Source: Thermoplasmata archaeon UBA184
GTDB taxonomy: Archaea; Thermoplasmatota; Thermoplasmata; Lutacidiplasmatales; UBA184
Direction of reading: 5' to 3'
Assembly: GCA_002495185.1 (NCBI GenBank)
Contig: DAEB01000040.1
Location: 29,184-93,183 of the forward strand
DNA length: 64,000 nucleotides
The position numbers and the translations under genes were made by a program. The notes beneath the pieces are model-generated. The model ran no database searches, was not told where the DNA came from, and worked only from the letters and a program-made list of their open reading frames with translations. Positions 1-64,000 of this stretch are shown one piece after another (the stretch's first letter is position 1; each line of letters begins with the position of its first letter).

Positions 1-247
1 GGGTGGTGATCTCCTTCCAGGTCTTGCCCCAATTGGTCGACTTCTGAAGCATCGGGCCCCAGAATCCGTTGTTCACGGCCGCGTACAAGGTGCCCGGGTG
101 GCGAGGGTCGGCCACGACGTGGTAGACCTCGCTCCCCTCGTGGGCCGCCGGTCCGACCTTCCAGCTCCGACGCTTCGAGTCGCCCGTGACGACGTACGTT
201 CCCTTTCGCGTGCCCACCAAGATCCTGACCGTGCCGCTCTTCGCCAT
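1..247 (-). CDS. BNR/Asp-box repeat protein (sialidase/glycosyl-hydrolase-like beta-propeller), N-terminal fragment; gene continues beyond the window start
   Basis: Reverse-strand ATG at 247 translates to MAKSGTVRILVGTRKGTYVVTGDSKRRSWKV...STNWGKTWKEITT. Two S-x-D/N-x-G-x-T/S-W (BNR/Asp-box) motifs are visible. The reading frame runs off the window edge, so it is absent from the ORF track. Confidence 0.55.
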   Translation of the reverse strand, partial: MAKSGTVRILVGTRKGTYVVTGDSKRRSWKVGPAAHEGSEVYHVVADPRHPGTLYAAVNNGFWGPMLQKSTNWGKTWKEITT

Positions 248-259
248 GTCCGTGACTCG

Positions 260-529
260 CTAGCCCCCCGCAATGGAATGGAGGATATCTACCTCACGGG
301 CGCCGGAAAGGGACGTTCCGACCCCCGTCGTTCCGCTGACGTCTTCTCCGTCCACGAAGACCCGGACGTAGCGACGGAGTCGCCCCGTCTCGTCCCGGAT
401 TCGGAAGCGAAGCCGGGGGTACCGGCCTTCGAGAACGTCGAGGAGCTGCGCGACCGAGCCGGCGTCGACCTTCTCTCGGCCCCGGGGCCCGAACTCGCGA
501 AGCCAACTGTCGAGATGCACGTCCAGCAT
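260..529 (-). CDS. MoaD/ThiS-family ubiquitin-like small protein (SAMP-like) ending in a free Gly-Gly
   Basis: 89 aa. C-terminus ...VDILHSIAGG is followed directly by the stop codon. Size and beta-grasp-like composition fit MoaD/ThiS/SAMP. Confidence 0.55.
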   Translation of the reverse strand: MLDVHLDSWLREFGPRGREKVDAGSVAQLLDVLEGRYPRLRFRIRDETGRLRRYVRVFVDGEDVSGTTGVGTSLSGAREVDILHSIAGG

Positions 530-638
530 CGGAGGTTGGCTCGCCCCATCCGGTTCGGGTTCATGAAGGTCGGGGTCGGCGTTCTTCGGTCGACTTCGGC
601 CTCTCGGGTCCCCCTCGAGTGGACGGAACCCCTCGGTC

Positions 639-1823
639 CTAGGTCGGCGCCCACGGGGCGACCGGCTCGGTCCGGGCCACGATCTCCGTGGGATGGCGCC
701 ACCAGTAGAGGAGAATCAGGGTCACCACGGCGATCCGGAGGTAGATGCTGAGCCCCATCATCCAGGAGGAGACCGAGAGTCCCCAAGCGCCGGCGTTGAA
801 GTAGGTCACGAAGTCGTTCCCGCGGAACCCGAGCTGGCCGAGGATCCACGGACCGAGGTTCACGTGGAAGCCGAAGAGCAGGTTCCCGACGAAATAGTAG
901 CCCAGGTCGTTCATCAGGGAGACCAGGAGGCCGAGACTGACGGCCAGGGGCCAGGACCTCCACCCTTCGAACACGATGAGCACCATGAACGGAGCCATGT
1001 AGGTCAGAATGAGCCAGATCCCGTACGCGGGAGCCTCCTTCCCGAAGAGGTCGATCCAGTTGATGAGGAACAGACCGTAGAACGCCGAGAAGAGGATCAG
1101 CTTCAGGAGGACGAACTGGCGGGGGTCGGTCGGATGAAGGCCCGTGACCACCGTCTCGATGCCGGTCGCGAGCAGCAGGAGACCGACCAGGATGGCGAAC
1201 CCGGTCAGGGCGAGGCCCTCGAAGGTGATGGCGATGACCACGAAGAGGAGGATGAGGGCGCCTGTGCTGAGCAGGGACCCCCGCAGCCAGAGCGGAGCGG
1301 CGACGCCCGCCGCCTGCATGATCCGCCCGAAGCCGAGGAGGATGAGGACGCTCGCCAGGATGAACGTGGCCGCCGTGCCCGCCAGCCGGGGGTCGAGCAC
1401 GGCGAAGGCGGCTCCCGCGAACCCGAGGATGCCGAGGCCCACGAGCCCCCAACCCGGTATCGAACGCCACCAGTAGCTCTGGGGCGCATGGACCCGAAAC
1501 CAGTTCTCGGACAGGACTCGCCCCCCCGCGAGGAGGGTCTGGGCCGAGAGGAGGACGACCGTTTCTCCGAGAAGAAGCAGCAATCCGTTGATCGAGTACT
1601 CGAGCGTCGCCAGGACGACGATCGCGAACCCTACGGAGAAGAGACCGAGGAACACCTGGGCGCCGCGCGCCAGGTCGGTGCGGAGCCGGACCGCCCGCGC
1701 TTCCTGCGACTTCGCGTTGCTCTCGGGTGGACTCGAGCGGGCATCGGGGCCCGGGGAATCCGGTCGAGGAGGCTCGGCCGGTCGTTCCGGTGGCTCGCTC
1801 GCAGGGACGGCGGTCGCGCTCAT
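639..1823 (-). CDS. polytopic integral membrane protein of unknown function (about 10 TM helices)
   Basis: Translation is dominated by long hydrophobic segments (LFSVGFAIVVLATLEY..., ILLGFGRIMQAAGVAAPLWL..., LILFSAFYGLFLINWIDLF...). The start was moved to the internal Met (MSATAV...) because the upstream extension is low-complexity. The antisense ORFs 693..1859 and 289..1470 are charge-rich artefacts. Confidence 0.6.
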   Translation of the reverse strand: MSATAVPASEPPERPAEPPRPDSPGPDARSSPPESNAKSQEARAVRLRTDLARGAQVFLGLFSVGFAIVVLATLEYSINGLLLLLGETVVLLSAQTLLAGGRVLSENWFRVHAPQSYWWRSIPGWGLVGLGILGFAGAAFAVLDPRLAGTAATFILASVLILLGFGRIMQAAGVAAPLWLRGSLLSTGALILLFVVIAITFEGLALTGFAILVGLLLLATGIETVVTGLHPTDPRQFVLLKLILFSAFYGLFLINWIDLFGKEAPAYGIWLILTYMAPFMVLIVFEGWRSWPLAVSLGLLVSLMNDLGYYFVGNLLFGFHVNLGPWILGQLGFRGNDFVTYFNAGAWGLSVSSWMMGLSIYLRIAVVTLILLYWWRHPTEIVARTEPVAPWAPT

Positions 1824-2122
1824 CGTGGGTCGATCCGGCGGCGTCCCTTCGAGACGTAGTCGAAGAACTTCTCCGTGATGCCGCCCGAGGTCCACTCCGC
1901 TCGCAGGCGCGTGCGCTTCTCGGCCCGTCGGAGTTCGGTGAGGACCCCGCGGTTCAGCTCGCGGGCGCTCGCGCCCTTGAGGACGGCCTCGACCCGGAAC
2001 TCCCCGGCCCGGTCCCCCGGCTCGACCGAACCTGCTCCGAAGAGTCGCTCGAGCACGGGACGAACCGCGCGGGGGCGGTCCGTGCTCACCCGGGCGGAGA
2101 GGGTGTACTGGGTGTCCGCCAC
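1820..2122 (-). CDS. hypothetical small protein (100 aa)
   Basis: ORF with a balanced, non-repetitive composition, overlapping the start of the membrane-protein gene by 4 nt (operon-like). No family recognised. Confidence 0.35.
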   Translation of the reverse strand: MADTQYTLSARVSTDRPRAVRPVLERLFGAGSVEPGDRAGEFRVEAVLKGASARELNRGVLTELRRAEKRTRLRAEWTSGGITEKFFDYVSKGRRRIDPR

Positions 2123-2231
2123 GACGAACCCCTACCCTCCCGCGGAAAAAGCACCTTGTGTCCGGGACGCCTCCGGGCCACCGGTCACGGGTCGAGCCAA
2201 GTTGACCGCGAGGTCATAGCGCCAGCGCGAC

Positions 2232-2663
2232 GTGGAACTCGATGGGGCGGCCATGGAAAGTCGCGGGGTCTGGCAGGGGGGATTCGAGGTCCGGCTCGAG
2301 AACGGGCGCGGTCACTCGGTCACGATCGACGAGCCGGTCGAGGCGGGCGGGACCGACAAGGGACCGGCGGCGATCGAGCTTCTCTTGCTCTCGCTCACCG
2401 GCTGCATCTCCACGATCTTTCACATCATCGCGGAGAAACGCCGGCTCCCGTTCGAGGGGTTCTCGGTCTCGTTGAAGGCAGAGCGGCGAAAGGGGGCACC
2501 GACAATCGAACGGGTGCATGGTACGGTCGAGGTGAGGACCCGCGCCCCGAAGGAGGAGGTCGACATCGTCCTGCGGCAGACGCTCCGCACCTGCCCGGTC
2601 GGGGTTCTCCTCGACCGCGCCCAGGTTCCCATGGACGTCACCGCCCGGGTCGTACCGCCATAA
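2232..2663 (+). CDS. OsmC/Ohr-family peroxiredoxin-like protein
   Basis: GPAAIELLLLSLTGCISTIFHIIAEKRRL and a second region with conserved Cys (LRTCPVGVLL) are typical of OsmC/Ohr. The true start may be the second Met, at 2253. Confidence 0.7.
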   Translation: MELDGAAMESRGVWQGGFEVRLENGRGHSVTIDEPVEAGGTDKGPAAIELLLLSLTGCISTIFHIIAEKRRLPFEGFSVSLKAERRKGAPTIERVHGTVEVRTRAPKEEVDIVLRQTLRTCPVGVLLDRAQVPMDVTARVVPP

Positions 2664-2702
2664 CTTCGCGACGGTATCCCACCCTCGCGGTATCGTGGGT
2701 CG

Positions 2703-3344
2703 ATGAAGGTCGAGGTCTGGGCGGACGTCGTCTGCCCGTGGTGCTACATCGGGCGACGACGATTCGAGACGGCGCTCGACCGGTTCGCCGGGCGGAGCTC
2801 GGTCGAGGTCCAATATCGAAGCTTCGAGCTCGACCCGGGGGCTCCGCTCGAGTCGGACATGTCGCTTGACGAGCACCTCGCGGCCAAGTACGGGATCTCG
2901 GTCGAAGAAGCGCACCGGGCGAACGAGCGGGTCGCCCGAGTCGCGGCCGAGGAGGGTCTCGACTTCCATCTCGAGCGGGCGAAACCGACGAACACTCTCG
3001 CCGCCCACCGGCTCCTTCAGCTCGCCAACGTCCGCCACCGTCGCCCGGCGGTCGAGGAGCGGTTCCTCCGCGGGTACTTCTCTGAGGGCGCGCGCCTCAG
3101 CGACCTCGAAACGCTGCTCCGCCTCTCCACCGAATCGGGTTTGAAGGACGACGACGTCCGTCGCGTCCTCGCGGGGCAGGCGTTCACGCTGCAGGTCCGC
3201 CAGGACGAGAAAGAGGCCGCCAGCCTCGGCGCCGAAGGGGTGCCGTTCTTTCTCTTCAACGGCGTCCGCACGGTCTCGGGAGCCCAACCCTCCGACTTCT
3301 TCCTCCGGGTCTTGGAGATGGTCGCGGCGTCCTCGTCACCCTAG
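2703..3344 (+). CDS. DsbA-family thiol:disulfide oxidoreductase (FrnE/HCCA-isomerase-like)
   Basis: N-terminal VWADVVCPWCYIG is the CxxC thioredoxin-fold motif. Length 213 aa and overall layout fit DsbA-like proteins. Confidence 0.75.
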   Translation: MKVEVWADVVCPWCYIGRRRFETALDRFAGRSSVEVQYRSFELDPGAPLESDMSLDEHLAAKYGISVEEAHRANERVARVAAEEGLDFHLERAKPTNTLAAHRLLQLANVRHRRPAVEERFLRGYFSEGARLSDLETLLRLSTESGLKDDDVRRVLAGQAFTLQVRQDEKEAASLGAEGVPFFLFNGVRTVSGAQPSDFFLRVLEMVAASSSP

Positions 3345-3377
3345 CGGGATCGCGCTCACTTCGGATGCGCCCGAAAT

Positions 3378-3412
3378 GTTACTAAAACAGTAACTTTAAT
3401 GCTATACGAACA
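3378..3412 (+). promoter_or_regulatory. candidate archaeal-type promoter (TTTAAT box ~27 bp upstream of the AbiEi start) with a perfect inverted repeat GTTACT-N5-AGTAAC (3379-3395)
   Basis: An AT-rich patch, tgttactaaaacagtaactttaatgctatac, sits in otherwise >65% GC DNA immediately upstream of the 3425 ATG. The palindrome is a plausible autoregulatory operator for the AbiEi-like regulator. Confidence 0.35.
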
Positions 3413-3424
3413 CATGTCCCTCTC

Positions 3425-4252
3425 ATGCGCCTGAGGTCGCTCTCGGCCACCGAGGCTCGGGTGATTCTCTCCCTCGAGGCCGAGGGAGTCCACGAGCTCT
3501 CCCTGGATTCCATCGAGTCGAGGGCCGCCGTGCACCGTGGGTTCGCGCGGAAGATCGCCCACGACCTCGTCCGCAAGGGTTGGCTCCAGCGGGTCGGGCG
3601 GGGCCGATACCTCCTCAACCCGAGCGAGCGAGGTCCCGAAGCGGTCCCCGACACCGACCCCCTGCGGGCCGGCGGCCACGTCGTACGTCCGTACTACTTC
3701 GGCTACGCGACCGCCGCGGAGCTGTGGGGGTTCCTCCTGCAGGTCGGGCGGGTCTACTACATCGTGACCCCCGTCCGCACGACGGTCACCCTCCAGCATC
3801 CCGCACAGTTCCGGTTCGTGCGGATGCCGACGAACCGGTTCTTCGGCCTCCGCGAGATCCGCCGCCGGGACGAACCCGTGGTCGTGAGCGATCCGGAGAG
3901 GACCGTCCTCGACTGCGCGGACCGCCCCGAGCTGTCGGGCGGGATGGGAGGGGTCGTACAGATCATCGCGCGGGCGAAGCCCCGCCTCTCCTGGGGCCGG
4001 TTGAGCGACTATCTTCGCCGGATGGGGAACCGAAGCCTCGCGCTTCGGGTGGGATTCCTCGCGGAGACGGTCCGGCCCTCCCTCGCGCCCCCCCGAGACT
4101 GGCATTCGCGCTGGCACGTCCGGCCCGACGAACCGTGGGTCCCGCTGGGTCCCCCGCGGACGTTCGGTCGGCGGGGGCCGCACGACCGACGCTGGCATAT
4201 CGTCCGGAACGTCCCCGATAGCGTCCTCTACTCGGAGGTGGAACCGACGTGA
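3425..4252 (+). CDS. abiEi: AbiEi-family antitoxin/transcriptional regulator (type IV TA, abortive infection)
   Basis: N-terminal winged-helix-like segment DLVRKGWLQRVGRGRYLL fits the AbiEi_4 pattern. Its stop overlaps the GTG start of the downstream AbiEii-like gene (GTGA). Confidence 0.65.
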   Translation: MRLRSLSATEARVILSLEAEGVHELSLDSIESRAAVHRGFARKIAHDLVRKGWLQRVGRGRYLLNPSERGPEAVPDTDPLRAGGHVVRPYYFGYATAAELWGFLLQVGRVYYIVTPVRTTVTLQHPAQFRFVRMPTNRFFGLREIRRRDEPVVVSDPERTVLDCADRPELSGGMGGVVQIIARAKPRLSWGRLSDYLRRMGNRSLALRVGFLAETVRPSLAPPRDWHSRWHVRPDEPWVPLGPPRTFGRRGPHDRRWHIVRNVPDSVLYSEVEPT

Positions 4253-5154
4253 TCCCTCGCTCGGTCGCCAATCGATTCGCGAACGTGATGGGGGTCGACC
4301 TCCACATCGCCCAGCAGGAGATCGTCCTCCTCTACGCCCTGGACGCGCTCGCCGGCCACGGAGTCCTCGACCGCCTCGTCTTCAAGGGTGGGACGTACCT
4401 TCGAATGATGGTCACCGGAGACGTGGGCCGCCTCTCCGAGGACCTCGACTTCACGAGCCGGGGCCTTCCCGAGGACCCCGAACCGGACGTCCGGGAAGCG
4501 TTCGCCGCTCCTCATCACGGAGTCGCTTTCGAGGTTCGCGAACCGTACCGGACCCAACGGAAGAACTGGGGCTGCCAGGTCCGATACTCCCACGAATGGG
4601 ACATGGGAGCGTTCCGGTTCGAGGTCAGCTATCGGGAGACGACGTTCCTCCCGGCGGGCCGCTGGCGGCCCCTCCCGCAGCCGTACTTCCCGGCACTGCC
4701 GTTCGTCCCCCCCGAGGTCCCGTCGCTCCGGGTCGAGGAAGCTCTCGCCGAGAAGCTCCGGGCGATCCAGCAGCGCGCCACGGAGCGGGACCTCTACGAC
4801 GCGATGCGCTACGGCCGCAAGGGGTTCGATACCGGGCTCGTGCGCCTCCTCGCCGTCGCGAAGCTCTGGAACGACCGCGAGGCGTTCGACCCCGACCGGA
4901 TCCTCCGGACGCTCTCCGAGGGGCGACGGGAGTGGCCCGACCTCGAGCGACTGATCGGTCGGGCCCGTCAGCGGGACTGGAACCGGGACGCCGCCACCGC
5001 GGCCGAACGATTCGGATTCCTCCGCTCGCTCACTCCGTTCGAGAGAGCGCTCGTCGCCGACGTCCGCCGCCATGCGATGCGCGCGGAGCTCCTCGACCGC
5101 TTCGCGACCTATGCCCTCCCGGAGCGGGGCGGGCGCCCCGCTCGGAACGGTTAA
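4249..5154 (+). CDS. abiEii: AbiEii/AbiGii-family nucleotidyltransferase toxin (DUF1814)
   Basis: VFKGGTYLRMMVTGDVGRLSEDLDFT matches the hallmark nucleotidyltransferase motif of the AbiEii family. 301 aa, translationally coupled to the upstream AbiEi-like gene. Confidence 0.75.
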   Translation: MIPRSVANRFANVMGVDLHIAQQEIVLLYALDALAGHGVLDRLVFKGGTYLRMMVTGDVGRLSEDLDFTSRGLPEDPEPDVREAFAAPHHGVAFEVREPYRTQRKNWGCQVRYSHEWDMGAFRFEVSYRETTFLPAGRWRPLPQPYFPALPFVPPEVPSLRVEEALAEKLRAIQQRATERDLYDAMRYGRKGFDTGLVRLLAVAKLWNDREAFDPDRILRTLSEGRREWPDLERLIGRARQRDWNRDAATAAERFGFLRSLTPFERALVADVRRHAMRAELLDRFATYALPERGGRPARNG

Positions 5155-5192
5155 GCCCACCAGTCCGACTCACCGAGCCGAGGAGGCGAAGG

Positions 5193-6146
5193 ATGCCGCT
5201 CCTGGGGCGGACGGGCATCGAGATCACCCCCGTCGGACTGGGCACCTGGGCGATCGGAGGAGGAGGATGGGAGTTCGGCTGGGGACCCCAAGACGACGAC
5301 AAGTCCCGCGCCGCCATCCGTCGCGCGCACGAGCGCGGGGTCTCCTGGATCGATACCGCTCCCGCGTACGGCACGGGGCATGCCGAAGAGATCGTGGGCG
5401 AAGTCGTCCCGGGGCTCGCACCGCGCCCGCACGTGTTCACGAAGGTGTCCCTCATCTGGAATGCCGACCGCCGCATCGCCCACAACCTGAAGGCCGACTC
5501 CCTCCGAGCCGAGGTCGAGGCAAGTCGACGACGACTCCGCGCCGACGCGCTCGACCTCGTCCAGGTCCATTGGCCCGAGCCGGACCGGGATATCGAGGAA
5601 GGATGGCGCACGCTCGCCGAACTCAAGGCGCAGGGAGTCGTCCATCACATCGGGGTCTCCAACTTCAACATCCCCCAGATGGAACGGGCGAGCGCGATCG
5701 CTCCGGTCGAGACCTTGCAGCCACCCTACTCGCTGATCGTGCCCGAAGCGGAGGACGAGATCCTCCCGTACGCGCGGGCCCACGGGATCGGCGTGATCGC
5801 GTATTCTCCGATGGGATGCGGGCTTCTGACCGGGTCGATGACACCCGACCGCATCGCCCGATTGCCCGCCGATGATTGGCGTCGCCAGGACTCCGACTTT
5901 CGCGAGCCCCGGCTCTCTCGCAACCTCGCGCTGGCGAACCTTCTGGGCGAGATCGGGACGCGCCACGGGGGCCGCTCGGCGGGGGAGGTCGCGGTCGCCT
6001 GGGTGCTTTCGAACCCGGCGGTTACGGGAGCCATCGTCGGCGCTCGCTCGGCCGAGCAGGTGGACGGCGTGGTGGGAGCGATGACCCTACGGCTGACGCC
6101 CGAGGACCTCAGGGAGATCTCGGCGTTCCGGACCGAGCACCCCTGA
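5193..6146 (+). CDS. aldo/keto reductase
   Basis: LGTWAIGGGGWEFGWG...AIRRAHERGVSWIDTAPAYG...GVSNF...IAYSPMGCGLLTG are the classic AKR motifs. Start set at MPLLGRT (5193), preceded by GAGGAGG. The longer ORF 4596..6146 in the track is an upstream frame extension. Confidence 0.85.
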   Translation: MPLLGRTGIEITPVGLGTWAIGGGGWEFGWGPQDDDKSRAAIRRAHERGVSWIDTAPAYGTGHAEEIVGEVVPGLAPRPHVFTKVSLIWNADRRIAHNLKADSLRAEVEASRRRLRADALDLVQVHWPEPDRDIEEGWRTLAELKAQGVVHHIGVSNFNIPQMERASAIAPVETLQPPYSLIVPEAEDEILPYARAHGIGVIAYSPMGCGLLTGSMTPDRIARLPADDWRRQDSDFREPRLSRNLALANLLGEIGTRHGGRSAGEVAVAWVLSNPAVTGAIVGARSAEQVDGVVGAMTLRLTPEDLREISAFRTEHP

Positions 6147-6173
6147 CCGGGACGAGTCGGAGCCGACCCGAAG

Positions 6174-6614
6174 TCACTTGGAGCTCTTGGCAAACTCGCG
6201 GATCCCGGCGGCGTCTTCGTTGTACGCCATTTCCCACGCTCCGCGAACCATCGGCTCGAGCTGAGCGGGAGGGATTCCCGACGCGACCATGTCACCGAAG
6301 ATCGAGACCTCGGTCTCGTTGCCGTGCGGTGTGTAGACGTTGAACATCTTCGAACCCGCCAACGGTCCCTCGATCGCTTCGACCGCCATCCCGAGCGGTG
6401 GGAAGACGGTGATCCGGTTCGCGACCTTCACCCACTTGCCGTTCATCTCCTGTTCCCACGAAACGACGAACGAGCTATCGGAGATCGGCTGCATCGCTCG
6501 GTTGCGAGAGCCGCGGTGAGCGCCCCCGTGCGCAGCCGGGTCCTGGAGGTACTTCCAGAGGATTTCGAGGTTCGCGTCAAACTTGCTTCCTTCCTGGTCG
6601 CTGATGCGGGCCAT
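6174..6614 (-). CDS. hypothetical protein, possibly SRPBCC (Bet v1-like) fold
   Basis: ~147 aa from MARISDQE. Size and alternating pattern are compatible with START/Bet v1-like proteins, but there is no diagnostic motif. Confidence 0.35.
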   Translation of the reverse strand: MARISDQEGSKFDANLEILWKYLQDPAAHGGAHRGSRNRAMQPISDSSFVVSWEQEMNGKWVKVANRITVFPPLGMAVEAIEGPLAGSKMFNVYTPHGNETEVSIFGDMVASGIPPAQLEPMVRGAWEMAYNEDAAGIREFAKSSK

Positions 6615-6782
6615 GCCGGTCCCACCCGTCCTCCGATACATGAACTAGCCCTTTTCGAACTCCGGATGTCCCCGGAGAATCGGTTGCAAGCGCGCGGGCG
6701 CCTACGATAAACCTATGCGACGGACCGGCGGTTTCCCGACCGTTATACGCGCTCGAGTCGCTGCGCTGGCCGGTGGTGTACT

Positions 6783-8096
6783 GTGTCTCCTTCATCGCCC
6801 GAAGGGTCATCGGGCAGTATGGTCGCTGCCCCGCCTCCCCCGTCCGCCCCGACCGGTTCTTCGGTGACCTCGCCCCAGCGACGCCGGACGATGTTTCTCG
6901 CGATCGCGGCAGTGCTGATCGTCGCGGTCCTTATCGCCGCGCTGTTCGCCACGGGAATCCTGTCCACCAAGGGAGGTGGCGGATCGGGGACGAGCGGAAC
7001 GCCGTCGACCACCGCCCTCTCGGTCGCGAACGCGTATGCGAACACAACCGTCGGAGGACCCTGGAGCGTGGACGCGCTCTACGGCTTCGACCTCACCGTC
7101 ACGCACACCATTTCTCTCCAACCGTACGACACCAATCCACTCTGCACCTCCTCGGGAACTCAGAACTACACGGTGACGGGGACTTCCGCACCGTACGATG
7201 ACGGCACATTCACGACGTGGCTGGTCGGGTATCTCAACGCGAGCGGCCAGCTCGCGGTGGTCGTGAGCGGCAACGCGGTGGTGGCGCACTACGCCGTGTG
7301 GGGAGGGGCCAGCAACCATTGCTCGGGCATCTACCCGGGTCCCTCGGCGATCAGCACGAGCGGTGTGTCGAGCGAGCAGGCTGCGGCGGCGGCCCGAGCG
7401 AATGGGACCATCGCGTCGTTCATCGCGGCTCATCCGGCCGCGGATGCACGCGCCCTCCTCATCGCCGGGCAATGGACCATCGATTACACGACGTGCGACT
7501 TCTTCTATGACCCGGGAGCACCGGCGCTGGGTGCGAACCTCGAATTCAACGTGAATGCCACCGACGGCGCCTTCTCTCCCCTCTTCACCAACCTACCGTC
7601 CGCGAATTGTGCCGAGCAGTTCTGGTATGGCCAGAACATTCCGGCCGCCGACCTGTTCGCGGTCGGCGACCCCGTCCGAGGTACGTGCGCGACCGGGTCC
7701 ACCTTCGCGACCAACGGATGCCTGGCGGGGGACTTCACCTACCAGCTGACCGTCGGCACTTCGTACCTATCTTTTGGAGGGGTCATCTTCAACGTCGACA
7801 CGTCCACCGGCCCCCTGTACAACGTCCCTTCGCCCGGAGGGTTCTCTGTCGTTGCTCCTTCGAAAACCATCCTGGCGCAAGTCGCGATCCCGGGGGGTGC
7901 ATCGATGACCACGAACGGAGGGGTGGAGACGTTCGGGGTCGGGGAGTCGAGGGCAAACCTCCTCGTCGCCGGTGACACGATCGTCCTCGACATGGGAACC
8001 GCCGACCCGGCTGGGATGGGCTTGGGATTCTCTGCCACGATTTCAGTTCTCATCAACGGTGGGATGGTATTCACTCCGGTCGTCCCGCTCCCCTGA
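6783..8096 (+). CDS. membrane-anchored/secreted protein, paralog A of a lineage-specific family (CATG..NGC..D[FY]TY..GGFSV..LDMG C-terminal module)
   Basis: N-terminal RRR followed by TM helix MFLAIAAVLIVAVLIAALFATGIL. Thr/Ser/Gly/Asn-rich extracellular part with many N-x-S/T sequons. The C-terminal ~150 aa aligns with ORFs 12406..13230 and 33503..34033. Confidence 0.55.
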   Translation: MSPSSPEGSSGSMVAAPPPPSAPTGSSVTSPQRRRTMFLAIAAVLIVAVLIAALFATGILSTKGGGGSGTSGTPSTTALSVANAYANTTVGGPWSVDALYGFDLTVTHTISLQPYDTNPLCTSSGTQNYTVTGTSAPYDDGTFTTWLVGYLNASGQLAVVVSGNAVVAHYAVWGGASNHCSGIYPGPSAISTSGVSSEQAAAAARANGTIASFIAAHPAADARALLIAGQWTIDYTTCDFFYDPGAPALGANLEFNVNATDGAFSPLFTNLPSANCAEQFWYGQNIPAADLFAVGDPVRGTCATGSTFATNGCLAGDFTYQLTVGTSYLSFGGVIFNVDTSTGPLYNVPSPGGFSVVAPSKTILAQVAIPGGASMTTNGGVETFGVGESRANLLVAGDTIVLDMGTADPAGMGLGFSATISVLINGGMVFTPVVPLP

Positions 8097-8317
8097 CGGA
8101 CTCGGGGCCCCTCGGGCCCGCCGAGAATCGCGACCCTGCGTCGACCCACCGCGGATGCAGGTCCCGGGAGTAGATCGAGATCTCACCCCTCCCGCGGCCG
8201 ACCAAGCTCGCACCCATTCGCCCGGATGTCCGCAAGGGCGCCTCCCTCGGTTGGGTATATCGCAGGGAGATTCGCTTATGCAGTAGGGGACGGAGCGGTA
8301 CCTTCGACGGGGGAACG

Positions 8318-9208
8318 ATGTCAGCGGCAGGGACGATGCCCTCGACCAGCGTCCGGCCTCCGGACACGATCGTTCCCGCTCGCGGCGTAGGCCCCACGAT
8401 CCTTCTGGTGATGCTGGTGGTGATCGGATTGGCGGTCTATGTAGCGATCGATGAGGGGAGCAGTCCGAGTAGCTCGGGTCCGCCGAGCTCCTGCGTTCCT
8501 CCCGGCGGCCCGGGTTGTCCTACGGGGTCCAACGTAACGTTGCAGGTCTTCGTTCCGTACCAACCGGGGCTGGGCCAGAGCATCGTGTCGGTCACCGAGG
8601 GCCTCCCGGTCCCCGTGTCCCTTTCCCTTTCGTCCGCGCAAGTCCCGGGGAACTGGACCGTGTTTTGGGGAGACGGAACCTACACGACCCAGCTCGGGAC
8701 GGGCACTTCCGCGGAGTTCGTCCACACGTACACCGGACTTGGGCTCTTCGCTATCCTCGGCGCGGCGAACCTGGGGAACCGGACGGTGCTCAGCACCGGC
8801 GATCTCGTTCCCATCGAGATCGTCCCGGTCTCGCCGAGCGAGAGTTCGGGCGAGTTCCCGCTGCTCTTCACAAACCTCTCCAACGGCTCGTCCGGGGGGG
8901 TGAACTACCCCTGGGTGCACGTCGCCGGGACCGTCACCGTGTCCGCGCAGTACTCCGCGTTGCCCACGGATACCGGCTATCTGGCACAGCCACCCACTAT
9001 CTTCGGGTCGGCCGGAGCCGACCGGCAGTGGGGCTCCGCCACGGCAGTGAGCGCGACCGCGGCGTACTCGTTTGACTCGCCGGGGATGTACGTGCTCGAG
9101 ATGGTCGGCCCGGTCTTGAACCCGACCGGAACGATCTACCAGAACTACACCTGGTCCGTGTACGTCGCACCCATAGGCATCCCGCTTGAATGCAACGCCT
9201 GCGGTTGA
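8318..9208 (+). CDS. membrane-anchored extracellular protein with a PKD-like domain
   Basis: TM anchor GPTILLVMLVVIGLAVYVAI. WTVFWGDGTYTTQLGTGTSAEFVHTYTGLGLF matches the PKD signature (WDFGDG...HTY). Sequon-rich. Confidence 0.55.
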   Translation: MSAAGTMPSTSVRPPDTIVPARGVGPTILLVMLVVIGLAVYVAIDEGSSPSSSGPPSSCVPPGGPGCPTGSNVTLQVFVPYQPGLGQSIVSVTEGLPVPVSLSLSSAQVPGNWTVFWGDGTYTTQLGTGTSAEFVHTYTGLGLFAILGAANLGNRTVLSTGDLVPIEIVPVSPSESSGEFPLLFTNLSNGSSGGVNYPWVHVAGTVTVSAQYSALPTDTGYLAQPPTIFGSAGADRQWGSATAVSATAAYSFDSPGMYVLEMVGPVLNPTGTIYQNYTWSVYVAPIGIPLECNACG

Positions 9209-9246
9209 TGGCACGAAGGACCCGGTCGTAGCAGGATCGACGGTCG

Positions 9247-12200
9247 TCAGGCCAAGCCGGGAGGGGGCTCGGACGATTGACGGCGAACCCGCCTCGTCGC
9301 GACGACCACCGCGCCGATCGCCCCGGCGACTGCAACCCCGAGGACAACGTACCAATCCGTGAGGGGGAGTCCGAGCAAGGTGGTCGGCGCCGGAGCCACG
9401 CGGAACGAGAGCGTCCCGCTCTCGACAGTCACTCCGTTCGCGTCCGTGACGTTGACCATGACATAGAAGGTTCCCGACGCCGAGGGGGTGCATTCCACCA
9501 TCGAGTCGTTCGAGCTGGTACATCCCGTCGGGAGCCCGGACCACGCGAAGCCGAGGGGGCCGCGTCCACCGAGGGTGGTGACGGAGAAGGAGACGAGGGT
9601 CCCGACGACTCCGGAGCTGGAGGAGGAGGCGGGGCCGGTCACCGAAAGCGCAGGGTACACGGTGAACCCCACCGAGCCCTGGACGGGGAGACCATTCGAG
9701 TCCGTGATGGTCACGCTCGCGTTCCGCGTGCCCGATGCCGTCGGAGTACACTTCACCGAGGAGGAGTTCGCCCCGAGACATCCGACGGGGAGGCCGCTCC
9801 ACTGGTAGGTGAAGACGCCGGTCCCTCCCGAGAGACCGGCCGCGATGAACGTCACGTTCTCGCCAAGGTCGATGCTCGCCGGTACGGGAGAGATCCCGAG
9901 GAGGGACGGGTCGTTGTAGACGTGGTAGCTGGTCGTGGTGAAGCTCGTCCCATGGTTCGCGTCGACCACGGTGAGCTTCGCGACGCCCGCGCTCGCATTG
10001 GAGGGAACGCATGAGAGGCTCGTCGCGTTCGCCGAACTGCACCCAGCGGGAAGGTTCGACCACTGGTATTGGTAGGGGCCCACGCCACCGGTGGTGGGGC
10101 CGCTGGTCGCGAAACGGAGGGTCTGCCCGAGGTCCACGGTTTTCGGGAGAGCGGTCAGCGACCCGAGGGAAGGGTCGGAGTGAACGGCGAACGAGACGGT
10201 GCCGCTGGTCCCGACCCCACCCGCGGAGTCGTTGACCTGGACCTGGACGGAAGAGTTGCCGGTCGCTGACGGGGTGCACGTGAGGCTCGCGGAGGAGACG
10301 GGAGTGCAACCGCTCGGGAGCCCTTCCCAGAGGTAGGCGTACCCGCCGGAGCCCCCGGAGACCTTGACCGTGAAGGTGGCCGCCTCGCCAAGGTCGATGG
10401 ACGGGGCCGGAGTTACGGAGGGCGTCGTGACCGACGGGCCGCCCGAGACCACGAACGAGAGCGTCGGGCTCGGGACGAAGAAGCTGCTCGCATCGGTGAT
10501 GTTGACCTGGACGGGATAGGTTCCGGGCGCGGGAGGCGTGCACGTCGGCGCGGCGGTGTTGGTTCGATTGCACGGCGCGGGAAGTCCGCTCCAGCTGAAG
10601 GAGTAGGGGGAGGCGCCGCCCGTCGGGGAGACGGTGAAGGTCACCGGCGCGCCGGTCTCGACCGTCGATCGGCTCGGCGATGGGACTCCGACCGTAGGGT
10701 CGGCGTGGACGGTGAAACTGAGATTCGCGCTCGTGAAGGATCGGCTCGAGGAATCGGTGACCGTGAGGTTGACCTTGTACGTCCCGGTGTTAGTCGGAGT
10801 GCACAAGAGCGTCAGGGTCGTCGAGACACCGCACCCCAACCCCGAGGGACTTGTCTGCCACGTGTACGTGTCCCCGCCCGAGCCGGGCGAAAGAAGGGTG
10901 CTCTCGAAGCTAACCGATTGCCCCAGGTCGACGGTGCCTTGAGTCGGCGCGGGCTTGCTGACCGCCGGGGTGCACCCCTCGGAAACGGTGACGCTCGTGG
11001 TGGACCCCGCGGCCACCAGGCATTCCCCGAGGTCGGTGTGGGACGACGTCGAGTTGACCCATACGTGGTACAGGCCCGGAACCAGGGTGAGGGTCGCCGC
11101 ATCGTTCGTGAAGCGCCAGACGCTCCCAGGGATCGCGACCGTCCCCGAGGGGATTCCGGTCGCGGTGATCGCGATCTCGCCGACCTGGTTCTGAGAATAC
11201 GCCTGAGCCGGCGTCGCGTTCCGTGTCGTCCCGTTGAGCTGGAGGGTGAGGGGAAGTCCCGCCGGGTCGTGCGAGAAGATCGACTGGATGTTGCTGACCG
11301 TCTCCGCCGTGTTGGCTCCGAAGTTCCAGACGGACGGAGTCGCTTCGAAATTGTGTCCGTTCCAGTATTCGAGGCTGGAGGTGAGATGGGTCGGGTTGGC
11401 GGCGGCCGTCGAAGAGCCCCCTCCCGGTCCCCCGATCGCGAGCTCGGCGTCGTAGAACCAGCCGCCGGGGTTGTAGTTGAAACCGTCCACGACGAAGTTG
11501 TTGTCCGCGCTCGTCGCGGTCGCCCAGGGCCAGACGACGTTGTCGTAGGTGACGTAGTAGTTCGTGACCCCGTCCCAGTACTCGAACGCCACTTCGGGGG
11601 TTCCCGACCCACTCATGTAGGACTTTACGAGAACTCCGAAATCCCCGGGGGTTGGCATGTTCTCATTCGCCCCCGGTTGCGTGGTCGCGCCGACGGCGTA
11701 GTAGCCCACGCACCCCGAGATCGGGTAGACCGTGCCGTTCCCCGTGACCGCCGTGTTGTCGAGGCAGCTCGAGCTCGTCGTCATGTTCCAGATGTTGTTC
11801 TCGAACTGCAGGTTCTTGCTCGAGGAATCCATGAACGCGACGTCCTGGATCCAGTAGGCGTACGTGACGCCGGACTGTACGAACTGAAGAACGACGTTCA
11901 GCTGGTCTGAGAAGTAGGTATCCCCGCTCTCCTGGATGTTCATGTTTTGCCAGGAGAAGTTTCCGAGGAACTCGGACGTGCTGTACGTGTAGGGGTTCCC
12001 GCCCTGGCCGACGCCGAAGTCACCGATGCCCATCGGAGCCGGCTCGGAACCGTACCCCCCCGTGGGACTGACCTTCGCCGGAGCAGGGAGACCGATCCGA
12101 TGAACGTGCACCGGGGGAAACGCAATGGGGCGAGAGCCCGGCGCACCGTGCGGCGTAGGGACGGGCACCGAAGGAGGGGTTGTCGACGCAGGATGGGGCT

Positions 12201-12321
12201 CTCCCCAAGAGCCGCCCAGGGCCATCAGGACCGTTCCAATGACCACTCCGAGGGCCACCGACGCGGTGACCTTCCACGTCCGTCGAGATTCCGCGCGAAG
12301 CCGGGGGGTGGGCATAGGCAC
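9247..12321 (-). CDS. large surface protein (1024 aa): signal/TM, ~450-aa N-terminal domain (possibly thermopsin-like peptidase A5), six tandem PKD/Ig-like repeats, C-terminal TM anchor
   Basis: N-terminus MPMPTPRLRAESRRTWKVTASVALGVVIGTVLMALGG. Repeats of ~85 aa each contain Y.W..LP.GC....T...C.P...G (e.g. YQYQWSNLPAGCSSANATSLSCVPSNASAGVAKLTVVD). C-terminus WYVVLGVAVAGAIGAVVVATRRVRRQ. Extremely rich in N-x-S/T. The antisense ORFs 8321..10573 and 10705..11910 were rejected. Confidence 0.7.
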   Translation of the reverse strand: MPMPTPRLRAESRRTWKVTASVALGVVIGTVLMALGGSWGEPHPASTTPPSVPVPTPHGAPGSRPIAFPPVHVHRIGLPAPAKVSPTGGYGSEPAPMGIGDFGVGQGGNPYTYSTSEFLGNFSWQNMNIQESGDTYFSDQLNVVLQFVQSGVTYAYWIQDVAFMDSSSKNLQFENNIWNMTTSSSCLDNTAVTGNGTVYPISGCVGYYAVGATTQPGANENMPTPGDFGVLVKSYMSGSGTPEVAFEYWDGVTNYYVTYDNVVWPWATATSADNNFVVDGFNYNPGGWFYDAELAIGGPGGGSSTAAANPTHLTSSLEYWNGHNFEATPSVWNFGANTAETVSNIQSIFSHDPAGLPLTLQLNGTTRNATPAQAYSQNQVGEIAITATGIPSGTVAIPGSVWRFTNDAATLTLVPGLYHVWVNSTSSHTDLGECLVAAGSTTSVTVSEGCTPAVSKPAPTQGTVDLGQSVSFESTLLSPGSGGDTYTWQTSPSGLGCGVSTTLTLLCTPTNTGTYKVNLTVTDSSSRSFTSANLSFTVHADPTVGVPSPSRSTVETGAPVTFTVSPTGGASPYSFSWSGLPAPCNRTNTAAPTCTPPAPGTYPVQVNITDASSFFVPSPTLSFVVSGGPSVTTPSVTPAPSIDLGEAATFTVKVSGGSGGYAYLWEGLPSGCTPVSSASLTCTPSATGNSSVQVQVNDSAGGVGTSGTVSFAVHSDPSLGSLTALPKTVDLGQTLRFATSGPTTGGVGPYQYQWSNLPAGCSSANATSLSCVPSNASAGVAKLTVVDANHGTSFTTTSYHVYNDPSLLGISPVPASIDLGENVTFIAAGLSGGTGVFTYQWSGLPVGCLGANSSSVKCTPTASGTRNASVTITDSNGLPVQGSVGFTVYPALSVTGPASSSSSGVVGTLVSFSVTTLGGRGPLGFAWSGLPTGCTSSNDSMVECTPSASGTFYVMVNVTDANGVTVESGTLSFRVAPAPTTLLGLPLTDWYVVLGVAVAGAIGAVVVATRRVRRQSSEPPPGLA

Positions 12322-12405
12322 GCTTCTCTGGGTTGCGCTGACCCTGCCTATAATGGTTGAGTCCTGCCGAGAGGAAGTTGCGGTCGGCCGGGCGTCGCGC
12401 GTCGG

Positions 12406-13230
12406 CTACGGAAGCGGGAGGGGCGACGTGGAACCCGAGTAGCTTTCGGTTCCGAACACCGTGAACGTGAGCCCGAGCCCGGTCGGGTTCGACGGGCCCA
12501 TGTCGATGAGGATGACGTCGATGGAGGTGAGCGGATACGTGGCGGCGATCCCGGGGCCGTACACGAGCCAGCCCGTCGCCATCGACAGCTGGTTCCCCAT
12601 CTGGGTCGAGTTGCTCTGGGCCTCCACGTTGCCGATGACACCGATCACCGAGAATCCCCCGGAGCCGGTCAGGATCGGGTACTGCCCGCCGGCGGCGGTC
12701 CGCACGGAGAAGAGGACGTCTCCGAAATCCGCCGAGGACGCTTCGATGGTGATGGAGTAGGTGTAATCACCGCCGTTGCAGCCGTTCGAGACGAAGGTGT
12801 ACCCCGTCGCGCAGTTCCCGGCCACCGGGTTGCCCACGGCGAAAGCGCTCCCGATCGGGAGGAGGGACGACGTGAAGGTGATGTTGACCCAGCTTTGCAG
12901 GTAGAGAGTGGTCACGATGCCCGAGGGCGGGGACGCCGTGTAGTTCTGCACCGGTAGCACCGTGAAATTGTACGTCCCCCCATTGACCGAGAACGAGATC
13001 GAATCGCTCGCGCCCTGGACGGTTGATGTCTCCGTCACGCCGTTGAGGGTGACCCCCCAGAGCACGCCCGGAGCAAGGCCGGTTTCTCCGAACACGACCG
13101 TGTCGCCTCCCCCCGGGGTGGAATTCAGTACGAAAAAGCCCCACAGGGCCACTCCGGCGGCGATGATCCCGATGACCAGGAAGACGACGGTGAGGGACTT
13201 GAGGGACGTGGCGGCCCGGGGCCGGCGCAT
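12406..13230 (-). CDS. secreted/membrane-anchored protein, paralog B of the CATG..NGC..LDMG family
   Basis: N-terminal MRRPRAATSLKSLTVVFLVIGIIAAGVALWGFFVL. C-terminal GNCATGYTFVSNGCNGGDYTYSITI...GGFSVIGV...IDVILIDMGPSNPTGLGLTF...PLPLP aligns residue-for-residue with the C-terminus of ORF 6783..8096. Confidence 0.6.
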   Translation of the reverse strand: MRRPRAATSLKSLTVVFLVIGIIAAGVALWGFFVLNSTPGGGDTVVFGETGLAPGVLWGVTLNGVTETSTVQGASDSISFSVNGGTYNFTVLPVQNYTASPPSGIVTTLYLQSWVNITFTSSLLPIGSAFAVGNPVAGNCATGYTFVSNGCNGGDYTYSITIEASSADFGDVLFSVRTAAGGQYPILTGSGGFSVIGVIGNVEAQSNSTQMGNQLSMATGWLVYGPGIAATYPLTSIDVILIDMGPSNPTGLGLTFTVFGTESYSGSTSPLPLP

Positions 13231-13372
13231 CAGGAGTGTAGAGTTCCTGTCCCCTCATATTGCCTCCGACCAACACCGCGACCAGGTCGCGGTCCGCTCA
13301 ACGCAACTGCCGTCGCGCCCTGACCGGCGGCACGCGGGAATCCACGACGACGGGCTCGCGAGCGACGGTGGC

Positions 13373-15679
13373 CTAGGGCTGCAGCGCCACCGTGACAACG
13401 CTCAGGGAGATCCATCCGATCGAGCGTCCGTTCTGGAGCGCGAGGAATCCTCGCAGCTCGACCGTCGGGTATGGGTAGGCGATGTGGAGGGGAAAGCTCA
13501 GTGAAGTCCATTGGGCGGGCGATAACTCCGACGCGTTCACGGGGACCCGGAAGAAGGTGGAGACGTTCTGGCTCCCCAACCACGTGGAGTCCAGGTAGGC
13601 GATAGGACCCGGCGGAGAGGAGGAGTTGGCGGTACCCCCCTTCACGCTGAACGTCGCGACGTAGTCGCCCGGAAGGAACGTCGCGTACGGGCCGTACCAG
13701 ATACCGGCCTCTACGTCCGCGAGGGGCCCTGTCGCAACTGAGGCGATGACAGTCCCCGTCAGACTGGTCGGGTCCGACACGACCCGCCCGGAGGGTCCCA
13801 GGCTGAGGTGGGAGGCGGTGTACTCGTACACCGTCGGAGGCGGTTGGACCTCCCGCACCTGAGGAACGCCCTGGTATCCAAGTTCGAAGAGGTAGATCGT
13901 CCCCGGAAACGAGTTCGAATAGATGTACGCGACCAGGCCGTAGACGGAGCTGTTGAACAGGTCGCTCTGAAGGAAGGCCGGGACGATCAGGAACTCTGAA
14001 GCGTCCGCGAGCACGAAGCGGGGGAGGTTGTTCGGCGAGAACGGGAAGTCCGGCACGGGATTCTGGGCGTTGATCACGAACCAGGGAAGTGGCCAGGCGT
14101 TCGGGTCGTTCGCAACGTAGGGGAACAGCCGGTCGGAGGCCAGGACCTGGCCGTTCGAGGGAATGTAGGAAACGATCCACGGCATCGATGAGGAGGCCGG
14201 ATTCACGGTGTATCGAAACTCATACCCCGGAAGGGGGGTCGCGCCGAAGTTGGCGGTGTTGAACGGCGACATCGCCCCGTCCAACACGAGAATCGCAACG
14301 ACCGTCCCGAGGACGACCCCCGGGACCGCGAACCGGCTCGTCCGACCGGGCAGCGTCCAACGCCGCGGGGCCGGGCGCTCGGTCCGGACACGGCGGAGAA
14401 GAACCACGAGGATGCTCGCGACGAGAAGCAGGCCCGCGGGAACCCAGAAGTACGGTCCGGCGGTGTACCGCAGCAGGCGCGTCGAGCCTCCGGGAACCAG
14501 AGCGAGCGCCATCAGGAATCCGGAGCCGGCCAGCAGCGGCAGGACGAGCAGGAACGAGCGGACCTCCGTCCAATCCAGTCGCTCGAGCTCCCTCAGGCCG
14601 AACACCGCCCCGATCGTGAGCGGGGGGACGGCGATGAGCGCCTGCGAACCGCCGAAGTACGCGGAGAATCCCGGCGCGACGAACACCGAGTAGAGGAACC
14701 ACGGCAGCGAGAGGATCAGGTATCGAGGGGCCAGGATCGGGAGGAACCCGAGGGTGGCGAGCAACAGCAACCAGTACCCGAAGGAATGGGGCAGGGTCGC
14801 CGCATTGGCACCGTAGCCGAAGATGAGCGACAGGCCGCCCGGTCCACCGGCCGTGACGGGGGCCACTCCCAGAACCGCCGGGACCAGCACGTACTGGATG
14901 GCTCGAACGGCGAAGTAGGCGACCCCGGCGAGGACGAGGAAGGCGAGCATGATCCTCACCGGACGGTCCTTCAGCATCGCTCGCCAGGAGAACCGGAGCA
15001 GCTGCCCCCGTTCCACGAGGACCAGAAGGACCACCGCAACGGCGAGGAAGGGGAACACTTCGAGAGTCATCGTTCCCATGACGAACGGCACCAGCGAGAG
15101 CGAGTAGCGTCCCCGCGACACCAGAACGAAGAACGAGAGAATCTCCACGGGGAGGAACGACTCCCAGTGAAAATCGTACATCAATCCGGCCAGGATCGCG
15201 AACGACACGAAGTAGAGGAGGAGGATCGACCCCACCAGCTCGACCCGCCGAAGCGACCCGCGAGCCAGATAGTAGAGCGGGATACCCGAGGCCGCAAAGA
15301 CCGTCGACTGCACCGCGAAGAGCGTGAGCGGGACGGGCCACGCCGCGTACAGCGGCACGACGAGCGCCGCGACGTACGTGCTGTGGACCTGTAGGAAGGA
15401 GTGCACGCCGTAGAACGAGCGGTCCGGGGTCTCGTAGAAGAGCTGGCCGTGGGCCGTCGTCCACAGAAGCTGTTGGTTCACGCCGAGGTCCCAAGCGCTG
15501 GTGAAGAAGTTCTCGTTGCGGAGGTTCGAGAAGTAGGCGATCACGACCGCGTAGGCGGCCAATAGGACCCCGAGGACGAGCCATCCCCGGTAGGGGCCGC
15601 GCAGGAGAGCGACAAGGCCCCGGGTCCTGGTTTCTTCGCGGTTCGGTGTGGGGGGCTGCTCGCTCGGACTCGCTGACAA
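13373..15679 (-). CDS. large polytopic membrane protein (768 aa), GT-C-like/DUF2079-like candidate glycosyltransferase with ~350-aa extracytoplasmic C-terminal domain; paralog of 19792..22260
   Basis: ~12 predicted TM helices. First extracytoplasmic loop FTSAWDLGVNQQLLWTTAHG carries the conserved acidic residue, as in GT-C enzymes. LTLFAVQSTVFAASGIPLYYLARG and the C-terminal blocks (DRLFPYVANDPNAW, SVYGLVAYIYSNSFPGTIYLFELGY, IWYGPYATFLPGDY) are conserved in the paralog. Confidence 0.7.
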   Translation of the reverse strand: MSASPSEQPPTPNREETRTRGLVALLRGPYRGWLVLGVLLAAYAVVIAYFSNLRNENFFTSAWDLGVNQQLLWTTAHGQLFYETPDRSFYGVHSFLQVHSTYVAALVVPLYAAWPVPLTLFAVQSTVFAASGIPLYYLARGSLRRVELVGSILLLYFVSFAILAGLMYDFHWESFLPVEILSFFVLVSRGRYSLSLVPFVMGTMTLEVFPFLAVAVVLLVLVERGQLLRFSWRAMLKDRPVRIMLAFLVLAGVAYFAVRAIQYVLVPAVLGVAPVTAGGPGGLSLIFGYGANAATLPHSFGYWLLLLATLGFLPILAPRYLILSLPWFLYSVFVAPGFSAYFGGSQALIAVPPLTIGAVFGLRELERLDWTEVRSFLLVLPLLAGSGFLMALALVPGGSTRLLRYTAGPYFWVPAGLLLVASILVVLLRRVRTERPAPRRWTLPGRTSRFAVPGVVLGTVVAILVLDGAMSPFNTANFGATPLPGYEFRYTVNPASSSMPWIVSYIPSNGQVLASDRLFPYVANDPNAWPLPWFVINAQNPVPDFPFSPNNLPRFVLADASEFLIVPAFLQSDLFNSSVYGLVAYIYSNSFPGTIYLFELGYQGVPQVREVQPPPTVYEYTASHLSLGPSGRVVSDPTSLTGTVIASVATGPLADVEAGIWYGPYATFLPGDYVATFSVKGGTANSSSPPGPIAYLDSTWLGSQNVSTFFRVPVNASELSPAQWTSLSFPLHIAYPYPTVELRGFLALQNGRSIGWISLSVVTVALQP

Positions 15680-15831
15680 CCCGTTACTCCCCTACTGCAC
15701 TCTGGGAACAGTCTGTTGGGCCCGGGCCGACCGACCGGGAGCCCATCACACAGTCTCCCCCAAGAACTTTGCCCGGGAGAGGCCGCCTCACCGGAAACGT
15801 CGGTGCCAAGAAGGCGGCGCCCCGGAGGTCT

Positions 15832-16923
15832 TCACAAATCCCGGAACGCCCGCTCGACCGACTCTCGGAACGCGGCGGGCGAAAACCTCTCCCCGCGCCG
15901 AAGGGACCGTTCGGCAGCCGCCTGGTAGGCCGCCGGCCCGCTGAGGCTCGCGAGCGCCGCGAGCCACGGCCCGGTGTCGGTAGGCTCGAACAATGACCCG
16001 GAATCACCGACGATCTCGGCGAGCGGAGCGATGTTGCTGGCGAGCACCGGCAGGCCGAACGCCATGGCCTCGATCACCGGGCGTCCGAACCCTTCATGCA
16101 GGGAAGGATGCACGAGGACGTCGTTCGTCTCGTACACCTGGTCGATGGAGGCAACCTCCGAGATGGTGGTGAGATTGGGGAGGTTCATCTGCGACACGAG
16201 GGCCCGAGTCTTCGACCGCAGGCGCGACAGGATAGTGAACTGAATCCGGTCGGCGTCCTTCCCTCGTGCCGAGTCCTGCGCGAGTCGGACTACGAACTCG
16301 AGGTTCTTGTAGGGGCGGTCGGTCGACACGCAGAGGACGCGGACCTTCCCCGTGGCTCGAATCCGCTCGAGGGACGCGGAGACGTGTTCCGGGTGGAAAC
16401 CGAGCGAGTGCGTTTCGGGAACGACCCGGACCTGTTCTGGCGATACCCCCTGCTGCGTGACCTCCGTGGCCATCGACTCCGTCGGCACGAAGACTCTTTG
16501 CGCCAACCGCAGGCGGGGAATCGCGTAATGAAACATCCAGGTCGATGCGCGACGGTCGGCGAACCGGGTCAGCGGCTTCAGGTCGTGCACCCGAATGGCG
16601 CACCGAGGGTGGAAGCGAGCGGCGTTGACCAGCGTGGGGTCCATCAGGAACACGATATCGCTGGGGATCCGTCGGAGTCGATCGGGGAACGTCCAGAGGC
16701 GGTTGATCCCCATGTCGACCGTCTGATTGGGGAATCCCAGGCCCCGCACGACGTGGTCGGGGTTCGATAGAGGGGATTGCACGCCTCGATCCAGGCACTG
16801 GTACCAGGAGACCCCGTACCCCAGCTCCGTGAGGGCGGTCCGGAAGGCGAGGCCGTCCAGGCTGATCCCGTCGGTCTTCCCGGAGGCGTTCACGATGGCG
16901 ATCGTCGGGGTGGGGGGTCGCAT
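15832..16923 (-). CDS. GT4-family glycosyltransferase
   Basis: C-terminal HEGFGRPVIEAMAFGLPVLASNIAPLAEIVGDSGSLF is the GT4 E-x7-E nucleotide-sugar-binding motif. Start may be at 16956 (longer ORF) or 16923 (MRPPTP). Confidence 0.8.
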   Translation of the reverse strand: MRPPTPTIAIVNASGKTDGISLDGLAFRTALTELGYGVSWYQCLDRGVQSPLSNPDHVVRGLGFPNQTVDMGINRLWTFPDRLRRIPSDIVFLMDPTLVNAARFHPRCAIRVHDLKPLTRFADRRASTWMFHYAIPRLRLAQRVFVPTESMATEVTQQGVSPEQVRVVPETHSLGFHPEHVSASLERIRATGKVRVLCVSTDRPYKNLEFVVRLAQDSARGKDADRIQFTILSRLRSKTRALVSQMNLPNLTTISEVASIDQVYETNDVLVHPSLHEGFGRPVIEAMAFGLPVLASNIAPLAEIVGDSGSLFEPTDTGPWLAALASLSGPAAYQAAAERSLRRGERFSPAAFRESVERAFRDL

Positions 16924-17210
16924 GGCTTCTGGATCCGCGCGCCGTTCAGAGCGCACGAGTTCTAGACAGGTAGGGTGGCGGCCTCACTTTAGGAGTCGGG
17001 GTCGATTCGACGACGGCGGGTGTGCGTCCGCCTCAGTAGGGGGCGCCGGACTCCTCCGCATGGCGCAGAACCTCGTCCTCCCGCACCCCGGGTTCCCCGA
17101 CAGAGCTCTGGTTTAAGCCGTCGCAGTCCTCGTCTCGGCGTTGCCGCAGTACCAAAGATTAATTACCACTGCACGGGCGTTCTCGAGAGAGGACCGGGGT
17201 TGGGATCACG

Positions 17211-18428
17211 ATGAAACGACTCCTCCTCGTCACCGACCCGATCGGCGGGTCGACGTCGGTCCAGTTTGAGATCCTCAGTTCGCTGACGACGGGCCTTCGA
17301 CCCCGCTACGAGCTCTTCGTCTTCACGCCCTACTGCGACGAGGAACGTTCGGCCGCCCTGAGCCAGCTCGGCTGCCAGCTGATCACCCCCCGGTCTTCCG
17401 GCCTCAGCTTCGAGTCCTTCATCCCCGCGGACGGCCGGCGGAACGAGTCGATGCTCTGGGCGACCAGCTGGGTGCGCGAAGCGCTGTTCGCTCGGAACAG
17501 CTCGGACGCCGCTGCGTGCCTGAGGACGCATCCGGTGGACTACACGGTCAACCTCTCCATGACCGTGCCGGCGCATTGTGACCTCTGGTGGATCCTCGGA
17601 ACCCCCCTCGACCAGACCATCCGGGGGATGGCGGGGTTCAACCTGGTCGCACGTCTCGTCGATGCCGCCTCCCATCGTTTGGTCGCTTCGTTGGACGAGA
17701 GGGTGTTGCGCCGGATCCAGTCCCAATCCGTCCGATTCCTGGCGAACTCTCCGTACCTCCAGAGCCTCTACCGAGACCGGGGCTTCCCGGTGGAGGGGGT
17801 CGTCTACACCCTGAAGGACCTCTCGGGATTCCATCCCACGTCGCCGCATCCGACCCGGGATTACGTCCTCCTCTACGTCGGAAAGGAGCTCGACAACCTC
17901 GACTTCCCGGCCCTCGTCCGCGCGGGGGTTCGGATCGTGGGATTCGGGAACAAGGTTCCCGCTGGCACGCAGCTGAAGAAGTTCACCGAATCGATCGAGT
18001 GGCTGGGGCCCGTGAGCCAGAGCGAGCTCATCGACCTCTACGCGAACGCGCTCTTCACCCTGTTCCCCTTCACGTGCGAGCCGATGGGGCTCGTTCCCAT
18101 CGAGTCGATGGCGTGCGGCACCCCGGTCCTCACCTATGCCCGCCAGGGTCCGGGGTCGACGGTCCTCCCGGGCTCCACCGGTTGGCTCGTCGACACCCCC
18201 GACCAGATGCTCGCCAAAGCGAAGGAGATCTGGTCGCGCCGGGATTCCGGCATCTCCCCCGCCGGGTGCATTCGTCGGGCTCGGGAGTTCATCGGCCAGC
18301 GGATGGTGGATGAGCTGGTCGATTGGATCGAGGGGATGTGCGCGTTGGACGGGTCGAACGCCCCCCTCGACCGCGCCCGCCGGGAACTGACGCCGGGCGC
18401 GAAGCCGATGCTGATGGGCCGGGCGTAG
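17211..18428 (+). CDS. GT4-family glycosyltransferase
   Basis: FPFTCEPMGLVPIESMACGTPVLTYARQGPGSTVLPGSTGWLVD is a GT1/GT4 C-terminal domain. The antisense ORF 17163..18629 was rejected as a GC artefact. Confidence 0.75.
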   Translation: MKRLLLVTDPIGGSTSVQFEILSSLTTGLRPRYELFVFTPYCDEERSAALSQLGCQLITPRSSGLSFESFIPADGRRNESMLWATSWVREALFARNSSDAAACLRTHPVDYTVNLSMTVPAHCDLWWILGTPLDQTIRGMAGFNLVARLVDAASHRLVASLDERVLRRIQSQSVRFLANSPYLQSLYRDRGFPVEGVVYTLKDLSGFHPTSPHPTRDYVLLYVGKELDNLDFPALVRAGVRIVGFGNKVPAGTQLKKFTESIEWLGPVSQSELIDLYANALFTLFPFTCEPMGLVPIESMACGTPVLTYARQGPGSTVLPGSTGWLVDTPDQMLAKAKEIWSRRDSGISPAGCIRRAREFIGQRMVDELVDWIEGMCALDGSNAPLDRARRELTPGAKPMLMGRA

Positions 18429-18444
18429 GATCCGGCGCTGCCGG

Positions 18445-19485
18445 CTAGTCCACGCGGATCTGCTTTCGATAGGCCGCGCGACCGATGGAGGGAGCGACGA
18501 GGCAGAGAATCCCGGCGAGAATCGTCGGGAGGCTCTCCCGGACCGGGTACGTGTCCCGGTAGCGGAGGAGTCCGCGAAGCGGTGCCGCGAAGTCTCGCCG
18601 TCTCGAAGCAGGGTCTCGGCAGGCTTCAATCAACTGTACGAGAAGCAGCCGTGCGTCCATGAGGCGGAGGACCTGCGCGTTCCCCGAGCTCGCCACGAAC
18701 TCGCGGATGACGCGGTAATCCCTCTCCGCGAGCTGCGCGAACTCCAGCATCTTCTTCGACCTCGCCTCGGCCAGGCCGGAACCGGCGAGGGACGTGTTGT
18801 CTTCGTGGATCCGGTAGCGCGTCAGGAGCGCGTCGTCCAGGAGGACCGAGTACTCGGATACCAGAGCGGAGAAGAAGAACAGGGTATCGACCGTCGCGAT
18901 GAGACGCTTCAGGTAGGGGAGCGAACGCTCGACGAGTTCGCGACGGACCGCGCTCGAGCTGACGTTGAAGTCCGGGTGGCGAAAGGCGAGCTGGCGCAAG
19001 GATTCCGCGGTCTTCGAGGATGCGAGGAACAGGGTGCCTTTGGAGCGGGAGGGCCCCGACCCGAAACGAGGCACCGAGCGAAGGTCGAGGAACTCCCCCT
19101 TCGGGCCGATGAAGCTCGCCCGGTTCCCGTAGAATCCGAGGTCGCCCCGAGAATCGAAGTACGCCGCGATCGTTCGGAGGCGCGAGGGCTCGAAGAGGTC
19201 GTCGTCGTCCAGCACGAGGAGGATTCGGCCTCGACTTCGAGCCACCCCGGCGGCGACCTTGAGCGCCCCCGGCTGTTCGGTGCAAATGATCGACGTGGCG
19301 CCCACCTCCCGGAAGTACGATTCGAGGGCCGCGTCCTCGTAATTCTTGACGACCACGACCTCGAACTTCGACCGGTCCAGGTCCTGGCGAACGACGCTCT
19401 CCACCGCACCTCGGAGATACTGGACCCGGTTGTGAGCGAGCACGATCACCGAGATCTGGGGGTCGCCGTTCGTTGGCCCGGTCAA
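18445..19485 (-). CDS. GT2-family glycosyltransferase (paralog 1 of 3)
   Basis: ISVIVLAHNRVQYLRGAVESVVRQ...FEVVVVKNYED...ILLVLDDDDLFEP is a GT-A fold with the DxD motif. ~45% identical over its length to ORF 22285..23325. Confidence 0.8.
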   Translation of the reverse strand: MTGPTNGDPQISVIVLAHNRVQYLRGAVESVVRQDLDRSKFEVVVVKNYEDAALESYFREVGATSIICTEQPGALKVAAGVARSRGRILLVLDDDDLFEPSRLRTIAAYFDSRGDLGFYGNRASFIGPKGEFLDLRSVPRFGSGPSRSKGTLFLASSKTAESLRQLAFRHPDFNVSSSAVRRELVERSLPYLKRLIATVDTLFFFSALVSEYSVLLDDALLTRYRIHEDNTSLAGSGLAEARSKKMLEFAQLAERDYRVIREFVASSGNAQVLRLMDARLLLVQLIEACRDPASRRRDFAAPLRGLLRYRDTYPVRESLPTILAGILCLVAPSIGRAAYRKQIRVD

Positions 19486-19791
19486 TGGTCGTCCCCCTCC
19501 AAAGGCTCCCGAGCAGGCCCGGGGTCCTGGTTCGGCCTCCCCTCACTATAACCGTCGCGGTCCCACACAAAACCACGGGGAACGGACAGCGGGCGGGCGA
19601 TCCGATGGATTCACGGCTCTCCACCAACGAGCGGCGGTGGACGAAGGCACCGACCGGACCGGCGCGGCGGAATCCCGTTCGGTACCCGCGGGGCGACCGA
19701 CCGTCTCCAAGAGGGTTCTTATAACCCCGGAACTCGCTGGCAGAACGGGCTGACTTCCGGTGGGTTCACAATCCGGTGGTGGTCGCCGGCT

Positions 19792-22260
19792 GTGGAGACA
19801 AAGAGTGGCACCGATCTCAACGGTGGGCTGCCCGAGCGGAGGAGGGTCGATGAGCCCTGGTCGCCGGCTCGAGCCACTCGACCCGAGCCACCAACGACCC
19901 CGGGACCCCGAGGGATGGTAGGGATGAATCCCCCGCCGGATTCGTCCCAGGAGACCGAGAAAGGTCGAGCGACCGACTCGGAGACAGGCGAGCGCGTCGC
20001 GGGCCTCCTTCCACGGCCCGAGGGTCTCCTGCTGCTCCTCGTCGTCACGGCCTTCTCCCTGCTGTACACGGGGCTCAGCTTCCTTCGATACACCGAATTC
20101 TACGCCGAGAACTGGGACCTCGGAATCAACATGCAGGCGGCGTGGACGAACGACCACGGCTACTTCGCCTTCAGTTCTGCTCTCTCCGAAGGCGTCCGGG
20201 CGCAATCGTTCTACTTCATCCACCCGGCCTACCTGATGTACCCCGTTTCTTGGGTCTACAACCTGGCGCCCTACGCGCTCACGCTGTTCGCGATCCAGGC
20301 GGTGGTCCTGGCCTCGTCGGCGATTCCCCTCTACCTCCTGGGTCGACAGGCGGCCGTGCCCCCGAAGATCGCGTTCGCGGGGATCGCGATCTACCTCGCC
20401 TCTCTCCCCATCCTCTCCGGATTCCTGTTCGACTACCACTGGGAGGCGTTCATTCCCGCGTCGTTCCTTTGGACCTTCTACCTGTGGGGGAAGGGCCGCT
20501 ACTGGTGGGCCGCGCTCCCGGCGACGCTCGGTCTCTTCACGATCGAGGTGTTCGCCGCACTCCTTCTCGCGATCGCCGCATACTTTGCCTGGCCCTACAT
20601 TCGCGCCCTCTTCACGCCTCCGAGGAAGCACTGGGACCAGGTCCGGAGGACCCTCGCCGGTCCGGCACGACCTCTCCTCGGCCTCGTCGCGCTGGCCATC
20701 GTAGGATTCCTCGGGCCCGTCTTCGTGGCGTGGTACTGGCTTCCCTCACTGACCGGCGCGACCCCGGTGTTCCCGCCGCCTCCCCCACACAACATCATCG
20801 GCATTCCGTACTGGGGCGTCTCCGCTTCGAACCTCGGACCTCGCCTGTTCTACTGGCTCATCCTTCTCTCGTCGTTCGGGTTCCTTCCCCTCCTTCACCG
20901 GCAGAGGCTGCTGATCCTGAGCATTCCGTGGGTCCTCTACTCGGTGGTGATGACCCCCAACCCCGCGTTCACTCTGATCCGGTATCACTACTCGTTGATC
21001 GCCGTGGCTCCGCTCGCGATCGGATTCTTGGAAGGATTGGGTGCGATGACCCGCTCATCCGACCGCGAGTCGGTCGCGGGGCTGCCGTTCTGGGGCTGGC
21101 TGGTCCTCCTCGTGCCCGTCTTCGTGGTCGGAGTGATCGCACCTCTCACGTTGATTCGACCGACGACCACGGACCTCTGGGTCGGCCTCGGGATCGCTCT
21201 CTGGGTGCTGGTCGGCTTCTTGGCGATGCGATTCGTCGCGCGCCGGAGGGCATCGACCCCCCCTCGAGACCCCCGCGGAACGGGGCCCGGCCCGGCGAGG
21301 CGTCGCACCGCTCTCCGGGTGACGCTCATCGTCTCCCTCGTCGTGCTGGTCTCGAGCAATATCGCGCTCTCCCCGCTGAATCCGGCGACGTTCCTCGGCC
21401 CGGGGGAGGCGAGCTACTCGTTCACCTACTCGCCGAGTCCGAGCTTCGACCAGATGCCCGGGCTCCTCTCCCACATTCCCTCCGGAGCTTCGGTCTTCGC
21501 ATCGGACAACCTCTTCCCGTTCGTCGCCAACAACCCGCGGGCGTACTCCACGTTCTGGTATCCGGGTCCGATCCCCTATCTTCCGTTCAACGCGTCGAAT
21601 CTGCCGGAGGTCGTCCTCCTGAGCTCGACGCAATGGTTCCTCCCAACGTTCCTGAACGGGGTGCTGTTCAACCAGAGCGTCTACGGGCTCGTCTACGTCA
21701 TCTATGGGAACCAATACCCCGGGTCGATCTTCCTCTACGAACTGGGGTATTCCGGTTCGAGCCACGTGGTCGAGGCAACACCATTTCCGGCGACGACCGT
21801 CCTCTGCGGCAATGATCTTGCGATCGGTCCGTCGGGCTCGGTCGCTCCGCTGTCGGGATCCCGATGCGGGAGCATCATCGAGAGCCGCCCGGCCACGAAC
21901 CTTTCGGGGAACAACGCCACGATCTGGTACGGGCCGTACTCGGACCTGCTCCCGGGCAACTACACCGTCAAGATCTCCCTTCGGGGGGAGTTGAGCGGCC
22001 CCGGGCCGGCCAACTCCGCCGTGCTGGTCATGAACGCCAACGCGGCGGGGGTGCCCTACTGGTACGACGTGGTGGTCTACGAGAATCAGATCTCCCCGAC
22101 GCAGTGGACCAACCTGACGTTCCATTTCTCGCTCGGCGCCCCCCGACCGCTCGCCGAGTGGCGAGGCTACCTCGCCGGTGCGACCGTCAGCGGGACGTTC
22201 GTCCCGGGAAGCTGCCAGCTGAACTACATCGAGGTCGACTACACGTCCGGACCGTACTGA
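19792..22260 (+). CDS. large polytopic membrane protein (822 aa), GT-C-like/DUF2079-like; paralog of 13373..15679
   Basis: FYAENWDLGINMQAAWTNDHG, LTLFAIQAVVLASSAIPLYLLGRQAA, DNLFPFVANNPRAY, SVYGLVYVIYGNQYPGSIFLYELGY and IWYGPYSDLLPGNY are all collinear with the paralog. The start is uncertain (an in-frame Met at 19915 is also possible). The antisense ORFs 19546..20631 and 21055..22125 were rejected. Confidence 0.7.
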   Translation: METKSGTDLNGGLPERRRVDEPWSPARATRPEPPTTPGPRGMVGMNPPPDSSQETEKGRATDSETGERVAGLLPRPEGLLLLLVVTAFSLLYTGLSFLRYTEFYAENWDLGINMQAAWTNDHGYFAFSSALSEGVRAQSFYFIHPAYLMYPVSWVYNLAPYALTLFAIQAVVLASSAIPLYLLGRQAAVPPKIAFAGIAIYLASLPILSGFLFDYHWEAFIPASFLWTFYLWGKGRYWWAALPATLGLFTIEVFAALLLAIAAYFAWPYIRALFTPPRKHWDQVRRTLAGPARPLLGLVALAIVGFLGPVFVAWYWLPSLTGATPVFPPPPPHNIIGIPYWGVSASNLGPRLFYWLILLSSFGFLPLLHRQRLLILSIPWVLYSVVMTPNPAFTLIRYHYSLIAVAPLAIGFLEGLGAMTRSSDRESVAGLPFWGWLVLLVPVFVVGVIAPLTLIRPTTTDLWVGLGIALWVLVGFLAMRFVARRRASTPPRDPRGTGPGPARRRTALRVTLIVSLVVLVSSNIALSPLNPATFLGPGEASYSFTYSPSPSFDQMPGLLSHIPSGASVFASDNLFPFVANNPRAYSTFWYPGPIPYLPFNASNLPEVVLLSSTQWFLPTFLNGVLFNQSVYGLVYVIYGNQYPGSIFLYELGYSGSSHVVEATPFPATTVLCGNDLAIGPSGSVAPLSGSRCGSIIESRPATNLSGNNATIWYGPYSDLLPGNYTVKISLRGELSGPGPANSAVLVMNANAAGVPYWYDVVVYENQISPTQWTNLTFHFSLGAPRPLAEWRGYLAGATVSGTFVPGSCQLNYIEVDYTSGPY

Positions 22261-22284
22261 GCGGCGACCCGCCTCCCACGGTGA

Positions 22285-23325
22285 CTAGCCCCTCTCCGAG
22301 CGTTCCACCTCCCGGGCGTACAGCCATCGACCGAACCCGGGGGCGACGGTGAAGAGCCAGAGAGCGCGTCGCAATCGCGTCTCGGACCGCACGAAGTATG
22401 TCCGCTTCTGGCGAGCGAGGTCTCGACGCAGACGGGCGAACTCCTCCCTCGGCGTGGTCGGTTCTCGAAGGGCCTGGTACGCTCGTTGCACGGCGAGAAC
22501 GCCGTCGGCCTCCTCCGTTGCGCTCCGGTCGCCCGTGGCGCGCACGGCCTCCGCCAGCCTCGCGTAGCTCGGAAGGAAGAGCTTCGAGAATCCGGCGCGG
22601 CCCGCCAGCGGGGAAACGCCGGTCCGGACGTCGAGCGAGATGTTGCGGGGGTGGATCCGATACTCGGTCAGAACCTCGGGCTCGATACACAGGTCGAGCG
22701 GTGACGTGAGCGCCGCAAAGAACACCAGCCCGTCGAGCAGGCGGTAGCCGGCCAGGTCCATCCCCCGGACGAACGGGGTGACGACCTCCTTGCGGACCGC
22801 CATACTGCTGCTGTTGAAATCGATGCCGAGATCCGGAAGCTGGCGGAGCTGCTCCACTCGGCCGGGGCCCGAGAGCACGATTCTTCCCGAGCGGACCGAG
22901 TTCCTTCGCTGGCGGGCGCGGAACTCGCTGTTCGGCAACTCGTTCCCGGCCGCATCGATGACCGCGTAGTTGTTCCGGCAGAACCCGATCCTCTCGCTCG
23001 ACCGAAAGAGCGTTGCGAGAGCGCGAAGCCGCTCGGGACGGTATCGATCGTCGTCGTCCAGAAACGTGAGGACCGTCCCTCGGCTTGCCTCGACCCCCGC
23101 GCGAATGGCCGGCCCGATATCGCCGGGGTCCACCGGAACCGACCGTCCGTTGAGGGCCTGGACGGCCCGCTCGAGCGGTTCGCTCTCATAATCGCGGACC
23201 ACGACGAGCTCGAACTCGGATGGGTCCAGGGTTTGCCGACGCACCGATTCGACCGCTTCGAGAACGTAGTCCGGATGGCGAGATGCCATCACGATGACGC
23301 TGATGTACGGGTCGGTCGGGGTCAT
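22285..23325 (-). CDS. GT2-family glycosyltransferase (paralog 2 of 3)
   Basis: ISVIVMASRHPDYVLEAVESVRRQ...FELVVVRDYES...TVLTFLDDDDRYRPERL. Collinear with 18445..19485 and 38750..39781. Confidence 0.8.
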   Translation of the reverse strand: MTPTDPYISVIVMASRHPDYVLEAVESVRRQTLDPSEFELVVVRDYESEPLERAVQALNGRSVPVDPGDIGPAIRAGVEASRGTVLTFLDDDDRYRPERLRALATLFRSSERIGFCRNNYAVIDAAGNELPNSEFRARQRRNSVRSGRIVLSGPGRVEQLRQLPDLGIDFNSSSMAVRKEVVTPFVRGMDLAGYRLLDGLVFFAALTSPLDLCIEPEVLTEYRIHPRNISLDVRTGVSPLAGRAGFSKLFLPSYARLAEAVRATGDRSATEEADGVLAVQRAYQALREPTTPREEFARLRRDLARQKRTYFVRSETRLRRALWLFTVAPGFGRWLYAREVERSERG

Positions 23326-23448
23326 TCGTCGAAATCCGCTATCCCCTCGACCGCTTGAGGCTGCTCGGGCATCGGACGGACCGCGGCGCGACTCCGGGAG
23401 TCTCCCCCGCCTCCGGTGCGAGACCTCGATCGATGCGATGGGGAGAGG

Positions 23449-24522
23449 CTACAGCCGGAGCCGGCACGCGTCGCCGACCAGAAGCTCGATCTCCTCCGGC
23501 ACCGGTGCGACCGCCCGGAGGTCGACGTACCGGCCGATCAGGGAGTCTCGCAACCGGACGGGTCCCGAGATTCGAGCTCCTTCGAGGACGATGCTTCGAC
23601 GGATCGCGCACCCGTTCAACTGGACCCCGTCTCCGATCGACGTTCGGGGGCCGATCTCGGTCCGGCTGCCGACCCGAACGTCACGCCCGATCACCACCGG
23701 CCCGTGAACCGATGCCCCCGATTCGATCACCGAATCCTCTCCGAGCGCGACCGGGCCCTTCAACGTGGCCCCCGACTCCACGGTTCCGAGGACTTCGAAC
23801 TCCGCCCCGGGGCGTGAATCGAGCACGAGGTCGTTCGCATGAAGGAGGTCTTCGGGCGCGCCCGTGTCCTTCCACCAACCGTGAACTCGCTGGACCACCA
23901 CGCGGTCGCCCCGCTCGACGAGCGCTCGGATCGCGTCGGTGATCTCGAGCTCTCCTCGTGCGGAGGGCGCGAGACGGGCGATCACGTCGTGGACCTTCGG
24001 GGAGAAGACGTACACCCCCACGAGGGCCTGGTTCCCCTTCGGGTTGCGGGGCTTCTCCTCGATCGACACGATCTTCTTTCCCGAGAATTCGACGATCCCG
24101 TACTGGTGGGGGTCGGCGACCGTCGTCACCCCGATCACGGCGTCCGCACGCTCGCTCTCGAAGAGCTGGAGGAACGACTCGAGGCCATGCTCGAGCAGGT
24201 TGTCGCCGAGGTACATCACGAACGGCTCTTCCGCGAGGAACGAGCGGGCACAGAGGACGGCGTGGGCCAACCCCTTCGGTTGACCCTGGTTGATGTACGT
24301 GACCTCGAGCCCGAACGCGGCACCGTCCCCCACTGCCTCTCGAATCCCTTCGTGGATCGGACCCAGCACGATCCCGACCTCGGAGACCCCGGCGCGCGCG
24401 AGCTGCCGGAGCCCGTAGAAGAGGATCGGCTGGTTCGCGATAGGGATCATGTGCTTGTTCCCGGTCGAGGTCAGCGGGCGAAGGCGCGTTCCGTGGCCGC
24501 CGGCGAGGAGAAGCCCTTTCAT
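23449..24522 (-). CDS. rmlA: glucose-1-phosphate thymidylyltransferase, long form with C-terminal left-handed beta-helix domain
   Basis: MKGLLLAGGHGTRLRPLTSTGNKHMIPIANQPILFYGLRQL is the G-x-G-T-R-L nucleotidyltransferase signature. Hexapeptide repeats lie in the C-terminal third. Start set at the internal Met (24522); the 484-aa ORF in the track has a spurious N-terminal extension. Confidence 0.85.
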   Translation of the reverse strand: MKGLLLAGGHGTRLRPLTSTGNKHMIPIANQPILFYGLRQLARAGVSEVGIVLGPIHEGIREAVGDGAAFGLEVTYINQGQPKGLAHAVLCARSFLAEEPFVMYLGDNLLEHGLESFLQLFESERADAVIGVTTVADPHQYGIVEFSGKKIVSIEEKPRNPKGNQALVGVYVFSPKVHDVIARLAPSARGELEITDAIRALVERGDRVVVQRVHGWWKDTGAPEDLLHANDLVLDSRPGAEFEVLGTVESGATLKGPVALGEDSVIESGASVHGPVVIGRDVRVGSRTEIGPRTSIGDGVQLNGCAIRRSIVLEGARISGPVRLRDSLIGRYVDLRAVAPVPEEIELLVGDACRLRL

Positions 24523-24742
24523 GGACCCATCTCCGGAGGCAAGACCCCTTCTAAGCGTTCGCCAAGACGGCCCGCGCCTGCTTGTCCCCCGGCCCCCGAC
24601 GGACCCGCGGTCCGCCTCGGTCGGAGCGTGGGAATCGTTTTTACGGCGAAGCGCGACATGGGGCCTCGTAGGCGGCTGTGAAGGAAGTTCCTGTCCCGGT
24701 CCGGGACCCCGATGACACCCCGATCTTCGCCCGAAGGGGTCG

Positions 24743-26071
24743 ATGTCCGAGAGCGTAGGAGCGGCGCCGGCATCGCAGCCGCCATCGGGACTCAAGCGCG
24801 TGCTCGTCTTCCCCGGGGGGACGGAGGTCGGTCTCGAGATCTGGCGCTCGCTCCGCTGGCACCGACAGGTCGAGCTGTATTCGGCGGGGGCACCGGTTTC
24901 CAACCACGCCCCCTACGTGTTCGCGCGGCACTTCGAGGTGCCGATGGTGACCGACCCCCGCTGGTTCCCGATCCTGAAGGAGATCGTGGAGCGGGAGCGG
25001 ATCGACTTCATTTTTCCGGGCCATGACGACATCGTCGAAGCGCTGGCCCAGCACCGAGATGACCTTCGCGCCCTCGTCGTGACGTCCCCCACCGAAACCT
25101 GCGAAACGTGCCGATACAAGTCGCGGACGTACGATGCGCTCTCGGGCGTCGTCCCGATCCCCCGCCGGTACTCCGCCGCCGCCGAGGTCGACGCGTTCCC
25201 CGTGTTCGCCCGGCCCGACCGCGGTCAGGGCTCCCAGGACGCGCATCTCGTCGCGGACGCGTCCGAGCTGGAGGCGCTGCTGCTTCGCGCCCCCGGCCGC
25301 TACATCGTCACGGAGTACCTTCCGGGCGAGGAGTTCACGGTCGATTGCCTCACGGACCGAGAGGGGAGGCTGATCTACTGCGCCGGGCGCCGTCGCATTC
25401 GCGTTCGCAACGGCATCTCGGTCGACACCGTGACGGTGGACAATCCGACGTTCCAGGAGTATGCGACGGCCATCAACCGTCGCCTTCGGCTTCGGGGGGG
25501 CTGGTTCTTCCAGGTGAAGTTCTCGAAGCAAGGGACCCTCACGCTCCTCGAGGTCGCGCCCCGCATCGCGGGGGCGATGGCCCTGGACCGGGTGCGCGGA
25601 GTGAACATCGCCCTGCTGAGCTTGTTCATCGTCCAAGGGATGGACGTGGAGGTGCTGCCGAACCCGATGCCGGTCGAGATGGACCGGGCGCTCACGAACC
25701 GGTATCGGTTCGACCTCCGATTCACTCGGGCGTACCTCGACCTGGACGACTCGCTGATCGTTCGGGGTCAAGTGAACACCGAGCTCGTCCAGTTCCTGTT
25801 CCAATGCGTGAATCGCGGGGTTCGCTTGACGCTCCTCACTCGCCACGCGGGAGACCCGCTCGAAACCCTCCGTCGATTCCGCCTCGCCGGCGTGTTCGAC
25901 GAGATACGAACCGTGCCGGCGGGAACGCCGAAGAGCTCCGCGATCGATCAGACCCGCGACGCGATCTTCATCGATGACAGCTTCGCCGAGCGGCGGGAGG
26001 TCGCGCGGGCCACGGGCCTGCCGACCTTCGACAGCAGCATGGTCGAGCTTCTTCTCGACGACCGGTCCTGA
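24743..26071 (+). CDS. ATP-grasp domain protein fused to a C-terminal HAD-like hydrolase domain
   Basis: Central YIVTEYLPGEEFTVDCLTDREGRLIYCAGRRR..GGWFFQVKF is an ATP-grasp fold. C-terminal ~140 aa (VRLTLLTRHAGDP...DAIFIDDSFAERREVA) looks like a HAD-type hhhhDD motif. The antisense ORF 24641..26080 was rejected. Confidence 0.6.
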   Translation: MSESVGAAPASQPPSGLKRVLVFPGGTEVGLEIWRSLRWHRQVELYSAGAPVSNHAPYVFARHFEVPMVTDPRWFPILKEIVERERIDFIFPGHDDIVEALAQHRDDLRALVVTSPTETCETCRYKSRTYDALSGVVPIPRRYSAAAEVDAFPVFARPDRGQGSQDAHLVADASELEALLLRAPGRYIVTEYLPGEEFTVDCLTDREGRLIYCAGRRRIRVRNGISVDTVTVDNPTFQEYATAINRRLRLRGGWFFQVKFSKQGTLTLLEVAPRIAGAMALDRVRGVNIALLSLFIVQGMDVEVLPNPMPVEMDRALTNRYRFDLRFTRAYLDLDDSLIVRGQVNTELVQFLFQCVNRGVRLTLLTRHAGDPLETLRRFRLAGVFDEIRTVPAGTPKSSAIDQTRDAIFIDDSFAERREVARATGLPTFDSSMVELLLDDRS

Positions 26072-26133
26072 ATCACCCACCGGGCCGGTGGCCCACGAAC
26101 GCCCTTATCTGCGGCAGGGACCTTTGAGCGAGG

Positions 26134-27255
26134 ATGGGCCACCGCAGGTCGAAGAAGCCGGTGCTACCGGTGACCCTCCCGAGCCTTCCGCCGTTCGAAG
26201 AGTACACCGAGCTCCTTCGGGAAGTCTGGGATACCCATTGGCTGACGAACCAGGGGCCGCTCGCCGACCGTCTGGAGGCGGGCCTCCGGCGGTACCTGCC
26301 GTCCCCGCACGTCGACGCGGTGACGAACGGCACGCTGGCCCTTCAACTGAGCTACCGAGCGGTCTTTCCCCGCAAGGGAGTGGTGATCACCACCCCCTTC
26401 ACGTTCGCGGCGACGACGACATCTCTCGTCTGGGAGGGCTACACGCCACGGTTCGTCGACATCGACCCGGTCACTTTCAACCTGGACCCGGCTCTCGTCG
26501 ACGCCGCCCTCCGCGACGATGTGGTGGGGATCGTCGCGGTCCATGTCTTTGGGAACCCGGCGGGCGGCCCCGCGCTGTCGCGGCTCGCGGCCTCACGGAA
26601 CGTGAAGCTGGTGTTCGATGCGGCTCACGCCTTCGGGGTCCGGACCCGCCCCGTCCCCCTCTGGTCGCTGGGGAACGCCTCGACGTTGAGCTTCCACGCC
26701 ACGAAGAGCTTCCACTCCTTTGAGGGCGGCGCGGTCGTCACCTCCGAGGCGAACGTCTCGCGCCGGGTGCGCCGTCTTCGGAACTTTGGGCTCCGGGGCC
26801 CGGAAGAGGTCGTGGAGGCGGGCATCAACGCGAAGTTGAACGAAGCTCAGGCCGCGATGGGCCTTCTCAACCTCCGATACATCGATGGCTGGATCCGCCT
26901 CCGCAAGGAACGCTACGACCGGTACCGCTCCGAACTCGAGGGGACGGGCGGGGTCCAGTTCCAGGAGCTGGCAAAGTGCCGCTACAACTACACGTACATG
27001 CCGATCCTTCTGCCGACGAAGAGGCTTCGGGACCGCGTCGCCCGCGATCTGGAACGCTCCGGAGTCCGCCCGCGCAAGTACTTCTTTCCCCCGACGCACG
27101 TCGCGCCGTATCTCCGTGGGTCGAGGAGAGCGTCCTGCCCGGTCGCGGAGAGCGTCTCCTCCCGTGTCCTCTGCCTGCCGCTCCACCCTGCCCTTGGGGT
27201 TTCGGACGTCCGCCGCATCTCGGCGATCGTGCGGACGGTCGTTCAGGGTCGATAG
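26134..27255 (+). CDS. DegT/DnrJ/EryC1/StrS-family PLP-dependent sugar aminotransferase
   Basis: LSFHATKSFHSFEGGAVV (PLP-lysine region) and the N-terminal LP..LPPFEEY...W...WLTNQGPL are typical of nucleotide-sugar aminotransferases. Confidence 0.85.
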   Translation: MGHRRSKKPVLPVTLPSLPPFEEYTELLREVWDTHWLTNQGPLADRLEAGLRRYLPSPHVDAVTNGTLALQLSYRAVFPRKGVVITTPFTFAATTTSLVWEGYTPRFVDIDPVTFNLDPALVDAALRDDVVGIVAVHVFGNPAGGPALSRLAASRNVKLVFDAAHAFGVRTRPVPLWSLGNASTLSFHATKSFHSFEGGAVVTSEANVSRRVRRLRNFGLRGPEEVVEAGINAKLNEAQAAMGLLNLRYIDGWIRLRKERYDRYRSELEGTGGVQFQELAKCRYNYTYMPILLPTKRLRDRVARDLERSGVRPRKYFFPPTHVAPYLRGSRRASCPVAESVSSRVLCLPLHPALGVSDVRRISAIVRTVVQGR

Positions 27256-27335
27256 CCCTCGGAGCTCCCGTGCGGACGCGGGCGGCTCGAGACTTTACTA
27301 ACACCGGTGTCTGTGGCCCGGTCAGGTAGGCAACG

Positions 27336-28310
27336 GTGAAGGTAGTCCTCACGGGAGGCGCCGGCTTCATCGGCTCGAACTTGGCCCATCACTGGGCCGC
27401 CCGGCACCCCGAAGACACCGTGCTCGTGGTGGACGCCCTCACGTACGCCGGTCGCCGGGAGTCCCTCGCGGACCTGAACCATCGGCCCGGCTTCTCGTTC
27501 TTGAAGGGGGACATCACGGACCCCCACGTCTGGGACGAGGCCCTTCCGGGCACCGACCTCGTGCTGCACCTGGCGGCGGAGACGCACAACGACCGGGCGA
27601 TCGCGGACCCGCTCGTCTTCGTCCGAACCAACGTCCTCGGGACCGCCCAGCTTCTCGAGGGATGCCGCCGGCACGACGTGCCGAGGTTGCACCACGTCTC
27701 CACGGACGAGGTGTTTGGCTCCCTCGCCCTCGACTCTCCCGACCGATTCGACGAGAACTCCCCCTACCGGCCCCGCGGGCCTTACTCCGCATCGAAGGCG
27801 TCCGCCGACCACCTCGTCCGCGCCTGGTCCGAGACGTACGGGCTCGCGTACACCCTTTCGAACTGCGGCAACAACTTCGGTCCCTTTCAGCATCCCGAGA
27901 AGTTCATTCCCCTCGCGATCACGAGAGCCCTCCGGGGAGGCCGCATCCCGTTGTACGGGGACGGGAAGAACGTACGAGACTGGATCTACGTCATCGATCA
28001 CTGCGAGGCGGTCGACCTCATTGCCCACCGCGGCCAGGTCGGTTCCACCTACCTGGTTTCGGCCGAAAACGAGCTCTCGAACCTCGAGGTCCTGAGACGC
28101 CTACTCGCTCTTCTCGGAACGGACTGGAAGATCGTCGAGCACGTCACCGACCGGCCCGGCCACGACCGAAGGTACGCTCTCGACCCCGGCCGTTTGAAGG
28201 CGGAGCTAGGATGGCAGCCTCGATTCACGTTCGACGAGGGGCTCGAGGCCACGGTCGAATGGTACCGTGCCCACGAGACGTGGTGGTCTCCCCTCCTCGC
28301 TCCGTCGTAA
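27336..28310 (+). CDS. rmlB: dTDP-glucose 4,6-dehydratase
   Basis: MKVVLTGGAGFIGSNLAHH (GxxGxxG Rossmann motif), YSASKASADHLVRAW (YxxxK) and DGKNVRDWIYVIDHCEAV are diagnostic of RmlB. Confidence 0.9.
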   Translation: MKVVLTGGAGFIGSNLAHHWAARHPEDTVLVVDALTYAGRRESLADLNHRPGFSFLKGDITDPHVWDEALPGTDLVLHLAAETHNDRAIADPLVFVRTNVLGTAQLLEGCRRHDVPRLHHVSTDEVFGSLALDSPDRFDENSPYRPRGPYSASKASADHLVRAWSETYGLAYTLSNCGNNFGPFQHPEKFIPLAITRALRGGRIPLYGDGKNVRDWIYVIDHCEAVDLIAHRGQVGSTYLVSAENELSNLEVLRRLLALLGTDWKIVEHVTDRPGHDRRYALDPGRLKAELGWQPRFTFDEGLEATVEWYRAHETWWSPLLAPS

Positions 28311-28398
28311 GTTCGTTGACCCCCGCGACGCCGAGCCCCCGAGTGCCGCGCGGGCTCGGATTGTGGCACGCTTAAGTCCTGCCTGACCGACGGGTATA

Positions 28399-29934
28399 TT
28401 GGTTCGACCTCCGATCCAGGAAGGTCGCCGGGTACCAGTTACGCGGAGCTCACGGGAGGTGCCGTTCCGGCCCGACGTCGTGGTCGTCGTGCTCGATTGC
28501 GTACGCGCCCAAGACTGCCCGGGCGGAGCCGATCCCGCCCCGAACTTGCCCGTGATGCAAGGACTTCGCCACGACTCCGTCGTCTTCCCGAAAGCCGTGG
28601 CTCCGGCGCCCTGGACCATTCCCTCGCACTTTTCGATCACATCCGGGCTCTATCCCTGGCAGCACGGGGTCCACGCCCAGAATCGGCTCGTGCCTCGGGC
28701 GGGGCTCCCCTCGACGGTTCGCGACCTTCGGTGCTCGGGCTACAGTACCGCGTTGTTCTCGGCCAATGCGTTCTTGGGATCCGATTCCGCCTTCGACCGC
28801 GACTTTGAGCTCTCGACGGTCGCGACGCCGAGGGAGCTCCTGGTCCGGCGAGCCCCCCACTCCCGTTCCAAGCCCAAGAGGAGAGGCTCCCAAGGTGGCA
28901 GGCTTCTCGGGTCCGAGATCATCGGGAATCCGGTAGGTAGGATCCTTCGACGGTACCCGTTCCTGTTCGACGTGGTGAATCGGACCTACCGCCAGGTCCG
29001 GCAGCTGAGCGGACCGCCGGTGGTGGCGCCCTGGATCGAGCCCGCCTTCCGAGAATGGCTGCGAACGGTGCCCCGGAGCCAACCGCTCTTCGGAATGGTC
29101 AACTTCCTCGATGCCCACGAACCGTACATGACGGACCCCGAGTCCACCCGGAAGCTCACCGATTGGTTCCGGGAGGCCCGGATCTCCCAACGGGCGTGGA
29201 GGTATCTGGGAGATTCGAGGGCGGAGAGTCGTTCGCTCAGCCAGCTCTTCCGGAGGTTGTACCAACGGACCCTGAGCACGCTCGACCACCGGGTCGGGAA
29301 CCTGATTCGAGCGCTCAAGGAGGCGGGTCGGTGGGATTCGACCCTGTTCGTACTCACCAGTGACCACGGTCAGGCACTGTTGGAGAAGGGATTCTTGTTT
29401 CATGGAACCCGCCTCGACGAGGAGATCGCTCGGGTTCCCCTGACCGTACGGTTCCCCTCGGGGTCCCACGGTGGGTCCACGGCGAAGGGGTGGGCGAGCC
29501 TGGTGGACATCCTTCCTACGATTCATCACGCCGCTGGTTTGGCGGTGCCGAGTTCGTGCGAGGGACGCGACCTGGTCGACATGCTCGACCGCGAGCGGGA
29601 GGATGCGGTCTACTCCGTCGGAGACGGGGTGTTCGACCTGCAATCGGCCACGCGGTTTCTGCCCCGAACCACGCTCGATACTCTGAACACCTTGAGCGCG
29701 GCCGTCTATCGGAACGAGTTCAAGGTGCGGTTCCATCGACACCCTGACACGTTCGAGGTCTACAATCTTGAAAACGACCCGGGCGAAACGAACAACCTCT
29801 GGCCCCTAGAGGAACCGCTCGTCCGAGCGGCCGGCCAAGAGGCGCAACGGGTCGTCGAGATCATGTCCCACACGGATGCGGGCCGGCGGGACCGGAGCGT
29901 CGCCGCGCGACTCGCATCCTGGGGCTACCACTGA
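28399..29934 (+). CDS. sulfatase-like alkaline-phosphatase-superfamily protein with non-canonical T-x-P-x-H active-site motif
   Basis: PWTIPSHFSITSGLYPW aligns to the sulfatase C-T-P-S-R-AALLTGR region with Cys replaced by Thr and Arg by His. The C-terminal metal-binding SDHGQ is conserved. The start is uncertain (TTG at 28399 or GTG near 28459, which follows GGGAGG). Paralog of 46562..48085. Confidence 0.75.
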   Translation: MVRPPIQEGRRVPVTRSSREVPFRPDVVVVVLDCVRAQDCPGGADPAPNLPVMQGLRHDSVVFPKAVAPAPWTIPSHFSITSGLYPWQHGVHAQNRLVPRAGLPSTVRDLRCSGYSTALFSANAFLGSDSAFDRDFELSTVATPRELLVRRAPHSRSKPKRRGSQGGRLLGSEIIGNPVGRILRRYPFLFDVVNRTYRQVRQLSGPPVVAPWIEPAFREWLRTVPRSQPLFGMVNFLDAHEPYMTDPESTRKLTDWFREARISQRAWRYLGDSRAESRSLSQLFRRLYQRTLSTLDHRVGNLIRALKEAGRWDSTLFVLTSDHGQALLEKGFLFHGTRLDEEIARVPLTVRFPSGSHGGSTAKGWASLVDILPTIHHAAGLAVPSSCEGRDLVDMLDREREDAVYSVGDGVFDLQSATRFLPRTTLDTLNTLSAAVYRNEFKVRFHRHPDTFEVYNLENDPGETNNLWPLEEPLVRAAGQEAQRVVEIMSHTDAGRRDRSVAARLASWGYH

Positions 29935-30125
29935 CCGACGCCCCTCCCTCGTGACGGACACGACTTGTCGGCCGAGTCGCCCATCAATCCGGGAGCACGG
30001 CAGAAGGTGAGCCGACCGGCTGGCAATCCCCTCGCGAACTGCCGCCGGAGCTGCGCAGAGGGCTCCTCGAGAGGACTTTCCGGGTTCCAGACCTTTAAGC
30101 CCGCCGGGCTTCCTTTGTCTCCAGG

Positions 30126-30659
30126 ATGGCGGCCGCTGGCGGGACCCGAGCGAGCATCCGCGCGCCTCCGGCACGCACCATCTACGTTCTCCGAGAGCCG
30201 AGCGTGGGAACGAGGGTTCTGCGGGTCAGCCTCATCTGGGTGGTCATCGGCATCGTCATGGCGACGGCGGACGCGCTGTCGCCCCAGACGTTCGTCCAGG
30301 TCTCCGCGTGGTTGGCGCTCTTCTTCCTGGGAGTCCTGCTTTCGTTCTGGGCGGTCTTCAACCTCTCCCGAGCCGCCGCCGCCACGGGGGCCCTGGTCGG
30401 CACGTTTCTCGGTCCGTACAGCCTGACCTGGCAGCTCTGGGTCACGTACGTCAAGCACTGGAGCTCGTTCTTCCCGGTCCGGCTCTATCCCTTCACGATC
30501 GTCCTCGACGAGGGCGCCTGGTATCTCATGATGGCGCTCGGCTTCGTTCTCTTCGGCGTGTCGATCGCGGCCCTCGTCCGTCTGTCCCGGCCCCGGCCTT
30601 CGTACGTTCGAGTCCACCATGATACGGGGGAAGCCTATCGGCTGGGCGACCCCCCGTGA
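30126..30659 (+). CDS. hypothetical membrane protein (4 predicted TM helices)
   Basis: Hydrophobic segments VSLIWVVIGIVMATA, VSAWLALFFLGVLLSFWAVF, WYLMMALGFVLFGVSIAALV. The overlapping antisense ORF 29925..30926 is charge-rich/low complexity and was rejected. Confidence 0.35.
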   Translation: MAAAGGTRASIRAPPARTIYVLREPSVGTRVLRVSLIWVVIGIVMATADALSPQTFVQVSAWLALFFLGVLLSFWAVFNLSRAAAATGALVGTFLGPYSLTWQLWVTYVKHWSSFFPVRLYPFTIVLDEGAWYLMMALGFVLFGVSIAALVRLSRPRPSYVRVHHDTGEAYRLGDPP

Positions 30660-30800
30660 GAGGGGACTGTCTCCGGTGAGAACGTGGGCTGGGGGCGCGG
30701 CCATCCCCGTACGACTGACGGAGGGCCGGCCGCCCGCTCCTCTGTTGTCGATCGTCTCTCGGCGGGTTCCTCCCCCAAAGGGTTCTAAGTCGCCCGCGCA

Positions 30801-31028
30801 GTGAGCCGGCCGATGCCTTCCCTGCTCCATCCCTGTGCCGGTTGCGGCCACGGAACGATGGACGAGTGCTGGGCAGTCGGCCAACGGATCCCGTCGAACG
30901 ACAAGCGGCTTTGCCTCGAATGCCACGACGAGTGTGTTCGGAGGTCCGATGGACGGTCAGCCACACCCGCGGGAAGGAGCGCTGGTCCTCCCGAGCGCCG
31001 CGACGTTCGGCTCCTCCTGTTCGGTTAG
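30801..31028 (+). CDS. hypothetical small Cys-rich protein (possible zinc ribbon)
   Basis: PCAGCGH...CLECHDEC: two CxxC pairs in 75 aa. Confidence 0.2.
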   Translation: MSRPMPSLLHPCAGCGHGTMDECWAVGQRIPSNDKRLCLECHDECVRRSDGRSATPAGRSAGPPERRDVRLLLFG

Positions 31029-31110
31029 GTGGGGTACTCGAATCCGGCCGATCGGGTCCTTCCGGCCCCCGAGAGGAAGACGGATTATCCTCACGACCCT
31101 AGCCCATGCG

Positions 31111-31428
31111 ATGCCGATTCCGAGGGGGGACTTCGATACTGGACGCACGGAGGACTCGGACGAGAGCCGGGTGATCGGCTACCTGGACGCCCATCCGAAC
31201 GAGGCGTTCAGCTCGTTGGAGATCGCGACGGCGATCGGCCATGAACTCGCCAAACCCCCCGCCCCGGGCGCCTCCAAGGCGGGGACCGAGTTTCGGGAGC
31301 TTCAACAGAGCGTTCACCTGGCGATTTTCGAGACCTTCCTCGTGCGGCTCGCGAGCGAAGGGAAGATCGAGAGGAAGGTCATCGAGCGCAAGAGCGGAAG
31401 GGGCTGGTACTTCGCGTCCAAGATCTAG
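31111..31428 (+). CDS. hypothetical small protein (~105 aa), possible winged-helix DNA-binding protein
   Basis: From the internal Met (MPIPRGDF...) to stop. C-terminal part (ELQQSVHLAIFETFLVRLASEGKIERKVIERKSGRGWYFASKI) is helix/wing-like. The longer ORF 30835..31428 has a low-complexity N-terminus. Confidence 0.35.
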   Translation: MPIPRGDFDTGRTEDSDESRVIGYLDAHPNEAFSSLEIATAIGHELAKPPAPGASKAGTEFRELQQSVHLAIFETFLVRLASEGKIERKVIERKSGRGWYFASKI

Positions 31429-31527
31429 CGACCCCGAACTCCTCGCTCCCGCGGGCTCCGGCGATTTCCGGCTCCTCCGGCCGTCTCGGCCACTGACATT
31501 ATTACAGGGGAGACGCGTCCGCCGGCG

Positions 31528-32463
31528 ATGCGGGTCCTGATTACCGGCGCGTCCGGCTTCATCGGCCGCTACCTGTCGGCCTACGCCGTCTCCCAGGGCC
31601 ACGAGGTCGTCGGGACCTATCTCTCGAAGGAGGAGCTCTCGGCGCGAGACCTCCCGAAGGACGGGGTCGAGTGGGTCCATCTGAGCATGCAGGACTTCTC
31701 GGAGATCCGGTCGGTGGTGGAAGCGAGCCGGGGAGACGCGGTGTTCCACCTGGCCGCCCAGGCGTACGCGAAGAAGGCGTGGAGCGACCCCCTCGACACG
31801 TTCCGGACGAACGTGCTCGGGACGATCGCGCTCTACGAGGAACTCCGCAAGCATCCCCCCAAGAACGGCGTCCTTCTCGCGGCGTCCGCGTCCGCCTACG
31901 GGGTCGCGAAGGAGCTGCCGATCCGGGAGGACACCCCGTTGAACCCGACCAACCCGTACGGCGTCTCGAAAGCCTGCCAGGACATGCTGTCGCTCCAATA
32001 TTCCCTGAACTTCGACCTCCGCATCCTCCGGGCCCGCCTGTTCGGGACGACCGGGCCGGGAAAGACGGGCGACGCGCTGAACGACTTCGCACGACAGGTG
32101 GCGTCCCTCGAGCTGGACCGAAAACCCGGGGTCCTGAGAGTGGGGAACCTCTCGACTCGTCGCGACGTGGTCGACATCCGGGATTCGGTGCGCGCCCTTT
32201 GGTTGATCTTCGAGAAAGGGAATCCGACGGAGCCCGTGAACGTCGGGGCCGGCCAGAGCTACTCGGTCGCCTGGATCGCGGAGACCCTCGTGCGCCTCGC
32301 CCGCGTGCCCATCGAGATCCGCCCGGATCCCGCTCTCATGCGTCCGACCGACGAGCCGGAGAATCGGTCGGACATCTCCCGCCTGCGTGCTCTCGGGTTC
32401 GAGCCGAGATTCCCGATCGAGAGGACGATCGCGGACTCGTTGGAGTTTTGGCGGAATTCCTGA
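31528..32463 (+). CDS. NAD-dependent epimerase/dehydratase, extended SDR (GDP-4-keto-6-deoxyhexose reductase-like)
   Basis: MRVLITGASGFIGRYL Rossmann motif and YGVSKACQD (YxxxK). The antisense ORF 31099..31998 was rejected. Confidence 0.8.
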   Translation: MRVLITGASGFIGRYLSAYAVSQGHEVVGTYLSKEELSARDLPKDGVEWVHLSMQDFSEIRSVVEASRGDAVFHLAAQAYAKKAWSDPLDTFRTNVLGTIALYEELRKHPPKNGVLLAASASAYGVAKELPIREDTPLNPTNPYGVSKACQDMLSLQYSLNFDLRILRARLFGTTGPGKTGDALNDFARQVASLELDRKPGVLRVGNLSTRRDVVDIRDSVRALWLIFEKGNPTEPVNVGAGQSYSVAWIAETLVRLARVPIEIRPDPALMRPTDEPENRSDISRLRALGFEPRFPIERTIADSLEFWRNS

Positions 32464-32774
32464 GACGCGGAACCGATACGCGGGGCACCGCGGCGCCTCG
32501 GCTTCTCACGTTGCCAAGGACCCTCAAACACCGAAGGGGCGGAAGACCGAATCTAAAGCCCGCTCGCGACCTTGGCTGCGATCAAGGTTGCACTCCGTCG
32601 GGCGGAACCCCCAGCCGACGCGCGTGACCCTCGCCCGGGTCCCGCTTCGTGCTGAACGACCGAGGTCGGCTCGATCTCGGATCGGGTCGGACCGTTCCGT
32701 TGGACCGGGTGCCGCCTCAGCGACGACAGGCGTTCTTGCCCCTCGGCGGAACGACGTGCATGGCCGAGGTCCGA

Positions 32775-33389
32775 TCAACGGGGTTCCGCCTTGGACCGGC
32801 GCCTCAGACGGTTGACCTCCCGCTCGATCGCGTCCAACTCGACGAGGACCTCGTCGAAGGTCGCGGGGTCGTACGCGGGCTCCGGCTCGATGGGAGCGAC
32901 CGGCGCGGGGACGGGCTCGGCCGAACCGGCGGGCTCCTCGGGCCAGGTTTCGCGCCATGGTTCGGCAGGAGATTGGGAAACCACCACATTGGGCCGGGGC
33001 CGGCCGAACTCCTTCTTCGCCTCCTCGACAGCGGACACCTGCCTCTGGGGAGACGCGGCCTGGACCGGTCCCGTCTTGGGCTGGTCTTCCTCCGCGAAGA
33101 AGAAGGCAACCATCCCGCCCGCGGCTGCAACGAACCCTGTAGCGAACAGGAGGATCCATAGGGGAATCCGGCCGGGGAGCAGGACCAGGGTCCCCCTCGA
33201 AGTGAGGAAGGCCCCGACGAATAACACCAGAGCCAGAAGGAAGAGCGGAGCCCCGCTTGGGAGAGCAGCCCACCCGCTAGGGATTCGCTTCGCCGAGGAC
33301 TGTCGCGCGTCGGTCACCCTTCGCCCCACCGTGTTCGAACGCACTGGAGAGATGGCCTTCGAATCAGATAGTCGTTTTCGGTCCACCAA
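32775..33389 (-). CDS. hypothetical membrane protein (2 TM) with acidic Pro/Glu-rich C-terminal tail
   Basis: TM segments APLFLLALVLFVGAFL and IPLWILLFATGFVAAAGGMVAFFFA. Preferred over the overlapping + strand ORF 32791..33462, which is Arg/Ser low-complexity. Confidence 0.35.
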   Translation of the reverse strand: MVDRKRLSDSKAISPVRSNTVGRRVTDARQSSAKRIPSGWAALPSGAPLFLLALVLFVGAFLTSRGTLVLLPGRIPLWILLFATGFVAAAGGMVAFFFAEEDQPKTGPVQAASPQRQVSAVEEAKKEFGRPRPNVVVSQSPAEPWRETWPEEPAGSAEPVPAPVAPIEPEPAYDPATFDEVLVELDAIEREVNRLRRRSKAEPR

Positions 33390-33502
33390 GCCGTACTACG
33401 GCAACTGCGAAATGGATACGCATAAATACGCAATCACCGCCTGTTTAATCCTGCTCGCTTGAGGCGCGAGAGAACCAGCGCGGAAAGGAAGGGACGGGAA
33501 GT

Positions 33503-34033
33503 ATGAGGAAGTCGATTCCACGAAAGACAATCTATGCCGCGACGATCGTCGCGATTTTCGCGATGGTGGGCGGGTTCGCGGTGGCGAGTTTCGTGAACTC
33601 AATCACCGTTACGTCGACCGGCCAGAACCTCGGTACCGTCGTAGGAGGCAACACCGTGTGGGGCGGAGGATCGGTATCCGTGAGCCTTCAGCAGGCCACT
33701 TCTACGGCTGCCTGTGACCTATCGCCAGTGGCTGTTGCCGCCACTTCGGTCTACTTGATCGGAGGGGCTGCGTGTGCAGCTTCGGGCAGCACTGAATGGT
33801 ACGAGGTGTTTACCTTCCCCACCGTGGCGAGCTATCCGGCCACCGGCTCGGACACGTTCTACTTCTACGTGGTGGGCGGCGCCGCGGGCTCGGCCCAACA
33901 GAGCTTCACCATCTCGGGAGGGGGAACCGCCGTCACCAACATGGTGCTCACCGTCTACCTCGACATGGGACCGTCGACGGCCAACCCGACCCCCATCACG
34001 GGTGGAATCTCGTTCACGGTGAACGGGAGCTGA
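33503..34033 (+). CDS. small secreted/anchored protein, paralog C of the CATG..NGC..LDMG family
   Basis: N-terminal MRKSIPRKTIYAATIVAIFAMVGGFAVASFV (signal or pilin-like anchor). C-terminus MVLTVYLDMGPSTANPTPITGGISFTVNGS matches the motif in 6783..8096 and 12406..13230. AGGAAGG precedes the ATG. Confidence 0.55.
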   Translation: MRKSIPRKTIYAATIVAIFAMVGGFAVASFVNSITVTSTGQNLGTVVGGNTVWGGGSVSVSLQQATSTAACDLSPVAVAATSVYLIGGAACAASGSTEWYEVFTFPTVASYPATGSDTFYFYVVGGAAGSAQQSFTISGGGTAVTNMVLTVYLDMGPSTANPTPITGGISFTVNGS

Positions 34034-34495
34034 GACAGGGTGCGAGGGGCCGAAACCACCCCGCTACCCACGCCCAACCCTTTCCTTGTCGATCCCGCCA
34101 TCAGAATCCCTGGCGCGTGACCGGTCCGAAGCTGTCTCAATGAGCCGAATCCTTGAGAGCAGGTTGCCTTCGTCACTCCACCCTTGTTCCAAGTGCGGGC
34201 ACATCACCATGTACGGATGATCGGCAACCAGCCAGCGACTTCAATCGAGCGGCAAGCGGCCGTACCTCGAGCGCCTTAACAATCCTCTTTCGAAGACCGA
34301 CACTCAACGGTTCGCTCGGCCCGCTGTGGCCCCGGGGCCCGTCTGGTCTCGGGACGTCAAGATGCTTCCCCTCGAATAGTCAGTCCGCGGCACACGGGGT
34401 GGATTCCCCCATTCGATACTCGCACCGTTCCGAGGGTGTGCAATCCCCATTGCACTTACCTTCCGTCTCGAACCGGGCCTCGTTACTCCTTTCGG

Positions 34496-34978
34496 TCAAA
34501 TCCGACGGAAGCGCGCCCACAACGCTCCCAACATTGCACCGATTCCCACGAGGTACCAGAACAGGTCCATCGCGCCGGCCCACAGGAAGGGTTGATTCGC
34601 CTCATTGGCGGGGTCCCAGAACAGCTCCTTGACCAGTACGATGGCCACGAATCCCGCGACCGCGAACCTGGACACATTCGGATGTTCTCGGCTCGGGTCC
34701 CCCAGTCTCCCCGGGGCCAGTACGTACGCAACTGCGACGGCCAGCGCTCCGATTGCCGCATGGTCCTCGGGGAGGATGATAGCCGGACTGAGCCAATCAA
34801 CCATGCCAAGCCCTACGGCAACCTTCGGTAAAGCTATCGACTCACGGGAAGAACGAGGGAAGTGGCCATCGCTGCGAGTGGGTGCGTGTAAGCCCAATTG
34901 CACACGCTTCCTACCCCCGGCTGTTCCGCGAACCAATATCCGTTCGATTCCGGGCCGATTCACTTCTGCGCGGTCCAC
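34496..34978 (-). CDS. hypothetical membrane protein
   Basis: C-terminal half is hydrophobic (FAVAGFVAIVLVKELFW, LFWYLVGIGAMLGALWARF). The start is unclear and it overlaps the VapC-like gene by 19 nt. Confidence 0.3.
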   Translation of the reverse strand: MDRAEVNRPGIERILVRGTAGGRKRVQLGLHAPTRSDGHFPRSSRESIALPKVAVGLGMVDWLSPAIILPEDHAAIGALAVAVAYVLAPGRLGDPSREHPNVSRFAVAGFVAIVLVKELFWDPANEANQPFLWAGAMDLFWYLVGIGAMLGALWARFRRI

Positions 34979-35388
34979 TCAGAGGGCCGAATCGCCCGCT
35001 TCACCGTCTTCAGAAGCAAGGAATCATCCGTGACGAGCGGGCAAGAGCGACCCTCGGCGAGTGTGGCATAGCATGCATCGTAGACAGTGACCATTCGGCG
35101 GCGTGCGAAATCCGCCGCAGCGCTGAGGTCGTTGGACGTGGGACGAACAAGGGAGATCTGGAGGTCGTAGAGGTAACGAATGGATTCCTCGAGGCGATCA
35201 CTGCCAATCGCGGGGTGGTATCGCAGGGCGTTGGCTACCTCGTAACAGATCAAATCGGGGGCCAGAATCCTGACCCGACCCTCGATGTGTTCATCTCGAA
35301 GAGCTCTCGCGTCGTCAGCGCCCTTTTCCGGGAGGAACCACTTGACCGCCACCGAGGCGTCGGCGACTATTTCCGGGATTCGCGCCAC
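34960..35388 (-). CDS. vapC: PIN-domain ribonuclease toxin (VapC-like)
   Basis: N-terminal IVADASVAVKWFLPE with the conserved Asp, plus downstream acidic residues in PIN spacing (ILAPDL, VTVYDACYATLAEG, LVTDDSLL). Confidence 0.7.
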   Translation of the reverse strand: MARIPEIVADASVAVKWFLPEKGADDARALRDEHIEGRVRILAPDLICYEVANALRYHPAIGSDRLEESIRYLYDLQISLVRPTSNDLSAAADFARRRMVTVYDACYATLAEGRSCPLVTDDSLLLKTVKRAIRPSEWTAQK

Positions 35389-35621
35389 TTGCGGATTTCC
35401 CGGGTGGAGGCGTAAGGAAGTACCGGGAGGCTCTTTCGCATCGCATCCATTCTGCGCGCGGCACGCCGAGCGCGAGCTCGGTCAATGGGCTGCCGCAGGT
35501 CCTCCTCGATGTCGAGGCGCTCCCGGAGTGCCGATCGTACAACCTCCGCCCAATTCACGTCCTTCATACTGGCCATTCTGCCTCGTGTCGCGGAGTCTAC
35601 CCGGACGCTGATGACATCCAT
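35367..35621 (-). CDS. vapB: ribbon-helix-helix-type antitoxin (VapB-like)
   Basis: MDVISVRVDSATRGRM (beta-strand) followed by helical segments (VNWAEVVRSALRERLDIEED). Overlaps the VapC start by 22 nt. Confidence 0.55.
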   Translation of the reverse strand: MDVISVRVDSATRGRMASMKDVNWAEVVRSALRERLDIEEDLRQPIDRARARRAARRMDAMRKSLPVLPYASTREIRKWRESRK

Positions 35622-35786
35622 CGTCGTGTTCTGTAGTACTTGTACTACGTACCCTATAACCCTTCTCGCCCCCCTGAACTGTGGTCACGATGGGAGGTCT
35701 CCTCGACGCGGGGAGTCCGAGTGGTTGCGATCCCAATTACAACCACACGACCGGCCGCGAAGGAGCCGCTATCGGGGCTCCCCCGT

Positions 35787-38237
35787 TCACAACAGCGCGC
35801 TGGTTTCGAACCCGAAGAGGTAGGCGTTACCGATTCCACTCGTGTGGTCCGAACCCTGACCGTCGGCTCCCACAACCACTCTCACGGCCTCGAAGACGGA
35901 CTGCCCGAATTCCCCGCCAAACTGTGCGTCGGGACTGTAGTATCGGTCCATCGGGACGCCGGTGCCCGCGTTGTACATGTAAACGGCCCCCGCCCCTGAG
36001 AAACCGACCGAAGTATCCCCCGGAGCGCCGACGATCACGGTACCTCCGTTCGTGGAAACGCTCGTGCCAAAATGCGCGCCCTGCTGGACCTGCGTGCTGA
36101 TCAGGGTGGCTACGAGCGAAAACGTCGATTGCGAGAAGATGTAGGCCCGACCAGCGTCGAGGTACCCCTGGACGGTCTCCGAGGGAGCACCGATAATGAT
36201 CGTACCCCCGGAGACCGAGACCGATTCCCCGAAGAATCCGCCGCCTTGCGCGTTCGGGCTAAAGAACGACGCGATCGCCGCACCGGTCGTCGAAGAGTTG
36301 AGGTAGGCCCGGCCGGCGCTGCCTGCGGCGCCCACGCTCTCGCCCCAGGCCCCGACGAGCGTGTCGCCGCCACTGATCGACACCGAGATCCCGAACTCGC
36401 CACCCGAGGAGACGTGTCCACTTGCCATCGACGTGACGAGGGCGCCCGTCGACACGTTGAAGACGTACGCGCTCCCCGCATTGCCCAGACCCCCGACGGT
36501 CGCAAGAGGAGCTCCGACCGCCACCAAGCTTCCGCTCAGCGCGACGCTGAATCCAAAGAACGCACCGGGCATCGGGCTGGGCGTCGTCCAAGTCCGGTAG
36601 AGGGAAAGGTCGGACTCATTGAACACGTAGACCTCTCCTTGGAGGGTCGATCCGCCGGGCGACTCTCCCGGGGCCCCGACGACGATCCAGTTCCCGTTGG
36701 TCGCGACCGACCGGCCGAAGAACCCGTCGACGGTCGGGTTCGGGCTCATCAGCGTCTTTACCGCGAGGCTGGGACTGGGATCGACCGGCACGACGTACAC
36801 ATCCCCTTCCTGGGTGACCCCGCCGGGACTCTCCGAGGGAGCTCCCGCAACCATCACGCCTCCACCCACCGCAACCGATCGGCCGAGGTCCCCACCGGCG
36901 ATGGCGTTCGGACTCGTCAGCTTCAGTGGGATCTGGTTGAACACGTAGGCGAGACCGGCTCGGAAGACGCTCGACCCGTTCTCGAATATGGCACCGACGA
37001 CGACCGTGCTGCCCGTCTCGGCGACCGAGAATCCGAATCGGCCGTTGTTCGGCCACCCCGGAGCGGAGAAGGCCGACGAGACGAGCTCTCCGCTCTGAAC
37101 GCTGAACAAGTAGGCGTTGCCGGCCTTGATCTGTCCCCCCGAAGTCTCTTCCTGCGCACCAATCACGACCGTCACAGGATCGATCGCTACATCTCCTCCG
37201 AAGAACCCATCGAAGGTGGGCGCGGGAGAGGTGAAGGTGATGGAGCCGTTCGTGATCATGTTGGTCTCGAATGCAGCGCCCGCGGATGCTATGGGTGGGA
37301 GGGACTCGGCGGGCGCCCCTCCGAGAACGGTGGTCCCACTGATCGAGACCGACCATCCATAAAGGGCGCCGATGGTCGGCACCGGGTTCTCGATCTCCTC
37401 GACCACGTTTCCGGTCGGGACGGCATAGACGTACACCGCACCCTCATTCAGGGTTCCACCGGTGGAGTCGTAGGGGGCGCCCACGGCGACGAGGTTGCCA
37501 CTGATCGCGACCGAGTTTCCGAGTGCCGCATCACTCTCGAGATTGGGACTGATGAGCAGGCGATATGTGTCCGTCAGAAGGTTGATCAGGTAGGCGTCGC
37601 CGGAGAAGAGATACCCCGACTGACCCTCGCTGGGAGCGCCCACCACGGCAAAGTTCCCGGAGAGAGCAACGGAGTTTCCGAAGGCGCCGCCCACCTCTCC
37701 TTCGGGACTGGTGAACGTCTGCAGCAGAGCGCCGCTGCTCGCGTTGAACAGGTAAGCATTGCCCGAGCTGCCCGCCCCGTTGGCCGATTCGCCCGGAGCT
37801 CCCACGAGAACGACGTTTCCACTGGCGGCCACCGAGTAGCCGAAGAGTCCCGTGACTTGGGGACTCGGACTGACGATTCGAAGCATCGCCCCCGTGGTCG
37901 AGTTCTCGATGTAGGCGGCCCCCGCCTCCGAGATTCCGAACGGGGCTTCGTTGGAGGCACCGATCACCACATAGGACGGTGTGACGACCACGGATTGCCC
38001 GAAGTGACCGGTCGATGCCGGTTGCGTGGAGCTCAGCGTGATGGGCAGGAATTGTGGGTCAACGGCCGTGGTCGTTGGCACCGGGGGCGCGTGGGGGGCC
38101 GTGGGCCCGGCGCCCGAGCCAGAATGCCCAGGAAACGGGACGAAGACAACCGCGAGCGAAGCGAGGACTACGACCGTCACAGCGGTGATTCGGAGCCACA
38201 GCGGTCGAGTTCGGAGGTGATAGGGGCGGCTTGACAC
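35787..38237 (-). CDS. secreted beta-propeller surface protein with ~12 FG-GAP-like repeats
   Basis: N-terminal signal anchor RPLWLRITAVTVVVLASLAVVFV. Repeated units of form SVA.SGN.V.VGAP..S..G...GAVYV(F) throughout (e.g. VVLVGAPGESANGAGSSGNAYLF). The antisense ORF 36072..38234 was rejected. Confidence 0.7.
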   Translation of the reverse strand: MSSRPYHLRTRPLWLRITAVTVVVLASLAVVFVPFPGHSGSGAGPTAPHAPPVPTTTAVDPQFLPITLSSTQPASTGHFGQSVVVTPSYVVIGASNEAPFGISEAGAAYIENSTTGAMLRIVSPSPQVTGLFGYSVAASGNVVLVGAPGESANGAGSSGNAYLFNASSGALLQTFTSPEGEVGGAFGNSVALSGNFAVVGAPSEGQSGYLFSGDAYLINLLTDTYRLLISPNLESDAALGNSVAISGNLVAVGAPYDSTGGTLNEGAVYVYAVPTGNVVEEIENPVPTIGALYGWSVSISGTTVLGGAPAESLPPIASAGAAFETNMITNGSITFTSPAPTFDGFFGGDVAIDPVTVVIGAQEETSGGQIKAGNAYLFSVQSGELVSSAFSAPGWPNNGRFGFSVAETGSTVVVGAIFENGSSVFRAGLAYVFNQIPLKLTSPNAIAGGDLGRSVAVGGGVMVAGAPSESPGGVTQEGDVYVVPVDPSPSLAVKTLMSPNPTVDGFFGRSVATNGNWIVVGAPGESPGGSTLQGEVYVFNESDLSLYRTWTTPSPMPGAFFGFSVALSGSLVAVGAPLATVGGLGNAGSAYVFNVSTGALVTSMASGHVSSGGEFGISVSISGGDTLVGAWGESVGAAGSAGRAYLNSSTTGAAIASFFSPNAQGGGFFGESVSVSGGTIIIGAPSETVQGYLDAGRAYIFSQSTFSLVATLISTQVQQGAHFGTSVSTNGGTVIVGAPGDTSVGFSGAGAVYMYNAGTGVPMDRYYSPDAQFGGEFGQSVFEAVRVVVGADGQGSDHTSGIGNAYLFGFETSALL

Positions 38238-38749
38238 GGTGTAGCACTCCCAACGGAGAGTGGTCTATAAACCTGCCGAAAGGCACCAACTGGCCGGTGG
38301 CCGACTACTTCGCCTACACGGCCCGCGTACCAGCCTCCACGCTGGAAGAGCGGATTCGAAGCCGTGTCTCAGGTGCAATCTGAATTGCATCCGCGACTCG
38401 CTCGGACCCCGAATGCTCGGGGTCCATACTTTCAGGGGCAGGTCGGTTCCCTCAGCAACCCGAGGCAAGCGAGGCGCCCTCTGAATTACGCATCCCACCG
38501 GTCGAACGCTGACCGAAGGCGGAGCTTCTCCCGCTTGGGGCGGCGCACCGAACCGGGCTCCACACACTCTCGGGGCGGACGGCGGTTATATGTCGCCGAG
38601 ACCTGAGTCAGCGATAGCGCGGCTCAAACATTCAGAAGATTGGCGCGAAGGCACGTCACGGTCTCTTTCAGTCTGCCAAGTGACCAAGATAATAGACCTG
38701 TTACGTGATGCACCTCTGCGGGTCGGCAGCAGTGGGTACCTGATCGTCC

Positions 38750-39781
38750 TTGACGAGTTTGTCGTGTCTTGTAACTGCCTTCAATCGCCGCGAGTTCCTC
38801 GTTCAAGCCTTAACGTCTGCACTTTGTCAAGAATCTATCTCGGAGTCGTATGAGATTGTCTTGCTGACAAATCTTGACATCACGGGGACCCAGGTCGAAA
38901 GAATCACAACAAGATCGCAGGGCGGACCAGAAATCAAGGTAGTCCACTGCGACAATGCAGGAGTGGGACGTTTTTTCTGGGCTGGAGTTGAGGCGTGCCA
39001 AGGGGAAGTTGTCTGTTTCCTAAACGACGATGACACCTGGCTCCCGCGCAAGCTCTCGGTTGTTGCAAGGATGTTTGATGCGAATCCTCGGCTCGGATTC
39101 TTCCGTCACAACTTCAGATATGTCGACCGTTTCGGCAAACCCCTGCCTGACCTCGATCGTCGGTGGAGTCGTAGACGTGGGAACCTGGTAGCCCCTGCCG
39201 AAGGGCAGGTTGTGCTTGGGGAGAAGCGCGATGTTTCGTCGATTCGGCACCTCAATCGCTACGCACCTTACGCAAATGAGTCCACTATGGCTGTTAGGCG
39301 GCGACTCTTGATGGATGTGAGCACAGAATTTCAAGAAATCTTGGCTGGAGAAGATGCTTTCTTGTATTTTTCAGCATTGTGTTCGCAGTACTCCCTTGCG
39401 GCTAGCGCTGAACCCCTTAGCGAATACAGAATCCATGGAACCAATGCTTCTGTGGCTCATTCTGCTTCTATAGTTGAGTCGACAAGTGCAAAGTTTGTCT
39501 CAGGCATTGACGAGTCGATGGAAGTGATTGTCCGAATGTGCAGCGACTCGCCTTACCCCGCCGTGGCAGACCTCGCTCGGCACCACAGCCTGCAGCTTCT
39601 AATTACTCGCGCGATAAACGGAGGAACTCGGCTGCCAGTGAATCTGCACCGCCAGGCACTCAATCTCATCGCCTCTGGATTTGCCCTCTCTCCGATCCAA
39701 GATCTCGGGATCTTGGCGTTACTGGTTCTCAACGACATCTCACCTTCGTTGTCGGGAAGAGCCTACAGGGCGGCGATCTGA
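38750..39781 (+). CDS. GT2-family glycosyltransferase (paralog 3 of 3; lower-GC copy)
   Basis: LSCLVTAFNRREFLVQALTSALCQ...EIVLLTNLD...VVCFLNDDDTWLP is collinear with 18445..19485 and 22285..23325. Lies in the lower-GC block. Confidence 0.8.
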   Translation: MTSLSCLVTAFNRREFLVQALTSALCQESISESYEIVLLTNLDITGTQVERITTRSQGGPEIKVVHCDNAGVGRFFWAGVEACQGEVVCFLNDDDTWLPRKLSVVARMFDANPRLGFFRHNFRYVDRFGKPLPDLDRRWSRRRGNLVAPAEGQVVLGEKRDVSSIRHLNRYAPYANESTMAVRRRLLMDVSTEFQEILAGEDAFLYFSALCSQYSLAASAEPLSEYRIHGTNASVAHSASIVESTSAKFVSGIDESMEVIVRMCSDSPYPAVADLARHHSLQLLITRAINGGTRLPVNLHRQALNLIASGFALSPIQDLGILALLVLNDISPSLSGRAYRAAI

Positions 39782-39833
39782 ATTGCACTCAGCCTGGAAA
39801 GGGCCACAGTTTCGTGATTTCTCGGCCATTACC

Positions 39834-42800
39834 GTGAGAGTTGGTCGGGTAATCCAGCAGTGGTTCATCGCGGAGCATCGATTCTGGAAGGTGGGTCTTT
39901 CGCTTGGATTCGGAGTCTTGACCCTGCTTTGGACATTGCCGCTAAACTCATTCGTGTACGGTCAAGATTCCTTTCACTTCTTTGTTCAGCCCTTCAACTA
40001 CAACTTCAGCCCGACCATTCCCTACAACTACGTCTACTCCAGCAGCACGCCCCTTTACGACACATCGCAGTACTTTTACCTGACAACTTTTTCACAGTTC
40101 TTCCACATATTGGGAATTTCGGACGCGCTCGCTGAACACGTCGAGATTGTTCTGGGTACGTCTCTAGCTGTATTCGGCCTAATCGATTTGATCCAACTCA
40201 CAGAACGGCTGAACCACAGTGACCGCCAAAGAGTCGACGGGTGGTTTCTTGCGGCGGCCTTCTTTGTGTTCAATCCGTTTTCTCTGAGTGTAGTTTGGTG
40301 GCACTTCGAGGCCTGGACACTCTTCTTTATTTTGACCCCTTATTTGATTTCCTTATGTCTCTCAATTTGCTTCTCGAAGAACCTTCCATGGAACAGACTA
40401 ATCGTCACAGTCATCGTTTCAATTCTCCTTGCACCGGGTCTAACAGGAGCCTACGGAATCTCGGCAGGGCTGATCTTCCTTTACACCGGGTGCGTAGTCG
40501 TTGGGCTCGTGATTACGGGGCGACTACAATGGACAGATGCCTGGAAGCGACTTTCTCTCGTCTTTCTCTCGGGGTTGCTGCTCCTGACATGGACTAACCT
40601 GCCTCTCCTGATTCTTGGACAGCAAGTAGGATTCGGCCTTCTTACGGGTCCCGGAATACCTCAGGAGTTTCTATATCAGTCGCGTCACACAAGTTTGTTG
40701 AACGTTGTGACTCTGCTTGGCCTCTCCTGGATTTATGATCACCCAGGTGCCTATGGATGGACTCCTCAGTTGGCGTACCTTCTCGGTGCGGCATTCATTT
40801 GTCCGGCGTTGTTGACTCTGTCTGGTTTCTTTCTCCGGAGCAGGCGCGAGGTATCGTTCCTGCTGCCATTTGTCCTGCTGTGCATTCTCATCTCAACGGG
40901 AAACAACCCTCCCGCGGGACCGGTCAACAACTTCCTGGTCAACCTCGGCGGCTTCGGGTCTTACTTGGTCAACCCGTACTACTTTGTATGTGAGTACTAC
41001 GCTGTGTTTCTGAGTATTATCATGTATCTTCTCTGGGTGGGTTCCACAAACGAGTTCCGTTCAGTGGGCGTAGAAAGCTCCACTGACGCGGGGGACTCTC
41101 CTAAACCCCCGGACAAGGCTCCTTACCTACAGAAGAAGAGTGCCTTGTTTCGAAGGACCAAACGAAAGTACTTGCGTCAGACAGCATTACTCGCGGTATG
41201 CGCGGTGCTGGTTGCCACGACCTCGGTCATGGCGGCTCCATTCATTGAGGGGAGGGTCTACGTCTCCACCGGGAGCTTCGAAGACCAATTCGTTCCACCC
41301 TCCGATCTTACGGACCTTTCGAATTTCTTCCAGCAGAATTACTCGGGTCCCATTTACTACGTCTTGGTGTTACCAATCAGTCCATCAAGCGTACCCCTTG
41401 TGAACTACTCAAATGGGCAATTCGTCGATTCTAGCGAGCTCCTGGCAAGTTACATCCCGTATCCGCTCTATTACGCAACCCCGAATTCCATTGGGAATTA
41501 CCTGTTTGATGGGATTGCTTCGGGCGCAGTCCTGAACTTTACAGTTCTTTTTGCAAGTCTGCACATTAAGTACATCGTCCTGAATCCTTTCTATGCGGCC
41601 CAACCCGGTCTTCCAACACATTCCCTCAATGGTTCGAGCTATAATGCCTCGGAGACGTCCATGCGACTATCGGCGGGACTTGGTCCCAGCAGTCGAGCTG
41701 GCCAGTTCGAGATCTTCACGGTCGCTGACGTGACCCCCATCGCGTACGTAGTGGCCAACCCGATGATTCTGAATTCGCCCAATCCCGGGTCGCTGATGGG
41801 CTTCATGTCAAGCTTGAAGAGCACGCCGTCGAACCTCGCATCCGCCTTGCGTCTAGCGATTTGGAGTCTGAATACGAGTACCGATTCAAACTTCTCAGTC
41901 GGCCAGGTCCTTCCGCTTAATGGCGGATTCCAGACCTTCTCAGTCGGGCCTAACGTAACGCCATACATCGTCAACGGATCCGGTTCGGTACAGACTTGGA
42001 ACACCTCTGCCACCGATTCTGGGATTCCAGGGGTTTCTTGGGACCCCACCACTGGGAAAGTTATGCTGGTTCCCGGGGAGATTCAGAGTCCGAATTCGAC
42101 GGCGGCCAACCTCACGACTCTGGTTCCTGTGAATGGATCATTCAGCAACCCCCTCGGAAGAGCTGGAACTCTTGGCTGGTGGTTACACGGGGTTCCACCA
42201 CCCCTTTGGTTCCATACCGATGTAAACGTAACTGCTCTGGCCCCCCGCAACTGGATTACAGTCACTGTTTCGCTTGGCAATGTTTCTATCCAATTGAGTT
42301 TGTACAACGACTCCTCAACGCAGAGCAGTGTGATTGCCGCAACCGCATTCAATGACGGCAACCGTTACGCATGGAACAATGCTGCACTGCCCGACGGGTT
42401 CTTTGATGGGATAGAAAGTATTGACACTTGGGTGAACTCAACTACCATTCGAGTGGCCACTGCTTCTCATCTTCCGGGGCGCCCGATCGTGTGGGACACA
42501 CTGAATTATTCGGGCGAGTACTTGTCGCACAACGGTGGGAGGAACCTAACCGCGGCTCCATCCGTTGCACCCGGCTTTCAGAGTTATTCGGTGACCGTTC
42601 TCGCCAATCAGGTCGGAGCCGAGTTGGTCGACCCATCTATCCTGAAACCATTGTCCTTCTCATACCTGCTCGATTGGCTTAGAGAGCGAACCCCTATGTT
42701 GCAGCAGCAGAGGGTTTCATTCAATCCAACGGGTCAGATATTGACCTCAGTTACGACCAATCAATCTACTCAGCCACTCTTTGTTGTACTCGATTTTCCT

Positions 42801-43091
42801 GCTACACCGTTCTGGCAGCTCTCTTCCAGTGCTGGCACGTCGACAAAGATAGCAAACCTTACCTACGCAAATGTCTACAAAATCTCGGACCTCGGCTCGC
42901 TTGGACAGGTCCACTTTACTTTGCAGTTCGAGGCACCTTACTTGGCGAGCGTTGAATTGTCCGGCGTAGAACTGGCCTTCGCATGCACGATCGGCGCTTG
43001 GCTGGGATTGACCTCGATTCGTCGAACTAGGCGTCTCCGACGGAATGATTCTGCCAGTTCAGAAACAAGGCCAGAGAACCAATCGCGCTGA
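39834..43091 (+). CDS. very large polytopic membrane protein (~1085 aa) with ~650-aa extracytoplasmic C-terminal domain and terminal TM segment; candidate GT-C-like enzyme
   Basis: N-terminal ~430 aa has about 11 hydrophobic helices (VGLSLGFGVLTLLWTL..., FLAAAFFVFNPFSLSVVWWHF..., etc.). First loop FVYGQDSFHFF contains an acidic residue. The C-terminal region is sequon-rich and ends in a hydrophobic segment (LAFACTIGAWLGLTSIRRTRR). Start taken at GTG 39834 after the GT2 stop; the first ATG of the ORF (39681) overlaps the GT2 gene. Confidence 0.6.
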   Translation: MRVGRVIQQWFIAEHRFWKVGLSLGFGVLTLLWTLPLNSFVYGQDSFHFFVQPFNYNFSPTIPYNYVYSSSTPLYDTSQYFYLTTFSQFFHILGISDALAEHVEIVLGTSLAVFGLIDLIQLTERLNHSDRQRVDGWFLAAAFFVFNPFSLSVVWWHFEAWTLFFILTPYLISLCLSICFSKNLPWNRLIVTVIVSILLAPGLTGAYGISAGLIFLYTGCVVVGLVITGRLQWTDAWKRLSLVFLSGLLLLTWTNLPLLILGQQVGFGLLTGPGIPQEFLYQSRHTSLLNVVTLLGLSWIYDHPGAYGWTPQLAYLLGAAFICPALLTLSGFFLRSRREVSFLLPFVLLCILISTGNNPPAGPVNNFLVNLGGFGSYLVNPYYFVCEYYAVFLSIIMYLLWVGSTNEFRSVGVESSTDAGDSPKPPDKAPYLQKKSALFRRTKRKYLRQTALLAVCAVLVATTSVMAAPFIEGRVYVSTGSFEDQFVPPSDLTDLSNFFQQNYSGPIYYVLVLPISPSSVPLVNYSNGQFVDSSELLASYIPYPLYYATPNSIGNYLFDGIASGAVLNFTVLFASLHIKYIVLNPFYAAQPGLPTHSLNGSSYNASETSMRLSAGLGPSSRAGQFEIFTVADVTPIAYVVANPMILNSPNPGSLMGFMSSLKSTPSNLASALRLAIWSLNTSTDSNFSVGQVLPLNGGFQTFSVGPNVTPYIVNGSGSVQTWNTSATDSGIPGVSWDPTTGKVMLVPGEIQSPNSTAANLTTLVPVNGSFSNPLGRAGTLGWWLHGVPPPLWFHTDVNVTALAPRNWITVTVSLGNVSIQLSLYNDSSTQSSVIAATAFNDGNRYAWNNAALPDGFFDGIESIDTWVNSTTIRVATASHLPGRPIVWDTLNYSGEYLSHNGGRNLTAAPSVAPGFQSYSVTVLANQVGAELVDPSILKPLSFSYLLDWLRERTPMLQQQRVSFNPTGQILTSVTTNQSTQPLFVVLDFPATPFWQLSSSAGTSTKIANLTYANVYKISDLGSLGQVHFTLQFEAPYLASVELSGVELAFACTIGAWLGLTSIRRTRRLRRNDSASSETRPENQSR

Positions 43092-44259
43092 ATCCTATGG
43101 ATAGGTTTCTTCGGACGGTGTCCGCCCTATCCGGAGAAACCGGCTCCCGTAAGCCCCGCTCGATCGCCGACTTCAGCTGGAGGTAGTCGCGGGGCGGGAT
43201 GAATTCGACTGGGTAGTTGAGGAGCTTTGCCGACTCCCTCAGCTGGGGTTGATCATAGGCTACAATCCGGATACCGCAAAATGCGCCACAGTTTAGCGCT
43301 CCCGAGTAACCTCCTGTTGCTAGATACGGAAGGACCATTAGATCGTGGCCCAGGATGAGAGGAACGGTGCTTTCCTCTGAAACCCGCCCTATGAAATTCA
43401 CTTGGTTTGACTCATATCGTGCCCTAAGCTCGGAAACTGTCGAAGCGTATTCAGGGAAGTTGGGATTTACGGAACCGGCGACCGTCACCTGCACGTCGGG
43501 ACGGTTCGCCAAGATGCTGCTCAAGACCTCTAGCGTGCCGGAAAGGTCCTTCTGGGGGCTCCAATTCCCGAAGAGAAGAATCTTCGAGGGGGCCGAGCTC
43601 TGATTCACCGGGATTGGCTTGCCGGAGTGCAGCGCAATTGCACCACTTACAAGCGATTCGACATACGGCAAGAAAACCTGAGACACCCCCTTTCTGAACT
43701 CCTTCTGAATGATGCTCACTTGACTCGGGAGAGGAACCACAACTCGAGTGGTGTTGATGAGAGCGCGCTCGAGGAGAGAAGCCACAACGCGAGCCAGAAG
43801 TGATGGCTCATACCCCATCTGAGCGAGGTCCTGTGTTTCGACCAAGCTATGCATGAAGGTTGTTACGGGGCGCCTTGCTGCAATTCTGACAATTGTCGGA
43901 AGGAGGAGTCCGAATGCGCTACACAGCCGGGACCTACCAAAGGATGTCGGGAAGATGTTGAAGAGGACTGAGTCAGTTTTCCTCGCGAAACGGGTCAGAA
44001 TCAGGCCCGCCCGAACCAGCGACGCCGCATCATTCACCTTCCAGACCCTGTGGAGCTCCAGCTTCGTGAATGCTCCCAGAGCCGGTGGGACTTGGCTAGA
44101 GGTCTGAGCCACCAAAACCACTCGACTGATGATGTCCGATTGGGAGAGCCCGAACACAATTCCCGTGGTCGAGTTGCCAGCAAAAGCATGGTCGGGGTAG
44201 AACACACCAAACACTAGTATCCTCTTTTGATTGGATGGCTGCTCACCCCCGATTGACAT
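43027..44259 (-). CDS. GT1/GT4-like glycosyltransferase
   Basis: ILLFGNWSPQKDLSGTLEVL...VNFIGRVSEE...LATGGYSGALNCGAFCGIRIVAYD resembles the GT-B C-terminal domain. Lower-GC region. Confidence 0.6.
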   Translation of the reverse strand: MSIGGEQPSNQKRILVFGVFYPDHAFAGNSTTGIVFGLSQSDIISRVVLVAQTSSQVPPALGAFTKLELHRVWKVNDAASLVRAGLILTRFARKTDSVLFNIFPTSFGRSRLCSAFGLLLPTIVRIAARRPVTTFMHSLVETQDLAQMGYEPSLLARVVASLLERALINTTRVVVPLPSQVSIIQKEFRKGVSQVFLPYVESLVSGAIALHSGKPIPVNQSSAPSKILLFGNWSPQKDLSGTLEVLSSILANRPDVQVTVAGSVNPNFPEYASTVSELRARYESNQVNFIGRVSEESTVPLILGHDLMVLPYLATGGYSGALNCGAFCGIRIVAYDQPQLRESAKLLNYPVEFIPPRDYLQLKSAIERGLREPVSPDRADTVRRNLSIGFSAIGSLALFLNWQNHSVGDA

Positions 44260-44464
44260 TTGACTAACTCATCACCTGATGGTCGCGAGCCGCCAAGCCC
44301 GCGATCTCGGTCAATCGAACGGAAGAGGCGATCCTAATCGTCATTTCGACCTTACCTACACCGATCCTATCTCTCCCTTGGTGTTCCGAGTAATGAATTG
44401 ATGTATGGAATGGTACTGCACTCACGCGCTCACGCGGAGCTGTCCGCCGCCGGCAAGAGATTGA

Positions 44465-45319
44465 ATGAATCTAGATCTGGAAATGGCCCCCCACTCACAC
44501 GGACCTGACCTAGAGCACTCGCAGGGCGGAAGTCATCAACCTGGACGGGGCGACGTCAGTGCCGAACTGTTGCGCTTCGTATATGCCCGGGGAGATCATG
44601 TCTCGCGTTACAAGCTTGCCGCAGCCCTCTCGCGAGGATGCCGCGTCCTAGACTTTGGCTGTGGACACGGGTTCGGTGCATTGTTTTTGGAACCGAGCTG
44701 TGAAAGTATCGTTGGAGTTGACACCGACCGGGGAGCCATCGAATGGGCGAGGTCTAACATTGAATCGCGAGCATCGAACGCGCGTTTCTTCCACGTTGAC
44801 GATCCCAAGATTAGGGGTCTGAATCGGCACTTGGACATCGTCTTGTCGTTCGAAGTCATCGAGCATGTCCATGATCCTCTCGCTCACTTGGGCACTCTTT
44901 GTGGGTTCGTGAGGCCGGGAGGTAGAATCGTCCTTTCGACTCCTAATGGAGGGATATCCGCCGGGAATCCTAGGATGTTCATGTCTCCCTATCACGTGAA
45001 CGAGTTCAGCTTGGGACAGCTTTCAAAACTTGTCGGGGCACGCTCGCGGTCGGCGTCTTATCTCGGACAGAGGAGAATTGATCGTCTCGATTCGACCATT
45101 CAGCAAGTCCGCAAGAGAGTGTTCTATCCGAAGGCAGGCCATGAGTCGACGCGCCCCGCGGACAGTTACAGGAGCGCTCTCGGGAGGAGTCTGGGAGACA
45201 CACTGGTAAACAAGATACCCAATTTTGCATCATTTTGGGAACTTAATCCAGTAAGCCAACAGTCACACGACCTTGGCTCGTACACGCACTTCATAGCCAT
45301 TTTCACCCCGGAATCCTAG
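44465..45319 (+). CDS. class I SAM-dependent methyltransferase
   Basis: VLDFGCGHGFGALFL (motif I), VGVDTD (motif II acidic), LDIVLSFEVIEHV, VRPGGRIVLSTPN. Confidence 0.75.
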   Translation: MNLDLEMAPHSHGPDLEHSQGGSHQPGRGDVSAELLRFVYARGDHVSRYKLAAALSRGCRVLDFGCGHGFGALFLEPSCESIVGVDTDRGAIEWARSNIESRASNARFFHVDDPKIRGLNRHLDIVLSFEVIEHVHDPLAHLGTLCGFVRPGGRIVLSTPNGGISAGNPRMFMSPYHVNEFSLGQLSKLVGARSRSASYLGQRRIDRLDSTIQQVRKRVFYPKAGHESTRPADSYRSALGRSLGDTLVNKIPNFASFWELNPVSQQSHDLGSYTHFIAIFTPES

Positions 45320-45357
45320 AATGAGCAACGTGCGTACGGAACTGCGGTCTAGGTTGC

Positions 45358-46485
45358 GTGCTCCGGTTGTTGATGATGAGTGATAGGACAGAGACGATTG
45401 GTATCGTCGCACCTCCCTTCAAGGTACTGCCTCTCGACGGGTATGGTGGGGTTGAGAGAGTGGTGGTAGATCGTTCATCTGCACTCCGCGAAGCAGGTTA
45501 TCGTGTTGAGTTGGCGGCTCCGACAAGCACGCCAAGTTTGGCGGATCGAACGACCCAGGTCAGGATAGTGAAAACGCCGAACCTGTCAGGTCCGACTTCC
45601 GGGGACAATGTACAGCGGGTGCGATGGCTCCTCTCGAGCGCACCATATGCGTTTCCTCTAGCTTACTCAAACTGCCGGTTCGATCCTTCGGTTCGAATAA
45701 TCTTCAACGATGCGTTTCGCAATGAGCTTTGGATAAGCTATCTGATGTCGGCTCGCTTTGGAGTGAGCCGGACAATCAATGTGCTGCACGGGTTCGTGAA
45801 CTGGGACTCAGTACCATACAAACAGCTCACACGGGCAGTGCGAGGACTGAATTTCGGAAGTCTGAATCGACCTACATACGATTGGATGAAGGACCGCGGC
45901 TTCAGAGTCTTCTACACACCTAATGGGGTTCGCATCCATTCGAATTTTCCTGCCGAACGACTCGTTCGTGAGAGTCTCTTGTTCGTCGGTAGAATTGATC
46001 GGATGAAGTCCCCCCACTTGGCAATCAAACTTGCGAAGATGTGCAAACGCCCGTTGAGAATTGTCGGACCGATTACCGATCTTGGATACTACCGTTCACG
46101 TGTTCAGCCGGAGCTTGGTGGCCAAATTGCCTATGTAGGAGAAGTTTCGGATCAAAGGCTGGAGGAAATCTTCCACGATAGCTCTGGGCTGGTCTACATC
46201 GGAACCTACAACGACCCGCTGCCGGATGTCTTATTGAGATCCATCACGCATGGTGTTCCGGTCATAGGAATCCGACCCGGTCCCTTCTCAGGCTTCCACG
46301 ATGTGGTGGTCGACGGACGGAATGGCGTCGTTTCGGATAGTATAGAAGGATTGGCCGCAAGAATCGACGACTTGGACCACTTCGACTCCGCCAGAATCAC
46401 AGCCGAGGCATTGGAGAAATGGTCGTGGGACAGTGTGATTCGGAGGTTCTACGAGCCGACTTTCAAACAGCTCCTCGCCGCGTAG
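45358..46485 (+). CDS. GT4-family glycosyltransferase
   Basis: LLFVGRIDRMKSPHLAIKLAK...VYIGTYNDPLPDVLLRSITHGVPVIGIRPGPFSGF. Confidence 0.7.
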   Translation: MLRLLMMSDRTETIGIVAPPFKVLPLDGYGGVERVVVDRSSALREAGYRVELAAPTSTPSLADRTTQVRIVKTPNLSGPTSGDNVQRVRWLLSSAPYAFPLAYSNCRFDPSVRIIFNDAFRNELWISYLMSARFGVSRTINVLHGFVNWDSVPYKQLTRAVRGLNFGSLNRPTYDWMKDRGFRVFYTPNGVRIHSNFPAERLVRESLLFVGRIDRMKSPHLAIKLAKMCKRPLRIVGPITDLGYYRSRVQPELGGQIAYVGEVSDQRLEEIFHDSSGLVYIGTYNDPLPDVLLRSITHGVPVIGIRPGPFSGFHDVVVDGRNGVVSDSIEGLAARIDDLDHFDSARITAEALEKWSWDSVIRRFYEPTFKQLLAA

Positions 46486-46561
46486 GACGCTCGTCGTGGC
46501 TTCGAAAACCTAGGCCCCTGGGGGGTGAATTGCCGAGCGTATCGAGCTCCAATCGATATAT

Positions 46562-48085
46562 TTGAAAGGAACATGGATTCCTGTACCACCGCGTGAGATG
46601 ACTCGGGCTCCGGACGTTCTAGTAATTGTCGGCGATTGCATCGGCAAGACCGGATTCGACAACGCTCGGCTGGCCGGCCATGGACTGCCTACGCTTGACA
46701 AACTCGCGAAGGCAGGGATCAGTTTCGAGGGTGCGATTTCCCCCTCGTCGTGGACCCTCCCAGCCCACGCGAGCATTTTCACGGGATTGTACCCTTGGAA
46801 CATTCGAATGCTGAACTCGCTGTCCACTCTTCCGGCCGGGACTAAGACTGTCGCGACCGAAGCCCTCAGCTCTGGTTACCGAACCGCTTCGTTTTCGTCA
46901 AATCCTTTCATTTCGCCGAGGACCGGGTTGACTCAGGGATTCTCGACGGTGAAGTGGGGCAGCTTTATCGAGGAGACTTTGCGCATGCCTTTCGTGCGGT
47001 CTCAGGGATCCCCTCCCAAGGGGAAAGCCCCCGCGACCGGTGTTCGACAAGTGGGGACCACGCTCCCCGACCAGCTTGTCAAACTCGGGCATTCCATCAT
47101 CGAGACCTATCCCTCGGCTTTGGACATGTCAATCCGATGTTGGACCAGATTGCACGCAGACCGCGCGATACCAAATCCGTGTGTGTCTCCTTGGATAGAA
47201 GCACATGTCGAATCCTGGCTTCGAAACATTCCACAGGACAGCCCAGCGTTCTGTTTTGTGAACTACATGGACGCCCACGAACCCTACGTTGGCGTCGAGT
47301 GTGGTTCCGCAGTGACATTGAGCTCCCTGAACCGGATGCGCGCTATTCGTCTCAGTGTTTCGAGGAGCAAGCGGACCGATAGACCGAGAGCGGATCCGGC
47401 GTTGGACGGGCTCAAATCATTGTACGAGCAGTCAATCCGAACAGTCGACTCCCGGATCGGAGTGATTCTTGATCTCTTTTCTCGGTATCGCGACAGTTCA
47501 AACTGCTGGATCTGCTTCCTCGGCGATCACGGACAGGTCTTTGGTGAGGATGGGAACCTGTTCCATGGGAGCGGGGGGACCGAGTCCCTCTTTCGCGTCC
47601 CGCTAATCATCAAACCCCCGCGATCTCAAGAACTCTGGGACCCGGCTAGTACACTAGTATCTCTCAAAGACTTGGGCAATCTTCTCTTTCGCGCAGTGAC
47701 GTCTACAACACGTGACCCTCCTGGCTTTGACATTCAATCCTGCTTTGTGCCTCGAGAGAATCGACTGATCTGGGCATTGGCCGATATCGGAACGTTCGCT
47801 CATGAAGGGAAGTCCCACGGCCTGCGACTGGATAGAGCTTCGACACATCACTTGCTCGCGTTCGCAGACAAAGATAGATTCGTCATCGACCCATCAGCCA
47901 AGTGCATTACCATCGTGAAGAGTTCACAATCTGTGGATGGGGGAGCAGCCCGTGGTGTCCCCGTGGAGTATGAGCGGTGGCTCCGCGAGGAGGCCGGGAA
48001 CGTGAGTCGAGCGCTCGATGCAGAGTCGGGCGTCGACCATGCGGATGCTCTGGAACGTCGGTTGCTTGCTTGGGGCTACGACTGA
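46562..48085 (+). CDS. sulfatase-like alkaline-phosphatase-superfamily protein, second copy with T-x-P-x-H motif
   Basis: SWTLPAHASIFTGLYPW and GDHGQVFGEDGNLFHGSG. Collinear with 28399..29934 (LDAHEPY, LF..TSDHGQ, RVPLI). Lower GC than the first copy. Confidence 0.75.
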   Translation: MKGTWIPVPPREMTRAPDVLVIVGDCIGKTGFDNARLAGHGLPTLDKLAKAGISFEGAISPSSWTLPAHASIFTGLYPWNIRMLNSLSTLPAGTKTVATEALSSGYRTASFSSNPFISPRTGLTQGFSTVKWGSFIEETLRMPFVRSQGSPPKGKAPATGVRQVGTTLPDQLVKLGHSIIETYPSALDMSIRCWTRLHADRAIPNPCVSPWIEAHVESWLRNIPQDSPAFCFVNYMDAHEPYVGVECGSAVTLSSLNRMRAIRLSVSRSKRTDRPRADPALDGLKSLYEQSIRTVDSRIGVILDLFSRYRDSSNCWICFLGDHGQVFGEDGNLFHGSGGTESLFRVPLIIKPPRSQELWDPASTLVSLKDLGNLLFRAVTSTTRDPPGFDIQSCFVPRENRLIWALADIGTFAHEGKSHGLRLDRASTHHLLAFADKDRFVIDPSAKCITIVKSSQSVDGGAARGVPVEYERWLREEAGNVSRALDAESGVDHADALERRLLAWGYD

Positions 48086-48248
48086 GGCACTTCCCGAGGT
48101 AGCGCTCCTTCGGCCACTTATGCTCAGTCGAAAGCATCGCTCCGATGCGATGCGCGAGCATCGAGCCAAAGCGAGCAATTGACGTGGCAACTTGACTCAC
48201 GTTGGCGAAGCTACATGCGTGAAATCGAACTTGCAGGACTCGTTATGA

Positions 48249-49145
48249 CTAGCCTAAGTGCGTGTAAAACCAGTGTGCAATCGCCCTCGTCGGTCTGGCT
48301 AGTCGCGGGTCGTTCATCATTCTAATCCCGATAAGGGATAGGAACATCGCCGGGATCGTTCGACTGAGATTCAACTTTGTGCTTGGGTCAGCACTCCAGT
48401 TCACAGGAACTTCCACAACACGGAACCCAGCACGTTCGAAGTGGAACAGCAGCGAAGCATCGAAGGCCCAATTCGTCAGGAAGACCTTCGGGAGGATACT
48501 CATGACCGCTTGGCGTCTGAAGAATTTGGCCCCGCATTGCGTGTCTTTTAGCTTCAAGCCCAAAACCACTCTCACCAGGAGGTTCCAGCTTTTCGAGAAC
48601 ACTCTTCTCGAAAAACGTGGATAAAGATCGCGATTGCTGCGATTGTCCCAGCGACTAGCAATTGCGCCTTCAGCAGTGGTCAACTCTGCCAAGAGATATG
48701 CCATGCTCACAGCAGTTATCGGCGCGTCCGCATCGATGAATCCGACGAGGTCGAACTTAGCTCTCCGAAAGCCTTCCATGACGGCGCCACCTTTGCCGAG
48801 ACGGTCTTCGAATTCAATAGCCCGTACCCCACGAGATTCGAATATTCGGGCGACCTCGGCCGTCCGGTCGGCTACACCATCGACGATCACGAGAACTTCG
48901 AAGGGTCTCCCGTACGATTCCAGGAGAGGCAGGTATCTCTCGAGTGCAATCGGAAGCCGTGCTTCTTCGTTCCAGGCGGGGATAATGAGGCTCACTCCAT
49001 CGGGCCCTTCAACCGGCTCTAACTGCTCTTCGTACCTTGACCCTGATACGGCCACGGGAAACTCGACGGCCGAACGTAGCGCCGCACTCCTGGGGAGGCT
49101 CGGCATCATGAAGGGGACCTCATGACTGGGGCGCAACAGATCCAA
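48249..49145 (-). CDS. GT2 glycosyltransferase, dolichyl/polyprenyl-phosphate hexose synthase-like (DPM1/AglD-like)
   Basis: SLIIPAWNEE, VLVIVDGVADRTAEVA, RLGKGGAVMEGF, FIDADAP, QCGAKFFRR are the motif set of Dol-P-Man/Glc synthase-type GT2 enzymes. Confidence 0.8.
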   Translation of the reverse strand: MDLLRPSHEVPFMMPSLPRSAALRSAVEFPVAVSGSRYEEQLEPVEGPDGVSLIIPAWNEEARLPIALERYLPLLESYGRPFEVLVIVDGVADRTAEVARIFESRGVRAIEFEDRLGKGGAVMEGFRRAKFDLVGFIDADAPITAVSMAYLLAELTTAEGAIASRWDNRSNRDLYPRFSRRVFSKSWNLLVRVVLGLKLKDTQCGAKFFRRQAVMSILPKVFLTNWAFDASLLFHFERAGFRVVEVPVNWSADPSTKLNLSRTIPAMFLSLIGIRMMNDPRLARPTRAIAHWFYTHLG

Positions 49146-49577
49146 TGAGACGCATTCATGTTAGCGTCCCGTAACTCCCACCTAAGTGCGCCGGGTCGTC
49201 GGGGCAGGCCGGAGATATCGCGATTGCCAGCACTCCACTAGGTTCAACCGCATTCACATCCGGGCGAATGGTATGTAGAGTCGACAATGGGGAATAAACT
49301 CTCGTTCGTCCGATTGGTTATTCAACAGGAAATGCACATCCGGCCCGGTCCAGGGTTCGCCTAACGTGCAATCGAGCGCCGGAACCAATGCTGCCAATTG
49401 GAGTTGCGACACAGTCCCTCTCGGTCAGGTGTAGTTCGGGATTAATGTCGAGTACCCCCCCCGCAAGCACGACGTTGGCTGTACCCTTTAGGCTGCGAGT
49501 ACCCCATGTTATACGTCGAGTTGTTGCAAGGCAGCTTGCAACCAAGTCTTCGTCTCGAACCGGTCCGTGTGGCAGGA

Positions 49578-50021
49578 CTACGCTCCCACCCACTCGGTCT
49601 CTGGAATCCCTTCGAAGTGCTTGTCCGCGGTGAGAACTCTCGCCCCAAGACAGCGAGCGAACGAAAGAATGATTGCATCGGCGAAGCTCGGGAGGCCAAT
49701 CTTTCGGATACGGCCGCGTTGTCGCAGTTCCTCGTCAGCGCTGATTGCTCCCAAGGCGACATCGATGTCTATGGATTGAATCGTGCTGAGGGCCCCCATC
49801 GACCGAAGGTGCCCGACAATCTGGTCGCGTTCCATCCCCTGACGTGCGAACACCCTCGCCAGTTCCGCCAGCACGATGTCCGGCGTGACCAGATCGCCTG
49901 AAGACTCGAATTTCTCGCGGACCCTCGGCCCCCGGGGGCCAGCGGTAAGGAACTCGACCCAAGCGTAGGAGTCAACGATCAGCGTCAAGACGGTCCGACT
50001 CCCGGAACGCACGCATCCCAC
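49578..50021 (-). CDS. vapC: PIN-domain protein (VapC-like toxin)
   Basis: LIVDSYAWVEFL with conserved Asp, then LTADKHF. The start is probably internal (near 49990). Confidence 0.6.
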   Translation of the reverse strand: MGCVRSGSRTVLTLIVDSYAWVEFLTAGPRGPRVREKFESSGDLVTPDIVLAELARVFARQGMERDQIVGHLRSMGALSTIQSIDIDVALGAISADEELRQRGRIRKIGLPSFADAIILSFARCLGARVLTADKHFEGIPETEWVGA

Positions 50022-50202
50022 GAGCGCTCCCGTAGATCTGGGCGACGAGCTCCTTGCGTTTCACGGCAAGGAGAGTACGAATCGCGTCGTCCAGGGTCCT
50101 GCTTCCAAGCGCCCGTTGAAACCTCTCCAGTTCAGAAAGGGTTTCACGGGACACGCGTACCGAGCTGATCGCAGCAGACATCTCGGCGTGTGCATGCCGC
50201 AT
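49972..50202 (-). CDS. putative antitoxin partner of the PIN protein
   Basis: 76-aa ORF overlapping the PIN gene start. SRETLSELERFQRALGSRTLDDAIRTLL is helical. Confidence 0.4.
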   Translation of the reverse strand: MRHAHAEMSAAISSVRVSRETLSELERFQRALGSRTLDDAIRTLLAVKRKELVAQIYGSARGMRAFRESDRLDADR

Positions 50203-50359
50203 GCATTATATCAGCATTTCCGACCGTGCGGAATGTGAGCGGTGGCTCGGCAAGAATCGAGGGACTGGCGCGGAGGACTCTCGCGCGTCGCGGGGGGGCG
50301 GTGCAATGCTGCTTACACCCACTGGATTCCGGAGACCGCCTGGGGCCCCCAATCAGCCA

Positions 50360-50734
50360 TTACCGGACGAACTGAACGCCCTCGACGCCACGAAACGCGG
50401 GATCCCCCGTCAGGAACGGTACCCCGAGATTCCCTGCCGCGGCGTATCCCCAGGCGTCGATGTAGGAACAGTCCTTCCGATGGGACCTCATGGATTGGCG
50501 AAACTCACCTGCAATGAAAGCAACCTCCGGCGGAACCGGGACGATCATGGCCAGGATGCCCGATGCGAGCTCTCGGCTCTCGACGGGATCGATGCGGCGC
50601 AAGAGAGTAGCGTAGACCTCCAAGAGATTCAGGGAGCTCGTCACTACATCCTTACGTCGGAATATGCGGACGTAACGCTCGTTTCCCTCGAGGACCGCTA
50701 CGAGGGCGTAGCTATCGGCGAAGAGGTCAACCAA
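50360..50734 (-). CDS. vapC: PIN-domain protein (VapC-like toxin)
   Basis: MVDLFADSYALVAVLEG with conserved Asp, plus downstream YIDAWGYAAAGNLGVPFLTGDPAF. Confidence 0.65.
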   Translation of the reverse strand: MVDLFADSYALVAVLEGNERYVRIFRRKDVVTSSLNLLEVYATLLRRIDPVESRELASGILAMIVPVPPEVAFIAGEFRQSMRSHRKDCSYIDAWGYAAAGNLGVPFLTGDPAFRGVEGVQFVR

Positions 50735-50939
50735 GGTCCTCGCCCTCGTTGCTCAATCGGGTGAATTCGTCGGCGGTAAGCCTTCCTTTCAGCCGCCCCG
50801 CCATTTGGACGAACTTCGGAAGACGCTCGAGCGAGACGTAGAGCTCGTCCCCAGGGGAGAGCTTCAGATCCCGGACCATCTCGTGGGGGATCGGCAACCC
50901 GAGGGAGTTTCCCGTTCGTCGGACGACCAGCTTCGGCAT
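50727..50939 (-). CDS. vapB: AbrB/MazE/SpoVT-family antitoxin (VapB-like)
   Basis: RRTGNSLGLPIPHEMVRDLKLSPGDELYVS is a swapped-hairpin AbrB-type motif. Overlaps the PIN start by 8 nt. Confidence 0.6.
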   Translation of the reverse strand: MPKLVVRRTGNSLGLPIPHEMVRDLKLSPGDELYVSLERLPKFVQMAGRLKGRLTADEFTRLSNEGEDLG

Positions 50940-51082
50940 CCGGCGGTGTAATACAAGATGTATTACATTAGGTCATCCCGGGCGACGGAAGGTGGGATCT
51001 GGCGGTCGCTCACTGCTCGAGAATCCGGCGCTCACCGTCCCTCCCATCTCGGAATCCCCGAGCCGAACGGTATTTCTCATCC

Positions 51083-52954
51083 ATGCCCATCGACCGCATC
51101 GTGTTCCCGTCGGTGCGCGAACCCATTCTAGGCTCCACCGCTCCTTGGAAGAGGCGGTTCCTGCTGCCCCGAATCGCCGCGAAGGTAGCGTCGGGAGCGC
51201 CGGATCGGGTCCTGATTGGCAGCAACAAGTCGGGCAAGTTCGAGCTCTACTCGTACGACCTAGCTCTCGGGACCCTTCAGCAGTTGACGAATCGACCCTT
51301 TGGCACGCCGAACGGTTACCTGTCGGACGATGGCCAGCACGTGTACTATCTCGACGACGAGATGGGGAATGAGACCGGCCACTTCGTCCGGATTCCATTC
51401 GGCCACCCGGAGGCGCACCCTCAGGACCTTACTCCTGCTATGCCAAAGTACTCGACTTCCGAGTGCTTCGTAGACGGGCACAGCTCGCGCTTCGGTTTCA
51501 CTCTCCCCGGTCCCGAGGGGTTCGATTCGTATCTGCTCTCCATCTCCTCGGACGGTCCCGTCGGGAGTCCGCGGAGGCTTAACCGGAGTCCCAAACTCGC
51601 CGGCGGCCCTATCCTATCGGCCGATGGGACCCGGGCCATCGTGGCCTCCTGCGAGGCGCAGGGCGGCCTCGATTTCGGTCTGTTCTCTTTCGATTCTACC
51701 TCGGGGGAAAGGATTGCCGAACTCTCCCTCGATTCGAGCAGCGTTGAACCTGTCGCGTTCTCGCCGCTCGAGGGAGACCCACGGATCCTCGCGACGAGCA
51801 CCGAGAGCGGCCCTCGAAGACCCGGGATCTGGGACGCGACGAGCGGAAAGCTCGTCGCGCTGGAGGTCGGCTCCCTGGAGGGGGACATCGAACCTCTCGC
51901 GTGGTCACCGGATGCCGGTCGGGTCGTTCTCTCCCAGCTCCTCCGGGCCTCTCAGCGACTGTATCTCTACGACCTCGGCCGCTCCGCCGTCACCCGATTG
52001 GACCATCCCTCCGGCGCCTTCGACTCGGCATGCTTCCGTGGGAGAGAGATCCTCCTCCGCTGGCAGAATTCTACCCACCCTCCCCAACTGATTGCTCTCG
52101 ACCCGGACCGGGGTTCGTCGAGAGTGCTACTTCCGAGCGAGGAATCACCGCCCAACCGCGCCTGGACCTCCGTAACATTCCCTTCTTCCGACGGCCAAGA
52201 GATCCAAGGCTGGGTGGCCGTACCGCCGGGGGACGGCCCGTTCCCGACCATCCTCGAGACACACGGTGGTCCCACTTACGTCGAGCGGGAGGGCTTCTCC
52301 CCTTCGAGCCAGATGTGGCTGGACCACGGGTTCGCCTACGCTTCGATCAACTACCGAGGGTCCACGACCTTCGGGAAGGAGTTCGAGAAGAAGATCTACG
52401 GGGACCTCGGCCACTGGGAGGTCGAGGACATGGTCGCCGCCCGAGACTGGCTCGTGAATGACGGCGTCGCTCGGGCCGACACGATCTTTCTCACCGGCTG
52501 GTCCTACGGGGGATACCTGACCCTGCAGGCCATGGGGTTGAGGCCGGACCTCTGGGCGGGGGGGATCGGGGGCGTCGTCGTGGCCGATTGGGTGACTCAG
52601 TTCGAGGATGAGTCGGAGAATCTACGGGGATACGACCTGGCCCTGTTCGGGGGTCCTCCGTCGGAGAAGCGGGAGAGCTACGAGAGAGCATCTCCGATTC
52701 GCTACCTCGAGAACGTCTCGGGACCGATTCTCATCATCCAGGGGAGGAACGATTCTCGAGACCCGCCTCGGCAAGTCGAGCTCTACGAAGCCAAAGCGCG
52801 CGCTCTGGGCAAGGAGGTCCGGGTCCTATGGTTCGACTCGGGTCATATAGGGGCCTTCGTCGATATCGGGCTGTCCATTAGCCACCACGAGGCCATGCTG
52901 CGCTTCGTCTACGACGTCCTGAATCGCCAGCCGAAAGCCTCGCCCCAGTCCTAA
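51083..52954 (+). CDS. S9-family serine peptidase (prolyl oligopeptidase/acylaminoacyl-peptidase-like) with N-terminal beta-propeller
   Basis: GWSYGGYLTL (G-x-S-x-G nucleophile elbow), downstream RNDSRDP (catalytic Asp region) and GH near the C-terminus. Confidence 0.85.
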   Translation: MPIDRIVFPSVREPILGSTAPWKRRFLLPRIAAKVASGAPDRVLIGSNKSGKFELYSYDLALGTLQQLTNRPFGTPNGYLSDDGQHVYYLDDEMGNETGHFVRIPFGHPEAHPQDLTPAMPKYSTSECFVDGHSSRFGFTLPGPEGFDSYLLSISSDGPVGSPRRLNRSPKLAGGPILSADGTRAIVASCEAQGGLDFGLFSFDSTSGERIAELSLDSSSVEPVAFSPLEGDPRILATSTESGPRRPGIWDATSGKLVALEVGSLEGDIEPLAWSPDAGRVVLSQLLRASQRLYLYDLGRSAVTRLDHPSGAFDSACFRGREILLRWQNSTHPPQLIALDPDRGSSRVLLPSEESPPNRAWTSVTFPSSDGQEIQGWVAVPPGDGPFPTILETHGGPTYVEREGFSPSSQMWLDHGFAYASINYRGSTTFGKEFEKKIYGDLGHWEVEDMVAARDWLVNDGVARADTIFLTGWSYGGYLTLQAMGLRPDLWAGGIGGVVVADWVTQFEDESENLRGYDLALFGGPPSEKRESYERASPIRYLENVSGPILIIQGRNDSRDPPRQVELYEAKARALGKEVRVLWFDSGHIGAFVDIGLSISHHEAMLRFVYDVLNRQPKASPQS

Positions 52955-53110
52955 GATCGAATTCCCGACGACCCGCGGTCCCGATCATCGAAGTGCGTTG
53001 CTTGCACTTGCACCCACTGCCCCAATGCGCTGGGCGACTGGCGACAAATTCCGGCACTGTGGGTCAGGAAGTATCGGTAGGTCCCAAACCCGGTCTTCAG
53101 GTCCTGCGAA

Positions 53111-53938
53111 TCACTCCAATCCGTAGCCGCGGAAGACCTCGTACTTGACTCGATAGGCGGCGACCCCCAGCCCTAGCAGATTGCGATACGTCTCCTGCAC
53201 CATCCCGGGCGTGCCGCACACGTAGTACGTTGGCCCGTCCAGCCCGCGCGACGCCTCGCTAAGGAGGTCGCTCTCGATGCGTCCGCGACGTCCCGTCCAG
53301 GACGAGTCCTTCGGGGCGCGCGTGAGAGTGTGAAGGACGTGGAAGCGGGGGTTTTGCCGCGTCAGACCATCCAGTTCCAAACGGTACGCGATCTCTGTTT
53401 CGTCTCGGCTCGAGTACACGAGGCGCACGTCCAAGGGAAGGTGACGGTCCGTCGCATACTCGGCCATCCCCTTGAGGGGCGTGATGCCGATGCCCCCCGC
53501 GACGAGAACAGCGGGAGTGGTCTCATCGAGCACGAAATGGCCGTAGGCGCCGTCCACTTCGGCATCATCGCCCGGACCGAGCGCCGCAAACGCCTCTTTC
53601 CAGGGAGAGTTCGAAACCCGCGCCCCGAACTCCAAATAGGGCTTGGTCGGAGAACACGCGAGCGACATCGGGTACTCGATAGGACCGCGCCCGGTTGAGA
53701 GCTCCAGACCGCAGAACTGGACGGGCGCGAAGTCGAATCCGGCAGGCTTCTCGAACTTCACATCATGCACGGTTGGAGTCACGCGAGTTGACTCCAAGAC
53801 CCGGACCCGAGAGATCACGAACCTGCCTCTTTCCACTCCATCCCGGCCTGCAGATAATGACTGAGTTGTTGGGGATTCGATCGGTTGGGTGCATGGGAGC
53901 TTGCTGCCGCCGGACGGGCTTTCCCCAAGGTGGCGCAC
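53111..53938 (-). CDS. FAD/NAD(P)-binding oxidoreductase, ferredoxin-NADP reductase-like
   Basis: VLVAGGIGITP (NAD-binding), YYVCGTPGM (C-terminal motif). The N-terminal region is an FAD-binding barrel. Start probably internal (about 53836). Confidence 0.65.
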   Translation of the reverse strand: MRHLGESPSGGSKLPCTQPIESPTTQSLSAGRDGVERGRFVISRVRVLESTRVTPTVHDVKFEKPAGFDFAPVQFCGLELSTGRGPIEYPMSLACSPTKPYLEFGARVSNSPWKEAFAALGPGDDAEVDGAYGHFVLDETTPAVLVAGGIGITPLKGMAEYATDRHLPLDVRLVYSSRDETEIAYRLELDGLTRQNPRFHVLHTLTRAPKDSSWTGRRGRIESDLLSEASRGLDGPTYYVCGTPGMVQETYRNLLGLGVAAYRVKYEVFRGYGLE

Positions 53939-54088
53939 GGGGCCCTAGGCGACCGAGACCTCCAACACTGTCCTCTTTGGACCACCGCAAGATCCCAGAA
54001 TCGCGCCTCATCCGAGTGAATCCTTGCTGATTCCCCGCGAGCGGTCGCGAGCAGGACCGGACCGGGCAGCGGACCGATCTGCCGAGTG

Positions 54089-54472
54089 TCAGTGCAGCCG
54101 AACTAGCCCGCGAATCTCATCGAAGTCGGAGTCGAACGACACAATGGTCGTCTCGCCCTCCCGGACCATGGCTTCCACCATCGCGCAGTCCGGGACGGAC
54201 AGCCGCCCATCGTGGGCCACGTGCCGCGCCATCGCGGAGTCCAGCAACTCGTCATCCAGGTAGATGATGTGGCAGGAGTCGCAGAAGAATTGGTAGAGCT
54301 CGCGCGCCGGCTTTCCTCCCTTCCGTGACCCGATGATGGTAACCGCCTCAGATACAGTAAGGTCGAGAACTCGGAGCTCCCCTCGAACGCGCGGTTGGAG
54401 GGCGAGAGCAGGCTTGTGCCACTGGTCTTTCGCGTCGACCAGACCAACCCAGTAGGATGAATCAACGAACAC
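54089..54472 (-). CDS. vapC: PIN-domain protein (VapC-like toxin)
   Basis: MFVDSSYWVGLVDAKD (conserved Asp), ...IYLDDELL..., SFDSDFDEI: the PIN acidic quartet. Confidence 0.65.
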   Translation of the reverse strand: MFVDSSYWVGLVDAKDQWHKPALALQPRVRGELRVLDLTVSEAVTIIGSRKGGKPARELYQFFCDSCHIIYLDDELLDSAMARHVAHDGRLSVPDCAMVEAMVREGETTIVSFDSDFDEIRGLVRLH

Positions 54473-54710
54473 GATCGCGAAGTCCCTGAACGGTCTTCTT
54501 GCTCGCGACGGCGTCCCCCCCGTGGCTCACGATTCCCACGATGTCCTCCATCGTGACCGGCCTCCGGACCCGGACCATGAGCTCCGTCCCCCGAAGCTGC
54601 CATTCGAGCCGGTCACCCTCCCGGGCACCCATCGCCTGACGGACATCCCGGGGCACTACCGTCAAGAAACCCCGAGAGATCTTGCTCTCCCTAAGCACAT
54701 CTGTCCCCAT
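54462..54710 (-). CDS. vapB: AbrB/SpoVT-family antitoxin
   Basis: SKISRGFLTVVPRDVRQAMGAREGDRLEWQL is an AbrB-type swapped hairpin. Overlaps the PIN gene start. Confidence 0.55.
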   Translation of the reverse strand: MGTDVLRESKISRGFLTVVPRDVRQAMGAREGDRLEWQLRGTELMVRVRRPVTMEDIVGIVSHGGDAVASKKTVQGLRDRVR

Positions 54711-54849
54711 AGTGACCGTGAGAACTAAGCGGTTCTATCTATTAAGGATTGACTCTGCGCCGATGAAGATCTTGTCCGTTGCGGGTGCAACACAACTTGC
54801 ATCCTCTCGTTCGATCCGGCGCGCAGGTTAGCCTCCCGGGAGGCAAGGG

Positions 54850-55353
54850 CTAGTACTCGCCCTCGAGCCGTTTCGCCGCCGTGTAGTTCACGAGGGGTCC
54901 CCCCAGCAGGTTGGAGTTGCTCACGAACACCAAGGTGCCGTCCTCCTGCTTGACGACCGTGGTCACGAGTCCGAAGCTGACGACCTCTCCCTTCACGCCT
55001 CCGAACTGGATGACGTCGCCGATCCGAATCGCCCGGTGCTGCAGCAGGATCACGCCCGAGACGAAGTTCTGGAGGGTGGTCTGCAACGCCAGCGTCACGG
55101 CGATCCCGGTGACCGCGGAGAAGGTGATGGTGGAAAGGAGGCTGATCGGGCCGAGAGTGACGGACGTCCCGATCAGTACCAGCGCCACCCAGATGACAGT
55201 GACCAGGATCTCAAGGCCCCGGACCTGAGCGGGGCTGGAGCCGGCCCGTTTCGCTCGTTCCCGGATCCATCGGGTCAGAAGAATCCCAACGACCGCCGGG
55301 ACGAGCACGAGCAGGACGATGTCGAGAACCCACACGTCAATCGATAACGCCAC
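54850..55353 (-). CDS. small-conductance mechanosensitive channel (MscS family)
   Basis: LQNFVSGVILLQHRAIRIGDVIQFGGVKGEVVSFGLVTTVVKQEDGTLVFVSNSNL is the MscS pore-helix/beta-domain signature. Confidence 0.75.
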   Translation of the reverse strand: MALSIDVWVLDIVLLVLVPAVVGILLTRWIRERAKRAGSSPAQVRGLEILVTVIWVALVLIGTSVTLGPISLLSTITFSAVTGIAVTLALQTTLQNFVSGVILLQHRAIRIGDVIQFGGVKGEVVSFGLVTTVVKQEDGTLVFVSNSNLLGGPLVNYTAAKRLEGEY

Positions 55354-55543
55354 GGTGTCGGTTCCCCAAGCGGGGCACCGGTTTCGAGGCTATTTCATGA
55401 CTCTCACCGGCGCGGGGCGCTACAGTGCCCGGTGATCTGAGCGGGGCCGAAAGCGAAGCGGGGGTCCCCGGGCTCGTCACGCCGCGCGACGGATTCTGCT
55501 CTCAGTCCCCCGAGGGGGTCGACTTTCCTCTTTCGTTCCAGGC

Positions 55544-55774
55544 TCAGGAGGGATACGCTTTCGAGAGCCCGTACCACATGAACCACGCCCCGAGGGCCAT
55601 CAGGACCATGGCAATCCCGGTGAGGATGACCGAGATCCAAGCGGCGGAGATCAGCCCCTCGAAGAGCACGATTCCGAGGAGGACGCCTCCGAGGAAGAGG
55701 ACGACCAGGCCGAGGGCACCGATGAGAATCGCGTGGCTGTAGGGCAGCGCGACGTGCGGCCCCGGCACCGCCAT
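55544..55774 (-). CDS. hypothetical small membrane protein (2 TM)
   Basis: 76 aa, mostly hydrophobic (ILIGALGLVVLFLGGVLLGIVLF, ISVILTGIAMVLMALGAWFMWYG). Confidence 0.3.
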   Translation of the reverse strand: MAVPGPHVALPYSHAILIGALGLVVLFLGGVLLGIVLFEGLISAAWISVILTGIAMVLMALGAWFMWYGLSKAYPS

Positions 55775-55927
55775 GCCAGGTAGATTCGCGCTCCCTCCCT
55801 AAGAATGTGCGGACCTCCCCGAGGACGAGCCGGGGATGTATAACCCGCCCCGCGGCCGTCCGGCGGAACAAGGCGAAGCCGACCGCCCGGCCGCGGGGCC
55901 TGGTCCGTGCGCTCTCTCTCGATGGCC

Positions 55928-56395
55928 TCAGACGTAGAGGCCGTCGGTGTAGCAGTAGTAGCGCCCGTACTGGGCGATGTACGTGGTCGGCTTGCCACAC
56001 TTCGGGCAGAGCGGGGCGGCCGGGGCCGCGACGGGAGCCGGAGCGGGAGGGGGCGGGGCCTGAGCCATCGCCTCGGGTGCGGGGGCCGCCATCGGCGCCG
56101 GCGCGGGCGGGGCGTAGACCGCGGGGGCCGGGCGAGGTCGAGCCTGGAATTTGGGCCAGATCGAGTGCATCAGCCAGCCGCCGACCGCGAGGAGCAAGCC
56201 GAACGCGGTGATGATGAAGAAGCCCTCGAAGTCGCCCTGGTAGTTCGAGAGGTTTCCCTGGTTGGTGGCGGACGTGGGGAAATTGGTCATCGCCAGGTAG
56301 CCGAAGATGAACCCGATGAAGATCAGGAGTCCACCGATGCCGCAGACAATCTGGCCGATGTCAATCCAACTGGGAACCTTCGCCGGGCCTGCCAT
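55928..56395 (-). CDS. membrane protein with Pro/Ala-rich linker and C-terminal zinc-ribbon
   Basis: Two TM helices, PAPAVYAPPAPAPMAAPAPEAMAQAPPPPAPAP, then CPKCGKPTTYIAQYGRYYCYTDG. Confidence 0.45.
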   Translation of the reverse strand: MAGPAKVPSWIDIGQIVCGIGGLLIFIGFIFGYLAMTNFPTSATNQGNLSNYQGDFEGFFIITAFGLLLAVGGWLMHSIWPKFQARPRPAPAVYAPPAPAPMAAPAPEAMAQAPPPPAPAPVAAPAAPLCPKCGKPTTYIAQYGRYYCYTDGLYV

Positions 56396-56662
56396 GCGGC
56401 CCGCTACTGTCTTCACCTATAGGAACCTATTCCTGTCGGCCGAACCGTCCCGAGACCCGCCTTCGGTCGAAAGCCAACGGTCAGTCCGGGTCGGTTCACA
56501 CCATCACCCCTTCGCCTGCGCCGGGGGGGCCGAGGAGAAACGCCCCCGCGCTCGAGTGGAGGCGAAGGCCCTCGGCGAGCGCCGGGTAAGGACCTGGTAG
56601 CTCTTCGCGCCGGACGGCGCCGCGGACCAAGGGCTAATATTCGAGCGGGGTTCGGACGCACG

Positions 56663-57640
56663 GTGGCGGACCGAGTTGCCCTCGTCACGGGCGTTACCGG
56701 CCAGGACGGGTCGTACCTTGCGGAGTTCCTCCTGGGGAAGGGCTACCGCGTGTACGGGCTCATCCGACGGCTTTCGAGCCCGAACGTCACCCACATCTCG
56801 GGGTTCCGGGAGAAGATCGAGATCCTCGACGCGGACCTGATGGACCAGGTCTCCCTCAACGAGGCGATTCGTCGGTCGTCACCGGACGAAGTCTATAACC
56901 TCGCCTCGCAGTCGTTCGTCGGGGCCTCGTTCAGCCAGCCGGTGCTGACCGGCGAGGTGACGGGTCTCGGAGCTCTGCGCCTGCTCGAGGCGGTCCGGAC
57001 CCAGGCGCCTCATGCGCGGGTTTACCAGGCGTCCTCGAGCGAGATGTTCGGCCACGTCGACCGGGAGCCGCAGAACGAGCTGACGCCGTTCCATCCCCGG
57101 AGCCCGTACGGGGTGGCCAAGGTCTACGCCTTCTGGGCTTCCATCAACTACCGGGAGGCGTACTCGATGTTCATCAGCAACGGAATCCTCTTCAACCACG
57201 AGTCCCCGCGGCGGGGGCTCGAGTTCGTGACGCGCAAGATCTCGGACGGGGTGGCGCGGATCGCCCTCGGACAGGCCCAGTCGCTCTCGCTCGGGAACCT
57301 AGATGCGAAGCGGGATTGGGGCTATGCGCCGGAGTACGTCGACCTGATGTGGCGGACCCTCCAGCACCCGACCCCGGGGGAGTTCGTCGGGGCGACCGGG
57401 GAGTCGCACACCGTCCGAGAGTTCGTCGAAGAGGCGTTCCGGGTGGTTGGGATCGAGAACGGGATGTCGCACGTGACCTCGGAGGCGAAATTCCACCGAC
57501 CGTCCGAGGTCTACAACCTACGGGGAGACGCCTCCAAGGCCGCCCGGGAACTCGGGTGGGTTCCCAAGGTCAAATTCAAGGATCTCGTTCGGATCATGGT
57601 GCGCGCCGACCTTCAGCGGTTGAGCGGGCGAACCAACTGA
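56663..57640 (+). CDS. gmd: GDP-mannose 4,6-dehydratase
   Basis: ALVTGVTGQDGSYLAEFLLGKGYRVYGLIRR, SPYGVAKVY (YxxxK), ILFNHESPRRG, RDWGYAPEYV are Gmd hallmarks. Confidence 0.9.
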   Translation: MADRVALVTGVTGQDGSYLAEFLLGKGYRVYGLIRRLSSPNVTHISGFREKIEILDADLMDQVSLNEAIRRSSPDEVYNLASQSFVGASFSQPVLTGEVTGLGALRLLEAVRTQAPHARVYQASSSEMFGHVDREPQNELTPFHPRSPYGVAKVYAFWASINYREAYSMFISNGILFNHESPRRGLEFVTRKISDGVARIALGQAQSLSLGNLDAKRDWGYAPEYVDLMWRTLQHPTPGEFVGATGESHTVREFVEEAFRVVGIENGMSHVTSEAKFHRPSEVYNLRGDASKAARELGWVPKVKFKDLVRIMVRADLQRLSGRTN

Positions 57641-57938
57641 AGAGCTCGGTCGAGAGCTCCCGCCCCCGCCCCGGTGACCCGGGAACGGGTGCTGTCGGTC
57701 CATGGCCGATGCGGGTGAACCGGCCCTCCGTAGTACTTCGAAAACCGCCGAGTGAACATCCGTTCACCGAGCGCTCATTTAACGGACCAAGAGTCAGCGG
57801 TTGGGTCACCGATGTTCGCTGCGTCGGTGCCGGGCAGCCGGACGGACAGAAGGACGACGCGTCGAGCTCTCGAACGAGGGACGGCGAGACCTCGGCCATC
57901 CAGGTTCGACCATCTGCAAGACGAAGCGGGAGGGTAGC

Positions 57939-58616
57939 ATGCCGGAATCGGTCGTGGTCGGTGAGGAAGTCTGGAAAGTGTACGGGCAGGGAGAGACTCA
58001 GGTCCCGGCGCTCCGGGGCATCAATGTCGACATTCGCCGAGGCGAAATGGTGGCCGTGATGGGCCCTTCCGGATGCGGGAAGACGACCTTCCTCAACTGC
58101 TTCAGCGGACTCGACGACATCACCCGCGGGAAGGTGACGCTCGAGGGGACGGACATCCATGCCATGTCCGACCGTCTGAAGACCGAGTACCGAGCCCGCC
58201 GGGCCGGGTTCGTGTTCCAGTCGTACAACCTGCTCACGATCCTGACCGCGGCCGAGAACGTCGAGATGCCGCTTCTCGCGTCCGGGGTCCGGGCGCGAGA
58301 GGCCCGGCCGCGGTCGGTCGAGATGCTCCGGGAGCTGGGGCTCGGAGACCGGGTCAACCACCGACCCTCGGAGCTCTCGGGGGGGCAGCAGCAGCGAGTG
58401 GCGCTCGCCCGGGCCCTCGTGTGCCGGCCCGCGATCGTGTGGGCGGACGAGCCCACCGGGAACCTCGATGAGGAGGGCTCTCGCCAGGTGACGAGCCTCC
58501 TCCGGCAGCTCAACCGCGACTTCCAGCAGACGATGGTGGTCGTGACGCACGACCCGGACGTGGCCGCGGCGTGCGACCGCACCCTCCGGATGCGCGACGG
58601 ACGCTTCGTCACCTAG
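57939..58616 (+). CDS. ABC transporter ATP-binding protein (MacB/LolD-type)
   Basis: Walker A GPSGCGKTT, signature LSGGQQQRVALARAL, Walker B IVWADEPTGNLD. Start set at MPESVVVG (57939). Confidence 0.9.
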   Translation: MPESVVVGEEVWKVYGQGETQVPALRGINVDIRRGEMVAVMGPSGCGKTTFLNCFSGLDDITRGKVTLEGTDIHAMSDRLKTEYRARRAGFVFQSYNLLTILTAAENVEMPLLASGVRAREARPRSVEMLRELGLGDRVNHRPSELSGGQQQRVALARALVCRPAIVWADEPTGNLDEEGSRQVTSLLRQLNRDFQQTMVVVTHDPDVAAACDRTLRMRDGRFVT

Positions 58617-58628
58617 AAGGATAGGCCC

Positions 58629-61574
58629 GTGACCGACCCCATCGTCCTCTTCGCCGCCACCACCCTCGGCGCGGTTGGCGCCGTCTCGGCGTACCTGGCG
58701 GTCCGGAACCGACTCTCGCTGCGGATCGCGCTGCGGAACATCGTGCGAGCGCGAGGTCGCTCCGTTCTCGTGATCCTAGGCCTCCTCGTGGCGACCGCGA
58801 TCGTGTCGGGGAGCCTCGTGGTGGGGGACACCGTGCACACCGCGACGGTGCACTACTCCTACATTGGGTGGGGGTACACGGACGAGGCGATCTACGGCAC
58901 CTCCTCCTCGGGCGGCTATCTCTACTTCTCCTCGATCGTGGCGAACTCGGTCGTCACCGCCTCCGCGAACGACTCCCGGATCGACGGAGTGAGTCCCGAA
59001 ATCGTCGGCACGGTCCAGGCGTTCGACAACACGACCGGCATCCCTCAGACCAATCTCTACCTGGTCGGCAGCAACGCCTCGCAGAGCGCGGCGCTCGGGC
59101 CGTTCACCTCCGTATCGGGCGGGAATCCGGGGTCCCCGGCCCCGGGAAGCATCTTCCTCGACAAGCTCGCGGCCCAGGACCTGAGCGCCTCGGTCGGCGA
59201 TTCCGTGCTCCTCTACGGGAAGTTCGCGGCCCCCGAGAAGGTCGGGGCGATCGTCCAGGACGACATTCGCGGAGGGTTCCTCACCGCCGGGGTGAGCGGG
59301 GGCAGCGTGTTCGTCGACCTCGCGACCGCGCAGGCCCTCCAAGGGACGCCGCAGGAAGTGAACTTCATCGCCGTCACGAACGCGGGCTCCCAGGAGAGCG
59401 GAGTCGGCCTCTCTTCCGCGGTGAGCGCGAGCCTCACCGCCGCTCTCGCGACGATCCCCGGGACCTCGGCGCTCTCCGTCCACCAGGTCCTGAGCGATTC
59501 CCTCGCGACGGCCCAGTCGGCGAGCACGAGCCTCACGACGATCTTCCTCGTGTTCGGCCTCTTCTCGATCATCGCGGGAGCGATGCTGATCATCGGGATC
59601 TTCACGATGATCGCCGAGGAGAGGAAGGGCGAGATGGGGATGCTGCGCGCCGTGGGGATCCAGCGGCGCACCCTCGTACTGGCGTACTATTTCGAGGGTC
59701 TCGTCTACTCGGCGGGCAGCGCCCTCGCCGGCACCTTCGCGGGGGTCGCCGCCGGATACATCCTCCTCTGGTTCTACGTCCACACGGTCCCGACCCCGGG
59801 GTTCGACGTCAACGTCCTCGGGGCGTCGTTCACGTTCAGCTCGAGCTCGCTCATCACGAGCTATCTCGTCGGCTTCCTGCTCACCCTCGCGACCGTGGTC
59901 GTCGCGAGCGTCCGGGTGAGCCGTCTCAACATCGTTCGGGCGATCCGGGACGTTCCGGAACCGCTGCCGCCCCTTCGGACCTACACGTACCTCGCCTACC
60001 TCGGGGGGGTCTCGCTGGCCGTCGGGGCCCTATTGTTCCTGACCACGTTCCGAGGATCGTCGGACATCTCCTATCCCGTGATCGGAGGTGCTCTCGTCAT
60101 TCTCGGCGCGGGGTTGGTCGCGTCCCGGTTCTGGAAGAACCGAACCGTCTTCACGTCGGTCGGCGCCGGCCTCCTCCTCTGGGCCGGGGTCGAGCCGCTC
60201 CATGATTGGGTGCTCGGAACCGGTCACTCCGGAGGGATCTTCTTCGTCTTCGTCGACGGCGTGATGCTCGTCGCCGGCGCCCTGATGATCGTCGCCTTCA
60301 ACGGGGTCGACCTCGCCCGGAGCGTCGAGCGGTTGGCCGCCGGCCGGAAGGGGGCAACGCCGGTGACCCGCATCGGCCTCGCCTACCCGAGTCGAAGAGC
60401 GGCCCGGACGTCCATCAGTCTCACGATCTTCGCGCTCGTCCTGTTCACGATCATCCTGCTGGCGGTGTACAGCGCGACGCTCACCGGCAACCTCAACAAC
60501 TCAGTCACCAGCCAATCGGGAGGGTACACCTTCCTCGGGATCTCGTCCCAGCCGATCCCGGACCTCCCGTCGAAGGTCGCCACCAACTCGACCCTCTCGG
60601 CCCTGTACTCCGGAGTGGTGCCGGTGACGACCGGGCTCGCGTTCGTCTCCGTGCAAGGCTTCTCCGCGAACCCGTACCACGACAACCTGTTCTCCGCTCC
60701 GGTGAATACCACGGCGGAGACGAGCTTCTACGCGACGAACCAGTTCACCTTCCAGTCGACCGACCACGGGATGAGCGCCTCCGCAGTGATGGCGGAGCTC
60801 CAGTCGAACCGCTCGGTCGCGGTCGTCGACGGAGGGTACGCCGGCGGGAGCGGGTTCGGGCAGGCGGGCCCCCACCCGAGCGTCGCTCCGGGGGACATGA
60901 TCGAGGTCGAGAACCCTGGGACCCTGGCCGCGCAGAACGTCACGGTCATCGGCGTCCTCGAGGAGTCGATCGTCGGCGGGGTGTGGCTCAACCCCTCCAC
61001 GGCCGCCTCGCTCGGCTACCTGACGCTCAACGGCTACTTCCTGACGGTCCACCCGGGAGTCTCGTCGACCCTGGCCGCCCAGAAGATCAAGTCCGCCTTC
61101 TACCAGTACGGGCTCGTCCTGGTCGACTTCCGGGCGATCCTCGCGCAAACGACCGCCATCATCTCGGGCGACATCGGGCTGCTCGAGGTGTTCATCGCCC
61201 TCGGTCTGGCCGTCGGGATCGCCGCCCTCGGGATCCTCGCGCTGCGCGCGGTCACCGAGCGTCGCCACGAGATCGGGACCCTGCGCGCGACCGGGCTCAC
61301 CCGACCGATGATCATCAAGGCGTTCCTCGTGGAGTACTCCTTCATCACCATCGTCGGGGCGCTCGTCGGAGGGTTGCTCGGCCTTCTCGTGGTCTACAAC
61401 TTCACGATCAGTCCCGGCTCGTCCGCCGCCTACGCGGCCACGCTGTTCGTCCCGTGGTGGAATCTTCTGGCGGTGATCCTGGTGACGGGCCTTCTCGCGA
61501 CGCTCGCCGTGATCGGCCCGTCCCTCCGGGCGGCTCGGCTTCCGCCCGCGGAGGCGATCCGGGGGGTCGAGTGA
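58629..61574 (+). CDS. ABC transporter permease with two FtsX-like 4-TM modules and two large extracytoplasmic domains (MacB-type, 981 aa)
   Basis: GTG start 13 nt after the ATPase stop. N-terminal TM, ~280-aa loop, 3 TM (LTTIFLVFGLFSIIAGAMLIIGIF...), then a second TM/large-loop/3-TM set (LLEVFIALGLAVGIAALGILAL...). The antisense ORFs 58776..59783 and 60501..61592 were rejected. Confidence 0.85.
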   Translation: MTDPIVLFAATTLGAVGAVSAYLAVRNRLSLRIALRNIVRARGRSVLVILGLLVATAIVSGSLVVGDTVHTATVHYSYIGWGYTDEAIYGTSSSGGYLYFSSIVANSVVTASANDSRIDGVSPEIVGTVQAFDNTTGIPQTNLYLVGSNASQSAALGPFTSVSGGNPGSPAPGSIFLDKLAAQDLSASVGDSVLLYGKFAAPEKVGAIVQDDIRGGFLTAGVSGGSVFVDLATAQALQGTPQEVNFIAVTNAGSQESGVGLSSAVSASLTAALATIPGTSALSVHQVLSDSLATAQSASTSLTTIFLVFGLFSIIAGAMLIIGIFTMIAEERKGEMGMLRAVGIQRRTLVLAYYFEGLVYSAGSALAGTFAGVAAGYILLWFYVHTVPTPGFDVNVLGASFTFSSSSLITSYLVGFLLTLATVVVASVRVSRLNIVRAIRDVPEPLPPLRTYTYLAYLGGVSLAVGALLFLTTFRGSSDISYPVIGGALVILGAGLVASRFWKNRTVFTSVGAGLLLWAGVEPLHDWVLGTGHSGGIFFVFVDGVMLVAGALMIVAFNGVDLARSVERLAAGRKGATPVTRIGLAYPSRRAARTSISLTIFALVLFTIILLAVYSATLTGNLNNSVTSQSGGYTFLGISSQPIPDLPSKVATNSTLSALYSGVVPVTTGLAFVSVQGFSANPYHDNLFSAPVNTTAETSFYATNQFTFQSTDHGMSASAVMAELQSNRSVAVVDGGYAGGSGFGQAGPHPSVAPGDMIEVENPGTLAAQNVTVIGVLEESIVGGVWLNPSTAASLGYLTLNGYFLTVHPGVSSTLAAQKIKSAFYQYGLVLVDFRAILAQTTAIISGDIGLLEVFIALGLAVGIAALGILALRAVTERRHEIGTLRATGLTRPMIIKAFLVEYSFITIVGALVGGLLGLLVVYNFTISPGSSAAYAATLFVPWWNLLAVILVTGLLATLAVIGPSLRAARLPPAEAIRGVE

Positions 61575-61635
61575 CCCCCTCCCGTCGGCCAAGGTAGATG
61601 AGCCTCCGCCAGCTGCGCTCCGCCGGTGTCCCTTC

Positions 61636-62943
61636 TTGTCGAGCTCCCCGGGGGCGCAGGATCGTCCGTCCGCTCCCCCCGAGGAACGGGAGGAGGCGCT
61701 GCCGAGCGCTGCAGCTCCCGGTCGGCCGAGCTACACCCGCACGCTTCGGAACCGCCCGTTCTTCCTCGTCTGGCTGGCCCAGCTGATCTCCCAGTCGGGC
61801 GACTACATCTTTGACGTCGCGCTCCTCTGGTTCGTTCTCCAGGAGACCCATTCGGCGTTCGCGGTGGCGGTGGTCGTCACCGGAGCGATCCTCCCGAGCG
61901 TGCTCCTGGGTCCGTTCCTCGGGGTCTACGTCGACCGATGGGACCGGCGAAAGACCCTCGTCGCGACGAACATCGGCCAGGGGGTCGTGGTCGCCGCGCT
62001 CTCGGTCGTCGTGGCGCTCGGGCACGCGAGCCTGCCGGTCGTGTTCGTCGTCGTCCTGCTCCTCGGGGTCGGATTCACGATCGTCCGGGCCGCGACCAGC
62101 GCGTACGTCCCCTCGGTCGTCCCGCCGGACGACCTTCCCCCGGCGAACGGGCTCCTCTCGCTGAGCGGCTCCCTGAACCAGGTCGTCGGACTCGGGATCG
62201 GCGGCGCCTTCGTGGCGCTGCTCGGTGTGACATTGCCCATCGAGTACGACGCGATCTCGTTCTTCGCGGCCGCGGTCCTTCTCGTTCTCATCCCGCGGAT
62301 CCGCCCGACCGCCGCCTCCGCCCCGGTCGCTCCGACGACCTTCCGGGAGGAGTTCGTCGAAGGGTTCGCGTTCATCCGGAAGAACCGGTTCCTGCTCGAG
62401 ATCATCGCGATCGGGGTCCTGGTCAACTTCTTCGGGAACGGGCTCTCCGCCCTCTTCGCTCCCTACACGCAGTTCGTCCTGCACGCCGGGGTCGTCGTCT
62501 ACGGCCTCCTCGGCGCGATCCTCGCGGTGGGGTCGTTGGTCGGCGCCGGCATCATGGGGAAGGTCAACATGCACACGACGGCGGGAAAGTACCTCTTCGC
62601 GGGCGGCATCACCCTTGGCCCCCTCCTCCTCGCGCTCGGCCTGACCACGAGCATCCCGGTCGCCTTCGTGGTGATGGCCCTCTTCGGGGTGGCTCTCGCG
62701 GTCACGAACCTGCCGATCTCGGTCGCCATGCAGGCGAAGATCCCCGGCCGTCTCCTCGGCCGGGTGAGCGCCACGTTCGGGGCTCTCGTCACCGCGACGA
62801 GTCCCGCGGGTCCGCTCTTCGCCGGCTGGTTCGCCCAGACCTGGTCCGTCGCGGCGTTCTTCGTCCTCTCGGGGATTGTGATGACCGTTGTGATCGGGGT
62901 CGGTGCGCTGACGATGCGTTCGTTGCGAACGCTCCAGTACTAG
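61636..62943 (+). CDS. MFS transporter
   Basis: 12 predicted TM helices. NRPFFLVWLAQLISQSGDYIFDVALLWFVL is a typical MFS N-terminus. The antisense ORF 61408..63288 is a DRE-rich artefact. Confidence 0.8.
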   Translation: MSSSPGAQDRPSAPPEEREEALPSAAAPGRPSYTRTLRNRPFFLVWLAQLISQSGDYIFDVALLWFVLQETHSAFAVAVVVTGAILPSVLLGPFLGVYVDRWDRRKTLVATNIGQGVVVAALSVVVALGHASLPVVFVVVLLLGVGFTIVRAATSAYVPSVVPPDDLPPANGLLSLSGSLNQVVGLGIGGAFVALLGVTLPIEYDAISFFAAAVLLVLIPRIRPTAASAPVAPTTFREEFVEGFAFIRKNRFLLEIIAIGVLVNFFGNGLSALFAPYTQFVLHAGVVVYGLLGAILAVGSLVGAGIMGKVNMHTTAGKYLFAGGITLGPLLLALGLTTSIPVAFVVMALFGVALAVTNLPISVAMQAKIPGRLLGRVSATFGALVTATSPAGPLFAGWFAQTWSVAAFFVLSGIVMTVVIGVGALTMRSLRTLQY

Positions 62944-63003
62944 CGAGCGCGGCTCCCCCGCGGGCGCAAGCTCCAAGTCCGCTCTCGCCTCCCTCGACGC
63001 TCG

Positions 63004-63948
63004 ATGAGGAGCGAGAGTCCCGGGTCCCGACGCGCCCTCGTCGCGGGCGCGGCGGGGTATCTCGGCGGGTCGGTCGTCCGTGCGCTGACGGCGGCCGGCT
63101 GGGAGGTCCGGGGACTCGTCCGGCGCCCCGAATCGAGCGCTCGGGTCGAGGAGGCGGGAGGGGTCGCGGTCGTCGGGAGCATCCTCGACTCGCACTCGGT
63201 TGACGCGGCGCTCCGAGGATGCGAGCTCGCGGTCCACGTCGCGGCATCGGGTTCCGCGAGTCCGGAAGACCCCCGCCGGGCCGAACACGTCCGGGTCGGT
63301 GGCTGCCGGATTCTGCTCCGAGGAGCCCGGACGCAGGGGGTTCGCCGGGTGGTCGTGGGCTCGGGGTACTGGGTCTATGCCGACCAGCCCGGCACGATCA
63401 CCGAGGAGTCCGAGGTCGACCCCCGCGGCGAGTCGTTCGTGAACTGGATGACGGAGCGGGTGGCGCTCGACCCGGGGTTCCGCGGAACCGTCGAGACCCT
63501 CGTCGTGCGCCCCGGGATGGTCTACGGGGACGGCTCATGGTTCCGGCCCCTCGTCGAGTCGATCCGGGACGGGAGCTACCGGTACATCGACGGCGGCTCG
63601 AACGCCTGGTCGTTCGTTTCCCTCGAGGACGCCGGGACCGCTTTCGCGCACGTTGCCGAGGTCGGTGCCCCGGGCGAGGTGTACAACCTCGTGGACGGTC
63701 GCCCCGCCCCCTGGAGGGAGTTCGGGGATTTCGTCGCCGGCCGGATCGCGCGACCCTCTCCGCCGTCGATCTCGATGAGCGAAGCGTCGGCGGGCTACGG
63801 AGGGGACGTGGCGCACCATCTCCACGCGCGCCGGGCCTGCTCGTCCGCCAAGATCGCGCGGCTCGGGTGGACCCCCCGGTCCTCCGACTTCCGCGAGGGA
63901 CTCTCCGAACTCCTCGCGAAGATGGCCGGGGTTCCGCCCCCCGGGTGA
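63004..63948 (+). CDS. NAD(P)-dependent epimerase/dehydratase-family SDR
   Basis: ALVAGAAGYLGGSVVRAL Rossmann motif. Atypical SDR overall; the catalytic YxxxK is not clearly identified. Confidence 0.65.
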   Translation: MRSESPGSRRALVAGAAGYLGGSVVRALTAAGWEVRGLVRRPESSARVEEAGGVAVVGSILDSHSVDAALRGCELAVHVAASGSASPEDPRRAEHVRVGGCRILLRGARTQGVRRVVVGSGYWVYADQPGTITEESEVDPRGESFVNWMTERVALDPGFRGTVETLVVRPGMVYGDGSWFRPLVESIRDGSYRYIDGGSNAWSFVSLEDAGTAFAHVAEVGAPGEVYNLVDGRPAPWREFGDFVAGRIARPSPPSISMSEASAGYGGDVAHHLHARRACSSAKIARLGWTPRSSDFREGLSELLAKMAGVPPPG

Positions 63949-64000
63949 CCGATGCCGCCCGCGGAACTCTATCGGGTCGACCCGAACCGTGACGCGGAGC

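Follow-up and report, generated by a model that had tools for sequence, protein, structure and literature searches.

The window, by which we mean the whole 64-kb stretch of DNA analysed here, contains three open reading frames (A, B and C) that the original prediction had put forward as three copies of one secreted domain family. The coordinates, strands and lengths given for them were all confirmed, and in each protein N-terminal basic residues are followed by a hydrophobic helix, as had been claimed. The three genes, their parts and the gene next to B are laid out as follows:

6783..8096, plus strand: gene A, GTG start, 437 aa, with a Pro/Ser-rich tail (predicted cytoplasmic), a TM anchor, an N-domain of ~215 aa and the shared C-terminal domain
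6891..6962, plus strand: hydrophobic helix of A, residues 37-60, MFLAIAAVLIVAVLIAALFATGIL, with QRRRT just before it; predicted uncleaved N-in/C-out signal anchor
6996..7637, plus strand: N-terminal ectodomain of A, residues 72-285, two helix-plus-sheet modules, found in A-type members only
7638..8093, plus strand: shared C-terminal domain of A, residues 286-437, ending in VPLP
9247..12321, minus strand: protein of 1024 aa with thermopsin (Pfam E=2.8e-68), PKD repeats and a C-terminal TM segment
12406..13230, minus strand: gene B, ATG start, 274 aa, with a short basic N-terminus, a TM anchor, a middle domain of ~85 aa and the shared C-terminal domain
12409..12861, minus strand: shared C-terminal domain of B, residues 124-274, ending in LPLP
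12862..13113, minus strand: middle domain of B, residues 40-123, 'GLxxGxxWxVxLNG ... YNFTV', found in B-type members only
13126..13194, minus strand: hydrophobic helix of B, residues 13-35, with MRRPRAATSLKS just before it
33503..34033, plus strand: gene C, ATG start, 176 aa, a TM-anchored orphan and not a demonstrable member of the family

The GC content of the window is 65-68%, and it holds many spurious ORFs; the GC3 values of A, B and C (0.77-0.89) are those usual for coding sequence within it. In the public record A starts at an internal ATG (6891) and is 401 aa long (P0034). To judge from the translated N-termini, the 437-aa form is the more likely one, since it supplies the QRRRT in front of the helix and thereby matches the homologues of A, which are 400-450 aa long, share its layout and have Pro-rich, basic N-terminal tails. 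A public protein identical to B (P0001) is annotated as 'hypothetical protein', as is the public entry for C. The orthologues of B are 61-62% identical to it.

A and B share a C-terminal domain

The last ~150 aa of A and B align in BLASTP with an E value of 2e-23 and 40% identity over 134 aa. Two profile HMMs of the domain (~148 positions), made of 15 and 168 sequences, matched A and B alone among the 862 stop-to-stop ORFs of the window. With the smaller profile the E values were ~1e-54 for A and ~1e-64 for B; with the larger one they were ~1e-44 and ~1e-57, respectively. In hhalign, the domain of A aligned with the family at a probability of 99.9%. Judged by these alignments, homology of A and B over the shared domain is established, and to this extent the proposed family is borne out. 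One could object that the likeness reflects nothing but the composition of Ser/Thr/Gly/Ala-rich, high-GC ORFs, given that A, B and C are all rich in small residues and that spurious ORFs abound in this GC-rich window. The objection is refuted by the BLASTP value, which is composition-adjusted, by the 292 homologous clusters with invariant positions and by the confident fold prediction (see below), and we regard its chances as negligible.

The C-terminal motifs quoted in the original prediction are all present in both A and B: CATGxTFxxNGC, D[FY]TY, GGFSV, (L/I)DMG and the final PLP. C has only the LDMG motif. Seen across the family, the hallmarks that A and B carry are a Cys-x(9-11)-Cys loop, D[YF]xY, GGF[ST], I/L-D-x-G and a terminal LxLP. 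A Cys pair closing a loop of ~9-12 residues is found in nearly all 203 domain copies, sometimes shifted by one column. The Asp of the 'IDMG' motif is invariant in the 166 near-full-length copies, among which the Gly of the same motif and the Phe of 'GGFS' are each conserved at 98%. About 90% of family members end in [LVI]-x-L-P. Some proteins contain two or three tandem copies of the domain; their internal copies finish with the same strand and the chain then runs on, indicating that a free C-terminus is dispensable for the domain.

C is not a demonstrable third copy

The claim of a third copy did not survive closer comparison. BLASTP finds no similarity between A and C, and between B and C it finds a single 26-residue match, 'ILIDMGPSNPT / VYLDMGPSTANPT' (E=0.003). 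Both domain HMMs give C a score of ~0 bits. When C was compared by phmmer with 161 family members, the best E value was 0.11 and no bridging sequence emerged. The only known homologues of C are two proteins 71-72% identical to it; the three-sequence alignment they form with C reached 5-6% probability over 23-29 columns when set against the family in hhalign, where other window proteins reached 0.1-0.6% and shuffled versions of C up to 3.6%. The Cys loop, DYTY, GGFSV and the terminal LxLP are all missing from C, and what it has in common with the family is confined to 'VYLDMGPS..NP..G.SFTV', a motif of ~25 residues near the C-terminus. Since C fails every profile method, we count two domain copies in the window, not three; we reject the case for C as a third copy on the results of BLASTP, the two HMMs, phmmer and hhalign with its window and shuffle controls.

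One could still envision C as a copy so diverged that it has passed beyond the reach of sequence methods. Its basic N-terminus, TM helix and ~140-aa Ser/Thr/Gly-rich domain with two Cys recall the layout of the family, 'v(Y/I)LDMGps..NP..G.sFtv.G' lies at the matching near-C-terminal position, and the gene sits among glycosylation genes. The flat HMM scores, an hhalign probability comparable to that of shuffles, the lack of a bridge among the 161 members, the small number of homologues and the missing hallmarks make such an origin improbable. By all these comparisons C is a separate small anchored orphan, either unrelated to the domain or diverged from it beyond detection.

An undescribed domain with a confidently predicted fold

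The original prediction had not recognised the shared region as a described domain, and this impression was upheld. The domain matches no Pfam or NCBIfam family in either A or B. Against Pfam at E<=1, the two proteins gave nothing but a noise match to a CC domain, and the 15 aligned domain sequences searched at E<=5 converged on no consistent family. The known domains named at the outset as potential identities (CARDB, DUF11 and PKD) were absent from the Pfam results for A, B and the 15 domains; these three, as well as Big and He_PIG, were rejected, with no Pfam match near the gathering threshold. In the PDB the domain has neither a sequence match nor a Foldseek match at E<=1e-3, and in BFVD there was likewise no significant match.

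The AF2 model of the B domain, obtained with the 15-sequence alignment, is a 7-8-stranded all-beta sandwich with a pLDDT of 94.2 and a pTM of 0.89. On the strength of the model and the searches, we conclude that this is an undescribed beta-sandwich domain with a confidently predicted fold. Its best neighbours in the PDB are weak (TM 0.37-0.42, E=0.008-0.03) and comprise the DEv-IgG folds of MSCRAMM adhesins (SdrG, SdrE, FnBPA), a Gram-positive pilus backbone and antibody V domains. Like the predicted A/B domain, the Ig-like adhesin domains are extracellular all-beta surface modules; however, identity is 7-14%, the rmsd is 6-12 Å, none of the matches attains E<=1e-3 and there is no sequence relationship. 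Solved archaeal pilins also have a beta-sandwich head (PMC12448462), yet none of them is among the best 50 PDB Foldseek matches to the domain, none of which is significant. The Cuniculiplasma pilin CdiPB, for instance, is a 135-aa protein whose six-strand head is accompanied by three helices, and in this it differs from the A/B domain (PMC12448462). The PKD, CARDB and DUF11 domains are further extracellular beta-sandwich modules of the archaeal envelope, and PKD repeats occur in the thermopsin protein next to B.

Between the anchor and the shared domain, AF2 models residues 72-285 of A as two helix-plus-sheet modules with a pLDDT of 76 and a pTM of 0.77. This N-domain has no match in Pfam, and the PDB offers none either by sequence or by fold (best fold E=0.049, TM<=0.22). 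An assignment to PepSY, cystatin or hotdog-like folds was rejected, the top Foldseek matches being double-hotdog thioesterases with E>=0.05 and TM ~0.2. The middle domain of B, which has no Pfam match either, was found by phmmer in 17 other family proteins and in no other ORF of the window. We also rejected the idea that it is a thermopsin-derived repeat, as it is dissimilar to the thermopsin protein and to every other window ORF.

Family size and N-terminal architectures

When 1.84 billion cluster representatives were searched exhaustively with the HMM, 292 clusters matched at E<=1e-3, 87 of them at E<=1e-30; a word-indexed search for relatives yielded 17 proteins. The domain forms the extreme C-terminus in essentially all 292 clusters. 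Every named source is a MAG designated 'Thermoplasmata archaeon' or 'Candidatus Lutacidiplasmatales archaeon', in line with the claim that the family is lineage-specific. The scan of 185,579 species genomes found eight loci, all eight in Thermoplasmata MAGs from soil or peat, a figure that is an undercount because the scan relied on one peptide pattern. Published Lutacidiplasmatales genomes have ~69% GC, prevalent thermopsins, many novel genes and no archaellum genes (PMC9287336). The GC content of the window and its large thermopsin agree with these traits, and the source archaeon is probably Lutacidiplasmatales-like.

All complete members have a membrane element at the N-terminus, of one of three kinds. 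The commonest, to which A and B belong, is a plain hydrophobic helix with basic residues, and often a Pro-rich tail, ahead of it. The second consists of a CxxC...CxxC zinc ribbon followed by a TM helix. The third is a true archaeal class III signal, near-invariant RKR(A/G) followed by VSPIIATILLVAITVVLAAVLY. When the 203 domain copies are sorted by N-terminal class, 84 are TM-short, 37 A-type, 17 B-type, 16 zinc-ribbon+TM and 28-31 pilin-type. Copies of the domain are about as similar to one another between anchor classes (identity 0.37-0.44) as inside a class (0.36-0.50), and so the domain has swapped anchors repeatedly.

The paralogues help to orient A and B in the membrane. An N-in/C-out topology is suggested by the zinc ribbon of the paralogues, which would be cytoplasmic, and by the basic residues before the helix. 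The extracytoplasmic location of the shared domain is supported by sequence features of three kinds, namely the N-terminal anchor following basic residues, the Cys pair, and the position of the zinc ribbon ahead of the TM helix in paralogues. For A and B the topology, the uncleaved state of the anchor and the disulfide are thus all predictions made from such features. The original view of a disulfide-stabilised extracellular domain accordingly stands for A and B in so far as the Cys pair recurs in nearly all copies and would close a short loop; C has no Cys loop.

The domain is a pilin head in some other members of the family

The most informative relatives are those with a class III signal. 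P0078, P0134, P0140 and P0161 match PF07790 (Pilin_N, formerly DUF1628) at scores exceeding its gathering threshold, and of the 36 matches that a profile search returned from 90% clusters, 17 carry it. The PF07790 members bear the JGI names 'archaeal type IV pilus assembly protein PilA' or 'flagellin-like protein'; apart from such pilin/flagellin-like names on class III members, all members of the family are annotated 'hypothetical'. Pilin-type members are ~205-220 aa long and their domain starts 10-15 residues past the helix. Since the domain directly follows the class III helix, it is the globular pilin head in these paralogues. At two loci, pilin genes stand in tandem and every one of them contains the domain (two genes in L010, three in L011); at two others (L024 and L025), two Pilin_N genes adjoin, one short and one long. 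At the level of gene and protein sequence, then, the domain is shown to serve as the head of type IV pilin-like proteins in other Thermoplasmata.

This result gives some weight to the proposal that A, B or both are themselves pilin-like subunits, which would bear divergent class III signals, undergo cleavage of the PibD/FlaK type and assemble with their PF07790 paralogues into filaments, or at a filament's tip or base. Paralogues use the domain as a true pilin head, and the succession of helix and head in A and B is pilin-like. Inspection by eye of the residues preceding the helix shows K-S before L in B, which fits a permissive [K/R]-[G/A/S] motif, R-T before M in A and K-T before I in C, neither of which fits. 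In Sulfolobus, the PibD peptidase accepts G, A or S at position -1. The K-S of B is retained in its two closest orthologues, and B-type members as a group do not keep it; among 119 plain-TM members, just 20 have the [K/R]-[GAS] motif. In true members of the pilin type the signal is almost invariant (RKRA followed by VSPIIATILLVAITVVLAAVLY). A has T at position -1. PF07790 has no match to A, B or C at E<=1. A family-specific signal HMM, made from the N-termini of 28 pilin-type members, scores A at 6.5 bits (E=0.067), B at -0.2 and C at 0.1; true members of the pilin type reach 64-98 bits. The class III signals postulated for B and C are not supported by these values. In addition, spacers of 215 and 85 aa separate helix and head in A and B, unlike the arrangement in the short pilin-type members.

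The co-occurrence with pilus machinery that had been proposed as a check was not observed: the Pfam-scanned substantial genes of the 64-kb window include neither a prepilin peptidase nor a TFF ATPase nor a platform protein, a test of low power, since pilin-type paralogues are also without adjacent machinery. Taken together, neither PF07790 nor the signal HMM supports A, B or C as pilins, and what endures of the pilin hypothesis is that the domain is a genuine pilin head in relatives. We think it unlikely that A or B is itself a pilin subunit.

Gene neighbourhood

A, B and C are indeed interspersed with glycosylation genes, as originally described: GT2, GT4, DUF2079, DegT and epimerase genes were confirmed around them. 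The window contains two GT4 and several GT2 proteins, two DUF2079 membrane proteins and a DegT aminotransferase, along with an ATP-grasp protein, NDP-sugar epimerases/dehydratases and sulfatase-family proteins. We considered whether linkage to glycosylation genes is conserved in the family and rejected the idea, as it is absent from the eight genome loci and from the A-type loci. The orthologues of A lie in unrelated housekeeping contexts with no conserved neighbourhood. The supposed richness in N-x-S/T sequons proved to be unfounded: A has 5 compared to 3.9 expected from shuffles, B has 5 compared to 2.9 and C has 1 compared to 1.4. Sequons are enriched in a neighbouring 296-aa protein and in the thermopsin. 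As they are not enriched in A and B, nothing specific marks these two as glycoproteins.

Downstream of B, 84 bp away, the next gene on that strand is the thermopsin gene. The pair recurs at two loci (L017 and L019), with B 61% identical and the thermopsin 75-79% identical. It is therefore worth considering that the domain is a module for binding ligands or glycans (lectin or CBM-like) or for partnering a protease, and that B tethers substrates, or a co-transcribed thermopsin, at the cell surface. The invariant Asp and the conserved putative disulfide loop could make a binding site, and MSCRAMM adhesins are among the weak structural neighbours. However, the loci bearing the pair are close relatives, so that the pairing may reflect shared ancestry and is weak as functional evidence. 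Moreover, A-type and pilin-type members are linked to thermopsins no more than the general abundance of these proteins would lead one to expect, and none of the fold matches is significant. A binding or protease-partner role strikes us as unlikely.

Discussion

The reading that we favor, and hold to be probable, is that A and B are single-pass, N-in/C-out anchored ectoproteins of an uncultured high-GC Thermoplasmata archaeon from soil or peat, carrying a lineage-specific module of the pilin-head type, with a structural or adhesive role in the cell coat. The predicted TM anchor, left uncleaved, would keep each protein in the membrane. Spacers of ~215 aa in A and ~85 aa in B would link the anchor to the distal domain, which would be presented at the far C-terminus with its Cys-pair loop, the invariant Asp of 'IDMG' and the terminal L-x-L-P strand. 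A and B might then be parts of a non-crystalline protein coat that replaces an S-layer, or else be adhesive; either function is suggested by the architecture of the proteins.

The Thermoplasmatales provide a framework for this idea. Members of this order have no S-layer and are enclosed in a dense, unordered exterior protein layer (EPL) of ~20 nm (PMC12448462). The EPL is a coat of membrane-attached proteins, a description that would suit TM-anchored proteins such as A and B, and the organisms belong to the same class as the source archaeon (Gaines et al. 2025, PMC12448462). The link to A and B is drawn by analogy: the source belongs to a different, uncultured order, and the available part of that paper names no EPL components.

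A and B can also be set beside the PF07790 pilins, such as Haloferax PilA, Sulfolobus AapB and Cuniculiplasma CdiPB, whose architecture is shared by ~30 members of the family. In contrast to these pilins, A and B have no class III signal, contain extra spacers and have no pilus machinery nearby. It is tempting to speculate that the domain marks a surface system peculiar to soil Thermoplasmata without an S-layer, in which one head module is used both on polymerisable class III pilin stalks and on uncleaved anchors (plain TM, or zinc ribbon with TM). The anchored, A/B-like versions would then exceed a passive coat role and could dock, nucleate or anchor pili through head-to-head contacts, or else be the chief components of the exterior protein layer. 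We give this scenario a low probability.

Much of what is described here is familiar: archaeal pilins and surface proteins are known to carry extracellular Ig-like modules, and the results reveal no new mechanism. What is new is an undescribed domain family of ~300 clusters; its apparent dual use, as pilin head and as anchored ectodomain, comes as a modest surprise. No cultures exist of soil and peat Thermoplasmata such as the Lutacidiplasmatales, whose genes are for the most part novel (PMC9287336). For those who annotate such genomes, the family supplies a domain model that is absent from Pfam and the PDB. For envelope biologists it supplies concrete candidates for surface-coat or pilus-associated proteins, and in this respect we consider its importance moderate. 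It is still an open question how the envelope is built, and how filaments are held, in archaea without an S-layer (PMC12448462). If the anchored heads do dock pili or form the exterior protein layer, they would answer how a cell that has no S-layer holds its filaments.

Gene neighbourhood of B

The gene for B, a membrane-anchored protein that shares its C-terminal beta-sandwich domain with A, lies immediately upstream of a thermopsin gene, and the pair is kept in two loci of related Thermoplasmata (L017 and L019). Two neighbours are relevant here:

8318..9208, plus strand: TM-anchored protein of 296 aa, with a PKD_4 match below threshold
9247..12321, minus strand: thermopsin protein of 1024 aa (domain match at E=2.8e-68), which also carries five or more PKD repeats and is anchored by a TM helix at its C-terminus

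The thermopsin protein is rich in N-x-S/T sequons (19 vs 11.2 expected from shuffled sequences), and the 296-aa protein is strongly enriched in them (6 vs 1.8 expected, a count reached in 0.3% of shuffles). The homologue of the latter in L017 and L019 forms the N-terminal part of a protein of ~1029 aa, which shows a faint PKD_4 match and whose gene is divergent from that of the B orthologue.

Pilin-type gene sets in other Thermoplasmata

In other Thermoplasmata, short (~210 aa) and long (~440-525 aa) PF07790 proteins, the pilin-type members of the family, recur as a pair or trio:

L010, 3393..5562
L011, 318..3487
L024/L025, 10001..12375

A phosphomutase and a Trm5-like gene adjoin these genes in L010, L024 and L025. 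Around the pilin-type genes of the four loci, the flanks that were available (10 kb or less per side in L024/L025, shorter in L010 and L011) showed neither a TFF ATPase nor a platform protein.

Gene neighbourhood of C

Two genes lie near that of C, a TM-anchored orphan protein:

32775..33389, minus strand: 204-aa gene, divergent from C, without a match in the Pfam scan
35787..38237, minus strand: FG-GAP protein of 816 aa, with nine repeats (E=1.2e-86), probably another surface protein

A related contig keeps a counterpart of the 204-aa gene (L015 9401..9886, 40% identity) beside the orthologue of C, so the 204-aa gene and C may belong to one unit.

Glycosylation and other genes

Two paralogous DUF2079 membrane proteins, candidate polytopic glycosyltransferases of an envelope pathway, flank GT4/GT2 genes:

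13373..15679, minus strand: 768 aa
19792..22260, plus strand: 822 aa

Further genes of the window are:

3425..5154, plus strand: AbiEi antitoxin / AbiEii nucleotidyltransferase toxin pair
23449..24903, minus strand: probable sugar-1-phosphate nucleotidyltransferase
49578..50021: PIN-domain gene

The second of these, recognized by eye, is missed by the mechanical ORF list, behind an internal Met start (MKGLLLAGGHGTRLRPLT...). The plus-strand ORFs 23416..23817 and 23839..24681 (GC1 0.83-0.84), neither matched in the Pfam scan, are, as judged by eye, probably spurious.

Between 38000 and 50000, GC content is 52-57% vs 65-68% in the rest of the window. This stretch contains:

38750..39781: GT2
39681..43091: 1136-aa ORF, without a match in the Pfam scan
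43027..44259: GT4
44465..45319: SAM-methyltransferase
45358..46485: GT4
46562..48085: sulfatase-family gene
48249..49145: GT2

It looks like a glycosylation island that was acquired separately.

Follow-up and report, generated by a model that had tools for sequence, protein, structure and literature searches.

A glycan gene cluster of an uncultured Thermoplasmata archaeon with two paralogous DUF2079 membrane proteins of predicted GT-C fold

The DNA analysed here, a stretch of 64,000 nt from an uncultured Thermoplasmata archaeon (the window), encodes two paralogous polytopic proteins of the DUF2079 family, DUF2079_A and DUF2079_B, with a predicted GT-C fold. On balance, they are likely to be outside-acting, Dol-P-sugar-dependent GT-C transferases that decorate an exported surface glycan, as suggested by paralogy, family membership, predicted fold, residue conservation and synteny. 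The locus provides the family with a well-supported predicted fold, candidate catalytic residues and a conserved neighbourhood in which two GT4 genes and a GT2 of a particular subfamily accompany genes for dTDP-amino sugars, which together make DUF2079 experimentally approachable.

Gene order, paralogy and synteny

The genes are arranged in the order DUF2079_A(-), GT4_1(-), GT4_2(+), GT2_A(-), DUF2079_B(+), GT2_B(-) (Table 1), with strands alternating across the six-gene block and no direct tandem. GT2_A adjoins DUF2079_B in divergent orientation, 438 bp from the likely start of the latter (M45, at 19924), which yields the 778-aa form present in the database. GT2_B is convergent with DUF2079_B across a gap of 24 bp, while GT2_A and DUF2079_A are not neighbours. 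The sequence-only reading of this DNA described tandem duplicated modules with each large protein beside a GT2 gene and two GT4 genes in between. The GT4 pair was confirmed by Pfam as GT4/GT-B enzymes and DUF2079_B is indeed flanked by GT2_A and GT2_B, but DUF2079_A does not lie beside GT2_A, and the tandem arrangement was not upheld, the genes alternating strands and the duplication being old.

DUF2079_A and DUF2079_B share 33% identity over ~750 aa in a collinear alignment (E 6e-105). Both translations contain all the motifs from which paralogy had been proposed: WDLG[VI]N.Q..WT..HG, LTLFA[VI]Q...IPLY, D[NR]LFP[FY]VAN[ND]P, SVYGLV...PG[ST]I[FY]L[FY]ELGY and IWYGPY..LPG[ND]Y. Membership in DUF2079, formerly only suggested, is now clear: both proteins match PF09852 far above the gathering cut-off of 28.2 bits (109.4 and 113.6 bits; E 3.1e-31 for DUF2079_A), over profile positions 1-336 of 459, and the domain is carried by 30 of 30 close homologs. 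The family comprises 5,921 representative clusters at E <= 1e-3. In agreement with its earlier description as functionally uncharacterised, the literature searched contained no paper on DUF2079 and no mention of its function or biochemistry.

The duplication is ancient; clades A and B of the DUF2079 tree are both still represented in five or more Thermoplasmata MAGs. In relatives, clade-A genes are always located beside GT4 genes and are flanked by orthologs of GT4_1 and likewise of GT4_2 (56-66% identity), whereas clade-B genes usually have a GT2_B ortholog nearby. Of the 15 tabulated loci, 10 have a GT2 gene of the GT2_A/B subfamily no more than a few kb from a DUF2079 gene, and in loci L017 and L026 the two are directly adjacent; where a genome has both DUF2079 paralogs, the sequenced stretch often contains just one such GT2. 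The envisaged pairing of GT2 genes with the large proteins is thus conserved in part, being usual for clade B, whereas clade A tracks GT4 genes. Two to three DUF2079 paralogs recur within one glycan cluster in relatives. ALG3/9/12 and Emb/Aft/Mpt are sets of stepwise GT-C enzymes, which these recurrent paralog sets resemble by analogy.

Beyond GT2_B lie genes for nucleotide-sugar synthesis. In the listed RmlA ORF, the first 128 aa are an N-terminal extension and probably untranslated. The presence of ATP-grasp, aminotransferase and dehydratase genes (24743..28310) predicts the formation of a dTDP-4-amino-4,6-dideoxyhexose derivative.

Table 1. Features of the window discussed in the text
Feature	Coordinates	Strand	Description	Evidence
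DUF2079_A	13373..15679	-	768-aa polytopic protein, predicted GT-C fold, clade A	ORF, PF09852, paralogy, tree
GT4_1	15832..16956	-	Cytoplasmic GT-B family 4 glycosyltransferase	Pfam Glycos_transf_1 + Glyco_transf_4, synteny
GT4_2	17211..18428	+	Second GT-B family 4 glycosyltransferase	Pfam, synteny
GT2_A	18445..19485	-	346-aa GT-A glycosyltransferase	PF00535, PDB, NCBIfam, hydropathy
DUF2079_B	19792..22260	+	822-aa ORF, predicted GT-C fold, clade B	PF09852, homologs, AF2 model
DUF2079_B membrane domain	20014..21369	+	Residues 31-482 of 778-aa form, 13 TM predicted, N-in	
DUF2079_B extracellular alpha/beta domain	21370..21780	+	Residues 483-619, predicted	LFPFVAN and YGL...PG.I.L.ELGY motifs
DUF2079_B C-terminal CBM-like beta-sandwich	21781..22257	+	Residues ~620-778, predicted	IWYGPY..LPGNY motif
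GT2_B	22285..23325	-	346-aa GT-A glycosyltransferase	PF00535, profile and structure comparison
RmlA	23449..24903	-	Glucose-1-phosphate thymidylyltransferase, long form	TIGR01208 396.9 bits (cut-off 320), Pfam
ATP-grasp ligase	24743..26071	+		Pfam/NCBIfam
Aminotransferase	26134..27255	+	DegT/DesI-like	Pfam/NCBIfam
dTDP-glucose 4,6-dehydratase	27336..28310	+		TIGR01181 430 bits (cut-off 365)
Sulfatase-family protein	28399..29934	+	No signal peptide or TM segment	
GT2_C	38750..39781	+	Third paralog of GT2_A/B subfamily, low-GC island	PF00535, GC profile
Orphan giant polytopic protein	39681..43091	+	Database form from 39834, 1085 aa	
GT2_D	48249..49145	-	ArnC/DPMS/AglJ-like GT2	PDB and NCBIfam searches

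Predicted fold, topology and candidate active site

A model of DUF2079_B obtained with AlphaFold (AF2; pLDDT 83, pTM 0.81) was compared with known structures by two methods, the second being Foldseek. Its membrane part matches solely GT-C enzymes (PglB, STT3, ArnT, ALG9/12 and PMT), as do all membrane-protein matches listed by both methods, and ALG9/12, ArnT and PMT score level with PglB. The Foldseek matches comprise STT3A/B, ArnT, ALG12/9 and CBM4/6. The model thus supports assignment of DUF2079_A/B to the GT-C fold. Sequence similarity to solved GT-C enzymes is not detectable in a PDB profile search (best E 0.76), neither large protein matches the STT3 Pfam domain, and both lack the strings W.D[YFW]G and WWD that would indicate a WWDYG-type motif.

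The helices of the AF2 model, the hydropathy and the K/R content of alternate loops of DUF2079_B suggest 13 TM helices, a cytoplasmic N-terminus and an outside C-terminal domain; it is the alternation of K/R-rich loops that places the conserved acidic and His residues, together with the C-terminal domain, outside. GT-C enzymes have 11-13 TM helices and a cytoplasmic N-terminus, and their conserved motifs lie in the outer (luminal) loops, the first of which bears an acidic residue (PMC6801728). The GT-C layout with an outside C-terminal domain, proposed earlier from the sequence, accords with both the model and the predicted topology. In structure comparison, the last domain of DUF2079_B resembles carbohydrate-binding modules; the alpha/beta domain preceding it is also present in shorter family members of 570-590 aa. 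All six N-x-S/T sequons of DUF2079_B are located from residue 556 on, four of them in the C-terminal beta-sandwich, and for the two large proteins together 10 of 10 sequons lie in the C-terminal domains (P ~7e-5).

Conservation was scored over 171 DUF2079 family representatives, with the numbering of the 778-aa DUF2079_B. The first-loop Asp to which the sequence-only reading had drawn attention corresponds to D65, located directly after TM1 and kept in 169 of the 171 (99%). Similarly conserved are Q71 and H172 (99% each), D170 and E208 (94% each) and E174 (93%). The predicted outer loops hold D65, Q71, H78, H100, D170, H172, E174 and E208, with D170-x-H172-x-E174 between TM3 and TM4. The putative catalytic counterparts in DUF2079_A are D64 and D169-x-H171-x-E173. 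GT-C enzymes use positions at the start of EL1 and in EL2 (PMC6801728).

The GT2 enzymes and a candidate Dol-P-sugar synthase

GT2_A and GT2_B, both PF00535 members, are paralogs as had been supposed, and align from end to end at 36% identity (E 2e-48). Against the PDB, the GT2 profile matches PglI (7.7e-16), followed by chondroitin synthase, TarS/TarP and SpsA, with DPMS reached at 1.2e-3 only and GtrB and ArnC missing from the matches. The NCBIfam matches of the pair are EpsD, WcaA, TuaG, PglI and AglG; for GT2_A, the best PDB match is PglI and the NCBIfam matches are EpsD, HpsN and WcaA. Both sequence and fold group these enzymes with the glycan-extending PglI, TarS/TarP and WcaA, while DPMS, ArnC and GtrB rank far lower. 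These matches do not support the assignment of GT2_A/B as AglD/DPM1-type Dol-P-sugar synthases, nor the earlier proposal that they charge Dol-P like AglD; GT2_A/B are probably not the makers of the DUF2079 sugar donors. The subfamily has an invariant D91-D92 inside a DDD motif; the DxD motif is common to all GT2 enzymes and thus does not discriminate a synthase subfamily.

The GT2 model contains a soluble-looking six-helix C-terminal region (residues 238-344), which in GT2_A ends in a weakly hydrophobic helix. Hydropathy analysis revealed no clear transmembrane helix in these GT2s; a weakly hydrophobic terminal segment (KD 1.6-1.7) is present in GT2_A and GT2_C and, at the same threshold, absent from the C-terminus of GT2_B. 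A conserved trait of the GT2_A/B subfamily is a terminal hydrophobic/aromatic helix in which Pro, Arg and Tyr are conserved. PglI, TarS/TarP and WcaA, the best sequence and fold matches of GT2_A, GT2_B and GT2_C, are DxD GT-A enzymes, and enzymes of this type attach sugars at the cytoplasmic side, either to polymers or to glycans carried on a lipid. Unlike them, GT2_A/B/C carry the six-helix region, specific to this Thermoplasmata/archaeal subfamily, and are recurrently positioned beside giant membrane proteins.

GT2_C (32% identity to GT2_B, E 1e-28) immediately precedes the gene of another giant membrane protein, with ~10 hydrophobic segments and, after them, a large domain bearing 25 N-x-S/T sequons; similarity of this orphan to DUF2079 is not detectable. 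The juxtaposition of a GT2 of this subfamily and a giant membrane protein occurs three times in the window and again in the distant locus L026, a recurrence poorly explained by a pure precursor-building role.

The only GT2 in the window resembling polyprenyl-phosphate sugar synthases is GT2_D, matched to ArnC (1.6e-12) and DPMS (4.7e-8) in the PDB and to ArnC, Dol-P hexose transferase and AglJ in NCBIfam. These matches make it a candidate Dol-P-sugar synthase, and it serves as an internal control, showing that the searches applied to GT2_A/B do recognise the synthase type. It is located ~26 kb off in a low-GC island and may belong to another pathway.

Proposed function, alternatives and known systems

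DUF2079_A/B would receive a sugar from a dolichyl-phosphate-linked donor at the outer face of the membrane, in an outer-loop active site possibly built from Asp65, D170-x-H172-x-E174 and E208, and transfer it onto a glycan that has already been exported (N-glycan, lipoglycan or polysaccharide) and that the CBM-like domain could hold. From the fold, we infer a lipid-linked donor, since known, characterised GT-C enzymes all use one (PMC6801728; PMC8476585). What distinguishes the two paralogs may be the sugar, the linkage or the acceptor position. The GT4 and GT2 enzymes encoded nearby would be cytoplasmic and nucleotide-sugar-dependent, building or decorating the lipid-linked precursor, with an amino-dideoxyhexose probably supplied by the adjacent dTDP-sugar genes. 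The Dol-P-monosaccharide could be made by another ArnC/DPMS-like GT2, either GT2_D or one encoded outside the window.

It is rather unlikely that GT2_A/B are divergent Dol-P-sugar synthases (AglD/DPM1/GtrB-like), each charging Dol-P for the neighbouring DUF2079 protein within a duplicated two- or three-component glycosylation module. Pairs of GT2 and GT-C enzymes are the rule in the GtrB/GtrV, CsbB/YfhO, ArnC/ArnT and Ppm1/Mpt systems, and the proximity of subfamily GT2 genes to DUF2079 genes, the position of GT2_C and the conserved terminal helix, suggestive of membrane association, are consistent with such modules. The PglI-type ranking in PDB and NCBIfam searches, the recognition of GT2_D by these same searches and the lack of a clear transmembrane helix argue against them, as do the single subfamily GT2 in many two-paralog genomes and the linkage of clade A to GT4. 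An oligosaccharyltransferase, ligase or polymerase moving a whole Dol-P(P)-glycan to protein, lipid or chain is unlikely as well. Its attractions are the tightest conserved neighbours, cytoplasmic GT4 and GT2 enzymes, the presence of PglB/STT3 among the best structural matches, the 13-TM N-in/C-out topology shared with STT3 (PMC6801728), and a window in which AglB and any Wzy or ligase gene were not seen; a polymerase, too, could make use of a CBM-like domain. However, STT3 Pfam and WWDYG-type matches are lacking, monosaccharide transferases score as well as PglB, two to three paralogs per cluster are easier to reconcile with stepwise transferases than with one terminal ligase or polymerase, and the CBM-like domain points to a glycan rather than a peptide acceptor. 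Very improbable are non-enzymatic roles as transporters, flippases or scaffolds sharing the GT-C helical-bundle architecture: the listed membrane-protein matches are all GT-C, Pfam and NCBIfam give no transporter-family match in either protein, and the near-invariant Asp/His/Glu cluster occupies outer-loop GT-C positions (PMC6801728).

In their predicted topology and conserved residues, the DUF2079 proteins share with ArnT, PMT and ALG9/ALG12 an odd number of TM helices, a cytoplasmic N-terminus, an Asp directly after TM1, further acidic and His residues in outer loops and location in a glycan cluster, but differ in their motif set (WDLG...Q...HG; DxHWE; TxE) and in a tail composed of alpha/beta and CBM-like domains. 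PglB/AglB/STT3 are top or near-top structural matches with the same 13-TM N-in/C-out layout and a large outside C-terminal domain, which in DUF2079 is CBM-like and not the STT3 peptide-binding domain. The mycobacterial EmbA/B/C and AftD are GT-C arabinosyltransferases with CBM-like extracytoplasmic domains, paralogs acting in one pathway, and cytoplasmic GT4 enzymes act earlier in the PIM/LM/LAM route. DUF2079 would resemble them in the succession of a GT-C membrane domain and an outside CBM-like beta-sandwich, in having several paralogs in one pathway and in its GT4 neighbours. The likeness to the Dol-P-mannose synthase AglD, the flippase helper AglR and the outside mannosyltransferase AglS (HVO_1526) is one of concept, drawn by pathway logic alone, AglS being presumably ArnT/PMT_2-like and not DUF2079. 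In Haloferax volcanii, a separate Dol-P-sugar carrier provides the last sugar, which joins the already transferred glycan outside the cell (PMC3871713). Unlike in that system, the adjacent GT2s lack AglD/AglJ-type resemblance. Among the window ORFs tested with Pfam there is no flippase, AglB, AglR/Wzx-like or GtrA-like gene; a small flippase of the GtrA type could be encoded elsewhere in the genome.

A more speculative and doubtful extension is that DUF2079 is a distinct, hitherto unassigned GT-C family whose paralog sets in soil Thermoplasmata cooperate with the invariably linked GT4 pair to assemble, on a membrane lipid, a lipoglycan or polysaccharide outside the cell. Archaea would then have their own version of the mycobacterial route of PimA/PimB' (GT4) and Mpt/Emb/Aft (GT-C with CBM), and the GT2 subfamily found alongside would represent a new partner class for giant outside-acting membrane enzymes. 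The Thermoplasmata envelope depends on glycoproteins and lipoglycans, and the locus points to outside-acting glycan-decorating enzymes in this group. It overturns no concept; bacteria and eukaryotes already offer examples of GT-C enzymes that act outside, form paralog sets and carry CBM-like domains.

The sulfatase-family gene located beyond the dTDP-sugar genes has parallels in relatives, where genes of this family also adjoin DUF2079 genes.

Paralogous genes and family membership

The ORFs of the flagged region, all with GC3 support (see the table), encode two large polytopic proteins (DUF_A and DUF_B), two GT2 glycosyltransferases (GT2_A and GT2_B) and two GT-B glycosyltransferases of family 4 (GT4_1 and GT4_2). 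DUF_A can be aligned with DUF_B along the whole length (33% identity, E 6e-105), GT2_A and GT2_B are 36% identical (E 2e-48), and every motif quoted in the sequence-only reading is found in the DUF_A and DUF_B translations. As both paralogies align and all motifs are present, the observation is real and far beyond chance. That reading described tandem modules of a GT2 and a large protein: the two paralog pairs stand, but the strands alternate, so that there is no head-to-tail tandem, and the neighbour of GT2_A is DUF_B rather than DUF_A.

Features of the glycan clusters and other genes of the window
Feature	Position	Strand	Length and remarks
Hydrophobic protein	639..1895	-	418 aa
AbiEi/AbiEii pair	3425..5154	+
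Surface protein block	6783..13230
Acidic proteins	6783..8096, 8318..9208, 12406..13230
Thermopsin-family protease	9247..12321	-
DUF_A	13373..15679	-	768 aa
GT4_1	15832..16956	-	374 aa
GT4_2	17211..18428	+	405 aa
GT2_A	18445..19485	-	346 aa
DUF_B	19792..22260	+	822 aa; database form 778 aa, start M45 (19924)
GT2_B	22285..23325	-	346 aa
RmlA ORF	23449..24903	-
ATP-grasp ORF	24743..26071	+
FG-GAP protein	35787..38237	-	816 aa
Low-GC island	38750..49145
GT2_C (island)
Orphan giant membrane protein (island)	39681..43091	+	1136 aa; database form 1085 aa, start 39834
GT4 (island)	43027..44259	-
SAM methyltransferase (island)	44465..45319
GT4 (island)	45358..46485
Sulfatase-family gene (island)	46562..48085
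GT2_D (island)	48249..49145	-	298 aa

Pfam family DUF2079 (PF09852) matches DUF_A and DUF_B over their first ~390 residues (109 and 114 bits), far above its cut-off of 28.2 bits, so the initial guess of a DUF2079-like family was correct; no NCBIfam model matches either protein. PF09852 is present in all close homologs (34-63% identity), the few named ones being labelled "Thermoplasmata archaeon." The family profile led to 17 genome loci, all of them from Thermoplasmata MAGs except one, which is from a complete "uncultured archaeon" genome. In an exhaustive profile search the family reached 5,921 representative clusters (E <= 1e-3), of which 387 pass E <= 1e-30; the full architecture of 750-800 aa is common to some tens of family clusters, and other members, 570-590 aa long, end after the first extracellular domain. 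The literature searched contained no functional information on DUF2079, PF09852, IPR018650 or COG3463. Mycobacterial Rv3779 and YkoS of B. subtilis are no more than suspected members.

Predicted fold, topology and candidate active site

It is comparison of predicted folds alone that ties DUF2079 to the GT-C glycosyltransferases. Sequence searches of all PDB chains gave nothing meaningful, either with a single protein (best E 0.57) or with a 30-sequence profile (best E 0.76). The AlphaFold2 model of DUF_B, built from a 30-sequence alignment (mean pLDDT 83, pTM 0.81), comprises a helical membrane domain (residues 31-482 of the 778-aa form), an alpha/beta domain (~483-619) and an all-beta domain (~620-778). 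A Foldseek search with this model, used as an independent method, matched STT3A/B, ArnT, ALG12, ALG9 and CBM4/CBM6, with moderate scores for a query that is itself a prediction. The GT-C assignment is supported by the agreement of two fold methods and by the fact that all membrane-protein matches shown are GT-C enzymes.

Topology was deduced from the model helices, hydropathy and the spread of Lys and Arg among the loops. Loops rich in these residues (132-146, 190-192, 231-248, 325-328 and an Arg-rich stretch at ~440-462) alternate with Lys/Arg-poor ones, which together with the helices and hydropathy indicates 13 transmembrane helices, an N terminus inside and C-terminal domains outside. The same topology has been reported for STT3 and DPY19 (PMC6801728). 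All N-x-S/T sequons, six in DUF_B and four in DUF_A, fall within the C-terminal domains (probability ~7e-5 under a uniform expectation), consistent with an exposed and glycosylated C-terminal domain.

Across 171 aligned representatives the polar residues with the strongest conservation, all placed in the predicted outer loops, are D65, Q71 and H172 (99% each), H78, H100, D170 and E208 (94% each), E174 (93%) and Q355/Y356 (93-94%). D65 is the first-loop Asp whose conservation had been proposed as a check. In PglB and ArnT, an Asp directly after TM1 and acidic residues clustered between TM3 and TM4 make up the GT-C arrangement. By analogy, D65 with D170/H172/E174 (D64 and D169/H171/E173 in DUF_A) shows the layout that GT-C enzymes use and is a candidate active site, in line with the general rule for conserved outer-loop motifs of GT-C enzymes (PMC6801728). 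The suggested resemblance of the large proteins to the GT-C superfamily thus holds for predicted fold, topology and loop motifs.

Neighbouring glycosyltransferases and age of the duplication

The GT2 genes had been taken for Dol-P-sugar synthases of the AglD type, and this part of the sequence-only reading fails in the searches made. PglI is an Und-PP-heptasaccharide glucosyltransferase, and it was the best PDB match of both GT2_A and GT2_B in single-sequence searches, ahead of TarS for both and then of SpsA for GT2_B and a Leptospira GT2 for GT2_A. A 23-sequence GT2 profile likewise matched PglI (7.7e-16), followed by chondroitin synthase, TarS/TarP, SpsA and heparosan synthase; DPMS appeared only at 1.2e-3, and ArnC and GtrB were absent. 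Weak NCBIfam matches were to EpsD, HpsN, WcaA, TuaG, PglI and AglG. A clear transmembrane helix is missing from both proteins, which have just a conserved terminal helix of weak hydrophobicity. By sequence similarity, neither groups with the polyprenyl-phosphate sugar synthases. GT2_D, a separate GT2 serving as internal control, matched ArnC (1.6e-12) and DPMS (4.7e-8) in the PDB, and ArnC, haloarchaeal Dol-P hexose transferase and AglJ in NCBIfam; it has no predicted transmembrane helix. The window therefore does contain a synthase-type GT2, a different gene from GT2_A and GT2_B, and GT2_D is the only candidate Dol-P-sugar synthase there. Orthologs of GT2_D also occur near a distant DUF2079 gene in two other loci (L021 and L023).

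Two DUF2079 clades emerge in neighbour-joining trees of the ORFs from the relatives' loci retrieved. Clade A, with DUF_A, has orthologs from L004, L005, L006, L007, L015, L016, L017 and L018; clade B, with DUF_B, has orthologs from L001, L005, L006, L007, L008, L011 and L018, with L009/L010 as sister. A recent tandem duplication was ruled out, as both clades hold orthologs from at least five MAGs, and since both copies are kept in one cluster in at least five assemblies, the duplication is older than the divergence of those assemblies.

Every clade-A gene is immediately adjoined by at least one GT4, most commonly in the order GT4_2 - DUF_A - GT4_1 or GT4_2 - GT4_1 - DUF_A. For clade-B genes, an ortholog of GT2_B (46-63% identity) is usually present within 1-4 kb, often with a sulfatase-family or FkbM-type methyltransferase gene in between. 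In L017 a GT2_A ortholog adjoins the clade-A gene convergently, the layout of DUF_B/GT2_B in the window, which makes an ancestral convergent DUF2079/GT2 pair plausible. Where a genome has both DUF2079 paralogs, its sequenced stretch often contains just one A/B-subfamily GT2, and strict co-phylogeny of the GT2 and DUF2079 clades was found in the trees to be partial only. A one-to-one pairing of GT2 and large protein is kept only in part across relatives: clade B usually has the GT2 nearby, and clade A goes with GT4. Among more distant family members, the contig L025 (ena:ERZ27257133 k141_2218252) carries three nearly consecutive DUF2079 paralogs at 4431..11743 (716, 702 and 585 aa) accompanied by two GT2 and one GT4, indicating that several copies per cluster recur in the family. 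L026, another contig with a more distant DUF2079, has an A/B-subfamily GT2 just upstream.

Proposed mechanism and accompanying genes

Every GT-C enzyme characterised so far draws on a lipid-linked donor (PMC6801728, PMC8476585), and given the predicted GT-C fold, DUF_A and DUF_B would act as glycosyltransferases at the membrane's outer face with dolichyl-phosphate-linked donors. They would add single sugars stepwise to a glycan acceptor; the CBM-like terminal domain and the two to three paralogs per cluster argue for this rather than for en-bloc transfer to protein. Such stepwise addition is carried out by ALG3/9/12 and mycobacterial Emb/Aft/Mpt. The most likely role of the neighbouring GT4 and GT2 is cytoplasmic assembly or decoration of the lipid-linked precursor. 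That DUF_A and DUF_B are GT-C-fold enzymes acting outside is likely; the mechanism as a whole, with Dol-P-dependent stepwise transfer outside and GT4/GT2 precursor builders inside, is somewhat favoured.

A GT2 synthase working with a DUF2079 transferase is unlikely in view of the PglI-type matches. It is kept alive by the recurrence of the A/B-type GT2 subfamily beside giant membrane proteins, including the unrelated orphan protein of the low-GC island, which is the main point that stepwise transfer with cytoplasmic precursor builders leaves unexplained. A role of DUF2079 as oligosaccharyl-transferase, ligase or polymerase is more doubtful still: DUF_A and DUF_B differ from STT3/AglB, with no such Pfam match and no WWDYG motif. 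A non-enzymatic role appears very improbable beside these enzymatic ones.

In working principle the locus is like the mycobacterial GT4 + GT-C lipoglycan route, the ArnC/ArnT and GtrB/GtrV systems and the Haloferax AglD/AglR/AglS step (PMC3871713). Its new features are a CBM-like domain, a set of candidate catalytic residues, an ancient pair of paralogs and a GT4/GT2 neighbourhood that is conserved in Thermoplasmata. The GT-C clan in Pfam presumably already includes DUF2079, in which case assigning this fold would be no novelty in itself.

The window cluster also encodes RmlA and dTDP-glucose 4,6-dehydratase, each above its NCBIfam cut-off, a DesI-like aminotransferase, an ATP-grasp ligase, epimerases and a cytoplasmic sulfatase-family protein; these genes suggest a glycan in which a 4-amino-4,6-dideoxyhexose is present in modified form. 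Among the window ORFs tested there was no gene for a flippase, AglB or a GtrA-type protein. The sulfatase-family neighbours were rejected as LtaS/EptA-like outside transferases: they are without transmembrane helix or signal peptide and match arylsulfatase/choline-sulfatase models. The RmlA ORF has a 128-aa N-terminal extension before its nucleotidyltransferase domain and runs into the start of the ATP-grasp ORF, which diverges from it; the true starts of both are probably more internal.

The G+C content of the window is 65-70%, save for an island at ~38-50 kb (52-57% against ~66% elsewhere) that contains a second glycan cluster and was probably acquired horizontally. Its orphan polytopic protein, encoded directly after GT2_C (the third paralog of the A/B subfamily), has ~10 hydrophobic segments followed by a ~600-aa domain with 25 N-x-S/T sequons. 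A diverged DUF2079 was rejected (hhalign probability 0.4%), Pfam gave no match even at E <= 1, and the only homolog among 5.8 billion proteins is distant (26% identity). This protein, too, may be a glycan enzyme that acts outside the cell.

Beside the first cluster lies a group of probable surface proteins. It includes a thermopsin-family protease with PKD domains and three acidic proteins (pI ~4.1-4.3), each of which has a single hydrophobic segment at the N terminus and matches no Pfam family. These may be substrates for glycosylation, and none of them is conserved beside DUF2079 in relatives. A protein encoded near the start of the window has ~8 hydrophobic segments and matches no Pfam family (best E 0.07). 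An AbiEi antitoxin/AbiEii nucleotidyltransferase toxin pair (type IV TA/abortive infection) is located upstream of the cluster, and a gene between the two glycan clusters encodes a protein in which FG-GAP repeats occur nine times (E 1e-86).

What the first reader, a model, noticed from the sequence alone, without database searches (positions are those of the whole stretch)
23449..28310. dTDP-4-amino-4,6-dideoxyhexose branch with an ATP-grasp-HAD fusion enzyme
RmlA (23449..24522), a DegT-family aminotransferase (26134..27255) and RmlB (27336..28310) together predict dTDP-4-amino-4,6-dideoxy-D-glucose (viosamine-type). There is no RmlC/RmlD, so no rhamnose. Embedded between them is a 442-aa ATP-grasp protein with a C-terminal HAD-like domain (24743..26071). 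ATP-grasp enzymes form amide bonds, so the plausible product is an N-aminoacyl or N-acyl amino-dideoxy sugar, with the HAD domain perhaps removing a phosphate from an acyl-phosphate or phospho-sugar intermediate. I cannot match this fusion architecture to a characterised enzyme.
Basis: inference. Interest (0 to 1): 0.6.

Follow-up and report, generated by a model that had tools for sequence, protein, structure and literature searches.

The report
Viosamine genes with ATP-grasp–phosphatase fusion
A sugar-making gene cluster holds a widespread but biochemically untested two-domain enzyme (an ATP-dependent ligase fused to a phosphatase) that almost always sits beside the enzyme making the amino sugar viosamine, and probably attaches a small acid such as glyceric acid to that sugar.

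Summary
All four genes lie at the stated coordinates. RmlA (long form) and RmlB pass their curated family cut-offs. The aminotransferase is VioA/DesI-like. The 442-aa protein is an ATP-grasp enzyme with a real C-terminal capless HAD domain: the catalytic motifs are invariant in homologues and every top fold match is a HAD phosphatase.

The fusion is not a one-off. Thousands of full-length homologues (~50% identity) occur across bacteria and archaea. The conserved partner is the aminotransferase, which lies within 3 kb in 55 of 61 species loci. RmlA/RmlB are not conserved partners, and VioB-type N-acetyltransferases are absent.

A homologue, Fcs, sits in the Acidovorax avenae K1 flagellin glycosylation island. 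[quoted passage not shown]

In Bacillus altitudinis the pair lies inside the wall teichoic acid locus with RmlA, RmlB, TagD and TagF-like genes. A Bacillus teichoic acid containing Qui4N amide-linked to glyceric acid has been described.

My best explanation is that the ATP-grasp domain N-acylates dTDP-viosamine with a phosphorylated hydroxy acid, probably 3-phosphoglycerate, and the HAD domain then removes the phosphate. This is inferred and has not been demonstrated. Interest is moderate to good: no enzyme is assigned to this step in what I could search.

The parts
23449..24522 (-). RmlA, long form: glucose-1-phosphate thymidylyltransferase with a C-terminal left-handed beta-helix. It is transcribed divergently from the other three genes.
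   Evidence: TIGR01208 rmlA_long 398.5 bits, above the 320.25 cut-off. Pfam NTP_transferase E 3e-53 plus Hexapep. Same gene call on the JGI contig.
24523..24742 (.). 220-bp divergent intergenic region between rmlA and the ATP-grasp-HAD gene. It is presumed to hold the promoters (inferred, not tested).
   Evidence: Read directly from the sequence; no promoter test was run.
24743..26071 (+). Bifunctional ATP-grasp-HAD protein, 442 aa, a homologue of Acidovorax avenae Fcs. Proposed dTDP-viosamine N-acyl ligase/phosphatase.
   Evidence: Pfam ATPgrasp_Ter 72.5 bits and ATP-grasp_3. More than 1,500 and more than 4,000 full-length homologues in two searches. AlphaFold pLDDT 92.4. 48% identical to the P. 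avenae homologue and 42% to the B. altitudinis homologue.
24794..25657 (+). ATP-grasp ligase domain, residues ~18-305. It includes an invariant Arg-rich strand (R216, R218, R220) and E270/R274. R157 replaces the near-invariant ATP-site Lys.
   Evidence: Foldseek E 1e-17 to 1e-18 to biotin carboxylases, 2pn1 (TM 0.75), PylC, PurK and RizA. Invariant columns. K157R is unique among the 224 of 240 homologues in which the motif was found.
25715..26071 (+). Capless (C0) HAD phosphatase-like domain, residues ~325-442.
   Evidence: Invariant D333, D335, D336, K397, D411, D412, S413, E416 and R417, with T366 nearly invariant. Domain model pLDDT 89.9. The best Foldseek matches are MDP-1, KDN9P/KDO8P phosphatases and T4 PNK. 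This HAD subfamily is found almost only at the C-terminus of this fusion.
26134..27255 (+). VioA/DesI-like PLP aminotransferase (dTDP-4-keto-6-deoxy-D-glucose 4-aminotransferase). The PLP lysine lies in SFHATK (K191).
   Evidence: Pfam DegT E 4e-81. Best NCBIfam match DesI, 282 bits. Best PDB match DesI 2po3. 38% identical to E. coli VioA and 41% to the A. avenae-type partner.
27336..28310 (+). RmlB, dTDP-glucose 4,6-dehydratase.
   Evidence: TIGR01181 430 bits, above the 365.1 cut-off.
28399..29934 (+). Possible accessory gene: a soluble 'sulfatase'-family (alkaline-phosphatase superfamily) protein. It has T-I-P-S-H where formylglycine sulfatases have C/S-x-P-x-R. The start is uncertain (JGI aa, from about 28555).
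   Evidence: Pfam Sulfatase E 4e-25. Motif read from the translation. A 36%-identical homologue lies near the fusion gene in the Thermoplasmata locus L014, and unrelated sulfatase-like genes directly follow the fusion gene in L045 and L061.
15832..23325 (.). Adjacent glycan-assembly genes: GT4 (15832-16983, -), GT4 (17211-18428, +), GT2 (18445-19485, -), DUF2079 membrane protein (19792-22260, +) and GT2 (22285-23325, -). These are the likely users of the modified sugar.
   Evidence: Pfam hits; gene calls.

Best explanation
The region encodes a nucleotide-sugar branch.

Proposed pathway:
1. RmlA and RmlB make dTDP-4-keto-6-deoxy-D-glucose.
2. The VioA/DesI-like aminotransferase converts it to dTDP-4-amino-4,6-dideoxy-D-glucose (dTDP-viosamine, Qui4N).
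3. The ATP-grasp domain of the 442-aa protein takes the place that the acetyltransferase VioB holds in E. coli. It activates a carboxylic acid with ATP as an acyl phosphate and lets the C4 amine attack it, forming an amide.
4. The acid most likely carries a phosphate ester. The best guess is 3-phospho-D-glycerate, whose acyl phosphate is 1,3-bisphosphoglycerate.
5. The fused capless HAD domain removes that phosphate after ligation (or just before it). The product is dTDP-4-(glyceroylamido)-4,6-dideoxyglucose.
6. Neighbouring GT2/GT4/DUF2079 enzymes build this sugar into a cell-surface glycan.

Shown here: gene identities, domain folds, conserved catalytic motifs, conserved pairing with VioA-type genes, and absence of VioB.

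Inferred: that the enzyme acts on dTDP-viosamine, that it forms an amide, the identity of the acid, and the order of the two steps.
For: 1. Pathway enzymes. RmlA and RmlB pass their curated cut-offs. The aminotransferase is closest to DesI and VioA. The window has no RmlC/RmlD.

2. Conserved module. Among 61 species loci with at least 3 kb on both sides, a DegT gene lies within 3 kb in 55 and within 10 kb in 58. It is usually adjacent and on the same strand. Twenty partners are at least 60% identical to biochemically characterised E. coli O7 VioA.

3. A VioB-type N-acetyltransferase is present in only 1 of 81 loci, and weakly. Without the fusion enzyme the amine has no acylating enzyme.

4. 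Both domains look catalytically competent. ATP-grasp fold matches reach E 1e-18. All four HAD motifs are invariant or nearly so, including the Asp+2 acid/base typical of phosphatases. The HAD fold matches are capless sugar-acid phosphate phosphatases and MDP-1. This HAD subfamily occurs essentially only in this fusion, which argues that the two steps are coupled.

5. Genetics. In the A. avenae K1 flagellin island (Fgt, Fmt, Fcs, Fst), deleting the methyltransferase, the 'carbamoylphosphate synthase' Fcs and the transaminase together removes about 730 Da from flagellin (PMC4622738). The same island is present in locus L065, where the Fst homologue is 64% identical to VioA.

6. The glycerate clue. 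In B. altitudinis the pair lies in the wall teichoic acid locus as TagD, TagF, RmlA, RmlB, a TagF-like gene, the fusion gene, VioA, GT2 and TagGH. A review describes a Bacillus subtilis VKM B-762 teichoic acid whose backbone holds Qui4N amide-linked to glyceric acid plus glycerol phosphate (PMC9912281). Nothing else in that locus could supply the glyceroyl group. Pseudomonas loci independently combine VioA, the fusion gene, a TagD-like gene and a glycerophosphotransferase.

7. About 50% identity across bacterial and archaeal phyla fits a universal metabolite as the co-substrate.
Against: - No biochemical assay exists for any family member. The A. avenae deletion removed three genes at once.
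- The Bacillus link joins a glycan structure from one unsequenced strain, known to me only through a review, to a locus in another species.
- TagD or glycerophosphotransferase genes accompany the module in only 6 of the 81 species loci, plus the separately fetched B. altitudinis locus.
- The A. avenae mass loss (730 Da over four sites, about 182 each) does not cleanly equal a methylated glyceroyl-viosamine (247 Da). The ~540-Da chain fits dHex2 + 247, but it fits a 3-hydroxybutyryl analogue (245 Da) equally well.
- Fusions of the enzyme to FemAB-like GNAT or WbqC domains could hint at an aminoacyl group with a free amine rather than glycerate.
- The window's copy has Arg instead of the near-invariant Lys157.
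- ATP-grasp fold matches are generic and say nothing about substrate.
Confidence: 0.5

Rival explanations
1. Same logic, different acid. The ATP-grasp domain ligates a phosphorylated amino acid (O-phosphoserine or O-phosphothreonine), or a plain amino acid such as Gly or Ala, to the viosamine amine. The HAD domain dephosphorylates it, giving an N-aminoacyl viosamine that can then be N-acetylated.
For: N-aminoacyl Qui4N/Qui3N sugars exist; E. coli O121 has Qui4N-Gly-Ac made by a vioA-wbqC-GNAT set (the structure is from my own knowledge). Some family members carry a C-terminal FemAB-like GNAT domain (P0089, P0092) or a WbqC domain (L047), which would suit a further acylation of a free amine. 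Phosphoserine phosphatases are HAD enzymes (general knowledge).
Against: Such fusions are rare: a few among thousands. Most loci, including this window, have no GNAT next to the module. The only known glycan that maps onto a locus with this module contains glyceric acid, not an amino acid.
Confidence: 0.17
2. PurT/PurK-like chemistry. The ATP-grasp domain uses formate, acetate or bicarbonate to N-formylate, N-acetylate or N-carboxylate viosamine. The HAD domain has a separate or housekeeping role.
For: PurK and biotin carboxylase are among the top fold matches. The ~182 Da lost per site in the A. avenae triple mutant is close to N-acetyl- or N-formyl-O-methyl-viosamine (187 Da) (arithmetic is mine).
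Against: It gives no reason for an obligatory, subfamily-specific phosphatase domain with all catalytic residues invariant. The fold matches are generic to ATP-grasp enzymes. It does not explain the Bacillus teichoic acid locus.
Confidence: 0.1
3. Campylobacter Cj1438/Cj1437/Cj1435-type system. The DegT protein makes a small phosphorylated amine (e.g. serinol phosphate from dihydroxyacetone phosphate). The ATP-grasp domain amidates a uronic acid with it, and the HAD domain removes the phosphate.
For: The same three protein families (DegT-type PLP enzyme, ATP-grasp ligase, HAD phosphatase) co-operate in the C. jejuni HS:2 capsule. This is from my knowledge of the Raushel laboratory's work and was not retrieved here.
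Against: The partner aminotransferases are VioA orthologues, up to 74% identical to E. coli VioA. RmlA/RmlB without RmlC/RmlD flank the module here and in several other loci. No UDP-glucose dehydrogenase or uronic acid genes are consistently linked.
Confidence: 0.05
4. The ATP-grasp-HAD protein is unrelated to the sugar pathway, or it acts as a kinase/phosphatase or phosphomutase pair on a sugar hydroxyl rather than as an amide ligase.
For: Some ATP-grasp proteins are kinases (general knowledge). There is no direct evidence of amide formation.
Against: The near-obligate, same-strand adjacency to VioA-type genes across many phyla and both prokaryotic domains excludes an unrelated housekeeping role. 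A kinase fused to a phosphatase would be futile. The amine would be left without an acyl group in clusters that lack any acyltransferase.
Confidence: 0.06

Closest known systems
Fcs ('carbamoylphosphate synthase'), with Fst (transaminase) and Fmt (methyltransferase), in the Acidovorax avenae K1 flagellin glycosylation island (Hirai et al. 2014, PMC4622738)
   Same: Same protein family. The P. avenae homologue is 48% identical over 95% of the window protein. It has the same pairing with a VioA-type aminotransferase. Genetic evidence shows that the three-gene module enlarges a surface glycan.
   Different: The setting is a flagellin island with a methyltransferase and a giant glycosyltransferase, not an RmlA/RmlB/GT/DUF2079 cluster. 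Only a triple deletion was made. The glycan structure and enzyme activity are unknown. The HAD domain was not recognised there.
VioA/VioB pathway to dTDP-Qui4NAc (E. coli O7, Shigella dysenteriae 7), and DesI of Streptomyces venezuelae
   Same: RmlA, RmlB and a 4-aminotransferase give dTDP-viosamine. The window enzyme is 38% identical to VioA and its best solved relative is DesI.
   Different: The acetyl-CoA-dependent VioB is replaced by an ATP-dependent ligase-phosphatase fusion. VioB is absent from 80 of 81 loci with the module.
Campylobacter jejuni HS:2 capsule amidation: Cj1438 ATP-grasp amidoligase plus Cj1435 HAD phosphatase (plus DegT-type Cj1436/1437)
   Same: An ATP-grasp amide ligase uses a phosphorylated co-substrate and a HAD phosphatase removes the phosphate afterwards.
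   Different: The proteins are separate. There the sugar supplies the carboxylate (glucuronate) and the small molecule supplies the amine. Here the sugar supplies the amine. The PLP partners here are VioA orthologues.
FkbH-type glyceryl loading (HAD-like domain acting on 1,3-bisphosphoglycerate)
   Same: It uses a HAD-fold domain to turn a phosphoglyceryl unit into a glyceryl acyl donor. The acyl phosphate of 3-phosphoglycerate is the same molecule, 1,3-bisphosphoglycerate (my own knowledge).
   Different: FkbH transfers to a carrier protein thiol with no ATP-grasp domain. No sequence relationship was shown here.
Pseudomonas syringae modified-viosamine pathway (VioA, VioB, VioT, VioR, VioS, ACP, VioM)
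   Same: A terminal N-acylated, methylated viosamine on flagellin. VioA plus a methyltransferase are shared.
   Different: There the acyl group (3-hydroxybutyryl) is built on a carrier protein and transferred by an acyltransferase. Here a single ATP-grasp-HAD protein takes that place.
Structural-genomics ATP-grasp protein 2pn1 and the NCBIfam PRK12767 'carbamoyl phosphate synthase-like' families
   Same: These are the closest sequence and fold relatives of the ligase domain (PDB E 1.5e-8, TM 0.75; NCBIfam E 5e-35).
   Different: They lack the HAD domain and their function is unknown. The window protein scores below every curated cut-off (121 bits against 390; 109 against 218).

Membership tests
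ATP-grasp superfamily (ATP-dependent carboxylate-amine/thiol ligases) | Three-subdomain ATP-grasp fold recognised by family models | tested here: met
   Pfam ATPgrasp_Ter 72.5 bits (cut-off 29.1) and ATP-grasp_3 37.1 bits (cut-off 23.2). Foldseek E 1e-17 to 1e-18 to biotin carboxylases, 2pn1, PylC and PurK.
ATP-grasp superfamily (ATP-dependent carboxylate-amine/thiol ligases) | Conserved nucleotide/Mg site residues (B-domain Lys, hinge Glu, C-domain Glu-x-x-x-Arg) | tested here: inconclusive
   E191, E270 and R274 are present and (nearly) invariant. The Lys of the PVFxKPD motif is Arg157 in the window protein only (1 of 224). This is a conservative change whose effect is unknown.
ATP-grasp superfamily (ATP-dependent carboxylate-amine/thiol ligases) | ATP-dependent ligation through an acyl phosphate | not testable with these tools
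   Needs an enzyme assay.
HAD superfamily phosphatases | Four catalytic motifs: DxDx(T/V), S/T, K, (G/S)DxxxD or DD | tested here: met
   D333-L-D335-D-S337, T366, K397 and D411-D412 are present. They are invariant or nearly so in 43 aligned homologues. Motif I was found in 233 of 240 homologues.
HAD superfamily phosphatases | Rossmann-like HAD core fold | tested here: met
   Domain model pLDDT 89.9. Foldseek probability 1.0 to MDP-1 (E 1e-4), KDN9P and KDO8P phosphatases, T4 PNK and others. There is no cap domain, so it is type C0.
HAD superfamily phosphatases | Recognition by curated sequence models | tested here: not met
   No Pfam hit for the window domain, only faint HAD hits (E 0.01-0.05) in 1-2 of 25 homologues. 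No PDB sequence hit even with a profile. It is a divergent subfamily.
dTDP-4-keto-6-deoxy-D-glucose 4-aminotransferase (VioA/DesI) | DegT/AAT type-I fold with the PLP lysine | tested here: met
   Pfam DegT 273.6 bits. The SFHATK lysine aligns with that of VioA.
dTDP-4-keto-6-deoxy-D-glucose 4-aminotransferase (VioA/DesI) | Closest to characterised 4-aminotransferases of the gluco series, not to C3 aminotransferases or 3-dehydrases | tested here: met
   DesI is the top match by a wide margin in PDB (214 bits against 143) and in NCBIfam (282 against 175). 38% identity to E. coli VioA.
dTDP-4-keto-6-deoxy-D-glucose 4-aminotransferase (VioA/DesI) | Curated equivalog cut-off (TIGR04427 DesI, 650 bits) | tested here: not met
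   282 bits. A 64%-identical VioA orthologue also scores only 294 bits, so this cut-off is too strict to judge VioA-type enzymes.
dTDP-4-keto-6-deoxy-D-glucose 4-aminotransferase (VioA/DesI) | Product stereochemistry (equatorial C4 amine, viosamine rather than 4-amino-fucose) | not testable with these tools
   Needs an assay or NMR.
RmlA (long form) and RmlB | Curated equivalog scores | tested here: met
   TIGR01208 398.5 bits above 320.25; TIGR01181 430 bits above 365.1.
Fcs-type ATP-grasp-HAD family paired with VioA | Full-length two-domain architecture of about 425-440 aa | tested here: met
   95-100% coverage by hundreds of listed homologues. The HAD subfamily lies at residues ~300-430 of such proteins.
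Fcs-type ATP-grasp-HAD family paired with VioA | VioA/DesI-type aminotransferase gene adjacent | tested here: met
   In the window the gene starts 63 bp downstream on the same strand. Across species the partner lies within 3 kb in 55 of 61 loci.
Campylobacter Cj1438/Cj1437/Cj1435 glucuronamide system | PLP partner acts on a small phosphorylated ketone; the acceptor is a uronic acid | tested here: not met
   The partners are VioA orthologues. RmlA/RmlB supply a 4-keto-6-deoxy sugar. No uronic-acid genes are consistently linked. The Cj sequences themselves were not available for comparison.
D-Ala-D-Ala ligase-type housekeeping ATP-grasp | Ddl family signature and peptidoglycan gene context | tested here: not met
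   No Ddl model among the Pfam or NCBIfam hits for the window protein. The context is a glycan cluster.

The most novel reading that the evidence does not exclude
The fusion protein would be the missing enzyme for N-glyceroyl (hydroxyacyl) decoration of amino sugars. It would be a bifunctional 3-phosphoglycerate:dTDP-viosamine ligase/phosphatase that draws the acyl group straight from glycolysis without CoA or a carrier protein. The same enzyme would then underlie the amide-containing wall teichoic acid of the Bacillus pumilus group, the immune-evasive flagellin glycans of Acidovorax and some Pseudomonas, and surface glycans of many uncultured bacteria and archaea.
Probability: 0.3. Interest if true: 0.72.

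Novelty: new variant of a known kind. Interest (0 to 1): 0.58.

Why it matters
N-acyl groups on 6-deoxy-amino sugars shape antigenicity, phage recognition and, for plant pathogens, escape from flagellin sensing. The known routes use acyl-CoA or carrier-protein donors.

An ATP-grasp ligase fused to a dedicated phosphatase would be a different, CoA-independent way to acylate a nucleotide sugar. As late as 2017 the genetic basis of N-glyceroyl substitution was described as unknown (PMC5378307). I found no paper in the searchable library that links ATP-grasp enzymes to it.

The family is large (thousands of members in bacteria and archaea), well conserved and annotated only as 'ATP-grasp domain-containing protein' or 'carbamoyl phosphate synthase large subunit'. 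One assay would therefore re-annotate many genomes. It would also give a handle on an unusual Bacillus teichoic acid and on the Acidovorax flagellin glycan that blocks rice immunity.

The hypothesis is directly testable with commercially accessible substrates.

Tried and rejected
- **Campylobacter-type glucuronamide system** (DegT makes serinol phosphate). Rejected because the partner aminotransferases are VioA orthologues and RmlA/RmlB flank the module.

- **P. aeruginosa b-type / C. difficile type A flagellin glycans** (phospho-N-methylthreonine). I read PMC11833859. That pathway uses a nucleotidyltransferase, a phosphotransferase and a methyltransferase, with no ATP-grasp enzyme. It is unrelated.

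- **Homologue in E. coli O-antigen clusters of known structure.** A DNA-level search of 5,426 genomes found only vioA and nothing for the fusion gene.

- **Sequence-only identification of the C-terminal domain.** There was no PDB hit even with a profile, and Pfam gave only faint HAD hits. Structure prediction was needed.

- **Full-length fold search.** It returned only generic ATP-grasp matches with no substrate clue.

- **A. avenae mass data as a way to identify the acyl group.** The numbers (730 Da total; chains of about 540 Da) cannot separate the candidates.

- **The original paper on the Bacillus VKM B-762 teichoic acid.** It is not held, so the structure is cited from a review.

- **tRNA and Rfam scans of the window.** Nothing was found, so no taxonomic anchor came from RNA genes. 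I ran no further search on taxonomy.

- **The enterobacterial flagellin-island survey** (PMC4875605). It does not mention this enzyme.

Full report
**1. The observation**

The window is 65-70% G+C around the finding. A stop-to-stop scan with codon-position G+C picks out one coding frame for each of the four genes, with GC3 of 0.81-0.86. The coordinates in the finding are exact, and they match the JGI gene calls on the source metagenome contig, 3300039002 Ga0120198_0000106.

- RmlA, 23449-24522, is on the minus strand and divergent from the other three. It is the long form with a C-terminal hexapeptide beta-helix: TIGR01208 398.5 bits, cut-off 320.
- RmlB, 27336-28310, scores 430 bits on TIGR01181, cut-off 365.
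- The aminotransferase, 26134-27255, is a DegT-family enzyme (E 4e-81). Its best curated model and best solved relative are both DesI, the dTDP-4-keto-6-deoxyglucose 4-aminotransferase (282 bits; 2po3 214 bits against 143 for the runner-up).
- tblastn with RmlC and RmlD sequences finds nothing in the 64-kb window.

The statement 'RmlA + RmlB + 4-aminotransferase, no rhamnose branch' therefore holds.

**2. The 442-aa protein**

Residues ~56-302 match ATPgrasp_Ter and ATP-grasp_3. They also match, below cut-off, the NCBIfam 'carbamoyl phosphate synthase-like' PRK12767 models. The only PDB sequence relative is the structural-genomics protein 2pn1.

With a 43-sequence alignment, AlphaFold gives a confident model (pLDDT 92.4). 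Its fold matches are generic ATP-grasp enzymes: biotin carboxylases, 2pn1 at TM 0.75, PylC, PurK and RizA.

The last ~120 residues have no significant Pfam hit and no PDB sequence hit, even with a profile. Two observations still establish a HAD domain.
- The alignment shows invariant D333, D335, D336, K397, D411, D412, S413, E416 and R417, and a nearly invariant T366. These are HAD motifs I-IV, including the Asp+2 residue typical of phosphatases. Motif I is found in 233 of 240 homologues.
- The isolated domain folds with pLDDT 89.9. Its top-ranked Foldseek matches are almost all HAD phosphatases of the capless type: MDP-1, KDN-9-P and KDO-8-P phosphatases, and T4 polynucleotide kinase.

One oddity is that the window's copy alone has Arg157 where 223 of the 224 homologues in which this motif was found have Lys, in the PVFxKPD motif of the nucleotide site.

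**3. The fusion recurs, and its constant partner is the aminotransferase**

Two protein searches return more than 1,500 and more than 4,000 relatives. Almost all are 420-445 aa and cover 95-100% of the query at about 50% identity. Named sources include Thermoplasmata, Methanosarcina, Methanobacterium, Armatimonadota, Acidobacteriota, Planctomycetota, Nostoc, Geomonas, Chitinophaga, Patescibacteria, Pseudomonas, Paracidovorax, Enterobacteriaceae, Paenibacillus and Bacillus.

A profile of the HAD domain alone, searched against 1.84 billion representative proteins, finds only 932 hits. Nearly all of the 150 listed lie at positions ~300-430 of proteins of this size, or in short proteins that I take to be fragments. 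This HAD subfamily therefore exists essentially only inside this fusion.

In 81 loci from different species:
- A homologue of the window's aminotransferase is present in 71, RmlA in 7 and RmlB in 15.
- The aminotransferase is adjacent (<200 bp) in 38 and within 1.5 kb in 23 more (22 of them on the same strand).
- Among the 61 loci with at least 3 kb on both sides, it lies within 3 kb in 55 and within 10 kb in 58.

Other recurrent neighbours are GT2 enzymes, Wzm/Wzt or Wzx transport genes, and one of two small SAM methyltransferases.

**4. The partners are viosamine synthases, and VioB is missing**

The partner gene from an enterobacterial locus matches E. coli vioA even at the DNA level.
- The Paracidovorax avenae partner is 64% identical to E. 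coli O7 VioA.
- Twenty partners are at least 60% identical to VioA.
- The window enzyme is 38% identical to VioA and 41% to the Paracidovorax protein.

The DesI NCBIfam cut-off (650 bits) is missed by the window enzyme (282 bits). It is missed equally by the 64%-identical VioA orthologue (294 bits), so that failure is not informative.

In E. coli O7, vioA is followed by the acetyltransferase vioB. In O121 it is followed by wbqC and a GNAT. Next to the fusion gene, a VioB-like protein appears in only 1 of 81 loci, at 24% identity. The ATP-grasp-HAD protein thus sits where the N-acylating enzyme should be.

**5. Published genetics**

The Acidovorax avenae K1 flagellin glycosylation island consists of four genes:
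- Fgt, a glycosyltransferase;
- Fmt, a 27-kDa methyltransferase;
- Fcs, a 50.8-kDa 'carbamoylphosphate synthase';
- Fst, a 41.8-kDa sugar transaminase.

Deleting Fmt, Fcs and Fst together lowers the flagellin mass by about 730 Da and lets rice recognise the flagellin (PMC4622738).

Locus L065 (Paracidovorax avenae) shows this island: two flagellin genes, the VioA orthologue, the fusion gene (457 aa), a 244-aa methyltransferase and a giant protein on the other strand. Fcs is therefore a member of this family, 48% identical to the window protein. The glycan structure was not solved, and the HAD domain was not noticed.

**6. Which acid? The glycerate lead**

In Bacillus altitudinis the fusion gene lies inside the wall teichoic acid locus. 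The gene order is TagB-like, TagA, TagD, a TagE-like glycosyltransferase, TagF, RmlA, RmlB, a second TagF-like glycerophosphotransferase, the fusion gene, the VioA-like gene, a GT2, TagG, TagH, then MnaA and a LytR-family ligase.

A review of glycan structures states that a 'novel type' of wall teichoic acid from Bacillus subtilis VKM B-762 has an amide bond in its backbone. In it, glyceric acid is amide-linked to Qui4N, together with glycerol 1-phosphate (PMC9912281, citing Shashkov et al. 2011). Every component of that polymer has a matching gene in the B. altitudinis locus, provided the fusion protein supplies the glyceroyl amide. Nothing else there could.

Three Pseudomonas loci independently place a TagD-like cytidylyltransferase and a CDP-glycerol glycerophosphotransferase directly after VioA and the fusion gene. 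Three enterobacterial loci also carry a TagD-like gene, and in two of them a sulfatase-like gene as well.

The chemistry is economical.
- 3-Phosphoglycerate is universal, which fits the ~50% identity of the family across both prokaryotic domains.
- Its acyl phosphate is 1,3-bisphosphoglycerate.
- After amide formation the fused phosphatase would free the hydroxyl, which a TagF-like enzyme can then extend.

This is the same two-step logic as the Campylobacter Cj1438 ligase with the Cj1435 HAD phosphatase, and it resembles FkbH-type glyceryl loading (both from my own knowledge).

The A. avenae masses are compatible. Two deoxyhexoses plus methylated glyceroyl-viosamine come to 539 Da, against a reported ~540 Da per chain. 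They are not discriminating, because a 3-hydroxybutyryl analogue gives 537 Da, and the 730-Da loss divides awkwardly over four sites.

**7. Caveats and rivals**

No member of the family has been assayed. The Bacillus argument joins a structure from an unsequenced strain, known to me through a review (the original paper is not held), to a locus in another species.

- Rare fusions of the enzyme to FemAB-like GNAT domains or to a WbqC domain keep alive an aminoacyl variant, for example phosphoserine.
- A PurT/PurK-like use of formate, acetate or bicarbonate cannot be excluded, but it leaves the obligatory phosphatase unexplained.
- A Campylobacter-type uronamide system is disfavoured by the VioA orthology.
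- A housekeeping role is excluded by the conserved synteny.

**8. Verdict**

Three corrections apply.
- The conserved unit is VioA plus the fusion gene, not the whole RmlA-RmlB set.
- The phosphatase more plausibly removes a phosphate ester from the acyl group than attacks an acyl phosphate.
- The family is not unknown, since it is the Fcs gene of Acidovorax.

The enzyme activity itself remains uncharacterised. The proposed reaction would be a new, CoA-independent way of acylating a nucleotide sugar.

Noticed in passing
window 38000-50000: A low-G+C island (52-57% against 65-70% elsewhere) forms a second glycan-assembly block. It holds GT2 (38750-39781), an unannotated 1136-aa ORF (39681-43091), GT4 (43027-44259, -), a SAM methyltransferase (44465-45319), GT4 (45358-46485), a second sulfatase-like gene (46562-48085) and GT2 (48249-49145, -). 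The methyltransferase is weakly similar (31% over 101 aa) to the Fmt-type methyltransferase that accompanies the fusion gene elsewhere. The composition suggests horizontal acquisition.
   Followed up: partly
window 28399-29934 (also 46562-48085): This soluble 'sulfatase'-family protein lies directly after RmlB. It has T-I-P-S-H where formylglycine sulfatases have C/S-x-P-x-R, so it is probably a Thr-nucleophile phosphoryl- or sulfuryl-transfer enzyme rather than a classical sulfatase. A 36%-identical homologue lies near the fusion gene in the Thermoplasmata locus L014. Unrelated sulfatase-like genes are translationally coupled to the fusion gene in Phytobacter (L045) and Enterobacter (L061), next to a TagD-like gene.
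   Followed up: partly
window 25211-25213 (residue 157 of the ATP-grasp-HAD protein): The window's copy is the only one of the 224 homologues in which the PVFxKPD motif was found (240 were scanned) that has Arg instead of the near-invariant Lys in that nucleotide-site motif.
   Followed up: partly
window 13373-15691 (-) and 19792-22260 (+): Two large DUF2079 membrane proteins (about 770-820 aa) bracket the GT4/GT2 genes next to the sugar branch. They may be the membrane glycosyltransferases or polymerases of this glycan.
   Followed up: no
L047:9989-12049; proteins P0089, P0092: Rare longer versions of the fusion protein exist. One has a C-terminal WbqC-like domain, the family that follows vioA in the E. 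coli O121 cluster (L085:10083-10799). Two have a C-terminal FemAB-like GNAT domain. These are possible 'Rosetta stone' hints of a further acylation step.
   Followed up: partly
L062:8871-16096, with L056 and L052 (Pseudomonas): These Pseudomonas loci encode VioA, the fusion protein, a TagD-like cytidylyltransferase, a 415-aa CDP-glycerol glycerophosphotransferase and a ~1000-1200-aa FgtA-like GT2. This is teichoic-acid-type glycerol phosphate machinery in Gram-negative glycosylation islands. I assume these are flagellin glycosylation islands, by analogy with the FgtA-like enzyme; flagellin genes were not checked there.
   Followed up: partly
L086:1-21281 (Bacillus altitudinis CP012482.1, 583910-605190): The wall teichoic acid locus carries RmlA, RmlB, the fusion gene and a VioA-like gene between two TagF-like genes and TagGH. 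It may encode the amide-containing teichoic acid reported for 'B. subtilis' VKM B-762.
   Followed up: partly
window 56423-57640: This GDP-mannose 4,6-dehydratase scores 399.7 bits on TIGR01472, just under the 415 cut-off. The ORF as read here carries an ~85-residue N-terminal extension that may simply reflect a start called too far upstream. It points to a further deoxy-sugar branch (fucose, rhamnose or perosamine type) in the same region.
   Followed up: no
window 3386-4252, and about 34960-35620 (mapped from L001:20218-20879): Toxin-antitoxin-type genes flank the glycan region. They are an AbiEi-family antitoxin and a PIN-domain/RHH pair, the latter taken from the JGI calls for the same contig.
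   Followed up: no
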